Below are positions 1 through 49,519 of a DNA stretch of 49,519 nucleotides, in pieces (within the stretch, counting starts at the first letter, position 1; each line of letters opens with the position of its first letter). The DNA is from an uncultured Methanosarcinales archaeon (GTDB lineage Archaea > Nanobdellota > Nanobdellia > Woesearchaeales > GW2011-AR9). Position numbers and translations under genes: made by a program. The stretch spans positions 5,702 through 55,220 of the forward strand of contig CAYSWQ010000004.1 in the NCBI GenBank assembly GCA_964434885.1, written 5' to 3'. The notes under the pieces are model-generated. The model was not told where the DNA came from and ran no database searches. It worked only from the letters and a program-made list of their open reading frames with translations.

Positions 1-3000
1 ACGGCAAAGGTCGCACCAGCACCTAGTCCAAAGCCATCTACAACTCCACAACAACCAACCTTAACTAGTGTTCCAGCCCAAACTAAGTTTGAAACTGGAG
101 AAAGGATTGTATATTGTAAAGGGGGAATGTGGGAAGCTTGTGGACAAGTTAAAAAAGGAAATATTGTAGAAATAAAAACCAAACATATTGGTACACGTAC
201 TGGAAAATATACTGGAGAAGATTCTACTTGGATTCATTTAGAAATGCATGATGGTAAGAAGTTAAAAATACCAAAAAGCGACGTTGACTTTTTTGAATCA
301 AAAAGAATTGGGGTTTCAGTTTCTATTGATCAAGGTACAGTTGTTAAATTAAGAACTAAAGGAAAATCAGAAGTCGTAGGTACTTTTGATGGCGAGACTG
401 AATTGATGATTTTCATCAAAGATGGAAAAGGTAATGTTAGATCTATTCCAAAAACTAATGTAGATTATTCTACACTTAAACAACATGGTGTTTCTGCATC
501 GATAAAAAAAGGAAGTTATGTTGAAATTTATACTCCGGGTGGAACCCGACATGTGGGAAAATATGATGGAGAAACAGACAAACTCATTTATTTATTGGAT
601 AAAAATGGAAAAAGATTGCCTCCACTTCCTAAACAAAATGCTGATTTGAAAACCATCAGACAATATGGTGTTTCTTCGGATGTGAAGAAAGGAACACATA
701 TTGATTTCCGTAGCAAGAATGGACAAATTAGGTTTAGGGGAAAATATGATGGAGAGACTGATGAGATAATCTATTTGCTAGATAAAAATGGAGAGAGAAA
801 ATCAATTCCTAAACGAAGTGCTGATTTGAAAACCATCAGACAATATGGTGTTTCTTCGGATGTGAAGAAAGGAAGTAAAATTGAACTAACTACTAAAGGG
901 AAGAAAAAATATGTTGGTACATACGAAGGCGAAGATACAACACACATAATAATTAAAGATAAAGATGGAACACATCGAATAGCAAAAGACAATACTAATT
1001 TTAAGACGGTAAAAACTGAATCAACTAAAGGGAAAACAAGTACGACGGATGAATTGGCTCAAGCTCGGAAAAAGGCAACAAGTAAATCAGAACCAGAAAT
1101 TTGTACGATTTCTACAGGTATGGCTACTGGATTGGATCCTAATTTGATGAATTGGGTTGGGCAAGCTGCTTGTGGGTGTAATTGTCCAACTAGTACGGCT
1201 AAATCTACACCTAGTAAAAAGGTAGAAACTGAATCGTTGTATGATGGTTACAGTTATGATGCAGCAAATAATGCTTATGTTAAAAAAAGTAGAATTTGGT
1301 TTGATGATGTAGTAGAAAAAGGAGATCCAAAATTTTCTTCATTAGAATCTAAACGATTAAAAGAAAAAGCTAGAACATCTGAATCTGATATAATGGCATC
1401 TACTCCAAGAGCCAAAGGAGTGGGTGAGGCTGATACTTTAGCTGTGACACCTGGGGCTAAAAAGAAAGTGGGAGAGGCCGATACTGTGGCATCTATTCCT
1501 GGTGCTAGAAAGAGTGTTGGGGAAGCTGATACTTTAGCTGTGACACCTGGGGCTAAAAAGAAAGTTGGTGAAGCTGATACTGTGGCATCTACTCCTGGTG
1601 CGAGGGTAGTTTCTGATGCAGATACTTTGGCTGCTACCCCACAAGCAAAAATCCCAATAGCCACAGGCAAAATCAAAGCAACTCAAGAAAGAATAGTCTT
1701 ATTGTCTTCTAGTGGAGCTAAATATAGAACCACTGTATTAGATTTTAATGGGAATAAATACTTTTTTGATTTGGAAGAAGGTTGGGTGAAAATGGTGGGC
1801 TTTGAAAAAAGACCAGTCATTAGTGAACAATTAATAAAAAAACTTGAAGGGTCGATAGATTTAACACAAACTAAACTAATTGAAAAAGGAGAAGTGATTA
1901 ATTTACGTTCTGTTTATACTCCTAAAAAAACTACGGGAAGTTTGGTGGGAAGTGAAATAGTTCTTCCTGATGGAAGTAAGAAAAATGTAGGTTATCATAT
2001 AGGAAAAGGTACTTTTGGAGATGTTTATTGTTTAGAGATTGTTCCCCCTTGTAAACAAGTAATAAAATTCCCATATCTTCAAAAAGGAGTGAGTAATGCT
2101 GATTCAAGAAGAATTTTTCAGGAAGAAATTGCAATCACTAATCAATTAGATGAAGCAGGGGTTAGAGTAGCTAAAATACGTAGTTCCGAGGGAGGAGTTT
2201 TGATTAAAGATTTTGTAGAAGGAGATACACTGTGGGATTTGAAGGCAACAGGTAGAAGATTGAGTAGTGAACAATTATCGGGTTTGGAGATTTTCTGGAA
2301 AAGTGTAAGGAAAGAAGGAATTCATATGGATGCAACCATTTCAAATTTAAAATGGTTAGAAAAAGAAAAAAAATGGGTAATCTTTGATGCTGGTCCCCGT
2401 GGTCATCCAGGTAATGATTGGCAAATTCGTTTAAATTGGTTACCTCCAGCAGAATATGAAAAGATAGTTAAGAATATCTTAGGGCAAACTCCAAAAACAG
2501 CGGCTCGTCAAATCCCAGTTACTCAAGCAGAACTAGATAAGGTATTAGACTTATTGAAAGCTGCGAGATCAAAAAAACCGATACCAAAATCGTTGGAGAA
2601 TATTTTGGAAGGGGTTTCCCCTTTAGCAGCCAGCCAATACCATGTCGTAGCCAATTTGGAAAGGAAAACATCCAACCTAGAAAAAATATTATTTGATGAA
2701 GTAGAAAAAATCCTTCGAGAAACAACGAGAATAAGTTCTAAAAGTGCAGCTAAAAGTGAAGATATTGGAACAGCAATAAAGAATTACAAAGCCTATTATG
2801 CAGTTGGAGACTTTACTAGAGGTGATACTGAATTAGCTAGAGCATATCTCTTAGCCGATAGGAAGTCTTTATTTTTGGGTAAAGAACTTAGAGCTAAGCA
2901 CAATTCATTAAGTAAAATAGATGAATTGGCCAGGGAAGTTAAAGTTAGTACTAGAGGAAATCAAAGAATTTATAATTTAAAAGGAAAGGAATTCGTTTAT

Positions 3001-6000
3001 GATTCTAAGAAAGGTTGGATTAGACCAGGAGTTGATTCAGATCTGGCATATGTTTTAAAGAAAGAAGAAGACATTTTAACTACTGCTAGAAACCAAGTTA
3101 AGCTGGAAGAATTATTGAAAGCAGAGAAAACACCAAAGAAAAGAACTGTTTCTGATGTTAGTTGTGAATTACCATTGCCAGTAGCTCGAGCAATCCATGG
3201 TTTAGCTTGTGGAAGTGTGGCGGAAACAGCTAGTACTGCTGCTAAAAAAACTTCTACTGCTGTTGAAGGACCAATAGATTTGCGTCAGACTTACACACCT
3301 CCAGGAACAACTGGGCAATTAGCTGGAAGAAAGATAGTGTTGCCAGATGGAAGTACACAAACTTTGGGGAAATACTTGGGTAGTGGTCATTTTGGGGAAG
3401 TATATTGTTTAGATAATACTTGTAAGAAAATAATAAAATTACCTCATGGTAAACATAAATCGTTGGAAGAAACTATTCTGACGTTTAAAGAAGAAGTTGC
3501 TAATTCTGATGCGTTAGAAAGATCTGGGCGAAGAGTAGCTAAGATTGAAGCTGGACCTAACCATAACTATTTGATTAAAGAGTATGTTGAAGGTACCCCT
3601 TTATCTGAAATGAATAAGATAACGGGAGAACAGGCAAAAGATTTAGAAGATTTATTGGTTCAGGCTCGAAAAAGTAATATTGAATTAGATGGAAATATGG
3701 ATAATTATTTCTGGTCTGCTAAAGAAAAAAAATTCATCTTGATTGATACTGGCTCAAGAAGTTCTGTAGGCACAGATTGGAAATTATGGTTTAATGAAAA
3801 ATTGGGTTCGCAAGCAGTTGATCATTTGATAAGTCAAGTTTATACTGGTTCTAGAAAAGTATTACCCAAAAAAAGTGGAATAGTATTGAGTCAGCAAGAT
3901 TATAATAAATTTATTTCAACACTTGATGAAGCAATAAAAAATCGTCGTTATGATACAGCAGAAGTTTTGTTGGGACATATTTCACCAGAACTATTAAGAG
4001 AGTTTAGAGTTAATCAACGTTTATTTGGTTCGGTTTCTGATTCTTCTAGTAAATTGTTATTTCAAGAATTAAAATTATTAATTGGTGGTTCTGTAGATAT
4101 TAAACCAGTAGTTAAAGGACAAAAAACAAATCTTGATGAAGTATCCAAAGCAATCAATGAATATAGATATTTGGAAAGAAATGGTTTAGACTCAACTGAA
4201 TCCTATAAGAAAGCAGTGGCATTGGCAGACCAATATTCTCCTGGAATGGGTAAAAAGATTCCAACATCATATCCATTGACAAAACAAGCAGAATTAGCTG
4301 CAAATGTAAAAATTACTACCAAAGGAGATAAAACAATTTATACTTTAGCTGGGAAAGATTTTGTTTATGATGGGGAGAAATGGGTAAGGGATGGTTTCTT
4401 TGCTAGGATGTTTGGTGGCAAAGCCAATGAGAAAGGAATTGCAGCTTTAGATGCAGCTAGAGAAAAAGCGAAGTTGCAACAGAAATTGAAAGGAGTAAAA
4501 ACACCAGCAGTTAAAAAACCTGTTGTGCAACCGAAAGCAAAAGGATGTGATATAAGATTACCTGCCCCATTACCACAAGCGATTTATGGTTTAGCTTGTG
4601 GAAGTGTGGCGGAAACAGCAGCTAAATCTGGGACTGTAAGTAAAGTAAAAAGTAGTACACCTGCTAAAGTTCTTCCTTTTGATCAGACAAAAATTAGAAC
4701 TCCAGAAAGTGTAGTTACTTCTGTAACTAATTCCCAATTGAGTGTCTTTCTGGGAACTTCAGATAAAAAAGTTAGAACTGGATTGAGTTATCGGGCTCAG
4801 TTAATTGAAAATGGAGATCTAGATGAAGCGAGATTATTAGATTTTAGTTTATTTGACATTGAAGTTAAACGATTAGGTAAAGGAGATGTTAAGAAAGGTA
4901 GAGAGTTGCTGAAAAAGAAAGCAGCTACTTTGCCAGAAGGAGATTTGAAGAAATTAATTAATGAATATCTTAGAACTCAAGGAGATGTTAAAAAAGATAC
5001 TATCTATCAAGCGTTGGTTCGGAAAACTGAAATTAAGACTACAGTAACTAAAAAGGTCGGTACTAAAGCAGATGAAACTATTCCCATAACAGATGATATG
5101 ATTATTAAGCCTACTGCTAAACCACCACCCCTTCCTGCTGATGCTCTTAAATTACCAACACCGAAACGGACTGCGGAAACAGTTGCTTTGAAAACTAAAG
5201 ATGGAGTTAAGTATGATGCTACAGTTTATAATATTGAAGGTACAAAATATTATTTTGATAAAGATAAAGGTTGGCAGAAGAAATATTTCTTTGGAGGTTT
5301 AGATGTTGATGAAGTTGGGTTGAAGAAACGTCTTGCTGCTGCGAGGAAGACTTCTACTAAACCATTGGCACCTAAACGAACCACAGAAACTGTTGCTTTG
5401 AAAACTAAAGAAGGGGTTAATTATGATGCTGCGATTTATGATATTGAAGGGAAAAAATATTATTTTGATAAAGATAAAGGCTGGCAGCAAAAGTACTTCT
5501 TTGGTGGGTTAGATGTTGATGAAGTTGGGTTGAAAGGACGTTTGAATGAAGCAAGGATTAATTCAATAGTTGTGCCGAAGAGACCAGTGGTTTCTACAGC
5601 AGATGAAGTTATTCCTGTAACAGAAAGTATGATTATTAAACCTACTCCTAAGCCAACTGCTAAGCCTCCTCCAATACCTGAAGATACGTTGAAAAAGGCG
5701 GATGAAGTTATTCCTGTAACAGAAAGTATGATCATTAAACCTACTCCTAAGCCAACTGCTAAGCCACCTCCAATACCTGAAGATGCTAAGGCTGCAGCTA
5801 AACCAACGGCAACTAAGAAAACAGATGAAACAATTAGTGTAACTGACGAAATGATTTTGGAAACTACTCCAACTAAATCTACAGTAGCAGAGAAACCTGC
5901 GGCTGTGCCTCCCCCTACTCCTAAACCAACTCCAAAACCTGCTGCTAAGCCAGCTGTGAAAGCAGATGAGGCTGCTGTTTCAACATCCAGAAAAGATGTT

Positions 6001-9000
6001 CAAATCACTGAATCACATACTGGTTCCGATGGAAAAGAATACACATATGATGTATTGAAAGGGAAATGGACTGATGAAAATATTCCAGCTGCAATTAAGA
6101 AAGAATTAGATGCTGTAAGAGCAAAAAGTGCTGCTAAACTTGAAGAAGTGATTAGTGCTACTAAGCCAGCTCCTAAAAAAGTACAAACAAGAACTGCCAC
6201 AGATACTTCTGCTTCACAAGCAACACCAAGAAAAAGAACACCTAATGATGCTAATCCGGGGTTAACTATTCAACAATTGGATGGAGAATACTATATTCTA
6301 GATGATGGAAAATGGAAGTGGGAACAGTATGTTGATGGAGAACTGATGGATGTTAGTCCAGAGTTAAGTAAAGCTCTCAACTTACAAAGAAAATCTCAGT
6401 CCATTAGATTAAAAACAAAGATTGCTGATCCAGTAGCAGATACAGTAGATACGGTACGGAAATCAAAGAGATATGAGGGTTCTCCAATTTACAAGATTGG
6501 AGGAGATAAATATTATTTGGGGAAGGACGGTAAAACTTGGTATAAAAAAGGCCTGATCGGATTCTTAGATAAAAAAGTAGATGATGATTTTCAAGCCGTT
6601 CTGGATTATGCCCATTTAAGGCAAAGTGGAAAAATACCTAAACCAACTGATTTAAGTGATATAGTGGTGCAAACAAAAGCAATGCAAGGATATTCTGGTT
6701 CTCCAGTAGATATACGGGTTTACCAAATGGATGGAAGACAATATATTTTGTTTCCAGATAATTACAAATTGTTAAACCCGAATCAAGGGGAATGGGGAGG
6801 TCCGGGATGGTATGCTTACGACCCAGATGTAAAATTATACCAAATTAGACATATTGACCAATATCCTGACTTTAAAAGTACTAAATTGAGATTGGAAAGG
6901 TTTAGGGCGAATGAAGCTGCGAAACCTAAGGGCAAAAAACCAGTTGTTAGGGGGGTTGCTCCTGCTCCAATTGTAGTAGAATCTCCAATTAGGTTACCAT
7001 CTAAGACAGCCGATAGGCTAAGAAGCACGCCTGCTGCTGCCCCAGTTGAGAATATTAGATCAGGAAAACAAGGAGTAGTTGCAGTTGGAGATTTACATGG
7101 AAGTTATGATAATTTATTTGACGATATTAATAGACAGATTACTGCTTTTGATTCTTCCTCAACACAAAGAATCCTCACTGGAAACAGGAATGATCCTACA
7201 ACTTGGAAGTGGGCCGGAGGAGATGCCACTATTGTTCAAGTAGGAGATATTTATGATCGAGGAGAATTTGGATCATTATTGAGAACTACTTTTAATCGAT
7301 TAGATGATGAAGCAAAAAAATCTGGAGGAAGAGTAATTCGGTTAATGGGCAATCATGAATTGTTTTTTATCGAGGAAGGAAGAAATATAATAAACTATGC
7401 TGATCAAAAGGAAGTGGCCAATTTTGCTGCTCGGTACGCCAAAAAACACGGCGTACAATTGGATGAATTTGAGGCAAGATTAAAATATATTGCAGAAGTA
7501 AAAAAAGGCATTTTAGAAGATATCGCCGCCGGTCGATTGCATGCCAGTGCGGCAGTTGATGGAGAATTATTTACTCATGCCGGAGTTAGTTTAAGAAAAT
7601 TCCCTAACTGGAAAGGCAAAACCGCTTCGGAAATATCAGCCGATATTAATAGTAGATTTAAGAAAGCAGTCAAATCATACCAAGAGAGTGGAAATTATAA
7701 AACAGCTTTTAATGATCCAATCTTTGATATCGGTAAATCTAGAGGAGGAAAAGCCGATCAAGGAGGTATATTCTGGCTAGATAGTGTCGAAATCAGGAAA
7801 TCTTCAGATTGGGATTTGGGATTTAAGCAAATAAGAGGACATGAAGCAGATGTATCTACAAAGACGAAAGGGATTAGGACTGAAAGAACAGAAAATGTAA
7901 TTACAGTTGATGTTGGTAGAACTCAATCTTATGGAGGAGGAAAAGGTGCTTATTACAATAAAAGACCAGCGCAGGCGAAAAAACCGGCTGTGCAGCCGAA
8001 AGCAAAAGGGTGTGAATTACCAGCTTCAGTGGCTAGGGCCGTTTATGGTTTGGCTTGTGGGAGTGCTGTGAAAAAAACAAGTACAGATAGGGTTTATCAG
8101 GCAAGAAATGCTGCAGTGGTAATTAACGAAAAAGGAGATGATTATGTTTTTGAATTAGCAGGGAGAGGTTTTGTTTATGATGCTAATAAAGGATGGGTCA
8201 GGGATGGTTTCTTTGCACGAATGTTTGGAGGGAAAGCCTCACCAAAAGGAATTAAAGAACTGAATAAGGCAAGAAAAGAAGTTAGAATATCTAGAACTAC
8301 TTTTACCTTAGATAAGAAGAAATATGTTTATGATGCCAAAACTAGATCGTGGAAACAAAAACGTTGGTGGTGGACTGACAAAAAAATTACAAATAAAGAC
8401 GCAGAATTTTCAAAATTAGAAAAACAAAAAAGACAAGAGATTTTTACTAATTTCCAATATGAAGGAGATGAAGTAATGGGGGCGATGGCTCAAGAGTATC
8501 CTGAATTAAGAGCTTTATTCGCGGCTGATGCAGGGGTTGGAGAAGGCTACACCATTCAACAACATACTAAAATGGTTTTTGATTTATTTGAACAACATAG
8601 AAGTATTTTAGCAACTGTTCAATCCCCCAAAGGAGTTGATTTGGAAAGATTATTCCCTGCAATGCTTGCTTTACATGATATTGGTAAACCAGAAGCCATA
8701 GCAAAAGGAACAAAACATTTACAGCACCAATATACTTTACCCATTTTAGAAAAAACTTTGAAAAAGATGGGTTTTGGTCAGGCGGAAATTGATTTAGCTA
8801 AAAACTTAGTACGCCATGATACCTTAGGCGATTTAGCAACAGGAAGAATATCTACAATAGATGCTTTTGAAAAGTTGAATAGTTTAGCTAAGAGTAGTGG
8901 AATGGAAGCTGATGAATTCTTAAAGTTACAACAACTATTCTTTACTAGTGATGCAGCTTCTTATGCTTTTGTAAGACAGCAATCTTTTGTGCAAAAAGGT

Positions 9001-15296: not shown

Positions 15297-15298
15297 TT

Positions 15299-16783
15299 TT
15301 ATTTACCTCCTGAGTAATTTGGTGCATCTTTGGTTATCTGGATGTGATGTGGATGGGACTCGACTTGTCCTGCTCCAGAAAGACGCACAAAATCTGCTTT
15401 TTTTCTTAATTCATTCATATCAGCTGCCCCAACATATGCAGCTCCTGCTCTTAACCCCCCAACATACTGAGCAATAACATCAATTAATTTACCTTTGTAA
15501 GGAACTAGCCCTTCGACTCCTTCTGGTACTAATTTTTTACTGGTTTGTTGATACCGATCTCGAGAACCTTTGTGTTCCTGCATCGCTCCCAAAGAACCCA
15601 TTCCCCGATAACTTTTCCATTGTTGGCCGTCAACAAAAACTAACTCTCCTGGGGCTTCTTCAGTACCAGCCAACATGCTTCCCATCATTACTGAATGTGC
15701 TCCGGCCCCAATTGCAATTGGAATATCTCCAGACTGAGTCATTCCTCCATCAGCACAAATTGGTTCATCGGAAACACAAGCACACCGATAAACCGCATCT
15801 ACTTGAGGTGTTCCAACTCCCGCTACAATCCGAGTGGTACAGATAGAACCTGGGCCTTGACCCACTTTAGCTCCATCAGCTCCAGCATCAAGTAGATTGG
15901 AAACTGATTCTGGTTGAGAAATATTGCCTGCAACTACTTCTAACCCAGAATAATCTTTCTTTAGTATTCTTAATGTTTCTAAAACTGGTTTAGAATCTGC
16001 ATGGGCAGTATCAATAACTACAACATCAATATTTTCTTCTATTAATTTCTCTACTCTTTCAAAGGCATCATCGTATACACCAATTGCAGCGGCTACTCTT
16101 AACTGGCCTTGGTCATCTATATTATAAGACGAACCATTACCAAACTTAATTCTTTTAATATCACTTAAGACATAAAGACCAACAACCTGGCTTTGGTTAT
16201 CTACTAAAGGTAAAGATTTCTTCTTGTGTTTTTTCATCTGTTCATAAGCTTGGTCTAAGTTTAATGAAGGATTACCCACAAAAGGCCTTTCAGTCATAAT
16301 TTCTTCAACTCTAACAGAATAATCATCACAAAAATCAAAATCATCTTTGGTAATAATCCCCACTAAAGATCCAGAATCATTGATAACTGGGAAACTATGA
16401 AAAGAATAATCTTTTTGTTCTCGAAGATTAAGAACTTGTTCAACAGTGTTACCCCCATTAATACAAACTGGTTTTTTTATTTTACCATTTAAAAAATATT
16501 TTACTTTGGCTACCTGGTTAGCTTGTTCTTCAGGTGATAAATTTTTATGAATAACTCCTAAACCACCGAGAATTGCCATGGTTCTAGCAGTTTTATGTTC
16601 AGTAACAGTATCCATGGCAGCACTAACTAAAGGAATCTTTAAAGGAATGTTACGAGAAAACTTTGATTCCAAATTAATATCTGCTGGCATGGTTTCAGAG
16701 TAACCAGTTTTTAATTTTACATCTCCATAGGTTAAGGACAAACCCAAACGATCCATCTTTCTAAAAAAATCTTCTTTACTCAT
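15299..16783 (-). CDS. guaB: IMP dehydrogenase with CBS pair
   Basis: [18 protein letters not shown] (catalytic Cys), ADGG, YRGMGS; start moved to ATG 16783, downstream of GAGGTGA. Confidence 0.97.
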
Positions 16784-16797
16784 TTTTATCACCTCAT

Positions 16798-18309
16798 TTA
16801 TTTGTGTTTATGGAATTTATCTACTTCATCTTTAAGCCAATCTGGCCAGAATTCTTCATCAATAGGATAACTAGCATCTAAAGCTTGAAATGATCCTGGA
16901 CCAGTTACTTTTTCAATTCTTTCTTGAAGATTGAATTTAACTTTCAAATTATAATCTCTATCTTCAACATTTTTCAATCGAGTAATAAATAAATTAGCTA
17001 CTGCTTCATTAATTTCTTCAGTTGTTCTTCCATAAGGAGAATCTCCGTTAAAAGCCCGATGGACTGCTAATTCTTCTAGACATTCTCTTCCATTATGCCA
17101 ACCTTTGAAAGAAGGAAAAACCATGGGTGCATAAGAGATCCAAAATTCTAAGTCTTTTGCCCCACTATTGTAGACGACCCAAATAGAACCTCCTTCTCCG
17201 ACACTACCTTTAACAACACTATCATCACCCATGACAATTTTTTGATCCCTCAATAATGAATCGATTCCGCTAAATTTTAATCCTACTTCCATGGTTCGTT
17301 TTCTTCTTTCGGATTCTTGAAAAGTTCGTACTGCTTGAGCTAATTTGATAAGAGCTGGACGAAGTGGTTTTTTTAAACCATCGGCAATCCCTACAGATAC
17401 CCCCCATCCAGATTCAGGATTAGGGATGACAATGTCTGCGCCAGGATCACCATAAAGATCTACTAACTCTAAACCTAGTGCTCTTCTAATTTGTAAATTT
17501 TCTTTTCCCCTAAACATCGATGCCACATTACCGAAATAAACTCCTTGAAAAATATCTGGCATCGGTTCTTCTTCTCTTAATCTTCTAGTTTCTGGACCAT
17601 TGGAAAATGAACAAATGGTCATCTCTGCACCATCATATTCTCTTTCTATTCTAGTACCTAATCTTTTATGAGAGCAAGATTCTGAACTAACTACAAAATT
17701 TTCCCCTACTTTACCATAACATAAAGGCTCAAATGCTTTATCATCATTCAAAGTAACTAAACGTGTTTCTCTTCCATCATAAACCAAAGCAGACAAAGCA
17801 AAAGTGGCTCGACCATGTAATTTGTCTACTAATCTTTTACCAGCCTCAAAAGTTACTTTCCCATTTTCAGAAATATATTTATGTAATAATGCTCCAACGA
17901 CTTCAGTTTTATTTCCGGTTTCAAAATCATAATCTGCTTCTAATTCTGCTTTAATATCATCTTCCATTACTAAATAACCATCCATGGTCAAAACAACTTC
18001 GAAAGAAGAATTAGATTTGGGACAAATACGAATTGGTTCAGCGTTTCTTTCTTCGGGAATTTTATTTTTAGTGTAACCCACATTACCAATTGCTGCTACT
18101 GGTTCTAAATCTTGATAAGCTTGCATAATTTCAGGATTAATTACATCACCAATTCTTCCTAAACCTTTGTGAATGTAAATACCTTTTCCATTACCGACGG
18201 CAATTCCTGCGCTGGCTTTACCTCGATGTTGAACCATCCCAGTTACTAAAAAATTAGTCTGAACTAACTCTTTATCACCTAAACCATATACTCCTGTAAT
18301 CCCATCCAT
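16798..18309 (-). CDS. purF: Amidophosphoribosyltransferase homolog with degenerate glutaminase domain
   Basis: QHRGKASAGI, IPNPESG, RTFQ, GDDSVVKG PRT loop; N-terminus MDGITG instead of MCGI. Confidence 0.88.
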   Translation of the reverse strand: MDGITGVYGLGDKELVQTNFLVTGMVQHRGKASAGIAVGNGKGIYIHKGLGRIGDVINPEIMQAYQDLEPVAAIGNVGYTKNKIPEERNAEPIRICPKSNSSFEVVLTMDGYLVMEDDIKAELEADYDFETGNKTEVVGALLHKYISENGKVTFEAGKRLVDKLHGRATFALSALVYDGRETRLVTLNDDKAFEPLCYGKVGENFVVSSESCSHKRLGTRIEREYDGAEMTICSFSNGPETRRLREEEPMPDIFQGVYFGNVASMFRGKENLQIRRALGLELVDLYGDPGADIVIPNPESGWGVSVGIADGLKKPLRPALIKLAQAVRTFQESERRKRTMEVGLKFSGIDSLLRDQKIVMGDDSVVKGSVGEGGSIWVVYNSGAKDLEFWISYAPMVFPSFKGWHNGRECLEELAVHRAFNGDSPYGRTTEEINEAVANLFITRLKNVEDRDYNLKVKFNLQERIEKVTGPGSFQALDASYPIDEEFWPDWLKDEVDKFHKHK

Positions 18310-18323
18310 TTTATTTACCTCAC

Positions 18324-19649
18324 CTACATTATCTTATGTCCAAAGAACCTTCTACCTGTTGGTTTCTTTCCAGTTTTTGGATCTTTCTTTTTGTTTCTGT
18401 ATAATTCGTACTGCTCTGGAGTCATGGTAAAAACCATGGGAATATTATGCTCTCGAGCTAATCTCTTGACTAGTGCATCACCCATACATCCACCAGGTTG
18501 GACTACAACCTTGGGAATCAAAGCAGAATCATAGCCTGGGTTAAAATTGTCTCTTTTCGGGATGAAAGTTTCTTTACCTTTGCGATAAGTAAATTCCCGA
18601 GCTCCAAATTGAGGGTTAAGACGATCAATGCCAGTAGTTTCCACAAAGCCATCTGGTTTGGGATAAAAAGCATCCGAAAAAGCAACTAATTCCAATGGTG
18701 TCTTGATAACTCCTTCAAAATCTTTTCGAGTAAAAGGTGTGTCATATAACACCCGAGCCCATTCTTTTTCATCACCAGCACTCAATGCAGCATAGACTGA
18801 ATCTTCTAACATATTTCTTGCTTTACGAGCAGCTACTACTCGTGCACCACATCCATCTCCTAAACCAGCAATAGCTCCATCGTGCACATAAAAGATTAGA
18901 TTTGAAGATAAATAAATCGCCGCATTGCCGGCAAAACCTATGTCATCAACAAGTTGTGTTCCTAATTGGTTGATGTTAGAATCTTCGTCTTTTTTTCTTC
19001 GGACTAGCACAGCTTCTTTTTGTACATCAAATGGTTTTTCTCTTTCTTGGATGAGGAAATTTCCTTGAGCCACTGGATCTAAAGTGTATCCCCAAGGATC
19101 AATGTCTTGCATAGATAATTCTCCAGTATGAATTAAAAAACGATTAGCATGAGAACCAATCTGAGAATCATTACTTAATAATTCAGCAGTTCCTTTTTCA
19201 TAACTAGGAGCAACGACTGCTTCTAAAAAGACGCGATCTAAAAATTGAGCAGTTTCATATTCTAATTCAGTGTTTAAGGCCCAAACTCCGCCAAAAGGAG
19301 AATTAACATCTCCGGCTACGGCTTTGATTACTGCTTCTAATTGAGTTTTACCCTTCGCTAAAACAACTGGACGAGTATGTTTGGCGGCGACAGCTAAATA
19401 AGGTGTATTTGTATCTTGATAAATTTCATTTAGGCCCACACTAGTTCTTAAACAAGCACTAATATCTCCAATGTTAGTCCAACCAGGAAGACGAGCTTGT
19501 TTTCCCAGATCTTGCTCTGCAGAATACAAAGGTTTACCGCGAGGATTGATTTTGCTATCGTGATAACCAACCATTAATTGGGAAGCGAGATGTCCATTTT
19601 CTCCCCCTTTGAGTTCCAAAAATTCTTCCATGGAAATTAAATAACCCAT
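18324..19649 (-). CDS. purH: Stand-alone AICAR transformylase (PurH C-terminal domain), divergent
   Basis: AKHTRP, SPFGG, EAVVAPSY, SDAFYP, VVQPGG, GRRFFGH; no IMP cyclohydrolase/MGS domain. Confidence 0.85.
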   Translation of the reverse strand: MGYLISMEEFLELKGGENGHLASQLMVGYHDSKINPRGKPLYSAEQDLGKQARLPGWTNIGDISACLRTSVGLNEIYQDTNTPYLAVAAKHTRPVVLAKGKTQLEAVIKAVAGDVNSPFGGVWALNTELEYETAQFLDRVFLEAVVAPSYEKGTAELLSNDSQIGSHANRFLIHTGELSMQDIDPWGYTLDPVAQGNFLIQEREKPFDVQKEAVLVRRKKDEDSNINQLGTQLVDDIGFAGNAAIYLSSNLIFYVHDGAIAGLGDGCGARVVAARKARNMLEDSVYAALSAGDEKEWARVLYDTPFTRKDFEGVIKTPLELVAFSDAFYPKPDGFVETTGIDRLNPQFGAREFTYRKGKETFIPKRDNFNPGYDSALIPKVVVQPGGCMGDALVKRLAREHNIPMVFTMTPEQYELYRNKKKDPKTGKKPTGRRFFGHKIM

Positions 19650-19651
19650 TT

Positions 19652-20524
19652 TTATTTACCTCTTTCATATTTGTTTTTTACATTAAAGAAAAGTTCGCCC
19701 TCATTTCTGTCTCGGAAAACAGAAACTACTCCTACCCTAAGATCATCATTAGAAATGACAGCTCCTTCTTTTGGTCCTAATGAATCATAGATCTGATGAG
19801 TTAGTTCTCCGGGCCCAAATTGAGTTAAAGGAATTTCTAACGGACTTCCAGAAAAATGAGGGATTGGTTTATGTGATTCAACATTTTCTCCAGTATAAGT
19901 AGGCAACATACGTGCCTGGCCAGCATTGAGTGGAAAATTAAAATATTGTCTCTCGGCTTGACCGTGATTAGAAAAAATAATACACATGGCTGCTTGATCT
20001 TGACCTAAAACTGCACTAATTCTGGGAGTGTTAGTAGGATAATCTGGTTCAAAGGAAGTAAGATCAATTCTTTTAAAGTTTAGATTTCCATGTTCATCTT
20101 GATAGAAATTATCCATCATTACTGGGCCATTTTCAAAAGAAGTCATTAACAAATCTAAAGGCTCGGGATTTGTTCCTTGATTTCTTAATCTCTGATGAAT
20201 TTTAAAGATGTGATTAGTTTGAGCACCATTAGAGATTACAATATTGCCGTTATCCAATAGATCTAACGCAGTATAATAAATTAAAGCAGGATTACCTTGT
20301 CCAGGTTTAGCATCAGTTGAAGGAACAATGTCAACCATACCGTTAGTTTCATTTAATTCTAAAAATCTAGCTCTGCTTCCTGGGCTTCTACCAGTAGGAA
20401 AATAAGCAGCGACATCATATTTTTCATCTGGAGTACGACCAACAATAATTGCTCTTCCCCAGTATTCTCCTTGAACAAGCGGTTCAATGGAAGTAATATT
20501 TTTTTCAATCAATTCTATTGTCAT
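19652..20524 (-). CDS. purO: IMP cyclohydrolase, PurO-like Ntn family
   Basis: YWGRAIIVG, AYFPTGRSPGSRAR, LIYY, SNGAQT, FEPDYPTNTPRISA. Confidence 0.87.
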   Translation of the reverse strand: MTIELIEKNITSIEPLVQGEYWGRAIIVGRTPDEKYDVAAYFPTGRSPGSRARFLELNETNGMVDIVPSTDAKPGQGNPALIYYTALDLLDNGNIVISNGAQTNHIFKIHQRLRNQGTNPEPLDLLMTSFENGPVMMDNFYQDEHGNLNFKRIDLTSFEPDYPTNTPRISAVLGQDQAAMCIIFSNHGQAERQYFNFPLNAGQARMLPTYTGENVESHKPIPHFSGSPLEIPLTQFGPGELTHQIYDSLGPKEGAVISNDDLRVGVVSVFRDRNEGELFFNVKNKYERGK

Positions 20525-20528
20525 TTTA

Positions 20529-21986
20529 TTATACCTCTATGTTTGAATTACTTTTTCCAATCAATTCTTCATATTCATCTAAAGCTGGACCAACCTGCTC
20601 TACTAGAAAATCTTCCACTTGTTGTTCTGCTGCCCCAGCAAATTTTTCTGGATGTTCCAGATACTCATTTAATTCTACTTCAGTTAAAGGAAAGGCTTTG
20701 TCTTCCCCTAATCTAGTAAATAAATCATTATCTCTACCTTCTTCTTTGATAGCTTTACCAGCAGCAAAAGAATGTTGTTTAATTATTTCATGTAAATCTT
20801 GACGGTCATAACCTTCTTTAACTAAATCCATTATAATTTCTTCACTAGCCATAAAAGGTAATTCTTCATTCAATAATTTTCGTAATCTTTGAGGATAAAA
20901 AGTTAATTTATTTCTATCTGGATGGTCTTTTTGATCAGTAATATTGTTGCCTAAAATCAAACTAGCGTCAGTTAATAAAAAAGCTTGAGGAATATCTATC
21001 CGCCGAATAGCAGAATCATCCAAAGTTCTTTCAAACCATTGGTTAGCTGCAGTGTCATAAAAATTAGGAACTAAATTTCTTAATTTTCTAGTCAAGCCAC
21101 TTAACCTTTCACTACGCATTGGATTTCTTTTGTAAGGCATAGCACTACTGCCTGTTTGATTTAATTCAAAAGGTTCATCCACACATTTTTGGTTAGAAAG
21201 TAACCTAAGATCTCCAGCAAATTTACCTAAAGAAACACCAATGCCGGCTAAAGCTTCAGCTACTTTAGAATCAAATTTTCTGGGATACGTCTGTCCAGTT
21301 ACTGGAAAAACATCTTCAAAACCTAATTTTTGAGCCACCAAAAGATCTAATTCTCTAACTTTGGAATAATTGCCATCAAATAATTTCAAATAACTAGCTT
21401 GAGTACCGACAGTTCCTTTGGCACCTCTTGCTCGAAAATCAAGATTGTCGATAGCTTCTAAATCCATCAATAAATCTTGGATATATAAAGTCATTCTTTT
21501 TCCGATAGTGGTTGGTTGGGCAGGTTGATAATGGGTGTATCCCAGGCACACTAAATCTTTGGTTTCTTCTGCCACCATAGCCAGATTATAAATAAGATTA
21601 ACTAAGCCAGTTTTTACTAATTTAGTAGCTTCGCGCATTTGAATTAAATCCGTATTGCAACCAACAAATTGAGAAGTTGCCCCTAAGTGAATAATTCCTT
21701 TGGCATTTGGACATTGTCGACCATATTCATAAACGTGGGCCATTACATCATGTCGAATTTCTTTTTCTTTTGCTTGAGCAATAGCATAATCAATGGTTTG
21801 TTGTCCAGCTTGCATTTCTTCAACTAGTTCGGGAGTGATTCTTTCTAAACCAAGTTCCATCTGCGCTTCAGCTAAAGCGGTCCAACATTTTCTCCAAGTT
21901 TTAAATTTAAAATCTGGAGAAAAAAGATACTGCATCTCTTTGCTAGTGTATCTGCTGACTAAAGGTTCTTGATATTGTTCATTCAT
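20529..21986 (-). CDS. purB: Adenylosuccinate lyase
   Basis: PLVSRYTSKEM, RHDVMAH, HLGATS, THYQPAQ, GSSAMPYKRNPMRSE. Confidence 0.97.
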   Translation of the reverse strand: MNEQYQEPLVSRYTSKEMQYLFSPDFKFKTWRKCWTALAEAQMELGLERITPELVEEMQAGQQTIDYAIAQAKEKEIRHDVMAHVYEYGRQCPNAKGIIHLGATSQFVGCNTDLIQMREATKLVKTGLVNLIYNLAMVAEETKDLVCLGYTHYQPAQPTTIGKRMTLYIQDLLMDLEAIDNLDFRARGAKGTVGTQASYLKLFDGNYSKVRELDLLVAQKLGFEDVFPVTGQTYPRKFDSKVAEALAGIGVSLGKFAGDLRLLSNQKCVDEPFELNQTGSSAMPYKRNPMRSERLSGLTRKLRNLVPNFYDTAANQWFERTLDDSAIRRIDIPQAFLLTDASLILGNNITDQKDHPDRNKLTFYPQRLRKLLNEELPFMASEEIIMDLVKEGYDRQDLHEIIKQHSFAAGKAIKEEGRDNDLFTRLGEDKAFPLTEVELNEYLEHPEKFAGAAEQQVEDFLVEQVGPALDEYEELIGKSNSNIEV

Positions 21987-23086
21987 TGTAAATTCATCAC
22001 CACTTTTTGCAAACCATCGACTACTCTTTCATCTCTTGGTCTCATATCTGGTTCAAATCTTTTTCCCAGTAAATGTTGAATCCCTTCAATGTACCTAATT
22101 CCAATTTCAATTCTTTGTTCATCTGTGTAGCCAGAATCTCCCTGAGAAAAACCTCGGGCAAATTCTTTGGAATAAGATACAGGATTAACTTCTTCTATTT
22201 TTCCAGCAATCCGATTTGCTAATTGGGTTTGATAATCTTCCAATTTCCAAAAGCGAGAAGAATCCATCGTGTATAATTCATCTTGAGAAACAATCTCTCC
22301 ATCTTGATTAAGACCATGTTCGGTTTTAGTGTCAACTAGAATTAATCCTTTGTCTAATAAAAACTGAGTTACCATACCAAAAGCAACTAGAGAACTATTG
22401 ATGATCTGAGTATATTGGGCCCCGGTACAAATTCCCTTTTCAAGCAAGTATTTAGGAGAGACTGACTCGTCATGTAAATCTGATTTAGTGGAAGGGGTAT
22501 CCATCACATAAGGTAAATGTTCGTTTGTAAGTAGGCCTTCTGGTAATTTGTGTCCACAAAATTCTCTTTTGCCTTGGACATAATGTTGGTATAAAGAAGT
22601 AGAAGTGGAACTTTTTGCCATAAATGCCCTTAAAACATTTTCTAAACCAATTTGTGTTAGATTTTCCGCGGCAATTACTACAGCATTAGGATCAGTTAAG
22701 TTATATTGGGAAATTCCCAAGGTGTCCTGAACCATCTCTCGCATGAAATTATGGTTTAAAGCTAGGATTTGATCTTTGAAGGGGATTTCTCCTCGAGTGA
22801 TATCATGAGTAGAAATCCGAGGCGTTCTAACCATTATCCGAGCTGGTCGGTCAAACATACGTAAAGGAGAATTAACAAAATCTACTGTTTGGTCCTCCTT
22901 TTTGAAAGATCCTCGGCCACCAAAAACAGAATCCGAAACTTTTCCCGGTTTTACTTGATAGCCTTTTAGTTCAGGAATTTCTCCAGAATCAATGATTTCT
23001 TGAGTAGAAGAAATAGTTCCTTCTTGAGCAATATACTTTTCAACCAAATCTCTGGCTTGATTGGTAGTTAGTAATTCTTTATTCAT
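21983..23086 (-). CDS. purC: SAICAR synthetase
   Basis: GKVSD, RISTHD, IPFKDQIL, TPSTK, LVDTKTEHG, DELYTMDSSRFW, SKEFAR; start at ATG 23086 after SD. Confidence 0.93.
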   Translation of the reverse strand: MNKELLTTNQARDLVEKYIAQEGTISSTQEIIDSGEIPELKGYQVKPGKVSDSVFGGRGSFKKEDQTVDFVNSPLRMFDRPARIMVRTPRISTHDITRGEIPFKDQILALNHNFMREMVQDTLGISQYNLTDPNAVVIAAENLTQIGLENVLRAFMAKSSTSTSLYQHYVQGKREFCGHKLPEGLLTNEHLPYVMDTPSTKSDLHDESVSPKYLLEKGICTGAQYTQIINSSLVAFGMVTQFLLDKGLILVDTKTEHGLNQDGEIVSQDELYTMDSSRFWKLEDYQTQLANRIAGKIEEVNPVSYSKEFARGFSQGDSGYTDEQRIEIGIRYIEGIQHLLGKRFEPDMRPRDERVVDGLQKVVMNLQ

Positions 23087-23087
23087 T

Positions 23088-23633
23088 TTATTCACCTCTT
23101 AAACGAGCCAAATATTTTTGGCCGATTCTTTCATTGTCTCGATGTAAATTCATTTCTTTAGTAGCATTAGTTTGAAATAATATATCTCGATACTCTGGAT
23201 TGTGGTGAGAAAACATTTGAGCTGCGAACCTCCCCACATTTGCAGGTTTGGCAACATAAGCGTTTGAACTACCTGGGGGATTTGTTAAACAAGATTCATT
23301 TCTCCCGTCTGGAGGACAGCTAACTACTGGATGAACAGATTTCCAAGAAGCAGTACCAGATAAAGCATCAGTTCCACCAGCTACCCCCACTATCAAGACT
23401 GGATGATCTAAACCATTGTACTCATGGAGTACTTGATCTAGCTCTGCTGCTTGTTTGTGGGCAGAAGCAATGTGAACTCCATAAGGGATATCAAATTTCT
23501 CTAAACTAGAAACAATCTGTTCGATATGTGATGGCTTATCTCCTTTTGGTTGGTCATCACTACCTGAACCAGCTAAAATGGCAACGTAACCTTTGCCTTC
23601 TTCAATTTTTTCTATTAAATATTCGTCTATCAT
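23088..23633 (-). CDS. purE: AIR carboxylase, class II-like PurE
   Basis: GSGSD, SAHK, VAGGTDALSG, PVVSCPP; start at ATG 23633 after SD. Confidence 0.9.
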   Translation of the reverse strand: MIDEYLIEKIEEGKGYVAILAGSGSDDQPKGDKPSHIEQIVSSLEKFDIPYGVHIASAHKQAAELDQVLHEYNGLDHPVLIVGVAGGTDALSGTASWKSVHPVVSCPPDGRNESCLTNPPGSSNAYVAKPANVGRFAAQMFSHHNPEYRDILFQTNATKEMNLHRDNERIGQKYLARLRGE

Positions 23634-23642
23634 TTTTATCAC

Positions 23643-24563
23643 CTAACAAATTTTTAATTCTCGAGCATATGGAGTTAATACGGGATCAGTTCCTCCTAAT
23701 TTGAAATATTTTTGTAATTCATGTACTGAATTCAAATTATTCAGTAGCGTTGCTTGAGTTACTTTACTTACTCCTTTATTTGAAACATAATCAGCAATTA
23801 AAGTTACATCTGATTCAAAATCTCCAGCTACATCAATAACTAAAGAGTTGGGTTTAACATCCTCTGCTTTAATTTTAAATCCTGGTTTGCCTACCGCACT
23901 AACTAAGATATCTGCTTGAGACATTAAATGTTTGAGATAATCGGGAGGAGAGTTTTCATCAACTGGTGTAACAGTAGCTTTTTCATTTCTAAACATTAAA
24001 GATAAAGGCAACCCAACTATGTGGGTGTAATTGACAACCACCACCTTATGGCCTTTTAGATAACCTTCTTGTTTTTGATAATCTTCTTGAAAAAAATCCG
24101 AGTGGAAGTGACGCTCACAAATCTTCATTACTGCTTTAGGCGTACAAGGGACAATTAATTTTGGTTCAGTTTGGTTTTCTACTGTTTTTCGATAATGGGT
24201 GAGATCTCCCATCCAGCTAGGGTGTAAACCTTCAACATCTTTTAAGGGATTTATGTGATACATAATCTTTTGATCCAAACTAGCATCAGAACCAAAAGGA
24301 TGTAGAACGAACAAACCAGTGACCACTGGATTTTTTTCATACGCTCTAATGGCTGATTCAATATCTTTTTCATTTACTTTTTCTCGACTAATAGTTACTC
24401 TAATTTGTTGACAATTAGATACCATATAATCGGCATATTCTTGAGACTCTGGATTTGATTCAGGGTGTTCTAAAAGAATCATTACTGGATCATATTCGGC
24501 AAATTGTGGTTTGACTTTTCTTAAATAATGTTTAGCAATCTTCCCCACAAATTTTTTAGTCAT
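23643..24563 (-). CDS. folD: Methylenetetrahydrofolate dehydrogenase, FolD family, resembling the monofunctional MTD1 type
   Basis: KDVEGLHP, VPCTPKAV, ADILVSAVG, VIDVA, SKVTQATLLNNL. Confidence 0.85.
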   Translation of the reverse strand: MTKKFVGKIAKHYLRKVKPQFAEYDPVMILLEHPESNPESQEYADYMVSNCQQIRVTISREKVNEKDIESAIRAYEKNPVVTGLFVLHPFGSDASLDQKIMYHINPLKDVEGLHPSWMGDLTHYRKTVENQTEPKLIVPCTPKAVMKICERHFHSDFFQEDYQKQEGYLKGHKVVVVNYTHIVGLPLSLMFRNEKATVTPVDENSPPDYLKHLMSQADILVSAVGKPGFKIKAEDVKPNSLVIDVAGDFESDVTLIADYVSNKGVSKVTQATLLNNLNSVHELQKYFKLGGTDPVLTPYARELKIC

Positions 24564-24567
24564 TTTA

Positions 24568-25407
24568 TTACCTCACCATATAGCCACCATAAGGCATTGG
24601 TTTTCCATCAACATAAACTCTTCTCCATTCTTGAAAAAAAGATTTTTCGTTTCCTAAAGCAATTCGGCCTTCCGCAATCAAACTTAAAGCAGTTGTTAAA
24701 GCTGGCCAATCACTTTCTTTTTTCTGTCTTTCTTGATGGCCGTCAGAAACATCATTTCCATTGACATATTCGCGAAGTAACAAAGGATCACGAAAATGAT
24801 ATTCTACTTTCACTAAAGGACCACTAGTAATTATTTCACCATGGTCTTCTCCATCATCAACGATAATAACAGAGGATCTTGTTGCTGGTTCGGCCGCTAA
24901 GATGGCATCATAAACAGCATCGGCTCCGATAAACTTTCTTGATTTTCTAGGTTCTAAATCATTTAGAATCGTTAGGTCAGCTGGATGAACATTGATTATT
25001 TTATCTGGATAAGAATCGAGTAATGGTTGTTTAACTAATCTCATGTAACCCCCCAAGACAATTAAATCAATTTCTTTTTTTTGTTCATCTTCAAAGCGAT
25101 GTAAACCATCAACAATCATCTGATTATATTGTAGGCTTCTTCTTTGGTATTCAGCAATTTTATTTGGGTCGTGTTGAGCTTTTTTCCAACTGCCACAGAA
25201 TTTAAATCCACTAACTCCTAAATCTAATCGCGGAGTGTCTAATAATTCTTCCAATTGGAATAAAGAAGGTTTTTTCTTATCAGAAAAGATTAATCGAGGA
25301 GGAATTATTTTAGCACATTGTTGTAAGTTGGTGCCGCTACCAGAACCAAATCCAACCCAGCAAAAATCTTCTGGTTTTCCTGAATATAATGGGGTGGTTT
25401 TATCCAT
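24568..25407 (-). CDS. purN: Phosphoribosylglycinamide formyltransferase (folate-dependent)
   Basis: GSGSGTNL, LIVLGGYMRLV, IINVHPA, DDGEDHGEII. Confidence 0.9.
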   Translation of the reverse strand: MDKTTPLYSGKPEDFCWVGFGSGSGTNLQQCAKIIPPRLIFSDKKKPSLFQLEELLDTPRLDLGVSGFKFCGSWKKAQHDPNKIAEYQRRSLQYNQMIVDGLHRFEDEQKKEIDLIVLGGYMRLVKQPLLDSYPDKIINVHPADLTILNDLEPRKSRKFIGADAVYDAILAAEPATRSSVIIVDDGEDHGEIITSGPLVKVEYHFRDPLLLREYVNGNDVSDGHQERQKKESDWPALTTALSLIAEGRIALGNEKSFFQEWRRVYVDGKPMPYGGYMVR

Positions 25408-26740
25408 ATTTTGACCTCAAAAAATCTAATTTCGGTAAATTGCAACCAATATCGGGACGATATTCTAATCCTGAGCTAGTGATTTTTTCTACTCCATTAT
25501 ACGCAGCAGCAATAGCTTCCTCTTGAGTTTTACCTTGGCCAGTAATGTTTAAGACTCGAGAACCTTTGACGAGGTAATTTTCTCCGTCAAAAGTGGTGCC
25601 AGCGATATTAACTATTGCACCAGTTTTACGAGCCGCTTCAATTCCCTGAATTAATTTACCTTGACTAGCACTATAATCTCCAGGATAACCTTTTGCAGCC
25701 AGTACCACAGTAGCAAAATGATCTGTGTGCATTTCTAAATCCCAAGCAACATTAGCTCCAGAAGCCAAGTAACATAATGCTTCTCCCAAATCTGATTTGA
25801 TTCGCGGAACAATAACTTGGGTTTCTGGATCACCGAAACGCATATTATATTCTAAAACTGAAGGGTTACCTTGAGAGTCAAAAATGAGACCAATATATAA
25901 CACTCCACGATCAATTGGGCCGCCAATTTCTTCTGCTCCCCAAATAGTTGGTTTAATTATTTTTTCATCAATCTTTCGCATAAGTGATTGAGGTAAATCA
26001 ACAGTAACTGCCCCCATTCCTCCAGTATTTAAGCCAGTATCTCCTTCTCCAGCTCTTTTATAATCTTGAGAACAAGAAAGTATTTTGTAGTTAACAGAAT
26101 TTTGAACCAATACTGTTAAAGATACTTCTGGTCCAGCAACAAATTCTTCGACAACAAAACCAGTTTTATCTCCCCCATAGATAAATAAATCAGTTAAGGC
26201 TGTGCCAAATTCATTTAAGTCATTAGTTATTTTAACTCCTTTCCCTCCTGCTAAACCAGGATATTTTACTACTAGTTTTTCAACACCAGATTTAAATTGG
26301 CTTTGTCCAAAATCAATTGCTTTACTTCGATTAACTTGAAAACTACCACTGTCAAAAATTTTAAAATCGGGTTGAGGAATTTGGTAGGCTTTCCGAAATT
26401 GAGAAGCAAAAGCTTTATCTCCTTCTAATCGAGCAGCAGCTTGGCTAACTCCAGCAAATTTCAACCCATTCATTCGAACATGATCTCCTAAACCTTGAAC
26501 CAAATCTGTTTCTGAACCACCCACAACTAAACGAACTTGTTTTTCGATTAAATGATCAATAAATTCTTGGGGATGAGGATAAGAAGGAGTTACTTCCATT
26601 CTTTCAGCATATTCTCTTGTACCTCCATTACCTGGAGCTACAAAGACTCGATCAAAATCATTACTTTGACTTAAGGTTCTGGCGATTTCAGCTTCTCGAC
26701 CTCCACTGCCAACCACACATACATTCTGTTCTTCTTCCAT
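25400..26740 (-). CDS. purD: Phosphoribosylamine-glycine ligase
   Basis: GSGGRE, APGNGG, GLAGGKGV, QDYKR, NTGGMGA, EYNMRFGDPETQ; start at ATG 26740. Confidence 0.97.
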   Translation of the reverse strand: MEEEQNVCVVGSGGREAEIARTLSQSNDFDRVFVAPGNGGTREYAERMEVTPSYPHPQEFIDHLIEKQVRLVVGGSETDLVQGLGDHVRMNGLKFAGVSQAAARLEGDKAFASQFRKAYQIPQPDFKIFDSGSFQVNRSKAIDFGQSQFKSGVEKLVVKYPGLAGGKGVKITNDLNEFGTALTDLFIYGGDKTGFVVEEFVAGPEVSLTVLVQNSVNYKILSCSQDYKRAGEGDTGLNTGGMGAVTVDLPQSLMRKIDEKIIKPTIWGAEEIGGPIDRGVLYIGLIFDSQGNPSVLEYNMRFGDPETQVIVPRIKSDLGEALCYLASGANVAWDLEMHTDHFATVVLAAKGYPGDYSASQGKLIQGIEAARKTGAIVNIAGTTFDGENYLVKGSRVLNITGQGKTQEEAIAAAYNGVEKITSSGLEYRPDIGCNLPKLDFLRSKYG

Positions 26741-26759
26741 TGTTTTCACCTGTATTTAA

Positions 26760-28256
26760 TCATTTACCAGTATAATAAATATCTTGGCCTTTTGAGTCTT
26801 TAATACCTATAAGTTCAACTCCTGTTTTTCCTCCTTTGGCTTTTTCCAAAGTGCTGACTTTTCTTGCTTCCAACCCATATTGGTTAATGAATTGAATTGC
26901 CCTTTCTGGTTTTGAGGTAGTGATAAACCCATCAGTTCCCATTGGCCATTTTTGATAAGCATCTTCTGGTCTAGTAAATGTAAAACCACTTATTGCTAAT
27001 TCTCTCCAATCTGGTTGGAAAAGACTTTCTCCATCTATGGCTGCAAAAAGATTGTGTTTGGCTAAAGGGCGTGCTAATTTTCCATTATAAGATCCCCCAC
27101 TCAAATGATACACACTAGTAGCTAAATCTCCCTCAATTAAATCCCTAAATAAAGGGTACATTATTGTAGAAGGAGTAGCCAAATATTCTAAAAATAATTT
27201 TCCTACTGTTGTTTGATGCCAATTTTCTCCGAATACTTTAACCATAATTTTTCTTTTATCTGTAATCCCATTGGACCTAGGATTTGGTTTTCCTCTTATT
27301 GCTACAATCTCTTCTCCGACATTAGGTCGTAAAGGATTTCTTAATCTTTCTTCGTCAATAACACTAACTACCGACCCACTAAGATTATAGGTAGCAGCAT
27401 CTTCTGAGTAACCACATAATCTATCTCCTATTTTTTCAATTTGCCGAATACACAATACACTATACCTTTCCCCTAAATCTTCTGCATGATTTGATAATTG
27501 AGTAAAAGGAATGTCTCCTTTTATTTCAATAACTTCGGAATCTACTTTAATAATTGCTCCAACTTTGTTAGCATCATCCCATCTCATTGCCATTGAATCT
27601 TCTGAACTAAGAGAGTATTCACTTGCTCTTTCATAAAATTCTGTTTTTGTTCCAATCCCATCAGAATTAATAAAAATAGCTTTTCCTTGAGGATCAAAAA
27701 CAGCATAATTTACTCCTTGTTTAACATTAATAAAACCTTCAGCTAAATTTGGGTTGTACTCCACTTCTTCTTGTATTAAATGGTTGGTTTTTTCAACCAT
27801 ACTAATCATTGTTCCAGAGAGATTTGCTTCACAATTAACTCTAGCACCAAGAATCGCATTTTCTCCGTTTAAGATAGCGAGACTATGTCTATTTGCTGCA
27901 CTAACTAAAGAATGAGCTATTGTTTCCAACATTTTTTTATCTCCTTTATTGGAATCAATAACATTAGCGAAACCAATTGGAGTAACACCTAATGTTTTTG
28001 CCTGTCCCATCAACCTACTAACTAATGACTGAGCACAATCAGATAAATCTTCTTTAGTAGGATCTCCCCCACAAGAATGAACCACACACATATAGTCTTC
28101 TGGAATTCTAAGCACTGCTAACCCATTCATTCCTTGTTCAAGAACATCAACATATTGTGAATTTTTAAGTGTTGGAGAACATAATTTAGCTAATAACTCA
28201 GAACCTTCATCACCTAATGTGATTACTTCTTCTAAATACTTATCTATTCTTGACAT
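26760..28256 (-). CDS. purM: AIR synthetase with duplicated N-terminal domain
   Basis: NSDGIGTK, DSMAMRWDD, LNGENA, RSNGIT, HLSGG; ~500 aa versus ~340 aa for typical PurM. Confidence 0.85.
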   Translation of the reverse strand: MSRIDKYLEEVITLGDEGSELLAKLCSPTLKNSQYVDVLEQGMNGLAVLRIPEDYMCVVHSCGGDPTKEDLSDCAQSLVSRLMGQAKTLGVTPIGFANVIDSNKGDKKMLETIAHSLVSAANRHSLAILNGENAILGARVNCEANLSGTMISMVEKTNHLIQEEVEYNPNLAEGFINVKQGVNYAVFDPQGKAIFINSDGIGTKTEFYERASEYSLSSEDSMAMRWDDANKVGAIIKVDSEVIEIKGDIPFTQLSNHAEDLGERYSVLCIRQIEKIGDRLCGYSEDAATYNLSGSVVSVIDEERLRNPLRPNVGEEIVAIRGKPNPRSNGITDKRKIMVKVFGENWHQTTVGKLFLEYLATPSTIMYPLFRDLIEGDLATSVYHLSGGSYNGKLARPLAKHNLFAAIDGESLFQPDWRELAISGFTFTRPEDAYQKWPMGTDGFITTSKPERAIQFINQYGLEARKVSTLEKAKGGKTGVELIGIKDSKGQDIYYTGK

Positions 28257-28257
28257 T

Positions 28258-29094
28258 TTATTCACCTCGAATTAAATTTTCATAAACATAATTAACACCA
28301 TTTCTGAAGATTTGTAAACCTGCTCCTTCTTCAGGTAATTTTTTTCCTTGTCTTTTTAATTCTGATTTACGTCTAGTCCAACCATCTTGACCATAAGCAG
28401 AAATAGCTCTTTCTGGATGGGGCATCATCAATAAAACTTGTTCAGAAGCTAAACCAGCGATGTCTTCTACGGAGCCATTTGGGTTAATTGGATATTCTTC
28501 ATTAGCAGGTGTGCCATCTGAGTGAACATATTTTAGAGCAACTAATCCTTGTTGCTGGATCTTTTCTAAATTATCTGGAGTTGTTTGAAAATTGCCTTCT
28601 CCATGACCAACAGGAATATTTGGCAGAATTTTGCCTTCCAGACCTTGGAGCCAATGAGATTTTCCGCTAACGACTTGTAAATGGATGTTACCTCGGTCTT
28701 CATAGCGAGCAGAATCATTGAAAGAATAAGCTACTTCCGGAGCATCAAAAATATTTCCAGTAACCGGAATTAAATTGAGAAAGGTGCTGATTTGATTACC
28801 ATTACAAACACCAAAAATTAATTTTCCCTGATCCAGATGTGAATTGAGGGCGGCTCGCAAGCCAGAGTGGTAAATAATTTTTTTAGCGAAAATGTTACCA
28901 GCCCCACAATCATCACCAAAAGAAAAACCACCAGGAAAACCCAAAATATGATACTGTCTTAAGTCTTCTGGTTGATGCAATAATTCGTTCAGGTGAACCC
29001 TTTCTGCTTGAGCTCCGGCTAGTTGAAAGGCTGATTGTAATTCACGATCACAATTGATTCCATACCCAGTGAGAATAGCAGCTTTAACTGTCAT
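28258..29094 (-). CDS. purQ: FGAM synthase glutaminase subunit
   Basis: GYGINCDRE, PGGFSFGD, GVCNG, HGEG, MMPHPER. Confidence 0.96.
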   Translation of the reverse strand: MTVKAAILTGYGINCDRELQSAFQLAGAQAERVHLNELLHQPEDLRQYHILGFPGGFSFGDDCGAGNIFAKKIIYHSGLRAALNSHLDQGKLIFGVCNGNQISTFLNLIPVTGNIFDAPEVAYSFNDSARYEDRGNIHLQVVSGKSHWLQGLEGKILPNIPVGHGEGNFQTTPDNLEKIQQQGLVALKYVHSDGTPANEEYPINPNGSVEDIAGLASEQVLLMMPHPERAISAYGQDGWTRRKSELKRQGKKLPEEGAGLQIFRNGVNYVYENLIRGE

Positions 29095-32000
29095 TTTGAC
29101 CTCGATACAATTTGTTTCTAAACGTAGATTGCCAGCTTTCCTTGAAAGCCAAATTAGAATCTTGGATTACGGTTTTATGTGCATCGTGAAAAATAATTTT
29201 TTCTTGGGTAACAGTACCAATAGCAGCAGCGTACTGGCCTAAGGTGTTTTCAAATTGTGCTTGATTTTCGGGGGCAATAGTTACAATAAACCGAGAAGCT
29301 GAACCAGAGTAAAGTAATTTGGTTTCTAAATGAGGGTCTTGAGGATCAAGGTTATGAGGAATCTGATCAAGATTTATTTGAGCTCCTAATTCTCCGGCAA
29401 AGGCAGCTTGAGTGAGAGCAATCGCTAAACCATCAGTAGAACACACTTTGACTGATTCTACCGACTCTTCATTAATAGCTTGGTGTAAAGAACGATAAAC
29501 TTCCATTGATGGTTCTGAACTGACAACAGGAACATTAACACCTGTTTCATTTAAAGCAGCATAAAGTTCGGAACCACCCAATTCATCTTTAGTTTCTAAA
29601 CCGACCAAGTAAATTAAATCTCCGGGTTGTTTGAAATCAGCAGTTACTGCTTTTTTGACATCGGGAACGGTAGCAATAGTGGCGAATTGTAAGGTAGGGG
29701 GCCCATAAATTTGATGAACCTGGCCCTGTTTGTCTTTATGTTTGCCTTGGGTTTTCATGCTATCTTTACCAGAAATTGTGGCTACCCCGGTAGCTAAGGC
29801 AAAATCATGTTGAGCCATGGCGGCCCGAACTAGTTGAGCTAATTTATACTCGTGATCGGGACTTTCATCTGGCAAAACTCCGGGCCAACAATAATTGCCA
29901 TTATTAGCAGCCAAATCTGGATTACCACCTACAGCCACAACTCTCATTAAACCCTCATTAGCGGAATACTGGGACATATGATAAGTATCAATTTTGCTTA
30001 ACGCTGGTTTTAATCCGACTCCAACCGCAACTCCAACATCGGAAGCAAATTCAACTCGTTGGACTGCGGCATCAGTAGGGACATCACTATTGGTGCCGAT
30101 GAAGGCGGGAATAATGGTTCTCCCTTGCACCCGAGTATCGTATTCTCTTTGTAAGAATTCTTTGCTAGCAATATTTTCTTTTTGGAACATCTGATGTAAT
30201 AATAAGGTGTGGTCTACTGAGCCAAGTTTTTGTTCTAAAGAAGGTTCGGTTAATCCTCTCTCAGCAGGAGTTTGCCAAACCGCTCTTAATTTTTGTTGAG
30301 GTACGCCGTGGTGGAGAAATTCCATTTCTAAATAATTGACCGTTTCTCCTTGATTGCGAACATGAAAATAACCAGTGTCTTGGAATTCGCCAATATCTCT
30401 TAATTCCACATTCCATTTTTTAGCCAATTCTTGAGTTCGTTTTAATTTATCTGGAATAATGGCAAAGAACATTATTTCTTGAGATTCGGAGGTCATGATT
30501 TCCCACGGAGCAAGACCTTCATATTTGTAAAGATTTTTTTCTTGATCAATGATGGCACCATTGCTGTATTCAGCCATTTCTCCAGCAGCAGAACCAGTTC
30601 CTCCTGCCCCACTATCTTGAGAGAACGCAATCAAATCTTCTTTTAAACAATCTAAAACGAATTCTTGTAAATTCTTTTGAGTATAAGGATCACCAATCTG
30701 GACGTGGCCAGAAGGTGTATGTTCACTATATTCTTCTGAAGAAGCAGTAGCTCCATGAATGCCATCTTTACCTACTAACCCACCACCCACGATAATGTGG
30801 TCTCCAGAATTAACAGTCTTTTCATAACCAGGTTGATTACCAATTGATTTAGGAATTAATCCAGCTGCCCCAACATAAACTAAACATTTACCCATATAAT
30901 CGGGATCAAAATTAGTTGTTCCAATAATTGCTGGAACTCCGTGTTTGTTGCTCCCATCTCTGACCCCCCAATGGATGCCAGTTAATAATTGATCTGGATG
31001 TAAAGGTGGTCTTAAATCACCATCATAAAAAATTGAACCAGTGCAATAGCTCCATACTCCAAAAGTGAGTTGAGAACCCTTGCCCGTTCCCATTGGATCA
31101 CGATAAACTCCAACTATGCCAGTGATAGCTCCACCATAAGGTTCTAAATTAGAAGGACTATTATGAGTTTCACATTTAAAACAAAGATAATTTTCTAAAC
31201 TAGGGTGAAGATCAACTACACCAGAATTATCCCAAAGAACAGATTTAATAAAATGGGGTTTTTGTTTTTTGATAGTTAAAGTTGGTTGTTTGATGAAACG
31301 AGAAAAAATACCTTCTTCAATTCTTTGCTCAATTCCATGTTCTCCAACATAAGTAATATCGGCATTGAAAATCTTATGTTTACAGTGTTCAGACCAAGTT
31401 TGAGCCAAGAGTTCTAATTCAACATCTGTGGCTTTTTCACTTAATCCTACTTCTTTTCGAGCAGTAATAACTCTTGGTTGTTGAAAGTATTGTTTAATTG
31501 TTTGTAATTCTTTTAAATTCAAAGCTAAACTGCGTTCGTGACTTAATGATAAAAGTTCTGTGTCAGAAAATTGACTTAAATCATAATGTTGAACTGGTTC
31601 AGGCGAAGGAACTTGAACGGTGGGAAGATAATGGTCTCGGTTTGCTGTCCATTCTTCTGCAGTCCAGATTTGAGAATTTTGAATTGTATCATTAGCAAAT
31701 AAGTTAGCAATTTTTTTTAGTTGAACAGGAGTAAGGGGTTGTTCGCTCTTAATCAATTTTAATTCTTGAAAAGCAACTTTTCTTTCGAGAGAGAAATCTC
31801 TACCAAAAATGGTGCTAGCTAAAATTTTAGCAGAACGACCAATTGGATCCATAACTCCTGGTTTATAGCCTATTCTGATTACGTGATCAAAATCACCAGG
31901 AAAACTATCATTTATAGTGGCTCTTTGATTGACTGGCTGAATTAACTCTTGAGCAAACAACTTTGTTCCTTCTATAGTCGTGCCCAAGTCTAATGTGTAA

Positions 32001-32125
32001 ATTAAACGATGTTCTACGTCTACATCTAAACCAAAAGTATCTAATATTCTCTGGGAATCAACATGGCCTTGGCCATCAAAATTTCCAGGTTTAAGAGCAA
32101 CCTCAATACTCTGAATAATAAACAC
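29084..32125 (-). CDS. purL: FGAM synthase synthetase subunit with fused N-terminal PurS-like region
   Basis: QTWSEHCKHKIF, ETHNSPS, GKDGIHGA, DSGAGG, SESQE, SGKDSM; start uncertain (GTG 32125 or ATT 32116). Confidence 0.96.
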   Translation of the reverse strand: MFIIQSIEVALKPGNFDGQGHVDSQRILDTFGLDVDVEHRLIYTLDLGTTIEGTKLFAQELIQPVNQRATINDSFPGDFDHVIRIGYKPGVMDPIGRSAKILASTIFGRDFSLERKVAFQELKLIKSEQPLTPVQLKKIANLFANDTIQNSQIWTAEEWTANRDHYLPTVQVPSPEPVQHYDLSQFSDTELLSLSHERSLALNLKELQTIKQYFQQPRVITARKEVGLSEKATDVELELLAQTWSEHCKHKIFNADITYVGEHGIEQRIEEGIFSRFIKQPTLTIKKQKPHFIKSVLWDNSGVVDLHPSLENYLCFKCETHNSPSNLEPYGGAITGIVGVYRDPMGTGKGSQLTFGVWSYCTGSIFYDGDLRPPLHPDQLLTGIHWGVRDGSNKHGVPAIIGTTNFDPDYMGKCLVYVGAAGLIPKSIGNQPGYEKTVNSGDHIIVGGGLVGKDGIHGATASSEEYSEHTPSGHVQIGDPYTQKNLQEFVLDCLKEDLIAFSQDSGAGGTGSAAGEMAEYSNGAIIDQEKNLYKYEGLAPWEIMTSESQEIMFFAIIPDKLKRTQELAKKWNVELRDIGEFQDTGYFHVRNQGETVNYLEMEFLHHGVPQQKLRAVWQTPAERGLTEPSLEQKLGSVDHTLLLHQMFQKENIASKEFLQREYDTRVQGRTIIPAFIGTNSDVPTDAAVQRVEFASDVGVAVGVGLKPALSKIDTYHMSQYSANEGLMRVVAVGGNPDLAANNGNYCWPGVLPDESPDHEYKLAQLVRAAMAQHDFALATGVATISGKDSMKTQGKHKDKQGQVHQIYGPPTLQFATIATVPDVKKAVTADFKQPGDLIYLVGLETKDELGGSELYAALNETGVNVPVVSSEPSMEVYRSLHQAINEESVESVKVCSTDGLAIALTQAAFAGELGAQINLDQIPHNLDPQDPHLETKLLYSGSASRFIVTIAPENQAQFENTLGQYAAAIGTVTQEKIIFHDAHKTVIQDSNLAFKESWQSTFRNKLYRGQNDS

Positions 32126-32159
32126 CTCTTTCTTTTCTTGTTACAAAAATTAACCCCAT
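32103..32159 (-). other. Candidate 18-codon upstream ORF (MGLIFVTRKERGVYYSEY) overlapping the purL start out of frame
   Basis: GAGGGG 5 nt before ATG 32159; TGA at 32105-32103. Confidence 0.35.
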
Positions 32160-32199
32160 ATATTCCCCTCAAAAATATATTAAAAAAGAGTTGAAAATA

Positions 32200-32215
32200 T
32201 CTTATAAGCATTGTT
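32200..32215 (-). promoter_or_regulatory. TATA-like promoter of the purine cluster
   Basis: CTTATAAG at 32208-32201 in the ppsA-purL intergenic region. Confidence 0.5.
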
Positions 32216-32262
32216 GTAGTATGGTGTGTATATTATAAGATAATAAAATAAAAAGAAATGTT

Positions 32263-34614
32263 CTAGTAGTTAGTTTTTTCTGCTAATTCTTCTCTTTCAG
32301 CATCCAAGAGTAACTTTTTCTCTGTTCGAGCAACTACTTTTCTAATCTCTGCCACTGCATCTCCATTTGCAGAAATTGAATCAATCCCTTGATGAACTAA
32401 GAAATCTGCCATTTCTGGTTTAGATCCTGCTTGTCCACAAATACTAGTTTTGACTTTATATTTTTTACAAACACTGATTACTTTCGCCATCTCTCCAAGC
32501 ACAGCGGGGTGCATTTCATCAAATAAACTAGCAATTTTTCCATTGTTTCGATCAATACCTAAAGTTAGTTGAGTTAAATCATTAGTACCAAAAGAAACAA
32601 AATCAATGCCTTCTTTGCAAAGATCTTCGATTACCCAACAAGAAGCAGGAGTTTCAATCATCACACCAAAATCAACATCTTTACATGGCTCCAACCCAAC
32701 TTCTCTCATGATAACCTTGGCTTTTTTGACTTCTTCAGTTCTAATAACAAAAGGCAACATGATTCCAATATTAGTTAAACCTTCTTCGTGTAATTTTTTA
32801 ATTGCTAGAAATTCAGCTTTCAAGATTCTAGGTTCATCCAATAATCTTCTAATGGCGTGCCAGCCAATCATTGGGTCAGATTCTTCAGGTTCTTTATCTC
32901 CTCCCTTAAGATTTCGATATTCGTCAGTCCTAATATCTGAATTTCTTACCCACACTGGTTTGCCTTTGAAAGCAGAAGCAATTTTTCTTAAACCAGTAAC
33001 AAGAAGTTCAGTATATTCAGCATCTTTATTTTCTCGAATGAATTCAGCAGGATGTATTTCTCCGGCAGCAATAATAAATTCTAACCTCACCAATCCTACT
33101 CCATCTGGTTTATGTGTTTCGGCAACTTCTGCCGCTTTATCAGGTAAATCTAAAATTACTTTGACTTCGGTAGCAGTAACTGGAATTGATTCTCCAGTTG
33201 CTTGAGGTGGAGCAATAGGTTTACATTTAGGAGCTTCCATCTTACCTTCATACACAATTCCTCGGGAAGCATGAACAGTGATTATTTGTCCATCTTTTAA
33301 TAGTTCAGTTGCGTGTTCAGTTCCAACAATACAAGGAATGCCCATTTCTCTGCTGACAATAGCAGCATGACAAGTCATTCCTCCTTCATTAGTTACAATT
33401 GCTCCTGCTTTAATCATAGCTGGGACCATATCGGGATTAGTCATTTTAGTAACTAAAATATCGCCTTTCTCAATCTTCTTTAATTCAGAAAAATTAGCAA
33501 TTACTTTTACTGGACCAGAATAAACTCCGGCAGAAGCAGTTTCTCCTTTCAATAGTATTTTACCCTCTTCTTCCTTAATTCCTGGTCTTTCTGTTTGAGT
33601 GGTTTCTGCTTTTTTCTCTTCTTGGGGGGGTTTGTAAGTAGTTACTGCTCGAGATTGAACAATCAAGATTTCTCCTTTCTCAATCGCCCATTCAATATCT
33701 TGTGGTTGACCATAATGTTTTTCAATTTTCTGTCCTAAGCGAGCAATTTCTTTAATCTCTTTTTCATCACAAACTTGTTTTTCTTGTCGATCATCACGAA
33801 TCTTTCTTTTTTCGTTTTCTCCTTGTTCATTACGAAACATCCCTTTTTCTTTTTTCTTCACTTCAATTTTTTTGATGCTACGATCTTTTTTATCAACAAG
33901 ATAAAAATCAGGTGAAACTTCTCCAGAAACAATCATCTCTCCTAAACCATAAACTGCTTCAATAACTATTTCGTTGGGGTGGTTGTTAGCAGGATTAATA
34001 GTAAACATTACTCCAGATTTTTCAGAGTTAACCATCTTTTGTACTACTACGGCAATCAAAACTTTTTCGTGTGGGAAATTGTTTTTCTCTCGATAATAAA
34101 TTGCTCGAGCAGTGAATAAACTAGCCCAGCAAGCGCGGACTGCCTTAACGATGTCTTCCGGTCCTCTAACATTGAGATAAGTAGCTTGTTGTCCAGCAAA
34201 ACTAGCTTCTGGAAGATCTTCAGCAGTAGCAGAACTTCTTACCGCAACAAATGCTGCTTTGGAATCAATTAAATCTTCAGCTTCTCCTTTTTCAACACTT
34301 AAAGCTTCATAACTTTCTAGAATTGATTCTTTGATATTACCTGGAACTTGAGTATCAATAATTAATTGTTGAATGGCTTTGGCAGATTGTTGTAGTTTTT
34401 CTGTTTCTTCAATATTTAAACCTTTTAAAAAACTAAAAATTCTATCTTTGATTCCAGTAGTGTTAACAAATTCATCGTAAGCTTGTGCAGTAACTATAAA
34501 CCCAGTGGGTACTGGCAAACCAATTTTTGTCATGATGCCAAGGTTAGTACCTTTGCCTCCAGCTACTCCCAATGAATTTTCATCTAATTCTTTAAACCAA
34601 GCAATATGTTTCAT
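32263..34614 (-). CDS. ppsA: Phosphoenolpyruvate synthase
   Basis: GGKGTNLG, AVRSSATAED, SFAGQ, GGMTCHAAIVSRE (phospho-His), SFGTNDLTQ, ICGQ; start at ATG 34614 after GGTGA. Confidence 0.97.
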   Translation of the reverse strand: MKHIAWFKELDENSLGVAGGKGTNLGIMTKIGLPVPTGFIVTAQAYDEFVNTTGIKDRIFSFLKGLNIEETEKLQQSAKAIQQLIIDTQVPGNIKESILESYEALSVEKGEAEDLIDSKAAFVAVRSSATAEDLPEASFAGQQATYLNVRGPEDIVKAVRACWASLFTARAIYYREKNNFPHEKVLIAVVVQKMVNSEKSGVMFTINPANNHPNEIVIEAVYGLGEMIVSGEVSPDFYLVDKKDRSIKKIEVKKKEKGMFRNEQGENEKRKIRDDRQEKQVCDEKEIKEIARLGQKIEKHYGQPQDIEWAIEKGEILIVQSRAVTTYKPPQEEKKAETTQTERPGIKEEEGKILLKGETASAGVYSGPVKVIANFSELKKIEKGDILVTKMTNPDMVPAMIKAGAIVTNEGGMTCHAAIVSREMGIPCIVGTEHATELLKDGQIITVHASRGIVYEGKMEAPKCKPIAPPQATGESIPVTATEVKVILDLPDKAAEVAETHKPDGVGLVRLEFIIAAGEIHPAEFIRENKDAEYTELLVTGLRKIASAFKGKPVWVRNSDIRTDEYRNLKGGDKEPEESDPMIGWHAIRRLLDEPRILKAEFLAIKKLHEEGLTNIGIMLPFVIRTEEVKKAKVIMREVGLEPCKDVDFGVMIETPASCWVIEDLCKEGIDFVSFGTNDLTQLTLGIDRNNGKIASLFDEMHPAVLGEMAKVISVCKKYKVKTSICGQAGSKPEMADFLVHQGIDSISANGDAVAEIRKVVARTEKKLLLDAEREELAEKTNY

Positions 34615-34677
34615 CTGAATCACCTTTTTTGATTGTAATAGTTAGTTAGAAAAGATTAGTTTATTTAAAGTTTTAGT

Positions 34678-34920
34678 TCAATGATGCTTCTGAAAATATA
34701 AAACCAGTAAGAAGATAATGATTACTGAAACTAAACCTAATAATACAGAAGTGAGCCAACCAAAACCAGAAGCAGTAGTTGTAGTTGTACCAAAAGCAGC
34801 ACCTACTGGGGGACTAGTTAATTTAGTAGAGTACCGAGCAAAAAAAGTTATAGTTGCTCCAAAAAGTAAAGGTAAAATAAACGTTCCTTTTTTGGCGTTT
34901 TTTAGTTTCTTCCAACCCAT
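34678..34920 (-). CDS. Small membrane protein with two hydrophobic segments
   Basis: Basic N-terminus ending KKG followed by a hydrophobic stretch, C-terminal TM segment; TATA ~20 nt upstream. Confidence 0.65.
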   Translation of the reverse strand: MGWKKLKNAKKGTFILPLLFGATITFFARYSTKLTSPPVGAAFGTTTTTASGFGWLTSVLLGLVSVIIIFLLVLYFQKHH

Positions 34921-34957
34921 AAGAAAACTATTTTTGCGAGGTTTATAAGTTTTTCTT

Positions 34958-35503
34958 TTAAGTCAAGAGGAATTCCTCGAGAATTGAATATTTAGGTCCT
35001 TCTGGTGTCAACACACTTTCATAAAGAATTACTTTGTTAACTTCTGTTTCCCCTACTTCTACTTCTTTGTTTTGTTGTAAGAATTCCAATAATCTTTCTT
35101 TGTCTTTTACAAATTTTACTCGAGCTAAAGTAAGGTGTGTAGTGAATTCAAAATCTTGAGGAAATTGTTTTCCTAGTTTTTCTTCTACTTTTTGAAATAA
35201 AGATTTCGCTTGTTGGTCTTCTTCAACTCCTAACCAGATAACTTTAACATATTGTGAGTTGGGGAAAACGCCGATTTTTTTTATATTGATGGAAAACTTA
35301 TTTCCAAAATCAATGGTTTTGAGAAGTTCTTTTATTTCTTCAATTTTATTTTCTTCTACATCACCTAAGAATTTTAAAGTAAAATGAAAATTGTCTGAAG
35401 AAACTAAATTGATTCCTTCAAATTGAGAAAGTTCTTGTTGTAATTCAAGACACTTTCCTTTAATCTCTTCAGAAAGAGGAATTCCTAAAAAAATTCTTTT
35501 CAT
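34958..35503 (-). CDS. thpR: RNA 2',3'-cyclic phosphodiesterase (2H family)
   Basis: HFTLKFLG and HLTLAR motifs; ESVLTPEGPKY. Confidence 0.93.
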   Translation of the reverse strand: MKRIFLGIPLSEEIKGKCLELQQELSQFEGINLVSSDNFHFTLKFLGDVEENKIEEIKELLKTIDFGNKFSINIKKIGVFPNSQYVKVIWLGVEEDQQAKSLFQKVEEKLGKQFPQDFEFTTHLTLARVKFVKDKERLLEFLQQNKEVEVGETEVNKVILYESVLTPEGPKYSILEEFLLT

Positions 35504-35838
35504 TCGTCTATTTCCAGATCTTCACCAAAATCTTCGGTTTCTTCATAATCTTTAGAATAAACTGGTTCTTCTTCTGCTTCTTCTTGAGTAACAGTAGCAA
35601 ACTTTTGACGTCTAACTGGTCTTTCTGGTTTTTCTAGTTTTTTAACTACTTCAGCAAAAGCAGCATTCTGTAAAACTTTTTTAACTTTGATTTTTACATA
35701 TTCTCCTTTTTTGGTGCCGGCAACAAAAATCACAAACCCTTTAATTTTAGCGATGCCATCTCCTTTAGCACCCACAGATTCTATTTCTACTTCATATTCT
35801 TGCCCTTCATTAATCGGAGCATTTTTTTCTTCATGCAT
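35500..35838 (-). CDS. Single TRAM-domain RNA-binding protein
   Basis: PINEGQEYEVEI...KGDGIAKIKGFVIFV, acidic tail. Confidence 0.92.
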   Translation of the reverse strand: MHEEKNAPINEGQEYEVEIESVGAKGDGIAKIKGFVIFVAGTKKGEYVKIKVKKVLQNAAFAEVVKKLEKPERPVRRQKFATVTQEEAEEEPVYSKDYEETEDFGEDLEIDE

Positions 35839-35991
35839 TTAGTTTACCTCCTAGTTGGTTTTTATTAATTAAATGATTATCTACAAATTTATTTAGAATT
35901 ATTTCTACCATAGAATTAGATTTTGATTGTTTATTTTTATATTCATGACTTTAGATTAAAAATAGTTAAGGTTTATTTAAATGTTTTGGCT

Positions 35992-37071
35992 TTAAGGTAG
36001 CCAGGTCTTCTCGTTTTTCAATTTCTTTGGTAAGTAATCAGAAATAACGAAGTTTAATCCATGTTTAGCTAAAGCTTGCTGCTCTGCCCTAACTTTCATC
36101 TTGTGCATTTCTTTTAATGCTTTTTGCCAAGGACGATGATGTTTGATGAAAGGGTCGTTTTTGATTAAGTCTTTTATTTTTTTGATATCTACTTCTTTCA
36201 AAGGATGAGTAGGTAATTTGTAATCAATGATATCTTGAGGAGTAATACCTATAAATTTAGCCTGAGGAACACAGAAATATTCATTAATATGGGCAGCATT
36301 ACCAGAACCAACTTTTAAGGTCCTGTAAATAGACCCAAACCCATAAGGGTCTCCATCTGTGAAAACATAAACAGGTATTTTTTGGTCATCACTCAATCTT
36401 CGAATAAATCTTCGACAAGCCCGAGTGGGAACTCCTCCCATGGAAACTAAAATACAATTGGCTTTCTTCCAGTAATTGTGCTTAACTAGTCTTTGAAACA
36501 TACCTGCAGTTTCAATTGCTAAGATAAATTTAGCTTTAGTTTCAAATTTTAAATGTTCTACAGAAATGGGAATGGAATAAGCACCAGAACCAAATTTAGT
36601 GCAATCTATCTTTAATGGTTTTTTAGTATCTGGATCTTGATCAATAACAATTAACTTCCCAGCAATATCTCCTCCTTTTTCCTCTGGAATAAAACCTAGT
36701 TGCTCCCGATTAATCATCATCATTGCTTCAACATCATCCATTACAGTATCAGATTCAGGTTGTTCTTTGAAACGAGCATCTCCCCAGTTCTTAGAAACAT
36801 AGTAAGCTTCCCTCTTAGTAGCCATATCATCAGTTTCAGTAATATTCTTAGATAATGCCATCATCCTTAAAGTTTGAGCAAAAGTTTTGATGGTGGAAGC
36901 GGTTAAGGTTCTTTCTTTCATCTTACCCATCAATTCAAAATAACCATCGTTAGGATCATATTGGACATTACTTAGACTACGTAAAGGCATTTGTAATTCT
37001 GGTTGTTTTCTTTTCAAAATAGTAGAATAAACCATATTCGCTATTTTTTTGATTTTTTCTGCAGTATTCAT
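35992..37071 (-). CDS. top6A: DNA topoisomerase VI subunit A
   Basis: TKREAYY (catalytic Tyr), AIET, TDGDPYG Toprim, AEQQAL. Confidence 0.97.
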
Positions 37072-38807
37072 ATTAATTTAGTTTGTTCTGTTTTTTTTGT
37101 TTCTTTGTTTTCTTCGGCTTTTGGTTGGGAAGTGTTTTCTTTTGATTCAACTGGTGCCTCTTTCGGTTTATCGGTTGTTTCTTTCTTTACTTTTTCTTCT
37201 TTTCCTATCTTAGCCAATTCTGGATCATAATCTGGATTGTCAATTTTAATTTCTTCTAACTTACCTCTTGAACTTTCTAAGATTTGATGAAGCATCTCTT
37301 CAACTTTTTCCGGATCTTCAATATCAATCAATTCTTTCAAGGCTTCTGAAATATGAGGAATATAAGTTTCAATGTAAGATCTCTTTTTAGATTCAGCTTT
37401 AATTCTTTTTTTCTTGTTAATAAACATGCCTAATTTCCTTCCACATTCTCGAACCGCTAATTTAGCTTCTTTAATGATTTCTGGATAATGGGCTAAAGCC
37501 TCTTTAGCTTCGGAAGTAAAAGGTACCCACACTGAACTCATGTGGACAACAATAGATACTGGGCCAGCAGGTAAGCTATTTCTGCTTTGACTTAACCCGT
37601 AAGGCCTCCAATTAGTATGTTGAATTGAATTAGTAATAGCACAAGCCCCTTGTTGATACAATAAAGGAACACGATTAGCAAATCTCATTACTCGCATGCT
37701 TTTATCTGCTTCTTGTTCTCCCCCATAAGCCAAAGCAGCTTCGATAATGAAAGGGTTTCCCCGATAAACTGAAGGGGGCCGAGTAACAGAACAATAAAAT
37801 TCTGCATTGATTTCTTTTCTTAATCCTTTTTCTAATAATTCATCAGTAATTGGAGAAATACAATCAGTAGGGGGAGAAATGATTTTGGTTTTTTTGATTC
37901 CGTTGTATAATTGTTCTGCCATATCTCGGGAAACTTTTTTTGGTTTGGCATTTGGTAATAAAGCAGCATTTTCACAGATTTGTTTAGCAGTACCTGCTCC
38001 AACCCGAGAAAAATCTTGACATAAAAAAGCTTGCAAAGTTCTAGCAGGTGAAGTAGATAACATTTTAATCAACATCCCCAATTCTACTCCATAAGGGTGA
38101 GGTTTGATTTCTTTTACTTCTGGTGGCAAGCCTTCGGTTGCTCTGGGAAAAATAAATTGTTGTGCTTCTGGATTAGTGTAGATAAAAGTAGCATGAGGAT
38201 TAACAATTGCAGTTTCTTTGATATATTCATCAACAGATTGTTTACTTTTCATATAACTTCCTTCTAACTCTATCTCAATCTTAGTGCCGTGTTCTTTGTC
38301 TTCCCATTCTACTTCCCGGTCTTGTTGTAAATCTGGGTTGTTGGTTTGGGTGTTGATTTTTAATTTAATTTGATTGGCTGGTTGGTTTTTTCCAGTTTTA
38401 GAAGTAATGGTGGCTGGTTTTCCAGTAGTAAGTTGGCCGTACAAAACTGCGGCAGAAATACCAATTCCTTGTTGTCCTCTAGTTTGAGATAACTTGTGGA
38501 ATTTTGAACCATATAGAAGTTTAGCAAAAATCTTAGGTAATTGTTTTTTTACAATTCCTGGGCCGTTGTCTTCTAGAATAACTTTGAATCGTAATTCAGC
38601 TAATTGAATAATTTCAACATTAATTTCAGGTAGAATTCTAGCTTCTTCACAAGCATCTAAAGCATTGTCTACTCCTTCTTTAACAGCAGTAAGTAACGCT
38701 CTTCTGGGATTGTCAAATCCTAAAAGGTGTCTATTTTTCTCAAAGAATTCAGCGATGGAAATCTGTCTTTGTTTAGTTGCTAATTCTTCTGCGCTTTTAC
38801 GAGCCAT
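37068..38807 (-). CDS. top6B: DNA topoisomerase VI subunit B
   Basis: [45 protein letters not shown]. Confidence 0.97.
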
Positions 38808-38862
38808 GTTTTATGGAAAAAATATTGTGTTTATAATGGTTTTGTTTTGAATTGGAGGTATG

Positions 38863-40038
38863 TTAGTTTTTTTCTTTCAAAAAAAGGTATAATATTGGGA
38901 CTACTAACATGGCCAAAGCTGAAATTCTAAAAGCAGTGGTGATAGAATAAATCTCTGCAAAATAACCAATTAAAGGAGAGAAAATAGAAAAACCCAACGC
39001 AGCCATCAAATTATGGACTGAATTAATGGTGGCCCGTTTACTTGATTCTACTTCTAAATTAATTAAATGATCAATAACCGGGTTTCTAAGTCCAAAAAAA
39101 ATTGCTGGAATCATAAAAACTAAGATGGCATAATTTTTTGTTAACAATGTGGCAATTACAATCAACAAAGGAGAAAAAATAGCAGAAATAATTATGGTTA
39201 GTTTATTGCCTATCTTTTCTGAAATATCATGAGCAATAAAATGTCCTAACGAAGATAATCCAAAAATAATGGCTGCCACCCACCCAAATAATTCTAGGGA
39301 TAATCCCTTAGCTTTGAAAAAAATTGGATTCAATAAATGAATTGTTTCCCCAAACGACCAAAGAATGAAACCACCGATTAATAAAATAAATAATTGCTTT
39401 GAATGAATAATTAATTTAAATGAATTTATCATATGTCTAAAGAGATTAGAATCAATTTCTTTGTGATATTTTGGTTCTTTTATGAAAAGGACTAGTAAAG
39501 TCCCCAAAGAGATTGGAATAATGGTGTAAATAACTGGGGTGGCTAATGAAATTTTTGCCATATATCCTCCAATCACAGAACCAACCATTGCACCAAAAGG
39601 CCACAATGAATAATAAATCCCAATTACTTTCTTAAATAATCTTTCCTTATTCTCTTGTTTTAGGGTGTCATATATGATTGCAATATCAGTTCCGCTGAAA
39701 AGACTTGAACCCACTGCATTTAAGACCGCATAAATCAATAAAACATTCATGCTTTTACCAAAGTAAAGGAAAACTAATGAGCCGATGTAAATAATTGCTC
39801 CCAGGATGAGAGTTTTTTTTCTACCAAACAAATCAGCAAAGGCACCTGAAGGAACTTCTAATACTGCTGAAACAAAAGCCATAACTGAGAAAATAAGCGC
39901 CACATTAGTAACAGTTAGTAAACTTTCTTGTAAGTATAAGCCCCAAATAGCTAAGAAAAAATGCATCCCCCACAAAAACATAGCAGAGTAAATAATCCAA
40001 ATATTCTTTGATTTAATCCCATACTTCTTCAAAAACAT
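38863..40038 (-). CDS. MFS transporter
   Basis: EVPSGAFADLFGRKKTL motif A, SGTDIAIIYD, about 12 hydrophobic segments. Confidence 0.92.
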   Translation of the reverse strand: MFLKKYGIKSKNIWIIYSAMFLWGMHFFLAIWGLYLQESLLTVTNVALIFSVMAFVSAVLEVPSGAFADLFGRKKTLILGAIIYIGSLVFLYFGKSMNVLLIYAVLNAVGSSLFSGTDIAIIYDTLKQENKERLFKKVIGIYYSLWPFGAMVGSVIGGYMAKISLATPVIYTIIPISLGTLLVLFIKEPKYHKEIDSNLFRHMINSFKLIIHSKQLFILLIGGFILWSFGETIHLLNPIFFKAKGLSLELFGWVAAIIFGLSSLGHFIAHDISEKIGNKLTIIISAIFSPLLIVIATLLTKNYAILVFMIPAIFFGLRNPVIDHLINLEVESSKRATINSVHNLMAALGFSIFSPLIGYFAEIYSITTAFRISALAMLVVPILYLFLKEKN

Positions 40039-40068
40039 ATTAAAATGAAATTAATTGGTTATTTAAAA

Positions 40069-40632
40069 TTATCCAAAGAGCATTTCTTTCTTTTTCTTTT
40101 CTAAGAATTGGAAAACGGTTTTGTGCATTGAACCTTGTAATAACATAGCGATTGCTTGTCTAGCTATGTAGACATCGTTGGTTTCTCCAATAATGCCAAT
40201 CGTTTTACCATAGACAGAAATATAAGTGTTAGTCAATCTTTCAATCTCTTCTCTTGATTTTCCAGCTTTGCCAATGACTCGGCCTTTTAATCTTAACATG
40301 GTGTTTTTTGATTTTCCAGCAATGTCTTTCATATCAATCATTTCTAAAGCATAATCTGTTTTTATTAGTTGTAAAGCAATTTTAGGATTAAATCCTCGTG
40401 CAATTGCTCTAACAATTTCTCGAGCAGTGTATAATAGCATGGCATCTTCTCCATTAATAGTAACATCTCCTTCAGAAGTAATGTCAATTTCAGTTTTGGT
40501 TTCTGCTTCAATCTCTTTTTTGGTTTTTCCTTCTTCTCCAATCAAAACAGCCACTCTTTCTTCGGGGATTTTAATCTCGTAAGAGAATTCTTGCAGTTCT
40601 GTTTTCTTTTGTTTTTCTTTGGATTCTGCCAT
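40069..40632 (-). CDS. KH-domain rRNA-processing protein (Dim2/Pno1)
   Basis: IPEERVAVLIG, AIARGF, KGRVIGKAGK. Confidence 0.92.
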   Translation of the reverse strand: MAESKEKQKKTELQEFSYEIKIPEERVAVLIGEEGKTKKEIEAETKTEIDITSEGDVTINGEDAMLLYTAREIVRAIARGFNPKIALQLIKTDYALEMIDMKDIAGKSKNTMLRLKGRVIGKAGKSREEIERLTNTYISVYGKTIGIIGETNDVYIARQAIAMLLQGSMHKTVFQFLEKKKKEMLFG

Positions 40633-40670
40633 TTAATGTATATTTTAAACCGGTTTTTTAAGATTTTACT

Positions 40671-41369
40671 TTATTTCTTGATGTTCTGCAGGGTTTCACT
40701 TAATTCTCTTTTAATTTTAAGTTTCTTAAAAAATTGTAAGACATTTTTAATGTCTCTTTCTAAGAGTTCTTCTGAATTAGGAGTTTTAACTAATGTGGCT
40801 TGAGAAAAATCAATCAAATATGGTTTTTCGTTGTGATTCAAGATGTTAAAAGCAGATAAATCTCCATGAATTAAGCCAAATTTGTATAATTTTCTAACTT
40901 GGGAAATTATTTCTTCTAAGAATTTTTCTGGGTTTTCAGGAGGAGAATCTTTTAATTGAGGGGCAGGTTCGCCAATCATCTCTTCAATCAAAACGTTGTT
41001 CTTGATAGCAATTGATTTTGGAGAATTTATATGGGCGTTTTCAGCTTTGATTAAATTGCGATATTCTCTTTGCACCCAAGCCAAAATAATCTGTCTTCGA
41101 TGTTTATTCAAATGTTGATAACGAATATCTTTTTTAATATAAGAAAACATAATGTTGAAATCACAATTTTGAATACGATAGATTTTGATGATTATGGGGG
41201 CGTTATCTTTTTTAGCGATAAAAACATTGCTTTCCTTACCTACAAACAAAGGGGAAACCAATTCATCAAAGTAACCTTTGCTTTGTAATTCAAAGAGATT
41301 GCGATTAGTAAACTCATCGAAAACTCCCTTGAGAGTTTTAAAACGTTCTTGGTAAGTGAAAGTAGTCAT
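40671..41369 (-). CDS. rio1: RIO1-family serine kinase
   Basis: GKESNVF, KIYR, WVQREYRNL, IHGDLSAFNIL, IDFSQ. Confidence 0.93.
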   Translation of the reverse strand: MTTFTYQERFKTLKGVFDEFTNRNLFELQSKGYFDELVSPLFVGKESNVFIAKKDNAPIIIKIYRIQNCDFNIMFSYIKKDIRYQHLNKHRRQIILAWVQREYRNLIKAENAHINSPKSIAIKNNVLIEEMIGEPAPQLKDSPPENPEKFLEEIISQVRKLYKFGLIHGDLSAFNILNHNEKPYLIDFSQATLVKTPNSEELLERDIKNVLQFFKKLKIKRELSETLQNIKK

Positions 41370-41391
41370 AAAAATTAGATTTGAGTAGAGT

Positions 41392-44142
41392 TTATAATCT
41401 TTTTGCCGTGAATAGTTCCATCTGGTGTTGGTCTGGGAGTACTAGTAACATATTGTGGATCTTGCTTTTTTCGCCAAAGATTTTATGGTAGTATAGGTCG
41501 AAGTTGGGATTGAAATCAGTTGGGGTGTAGTAATATACTTTGTCTTTGATTTCGGCTAAGTGTTTTTCTTGTTGTTGAGTGGTGGGTAAGTTAAACATAG
41601 TTAAGTTTTCATTCTGGGAAGACGTGGTCTCCAGAGGTTCAGTCAATGATTCATAATGATGAGTACCATCAAATAAGCTATTTTCACTGGGAATATGATT
41701 AAGATAAAAATAAGTTGGTTTTTCGTTGTGATTCTCAAAACCAGAATGAATATTGTGAGAACGAGTCCAATACATTAATTGTTGAGGTGGAACGTGGTGT
41801 GATTTTAATTGTTGTTTTCGATCTTCTACTAATTCTTTAGCTGTAGAAAATTGTTGATTAAAAACCAAAGCGAGGAAATCTCGAAGTAAATCAGTTTCAA
41901 ATAAAGTTTGATAGTTTAATGGTTTGCTTTTTAATTTGACATGAGCATATTTTCCAGCCAATTTGTAGATAGGTGTTAAATTAGCAGTGAGTAGTAGATC
42001 TAAAGAATGAACAACTCGGAAAAATGGTTCTCGGCCTTGTTTAGGGCCTTTGACAAATAAATACGTTCCATCTTGGAAAGGAACTTCTAAATTATGGCTT
42101 GAAAGGAAGTGTGTTAAGTTATCGGCTTTAGATTGAATTAATTCGGCAAATTCTTGTACTTGTAGGCCATGTAATCCAGCAAATGCTTTTTCTTTGGCTT
42201 GTAATTGAGCATATTTCTGGGCAGCAGCATATAGATTAGTACCATCCAACAATCTAGAAGCTAAACGAGATTGGGTGATGTTTGAAATATAGTTATCAAA
42301 AGTTTCTTGTTGCATTCGACCTTTTTGGACATTGTAAACTCCCCAACGAGAGAATTGATGTAAATCACTAAAGAGTTCTTCAACCATTTGTTCTGTTTCT
42401 TGTACTGTAAACGGAGATAATGAAGTAGAAAAGTCTTGTTGGGTGTTCTGCCAAGACAGGAAGGAAGTGAAGGCTGATTCGATAAATTTGTCTAGATATT
42501 GAGACATGAAAAATTGAATTTCGGAATTGTCAAAATGACGATACTTCTCTTGAAAAAAAGAATCTAACTCAAATCTTTTGTTTAGAGCTGAACGAAGATA
42601 ATCTGCCCAAGGAATATATCCTAATGAAACCCCTTCATGAAAACCTCTCTTTGGTTGATAATTAATACCCTCAGAAATTAAATCTTTTTTGAATTGATGG
42701 GCTTGTTGGACTAATTTTTCTTTTCTTTTTTTTAATTTGGGCACTGCTTTTTCTGGTTGGGGCATAAAAGTACCAACAGCTGCAAAATACTTTCTTTCTC
42801 TTAAATCATTTACTGAATCAGGATTATGAACAGTTCGACCCAATTCTACAAAGAAATGATTACAAAGAGAATTGAGAGATTGAGGAATATGTAAATTTTG
42901 GATTAAATCAACCATTACCTCAACATCTTCGATAGCATAATGGCAGATTTTGTCAGCTGCTTCTAGATTTCCTTGTTCTTTGGATAATCTTTCTAAATGG
43001 CGCATCTCATCGTAGCCAATGCTTTTTTTGAAGTGATCCATTCCCAGAACATGACGAGAAACAGTTTCTAGTTTATGATCTGGTAGAAAATGGAAAGCAG
43101 TCTTAGCGTAACGCATTAGATCAAATACTTGACGACGATCAATTTTCATTCGTTCAAAAAATTTTTTGGCCACTTCAATTTTAGGAAAAAAACGTTCTTG
43201 AGGAGTTTTGTTTTCTCTAATGGCAGATTGGATAGAACGTAAATCATAGGGGGCATTGTAAGCGGAAATCACGGCAGGGTTTTGTTGGTCGACACTACAA
43301 ATAATGCCTTCCAATAATTTGGCTTCAGAAGAGTAATGATAAATATTATAATTTAGGTAGAAACCATTAGAAGTTTCTCTTAAAGTGTGTACTTCTCTTT
43401 GGTAAACTCGAGAATCTAAATCGAGATAACACATCGTAACCCAAGAAATTTCTTCATCAGGGTCTCCATACAATGGTTTTTCAATATCCAACAAAAGCCA
43501 TTTTTGTTGTTTCATGTTGGAAAGAGATAATTGATTTTCAAATTGAATATGGTTAAAATCTGAAAGAACTACTTCTAAACCTGTTTTTTTTAATTCGAAA
43601 CTAAAACCACTTGACCCAGGTAAAGAATGATAAAGTTGGGCAATTCTCCTAGGTGTTTCTGTTTCTGGGAGTTGATTAGAATTTAATTGGGATTGTAAAG
43701 TTGATATTTGTTGATTAAAACAGCGAGTAACATAAGATTTAGCTCGGCCAGCTAGATTTTGTTGGTTTTCAGTTCTAATTAAATCAACCAAAGAATTAAT
43801 TTCTTGTTGCTTGGTAAGTAATTCTTGCAAAGGAGTAGATAACTGAATAGCAGTATTGGCATTGGATGTTCTCCATCTTAATTGCTTGATATAATTGCCC
43901 CGGATGAATTCTGGAGGGAGAGTAGTAGCCTGGGAAATAGGAGCAGATACTTGAATTACTTGATTACTGATTATTTTTTCTAAAGAATTATCTAAATTAC
44001 GTAGTAAATTAACTCTTTTATTTTGGCTTAATCTTTTAGTTGGGAAAAGATGATTATAATCTAGAAAAATCTCCCCTTTTCCATCAATTATCAGCAAAGG
44101 TCTCTTTTTCTTGATTCCAACATGGGTAAGAAGTTGAAACAT
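41392..44142 (-). CDS. Family B DNA polymerase-derived protein: DEDDy 3'-5' exonuclease with degenerate polymerase region
   Basis: ExoI LLDIEKP, ExoII AYNAPYDL, VFDLM, HKLETVS, ExoIII YAIEDVE; no DxxSLYPS, KxxxNSxYG or YGDTDS. Confidence 0.75.
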   Translation of the reverse strand: MFQLLTHVGIKKKRPLLIIDGKGEIFLDYNHLFPTKRLSQNKRVNLLRNLDNSLEKIISNQVIQVSAPISQATTLPPEFIRGNYIKQLRWRTSNANTAIQLSTPLQELLTKQQEINSLVDLIRTENQQNLAGRAKSYVTRCFNQQISTLQSQLNSNQLPETETPRRIAQLYHSLPGSSGFSFELKKTGLEVVLSDFNHIQFENQLSLSNMKQQKWLLLDIEKPLYGDPDEEISWVTMCYLDLDSRVYQREVHTLRETSNGFYLNYNIYHYSSEAKLLEGIICSVDQQNPAVISAYNAPYDLRSIQSAIRENKTPQERFFPKIEVAKKFFERMKIDRRQVFDLMRYAKTAFHFLPDHKLETVSRHVLGMDHFKKSIGYDEMRHLERLSKEQGNLEAADKICHYAIEDVEVMVDLIQNLHIPQSLNSLCNHFFVELGRTVHNPDSVNDLRERKYFAAVGTFMPQPEKAVPKLKKRKEKLVQQAHQFKKDLISEGINYQPKRGFHEGVSLGYIPWADYLRSALNKRFELDSFFQEKYRHFDNSEIQFFMSQYLDKFIESAFTSFLSWQNTQQDFSTSLSPFTVQETEQMVEELFSDLHQFSRWGVYNVQKGRMQQETFDNYISNITQSRLASRLLDGTNLYAAAQKYAQLQAKEKAFAGLHGLQVQEFAELIQSKADNLTHFLSSHNLEVPFQDGTYLFVKGPKQGREPFFRVVHSLDLLLTANLTPIYKLAGKYAHVKLKSKPLNYQTLFETDLLRDFLALVFNQQFSTAKELVEDRKQQLKSHHVPPQQLMYWTRSHNIHSGFENHNEKPTYFYLNHIPSENSLFDGTHHYESLTEPLETTSSQNENLTMFNLPTTQQQEKHLAEIKDKVYYYTPTDFNPNFDLYYHKIFGEKSKIHNMLLVLPDQHQMELFTAKRL

Positions 44143-44222
44143 ACAATATCAGAATTAAAAAATTTATATAAGTTCTTTGATTGGTTTTAAAGTTTTTAAC
44201 TACTTAATAATAGCAATAAAAC

Positions 44223-44237
44223 CGAAAGATTTATAAA
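44223..44237 (+). promoter_or_regulatory. BRE-TATA promoter with no ORF behind it
   Basis: cgaaaga-TTTATAAA, the same 15 nt as the ARH promoter. Confidence 0.7.
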
Positions 44238-44257
44238 GAGACACCACTTTGAAGTGA

Positions 44258-44403
44258 TAAACACCTCTAAAAACCACCTCTTTTCGCTCGAAGGGAAATT
44301 TATTCTCTTCAGCGTCCCAAAGGCTTTTTGCCTTTGTGGACCTCGGTAAACGGGAAATCATCTCACTTCGGTGTTAATGATACCATGTTTGCCGAGGTTT
44401 TTT
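44258..44403 (+). ncRNA. Candidate ~145-nt three-hairpin small RNA
   Basis: Promoter, three adjacent stems (44285-44314, 44315-44340, 44341-44397 with cUUCGg loop), then T6. Confidence 0.6.
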
Positions 44404-44477
44404 CATTTACTTGCAATATTGCAAAAATGGAATAAAAAAGCAGAGGTTTTATATATTAGAGACCACATCACATTTAC

Positions 44478-44800
44478 AAAGCCCGATTGAGTTAAGCTTT
44501 GGGAGTTTTGCATCTGCATGCAATGACCAGAGAGGTTACGTTCGGGCTTCATAATCAATAGAAAAATAGAATATTCATCACTCAAAATCATCATTTAAGT
44601 TAAGTATGTATGAAGCCAAAATTAAAGTACGGCTAAAAGATTATTCTATTTTTCTAACACAATAAGTAAATAATTAATGGCCTGCATAGTGTGGGTATTT
44701 AGTTATTCACTAAACAACGAGAAGGAGCATATTCATGTTTATCATTCAATCACTCACAAAAGTACAAGATTTGATTGAGATAAAGTGCTCTTTCTAAAAA
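44478..44800 (+). ncRNA. Candidate long structured RNA or 5' leader of dnaG
   Basis: TTTATATA at 44448-44455; stems 44479-86/44542-49, 44559-73/44642-56 (15 bp perfect), 44721-30/44785-94, 44746-52/44772-78. Confidence 0.5.
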
Positions 44801-44828
44801 AAGTAACTAAGTTACGGAGAAGATAAAA

Positions 44829-46091
44829 ATGGCAAAGATAAGCCCAGTAGCGGCAAAATATATAGTTCATTCAACAATCAATATTGAAGGAGTGGTTGAT
44901 AAACCAGATGTAATCGGAGCAGTTTTTGGACAAACAGAAGGTTTGTTGGGATCTGATTTAGAATTAAGAGAATTGCAAAGAAGTGGAAAAATTGGAAGAA
45001 TTGAAGTTAATGTAAGTACAAGTTCGGGAAAAACAGCGGGAGAAATTGTTATTCCTAGTTCTTTAGATAAAACAGAAACAGCGATTGTTGGGGCAGCTTT
45101 GGAGATTATTCAAAGGATTGGTCCTTGTAATGCGAAGGTTGAAGTTAAGACTATTGAAGATGTAAGAACAAGCAAAAGAAGTTTTGTGATTGAAAGAGCA
45201 AAAGCTTTGTTAAGAAATCTAACTGAAACGACTTTACCAGATTCTCAAGAAATTTCAGAAGAAGTGGCTAAATCTGTTAGACAGATGGAAATCAAAGAAT
45301 ATGGAAGAGACAGATTAGCAGCAGGTCCAATGATTGAAGAAAGTGAAGAAATTTTAGTGGTAGAAGGAAGAGCAGACGTTCTTAATTTGCTTAAACATGG
45401 AATTAAAAATGCAATTGCTATGAATGGAACTTCTGTTCCAGAAACTATCAAGGAATTGAGTAAAAGAAAATCAATCGTTGGTTTTGTTGATGGTGACCGA
45501 GGAGGAGATTTAATCTTAAGAGAATTGTTAAGTGTAGCAGATTGTGATTTTGTCTGTAAGGCTCCAGATGGAAAGGAAGTAGAAGAAATTACTAAGAAAG
45601 AAATTCATAAAGCTCTGCGAGGAAAGATTACTGCCGAACAAGCAAAAATGGATTTTAAAATTGATGGTAATGGGGCTTTGAAAGAAAAACCAGTTCATGC
45701 TGCTAAGAATTTTCGAGACCGAAAACCAAATTATAAAAAGCCATATCAAAAACCAAATAGGTCAGAACCGAGAAAAGATGTTAAACGTGCAACACAACTT
45801 TCTCCGGAAGAAAAAACTAAATTAAAAGAAACAATCGATGATTTATTTGGAACTCGAGGAGCATGTATCTTAGATAGTCGGTTGAATGTCTTAGGGAAAG
45901 TTCCCAGTTCGGAATTAGTAACAACTGTCAAGAGTGTAAATGAAGGAATTTATGCAATTGTGCTTGATGGTCCAGTTAACGCTGATTTGGTTAAAGTAGC
46001 CAGTAGCTTGAAAGTTAAGCATGTTGTTGGTTCAGAAGTAAAAACCAAAGACACCTATGGTGTTAATGTGTTAAGTGATGATAAGTTGTAG
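44829..46091 (+). CDS. dnaG: Archaeal DnaG-like primase / exosome-associated protein
   Basis: DVIGAVFGQTEGLLG, LRELQRSGKIGRI, VVEGRADV, DGDRGG Toprim. Confidence 0.96.
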   Translation: MAKISPVAAKYIVHSTINIEGVVDKPDVIGAVFGQTEGLLGSDLELRELQRSGKIGRIEVNVSTSSGKTAGEIVIPSSLDKTETAIVGAALEIIQRIGPCNAKVEVKTIEDVRTSKRSFVIERAKALLRNLTETTLPDSQEISEEVAKSVRQMEIKEYGRDRLAAGPMIEESEEILVVEGRADVLNLLKHGIKNAIAMNGTSVPETIKELSKRKSIVGFVDGDRGGDLILRELLSVADCDFVCKAPDGKEVEEITKKEIHKALRGKITAEQAKMDFKIDGNGALKEKPVHAAKNFRDRKPNYKKPYQKPNRSEPRKDVKRATQLSPEEKTKLKETIDDLFGTRGACILDSRLNVLGKVPSSELVTTVKSVNEGIYAIVLDGPVNADLVKVASSLKVKHVVGSEVKTKDTYGVNVLSDDKL

Positions 46092-46176
46092 TTTTTTATT
46101 TTTTAATTAATTCTTTTTTGTTTATTTACTTAATCACACCACAACCTTTTTATCCTTCTGGATTTTACTTTAAGTT

Positions 46177-47523
46177 ATGACCTTTGATGTGATTATTGGA
46201 AGGAGCAAAAAAGATGTGGGGAAGTTTGGAAAAAAAGGAACTGTTCTCGTTGGTAAACAATATGTTAAGATGGGACAGACTACTTCTTTATCTAATCCGG
46301 TTTATATGGATGTAGCAGGAGCGCACGTTGTTTTTATTGTTGGGAAGAGAGGAAGTGGTAAGAGCTACACTATGGGATCGATTGCCGAAGGTCTAGCAGA
46401 TTTACCTGGGGAAATAAAACAGAATCTTTCGATTGTTCTCTTGGATACAATGGGAATTTATTGGACAATGAAATACCCCAATTTTAAAGATGCAGAATTG
46501 GTTAAACAATGGGGTTTTGAACCAAAAGCATTAGATGTTAAAATTTATACTCCTTCTGGATTTTATTATAAGTATAAAGAAGAAGGTATTCCAACTGATT
46601 TTCCCTTTTCTGTTAAACCAATTGATGTTGAACCAAATGATTGGTGTAATGCTTTTAGTTTAGATCCAAATTCAGCAGCAGGAGTTTTGATTACTAGAGT
46701 TTGTCAAACTCTAAAGAAAAAAGAAGAAAGTTATTCAATGGATGATATGATCCAATTAGTTAAAGAAGACCAAGAAAGTGATAAAGTAACTATCAGTGTG
46801 GTTATTAATGAATTTGAAAAAGCTAAAGGTTGGGAAATTTTTAGAAAAGAAGGAACTCCATTAAAAGACATTATTGCTGGTGGTCAAGTAACTGTGCTAG
46901 ATGTTAGTCCTTATGCAACTATGGCTTCAGGTTGGGAAATTAAAAATCTTGTAATTGGGATTGTTTGTCGAACTTTATTCCAACAAAGAATGTTAGCTCG
47001 TAAAACTGAAGAATTCAAAACAGTGGATGCGGCGATGCATTATTTTTCTAAAGAAATAAAGGAAAAAATGGAAGACCCATTAGTTTGGGTAGCAATTGAT
47101 GAAGCACACGAAGCATTACCTCATGATGGGAAAACAGCAGCTTCTGATGCTTTAATAACAATCTTAAGAGAAGGTAGACAACCAGGAATATCTTTAATCT
47201 TAGCTACTCAACAACCAGCAAAAATTCATACTGATGTAATGACTCAATCCGATACAGTAATTGCTCATCGACTGACAGCTAAAATGGATACAGAAGCATT
47301 AGGGTTGTTAATGCAAAGTTATATGAGAACTGGGTTGGATGCAGAAATAGATATGCTCCCTAGATTAAAAGGAGCAGCAGTATTGTTTGATGATTCTAAT
47401 GAAAGATTGTTCCCAGTACAAATGAGGCCAAGATTTACCTGGCATGGTGGTGGTTCTCCGACTGCTATTCGGGAGAAGAAAGAGTATTTTAGTAAGAGTA
47501 TGAAGAAGTTGAAAGAGATTTGA
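46177..47523 (+). CDS. HerA/FtsK-like P-loop ATPase (DUF87 type)
   Basis: Walker A GKRGSGKS, Walker B AIDEAH, LREGRQPG, ATQQP. Confidence 0.88.
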   Translation: MTFDVIIGRSKKDVGKFGKKGTVLVGKQYVKMGQTTSLSNPVYMDVAGAHVVFIVGKRGSGKSYTMGSIAEGLADLPGEIKQNLSIVLLDTMGIYWTMKYPNFKDAELVKQWGFEPKALDVKIYTPSGFYYKYKEEGIPTDFPFSVKPIDVEPNDWCNAFSLDPNSAAGVLITRVCQTLKKKEESYSMDDMIQLVKEDQESDKVTISVVINEFEKAKGWEIFRKEGTPLKDIIAGGQVTVLDVSPYATMASGWEIKNLVIGIVCRTLFQQRMLARKTEEFKTVDAAMHYFSKEIKEKMEDPLVWVAIDEAHEALPHDGKTAASDALITILREGRQPGISLILATQQPAKIHTDVMTQSDTVIAHRLTAKMDTEALGLLMQSYMRTGLDAEIDMLPRLKGAAVLFDDSNERLFPVQMRPRFTWHGGGSPTAIREKKEYFSKSMKKLKEI

Positions 47524-47590
47524 AATTCTTAATAAATTTTATAAGTAGCATTGAATTTGATATTAAAGAGAGAAATTTCGTGGAGTGTAA

Positions 47591-47651
47591 TGCGTGATGA
47601 TTAGGTGAACACCAGCTTCATTATGAAGAACGGAAGTAACTGATGAACGCA
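47591..47651 (+). ncRNA. C/D-box methylation guide sRNA
   Basis: Box C GTGATGA 47594-47600, C' ATGAAGA 47623-47629, box D CTGA 47640-47643, terminal stem tgcgt/acgca; TTTATAAG at 47538-47545. Confidence 0.7.
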
Positions 47652-47660
47652 CATTGATCC

Positions 47661-49043
47661 TTATCTGGCTAATAAACCAATTAACCCTTTCTTAACAGCT
47701 AAGCAAACTTTTTGACCGATTTCACTTTCTGGATTAATCTTGACTACTCCTTTTTTACTGCTTCTCGTAGTTACAAGATATTCTTCTCCAGAATAGATAT
47801 CAATTTCTTTATCAGCATGGTTTTCATCTAAAGAAAAAATAATGTTGTTTCTAACTTCAACAGCAAATTCAATTCTTTGTCCACCAAGTTGTTCTTTTAA
47901 TTCTCGTAAATCAATTTTGAGCTGAAGTTCTTTTTCAATTCTTTCAATTTCTCTACCTTGTTTACCAATAATTTTGCTCATGTTTTTACTGGGGACATAA
48001 GCAACAATCTTTTTTCCGGAAACAACCTCAACCTCTAAATTAGAAGTGTATTTTTTCAAGCGATCAATTACTCTTTGTTGAATTAGTTTTTTATCTACTT
48101 GGATTTCTTTTTCTACTGGCATCACTGTAGTTTGGTCTCCGTAAGAATAAATTTCATATTCTAACCTTTGGTTAAAAAAATCTCGAACTTCAATTACTGG
48201 TCGAGCTAAATCTGCTTCTAACATCCCAGAAGGAACCTTAACTTTCATTTGTAAAGTAAGAACTTTGTCAATTTTACCACTTTTGATAAAAACAACCAAA
48301 TCAACAATTTGGGGCAAAATACCTAGTTCTATTCTTCCAATAAATCTTTGAATAGTATCTACTGGTTTAGTAGCATGTAAAACACCCACCATCCCAATTC
48401 CTGCCAACCTTAAATCAGCAAATAATTTGAAATCTTCCGTGTTTCTAATCTCATCAAAAATAGTGTGGTCTGGTCTGCTCAATAATAAGACATCATGAAT
48501 TTCTTCGCGTTCACCAAAAGTTAAGGAGTATTGAGTTATTTCTTCACTCAACATCAAATCACGTGGACTTTCTCCAGTTTTTACAATTTTATTATGGGTG
48601 TTGAAATGTTCAGCTAATGCTCTAGCCAAAGTAGTTTTTCCTTCCCCAGGAGAACCAGAAATCAAAATCCCTTCTGCAGCACTAGTTAGTCTTTCATGTA
48701 ATTCTGGAGACAAATCATAATCGCTTAACTCTAATCGAGCTACTGGTTTCACGGCAGTAATCTCCCAACCGTCACTAAAAGGATGACGAGTGATGACGAT
48801 TCTGAATTCCCCAAGTTGAACAATGGAACTGCCAGCTCGATCAATTTCTAAAAAACTTTTTTTTGTTACTTCGGTTTGATGGAGGATGTTCTGGGCCAAT
48901 TCTTGAATTTCAATACGCGATAGCTTTTGGTCTAGTTTAATTGATTGCCATTGGCCAGGAACCCCTTTTTTACAAACAGGAAAACTGTTTTCACGCAAGT
49001 GAACACTGATAGTCTGTTCGTCAAAAAAATCAGATAATTGCAT
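47661..49043 (-). CDS. PINA-family ATPase with KH domain, lacking the N-terminal PIN domain
   Basis: FFDEQTISVHL start, GSPGEGKT, ESPRDL, DEIR, GVLHAT, VPSGMLEADLARP, KH IIGKQG. Confidence 0.87.
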   Translation of the reverse strand: MQLSDFFDEQTISVHLRENSFPVCKKGVPGQWQSIKLDQKLSRIEIQELAQNILHQTEVTKKSFLEIDRAGSSIVQLGEFRIVITRHPFSDGWEITAVKPVARLELSDYDLSPELHERLTSAAEGILISGSPGEGKTTLARALAEHFNTHNKIVKTGESPRDLMLSEEITQYSLTFGEREEIHDVLLLSRPDHTIFDEIRNTEDFKLFADLRLAGIGMVGVLHATKPVDTIQRFIGRIELGILPQIVDLVVFIKSGKIDKVLTLQMKVKVPSGMLEADLARPVIEVRDFFNQRLEYEIYSYGDQTTVMPVEKEIQVDKKLIQQRVIDRLKKYTSNLEVEVVSGKKIVAYVPSKNMSKIIGKQGREIERIEKELQLKIDLRELKEQLGGQRIEFAVEVRNNIIFSLDENHADKEIDIYSGEEYLVTTRSSKKGVVKINPESEIGQKVCLAVKKGLIGLLAR

Positions 49044-49116
49044 AAGGCTTCTTTGACTGAAGTTTATTAAAAACTTTTCTTTTCTCTGAAATCTAGTTTG
49101 TTGTTAATTAATTATT

Positions 49117-49186
49117 TTTTGTCGACGTAGAAAAAAATTATTAAAAAAATTTAGTGGGAGTAGAATAATTTTTATCGTCGATAAAA
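49117..49186. promoter_or_regulatory. Two related 17-bp palindromic sites in a divergent promoter region
   Basis: TTTTATCGtCGATAAAA (49170-49186, perfect arms) and TTTTGTCGaCGTAGAAA (49117-49133). Confidence 0.4.
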
Positions 49187-49332
49187 TTGAAATGTGGGGA
49201 ATAATAAAAAAAGAAAACATTTAAAAAGAAAATTATCTTTCTCGAAAGTACAATAGTCCTTTGGACTTTAGACTTTCCTTGAGAAAGAAAAGAAATTCAA
49301 AAGGCTCTTCCCAAAAATGAGGTGAAATGATA

Positions 49333-49519
49333 ATGGCTAAAAAGAAGGTTGTCAAAAAGAAGGCTTCTAAGAAAAAAGTTGTAAAGAAAAAGGCAGTTAA
49401 AAAGAAAGTAGTTAAGAAAAAGGCTGTGAAGAAAAAAGTTGCTAAGAAAAAACCAGTGAAGAAGAAGGCAGTTAAAAAGAAAGTAGTTAAGAAAAAGGCT
49501 GTGAAGAAAAAAGTTGCTA
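49333..49519 (+). CDS. Lys-rich pentapeptide repeat protein (histone H1/Hc2-like composition), 3'-truncated
   Basis: GAGGTGA at 49319-49325, then MAKKKVVKKKASKKKVVKKKAVKKK... open to the window end; 15-bp unit and 75-bp duplication (49390-49444 = 49465-49519). Not in the ORF track. Confidence 0.85.
   Translation, partial: MAKKKVVKKKASKKKVVKKKAVKKKVVKKKAVKKKVAKKKPVKKKAVKKKVVKKKAVKKKVA

What the first reader, a model, noticed from the sequence alone, without database searches (positions are those of the whole stretch)
1102..8070. Recurring Cys-x14-16-GLAC loop at module boundaries: possible processing and recombination joint
Seen: CELPLPVARAIHGLACGS (3163-3216), CDIRLPAPLPQAIYGLACGS (4546-4605), CELPASVARAVYGLACGS (8011-8064) and a variant CTISTGMATG...VGQAACGCNC (1102-1185). 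Each comes right after a module (Sm array, kinase 1, kinase 2, phosphatase) in an otherwise Cys-poor chain. Copies 1 and 2 share 34 identical bp (3197-3230 = 4586-4619); copy 3 joins the KKPxVQPKAKG lead of copy 2 to the core of copy 1. Inference: disulfide-closed protease loops, as in AB toxins, that release effectors on nicking and reduction, and DNA homology joints for cassette shuffling.
Basis: partly seen in the sequence, partly recalled or inferred. Interest (0 to 1): 0.78.

Follow-up and report, generated by a model that had tools for sequence, protein, structure and literature searches.

The report
Cysteine-loop joints in giant archaeal protein
A giant secreted protein of a tiny marine archaeon strings enzyme modules together with a repeated short loop bracketed by two cysteines; these loops look like disulfide-stapled joints where modules get duplicated and possibly cut apart.

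Summary
The three Cys-x14-16-GLAC-GS loops and the variant loop are homologous copies of one joint element of about 35 residues. It lies in hydrophilic linkers that are modelled with low confidence.

The host gene is larger than the window shows. It runs across a spurious scaffold gap and encodes at least 5,269 aa. A fifth loop lies just upstream of the window, and sequencing runs show a sixth, chimeric one.

All four complete homologues start with Sec-type signal peptides. Every cysteine in all five proteins sits next to a partner. The genome encodes two membrane-anchored DsbA-like oxidases. Extracellular local disulfides are therefore likely.

The loops evolve in concert (Fisher p=0.004), and a roughly 3x cassette amplification has its breakpoints inside them. 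The 34-bp identity alone is weak evidence (p about 0.012).

AB-toxin-style nick-and-reduce release remains untested. I found no protease, and one homologue has no such loop. Outside this gene the motif occurs in only one marine protein fragment. An earlier-notes look-up at this place returned nothing.

The parts
1..10266 (+). 3' 3,421 codons of a giant modular gene. It continues upstream of the window across a spurious 100-N gap, giving at least 5,269 aa, and is still open at the contig start.
   Evidence: 55-nt exact overlap across the gap.
1..1157 (+). It is present about 3x in the population DNA and is collapsed in the assembly.
   Evidence: a joint 1157 -> 31 letters -> 1 in 4 of 4 runs, with contig depth 2.1-3.3x the rest of the gene. 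Searches show the internal repeats.
1102..1185 (+). Variant Cys loop, C-x22-C-G-C-N-C. It is the last copy after the repeat cassette.
   Evidence: It is homologous at DNA level to the loop that ends the upstream piece.
1897..2436 (+). Kinase-like domain 1 (aa 633-812).
   Evidence: 35-55% identity to kinase 2. RIO1 hint below cut-off.
2839..3162 (+). Helical tail and small beta-hairpin unit of kinase module 1.
   Evidence: It is 54% identical to the marine fragment P0008.
3163..3216 (+). Joint loop 1, CELPLPVARAIHGLACGS, followed by the VAETA trail to 3231.
   Evidence: D7. pLDDT 33-43 in the model.
3274..3795 (+). Kinase-like domain 2 (aa 1092-1265). It is a minimal kinase fold.
   Evidence: pLDDT 73-97 over the core; best PDB matches are OspG and NleH1/2 (E 3e-6, TM on target 0.60-0.63), then RIO2. 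K, E, D and N are nearly invariant.
4210..4497 (+). Helical tail and beta-hairpin unit of kinase module 2.
   Evidence: strands at aa 1437-1463 with pLDDT 80-92.
4513..4545 (+). Lys/Pro-rich lead, KKPVVQPKAKG, of joint 2.
   Evidence: family D11: 89% DNA identity to 7978-8015.
4546..4605 (+). Joint loop 2, CDIRLPAPLPQAIYGLACGS, followed by the VAETA trail to 4620.
   Evidence: pLDDT 35-38.
7075..7392 (+). Core of the metallophosphatase module, with GDxHG, GDxxDRG and GNHE motifs readable in the sequence.
   Evidence: PF00149, E 1.1e-6, above cut-off. The motifs can be read.
7978..8010 (+). Lead KKPAVQPKAKG of joint 3.
   Evidence: D11.
8011..8064 (+). Joint loop 3, CELPASVARAVYGLACGS.
   Evidence: Its GLACGS codons differ from those of loops 1 and 2 only at two synonymous sites.
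8077..8295 (+). Beta-hairpin unit directly after joint 3. It is homologous to the unit that precedes joint 2, so the order is swapped.
   Evidence: aa 2693-2765 vs 1422-1494, 54% identity, E 8.8e-20.
10691..11602 (+). ADP-ribosylglycohydrolase gene downstream of the giant gene. It sits in the same place next to the homologue in genome G004.
   Evidence: PF03747, E 1.3e-47. (51% identity, E 5e-107).

Best explanation
The loops are copies of one ~35-residue 'joint' element. Its layout is a Lys/Pro-rich lead, Cys, a hydrophobic loop of 14-30 residues ending in [HYF]-G-L-[AG], Cys, Gly-Ser, and an Ala/Thr/Ser/Lys-rich trail. The element sits in flexible linkers between enzyme modules of a Sec-secreted modular protein of at least 5,269 aa. 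The organism is a small-genome marine archaeon, labelled Woesearchaeota only by earlier notes of this scan.

Outside the cell the two cysteines most likely close a local disulfide. That makes each joint a constrained hydrophobic peptide exposed on an otherwise hydrophilic tether.

All joints in one gene are kept alike by gene conversion or by selection. Module duplications and rearrangements have their breakpoints at them. I therefore read the joints as a common tag that one trans-acting partner recognises at each module boundary. The partner is most likely a processing protease, with the disulfide keeping a nicked chain together.

Shown: homology of the copies, their position in linkers, Cys conservation, concerted evolution and the cassette junction. 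Inferred: that the disulfide forms (about 0.75), that the element is under selection as a functional unit (about 0.8), and that it is a processing tag (about 0.3-0.35). The confidence figure given for this explanation is for the statement as a whole: a disulfide-stapled linker joint that is kept alike and read as a common tag.
For: - Homology of the copies is shown.
- The only hit to the tail-plus-loop region among 1.84 billion cluster representatives is P0008. It keeps both Cys and GL.C....AETA.
- Linker context: the loops have Kyte-Doolittle +0.4 to +1.0 against -0.8 to -2.1 for the 25 residues before them.
- The loops are modelled at pLDDT 33-43, next to a kinase core at 73-97 and a hairpin at 80-92.
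- Secretion and disulfides: the N-termini of P0002, P0006, P0007 and P0017 have signal peptides.
- Cys within 35 residues of another Cys: 26/26, 22/22, 10/10, 16/16 and 12/12, with 0 of 2,000 shuffles each.
- Two TM-anchored CPFC thioredoxin-fold proteins are encoded.
- Concerted evolution: in the tail, module 1 agrees with its orthologue against its paralogue 26:11. In the loop the paralogues agree against the orthologue 7:1 (Fisher p 0.004; identities).
- Selection on the protein: GLACGS of loop 3 differs from loops 1 and 2 only at 2 synonymous sites.
- Breakpoints: contigs in 4 of 4 runs from 2 studies join 1157 to 1 through 31 letters. By my hand translation these encode a chimeric loop end, VGMAGGCGSAV. 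Depth over the cassette is 2.1-3.3x.
- Loop 3 is abutted within 5 residues by a homology block that precedes loop 2 elsewhere.
- Cargo reading: the kinase fold is nearest to the injected minimal kinases OspG and NleH, P0002 passes the Pfam Pkinase cut-off, and the homologues carry different cargo on a shared N-terminal region.
Against: - No disulfide, cleavage or partner has been observed.
- The GLAC form of the motif exists only in this gene, and one orthologous fragment carries a GLGC form. So 'borders different effectors elsewhere' cannot be tested.
- Of four complete homologues, two have only a CC...C-x2-C hydrophobic variant, one has only CxxC, and one (P0017) has none in its cargo region. 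The element is therefore not essential to the family.
- At least five other module boundaries in this protein lack it.
- Loops 1 and 2 are part of a tandem duplication, so their placement is not independent.
- Breakpoints in linkers are expected from selection alone.
- The low pLDDT comes from a shallow alignment (three rows over the loops), so it is weak evidence for exposure.
- The cassette copy number rests on contig depths of Logan assemblies, not on reads.
Confidence: 0.4

Rival explanations
1. Each loop is an AB-toxin-style nicking loop. A protease cuts inside it, the disulfide holds the modules together, and reduction in a target cell's cytoplasm releases each effector.
For: - Loop lengths of 14-30 residues are in the range of classic toxin loops (recalled, not from a call).
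- Each of the three GLAC loops and P0008's loop holds an Arg or Lys.
- The protein is probably secreted yet carries ATP-dependent enzymes of intracellular type.
- Local Cys pairing is universal in the family.
Against: - No protease domain or HExxH was found in the 5,269 aa.
- The variant loop at 1102-1173 and the loops of P0002 and P0007 contain no Lys or Arg.
- The leads outside the disulfide (KKPVVQPKAKG) are better trypsin-like targets. A cut there would free modules without any reduction step.
- P0017 has no such loop.
- No furin-like or other defined site is present.
Confidence: 0.22
2. The loops are plain structural staples. A local disulfide stiffens an exposed linker and protects it from adventitious proteolysis outside the cell, and nothing specific recognises it.
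For: - Every Cys of the family is in a local pair, including a conserved C-x4-8-C inside the kinase N-lobe, so stapling is the general rule.
- In CdiA-CT entry domains a conserved Cys pair stabilises the domain and slows degradation (PMC9424206, passages read).
Against: A mere staple does not need 13 invariant positions, a conserved hydrophobic [HYF]GL[AG]C core, or concerted evolution among copies.
Confidence: 0.2
3. The loops are membrane-active elements. They would be disulfide-bracketed hydrophobic Gly/Ala-rich loops, like internal fusion loops or translocation hairpins, that help each module engage or cross a target membrane.
For: - All five loops are hydrophobic islands.
- The variants in P0002 and P0007 are Gly/Ala/Val-rich.
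- The ~1,200-aa proteins P0022, P0024 and P0027 carry a 27-residue hydrophobic stretch between Cys that ends in GLGC-FG-x-ETS.
Against: - The GLAC loops are only 14-16 residues, hold Pro, Arg, His and Glu, and are too short for a transmembrane hairpin.
- The likeness to P0022-type proteins may be chance.
Confidence: 0.1
4. The loops have no function of their own. They are linker remnants carried along by module duplication and homogenised by gene conversion.
For: - Loops 1 and 2 are ends of one tandem duplication.
- The 34-bp identity and the concerted pattern fit conversion without selection.
- The motif is nearly unique to this lineage.
Against: - Both Cys and the GL.C/AETA core survive in the orthologue, although its loop is only 48% identical.
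- Loop 3 shows only synonymous change in GLACGS.
- The loop is the best-conserved stretch of modules that are 35% identical overall.
- Related Cys-bracketed loops occur in 2 of 4 distant homologues.
Confidence: 0.12

Closest known systems
Disulfide-bracketed nicking loops of AB toxins (diphtheria toxin, Pseudomonas exotoxin A, Shiga toxin A chain, clostridial neurotoxins). Details are recalled, not from a call.
   Same: Two Cys 14-30 residues apart sit at the boundary between functional parts of a secreted protein whose enzymes act inside another cell. The loop is exposed and holds a basic residue in the GLAC copies.
   Different: There are several loops in one chain, placed between cargo modules rather than between an A and a B part. 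The core is a conserved hydrophobic GLAC, not a basic protease site. No cleavage is known. There is no sequence or fold relation.
Pre-toxin boundary motifs of polymorphic toxins (VENN of CdiA, PxxxxDPxGL of Rhs) and the Cys pair of CdiA-CT cytoplasm-entry domains. Source: PMC9424206, passages read. The Rhs motif is recalled.
   Same: A short conserved motif marks the border of exchangeable cargo and is a processing site. A nearby conserved Cys pair (Cys55-Cys65 in CdiA-CT EC3006) stabilises, protects from degradation and promotes translocation. The paper states that most entry-domain families hold a Cys pair. Cargo differs among homologues that share an N-terminal region.
   Different: This case is archaeal and Sec-secreted, with no two-partner secretion. 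The motif is repeated inside one chain. It is not conserved across the family. The Cys pair is in a linker, not in a helical entry domain.
MARTX multi-effector toxins (recalled).
   Same: A giant secreted chain carries several enzymatic effector modules in a row, separated by unstructured linkers.
   Different: Pfam found no Peptidase_C80 cysteine protease domain and no RtxA-type repeats. MARTX linkers are cut after Leu without a disulfide.
SPEARE giant proteins of Nanohaloarchaeota (PMC6642349). I saw only the search listing and the start of the abstract; their domain content is recalled.
   Same: Multi-thousand-residue secreted proteins of DPANN archaea that are thought to act on the host cell.
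   Different: No sequence relation was found here. The domains differ (kinases, PPP-type phosphatase and an HD-like domain here). Nothing I read mentions a Cys-loop joint.
OspG / NleH minimal effector kinases and RIO/Bud32 kinases. This applies to the modules, not to the loops.
   Same: They are the best structural matches of the kinase-2 model. Weak RIO1, ABC1 and Bud32 sequence hints were also seen.
   Different: Identity is 17-20%. The kinases here carry a conserved C-x4-8-C pair in the N-lobe and a long helical tail.

Membership tests
AB-toxin nicking loop | The two Cys form a disulfide that bridges the two fragments. | not testable with these tools
   Support is indirect only: universal local Cys pairing, signal peptides in the homologues and DsbA-like genes.
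AB-toxin nicking loop | A protease-sensitive site (basic or furin-type) lies inside the loop. | tested here: inconclusive
   Arg is present in 3 of 3 GLAC loops and in P0008. There is no Lys or Arg in the variant loop or in the loops of P0002 and P0007. No R-x-x-R was seen. The flanking leads are more basic than the loops.
AB-toxin nicking loop | Cleavage plus reduction is needed to release the active enzyme. | not testable with these tools
   This needs biochemistry.
MARTX toxins | An in-cis cysteine protease domain (Peptidase_C80) that cuts the linkers. | tested here: not met
   Pfam scans of the window part, the upstream 1,866 aa and the homologues list no such domain. The first ~330-380 aa are missing at the contig end.
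MARTX toxins | N- and C-terminal glycine-rich RtxA repeats. | tested here: not met
   There are no Pfam hits. The N-terminal region is shared only with the four archaeal homologues.
Polymorphic toxin systems | A conserved N-terminal delivery region with variable C-terminal cargo among homologues. | tested here: met
   Residues 1-650 of the joined protein align to aa 328-1017 of P0002, P0006 and P0017. P0007 aligns weakly (19% identity, E 1.4e-4). Cargo sets differ, with one or two kinases, an HExxH region only in P0002, and the phosphatase only here.
Polymorphic toxin systems | A family-wide conserved boundary motif (such as VENN). | tested here: not met
   The GLAC form occurs only in this gene, and P0008 carries a GLGC form. 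Two of four complete homologues have a different Cys-rich hydrophobic loop, one has CxxC and one has none.
Polymorphic toxin systems | A cognate immunity gene directly downstream of the terminal toxin domain. | tested here: inconclusive
   An ADP-ribosylglycohydrolase follows in both G000 and G004. The C-terminal domain could not be shown to be an ADP-ribosyltransferase: the model had pLDDT 62.6, fold matches were only helical bundles with Z no higher than 7.8, and Atlas leads scored 0.81-0.83.
Bacterial/archaeal lipobox | [LVI][ASTVI][GAS]C directly after an N-terminal signal peptide. | tested here: not met
   GLAC has Gly at -3 and lies thousands of residues inside the chain. A canonical LTSC lipobox is seen in the neighbouring 225-aa ORF.

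The most novel reading that the evidence does not exclude
A DPANN archaeon deploys a roughly 6,000-residue Sec-secreted multi-effector protein. Its cargo is two OspG/NleH-like kinases, a PPP-type phosphatase, an HD-like hydrolase and a terminal domain paired with an ADP-ribosylglycohydrolase. The cargo modules are separated by a dedicated joint. This joint is a disulfide-stapled hydrophobic loop that would serve both as a nick-and-reduce release latch in the host cell and as the homologous-recombination site through which cassettes are amplified and exchanged. That would be an archaeal counterpart of AB-toxin loops and VENN-type boundaries combined.
Probability: 0.15. Interest if true: 0.8.

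Novelty: new variant of a known kind. Interest (0 to 1): 0.55.

Why it matters
How DPANN archaea manipulate their hosts is largely unknown. A secreted chain of intracellular-type enzymes with defined, repeated joints gives concrete and testable handles. These are which Cys pairs are oxidised, where the chain is cut, and which cassettes vary between strains. If the joints are processing and recombination sites, they would show that the 'conserved boundary motif' logic of bacterial polymorphic toxins arose independently in archaea. If they are only staples, the finding is a lineage-specific curiosity inside an interesting gene.

Tried and rejected
- Word-indexed protein search with the three-loop alignment (longer proteins, 91-2,000 aa): 4,728 candidates, none at E<=10.
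- The search for related loci with the tail-plus-loop alignment: no confirmed locus in genome contigs (237 pattern matches) or in metagenome contigs (596 pattern matches).
- Degenerate DNA pattern for GL[AG]C[GA][SG][VA]AETA in metagenome contigs: 12 loci. All are chance matches in DNA of 58-70% G+C, and none has the upstream Cys.
- Whole-genome six-frame regex in G000: only the three known copies.
- Homologue counts. Relatives: 2 of 41 genomes. Phylum sample: 2 of 401, one of them a weak 16.9-bit hit. Family: 4 of 114, one of them the same weak hit.
- The C-terminal domain as an ADP-ribosyltransferase could not be confirmed. The AF2 model had mean pLDDT 62.6 with the conserved stretch below 50. 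VIA-align gave only helical-bundle matches with Z no higher than 7.8. Atlas leads (ART-PolyVal, DarT/PARP, Arr) scored 0.81-0.83, below the level the tool treats as meaningful.
- 'Sm' identity of the repeat array: only sub-threshold hints.
- Protease search: no Pfam or NCBIfam protease and no HExxH or HxxEH in the 5,269 aa. One HExxH motif occurs in homologue P0002.
- VKOR was not found in G000, which is 92% complete.
- The missing N-terminus was not found on another contig by tblastn.
- No RNA holder was listed among the sequencing runs.
- No contig joined loop 1 to loop 2. Contigs simply end at the 34-bp repeat. Joints 2986->4452 and 3653->4675 have sides of only 21-22 letters, and I treated them as foreign or repeat artefacts.
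- Zn-binding was rejected for the GLAC loops, which have only two Cys.
- A class III (prepilin) signal and a signal-peptidase A-x-A reading were rejected because there is no adequate hydrophobic stretch.

Full report
**Observation**

The window opens inside one reading frame, 1..10266 on the + strand, of 3,421 codons with no start. The chain has 18 Cys. Ten are in the four loops. The other eight also come as close pairs: 39/47, 677/684, 1136/1141 and 3062/3063.

The three GLAC loops share 13 invariant columns. They are significant internal matches. The loop 2 region against the loop 3 region gives 67.6% identity over 37 aa, E 3.6e-11. Loop 1 against loop 3 gives 62.5% over 32 aa, E 4.7e-8. At DNA level they form repeat families D7 and D11. 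A six-frame scan of the whole 1.07-Mb genome finds the motif only at these three places.

**The gene is larger than the window**

The window is G000:C4:5702-55220 and starts directly after a 100-N scaffold gap. The 55 bases before the gap are identical to the first 55 bases of the window. The frame before the gap is open for 1,866 codons back to the contig start. The protein therefore has at least 5,269 residues.

The upstream piece ends in a fifth loop, C-x30-C-GSAV. It is homologous at DNA level to the variant loop at 1102-1185.

Residues 1-650 of the joined protein align to residues 328-1017 of three giant homologues, P0002, P0006 and P0017. The fourth, P0007, aligns only weakly (19% identity, E 1.4e-4). 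About 330-380 N-terminal residues are therefore missing at the contig end, and tblastn did not find them on another contig.

**Organism and neighbourhood**

The contig carries purine biosynthesis genes, topoisomerase VI B, a family B polymerase and an archaeal-type IMP cyclohydrolase. The genome is 1.07 Mb and 92% complete. Earlier notes of this scan call it a marine Woesearchaeote. I did not verify that name.

**Modules**

- Pfam places a metallophosphatase at aa 2359-2464, above its cut-off. The PPP-type motifs GDxHG, GDxxDRG and GNHE can be read in the sequence.
- Two paralogous modules, aa 633-1081 and 1092-1544, are 35% identical over 450 aligned positions.
- An AlphaFold2 model of aa 1040-1560 (24-row alignment) gives the kinase core pLDDT 73-97.
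- Its best PDB matches are the minimal injected kinases OspG and NleH1/2 (E 3e-6 to 2.5e-5, TM on target 0.60-0.63), followed by RIO2.
- K, E, D and N are nearly invariant in the alignment.
- Homologue P0002 passes the Pfam Pkinase cut-off.
- The 'Sm' label of the 5 x ~60-aa array has only sub-threshold support.

**Where the loops sit**

Each loop lies between a Lys/Pro-rich lead and an Ala/Thr/Ser/Lys-rich trail. The loops are hydrophobic (Kyte-Doolittle +0.4 to +1.0), against -0.8 to -2.1 for the 25 residues before them.

In the model, loop 1 falls in blocks of pLDDT 33-43 and loop 2 in blocks of 35-38. The adjacent beta-hairpin unit scores 80-92. This does not suggest that the loops are buried. 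Only three alignment rows cover them, so the evidence is weak.

**Are they disulfides?**

The four complete homologues begin with typical Sec signal peptides: a basic n-region, a hydrophobic core and a small-x-small end.

In all five family members every Cys lies within 35 residues of another. The counts are 26/26, 22/22, 10/10, 16/16 and 12/12. None of 2,000 shuffles of each protein reached this. This is the pattern of local disulfides in exported proteins, and it includes a conserved pair inside the kinase N-lobe.

The genome encodes two thioredoxin-fold CPFC proteins (E 1e-37 to 1e-38), each behind a single membrane helix. VKOR was not found. I infer that the joints are disulfide-closed outside the cell. 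This was not observed.

**Distribution**

HMMER with aa 1040-1560 against 1.84 billion cluster representatives returned 26 proteins at E<=0.001. Most match only the kinase N-lobe.

Only one, the 262-aa marine fragment P0008, covers the tail and loop. It keeps both Cys and reads C-x15-GLGC-AGAAETA.

Among the four complete giant homologues:
- P0002 and P0007 have a hydrophobic CC-x12-15-C-x2-C loop at a boundary.
- P0006 has only CxxC.
- P0017 has none in its cargo part.

Homologues are sporadic. They occur in 2 of 41 relatives, 2 of 401 genomes of the phylum sample (one a weak hit) and 4 of 114 genomes of the family (one the same weak hit). Pattern and locus scans of genome and metagenome collections gave nothing real. 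The GLAC form is nearly private to this lineage.

**Concerted evolution**

P0008 is the orthologue of module 1. In the 105 tail columns, module 1 is 54% identical to P0008 and 40% to module 2. In the 23 loop columns the order reverses, at 74% between the paralogues against 48% to the orthologue.

Site counts show the same thing. In the loop the paralogues agree against the orthologue 7:1. In the tail the ratio is 11:26. Fisher p is 0.004.

GLACGS of loop 3 differs from loops 1 and 2 only at two synonymous sites. The copies are therefore homogenised, and the peptide is also under selection.

The 34-bp identity is less striking than it looks. Identical residues share a codon 54% of the time elsewhere in the modules, so 10 of 11 has p of about 0.012.

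**Rearrangements at the joints**

I laid contigs of four marine runs from two studies on the gene. In every run one contig joins position 1157 to position 1 through the same 31 extra letters. By my hand translation this reads ...NLMNW-VGMAGGCGSAV-TAKVAPAPS.... It is a chimeric loop made of the first half of the variant loop and an end like that of the upstream loop.

Contigs over 1-1041 have 2.1-3.3 times the depth of the rest of the gene in all four runs. The 1,157-nt cassette is therefore present about three times in tandem and was collapsed in the assembly, which explains the gap. Its breakpoints lie between the VG and the second Cys of two older, diverged loops that share microhomology.

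Independently, at loop 3 the joint block (equal to aa 1500-1535) is followed within five residues by the hairpin block (equal to aa 1422-1494) that precedes the joint in module 2.

Repeat-number variants inside the array were also seen (638->819 and 1476->1573). No contig joined loop 1 to loop 2.

Two caveats apply. These are Logan contigs, not reads. Breakpoints in linkers are also what selection for functional chimeras would leave.

**Processing**

Nothing tested here shows cleavage.
- No protease family and no HExxH occur in the 5,269 residues.
- The variant loops lack basic residues.
- The leads outside the disulfide are the more obvious protease targets.
- One homologue has no such loops.

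The conserved hydrophobic core, the constraint by two Cys and the concerted evolution are best explained by one common partner that reads every joint. A protease is the most likely such partner. I give that about 0.3-0.35.

**Comparison with known systems**

The closest functional analogies are AB-toxin nicking loops (recalled) and the boundary region of CdiA toxins. In CdiA, cleavage at the VENN motif and a conserved Cys55-Cys65 pair in the entry domain govern stability and translocation. Most entry-domain families hold a Cys pair (PMC9424206, passages read).

Polymorphic toxin loci have been predicted in archaea, including DPANN (PMC6393860, passages read). SPEARE giants of Nanohaloarchaeota are another DPANN precedent for giant secreted proteins (PMC6642349, listing only).

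The defining parts of MARTX toxins were tested and not met, and a family-wide boundary motif is also not met. I therefore class this as a new variant of a known kind and not as a member of those families.

**Side observation**

An ADP-ribosylglycohydrolase gene follows the giant gene here and in G004 (51% identity). This suggests a toxin-immunity pair with the unassigned C-terminal domain. Modelling and fold search could not confirm it.

Noticed in passing
window 1 (G000:C4:5602-5701 just upstream): The 100-N scaffold gap is flanked by an exact 55-nt overlap. The giant ORF continues for 1,866 more codons upstream, to the contig start. The gap coincides with a tandem cassette of about 3 copies that the assembly collapsed.
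   Followed up: yes
window 10691-11602 and L003:2-1093(-): An ADP-ribosylglycohydrolase gene lies directly downstream of the giant gene in both G000 and G004 (51% identity). It may be an immunity partner of the unassigned ~350-aa C-terminal domain. In G004 that domain is a separate 406-aa ORF.
   Followed up: partly
window 3274-3795 (and 1897-2436): The kinase modules fold like the minimal injected effector kinases OspG and NleH. They carry a conserved C-x4-8-C pair in the N-lobe in all homologues.
   Followed up: partly
window 11647-12324: A 225-aa ORF has a signal peptide, a canonical LTSC lipobox and many regularly spaced Cys. It looks like a Cys-rich repeat lipoprotein. It has no Pfam family.
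   Followed up: no
window 13899-32125 (- strand): A nearly complete purine biosynthesis gene row (purA, guaB, purF-like, purH/purO-type, purB, purC, folD, purD, purL) sits in a 1.07-Mb DPANN-type genome. That is more biosynthetic capacity than is usual for such genomes.
   Followed up: no
G000:C6:31508-31993 and G000:C13:2879-3358 (L022, L023): There are two membrane-anchored DsbA-like CPFC proteins. One is fused to a C-terminal cupredoxin-like tail. No VKOR was detected, so the re-oxidation partner is unknown.
   Followed up: partly
window 1420-1604 and 5068-5973: Short tandem peptide repeats occur here: 16-aa VGEADT..TPGAKK units and Pro-rich ADEVIPVTESMIIKPTPKP units. Copy number varies between sequencing runs (joint 1476->1573 in run X2).
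   Followed up: partly
P0022, P0024, P0027 (proteins): These ~1,200-aa marine proteins have a C-terminal kinase of the same type and a 27-residue hydrophobic Gly-rich stretch between two Cys ending in GLGC-FG-x-ETS. This may be a longer relative of the joint loop or a coincidence.
   Followed up: no
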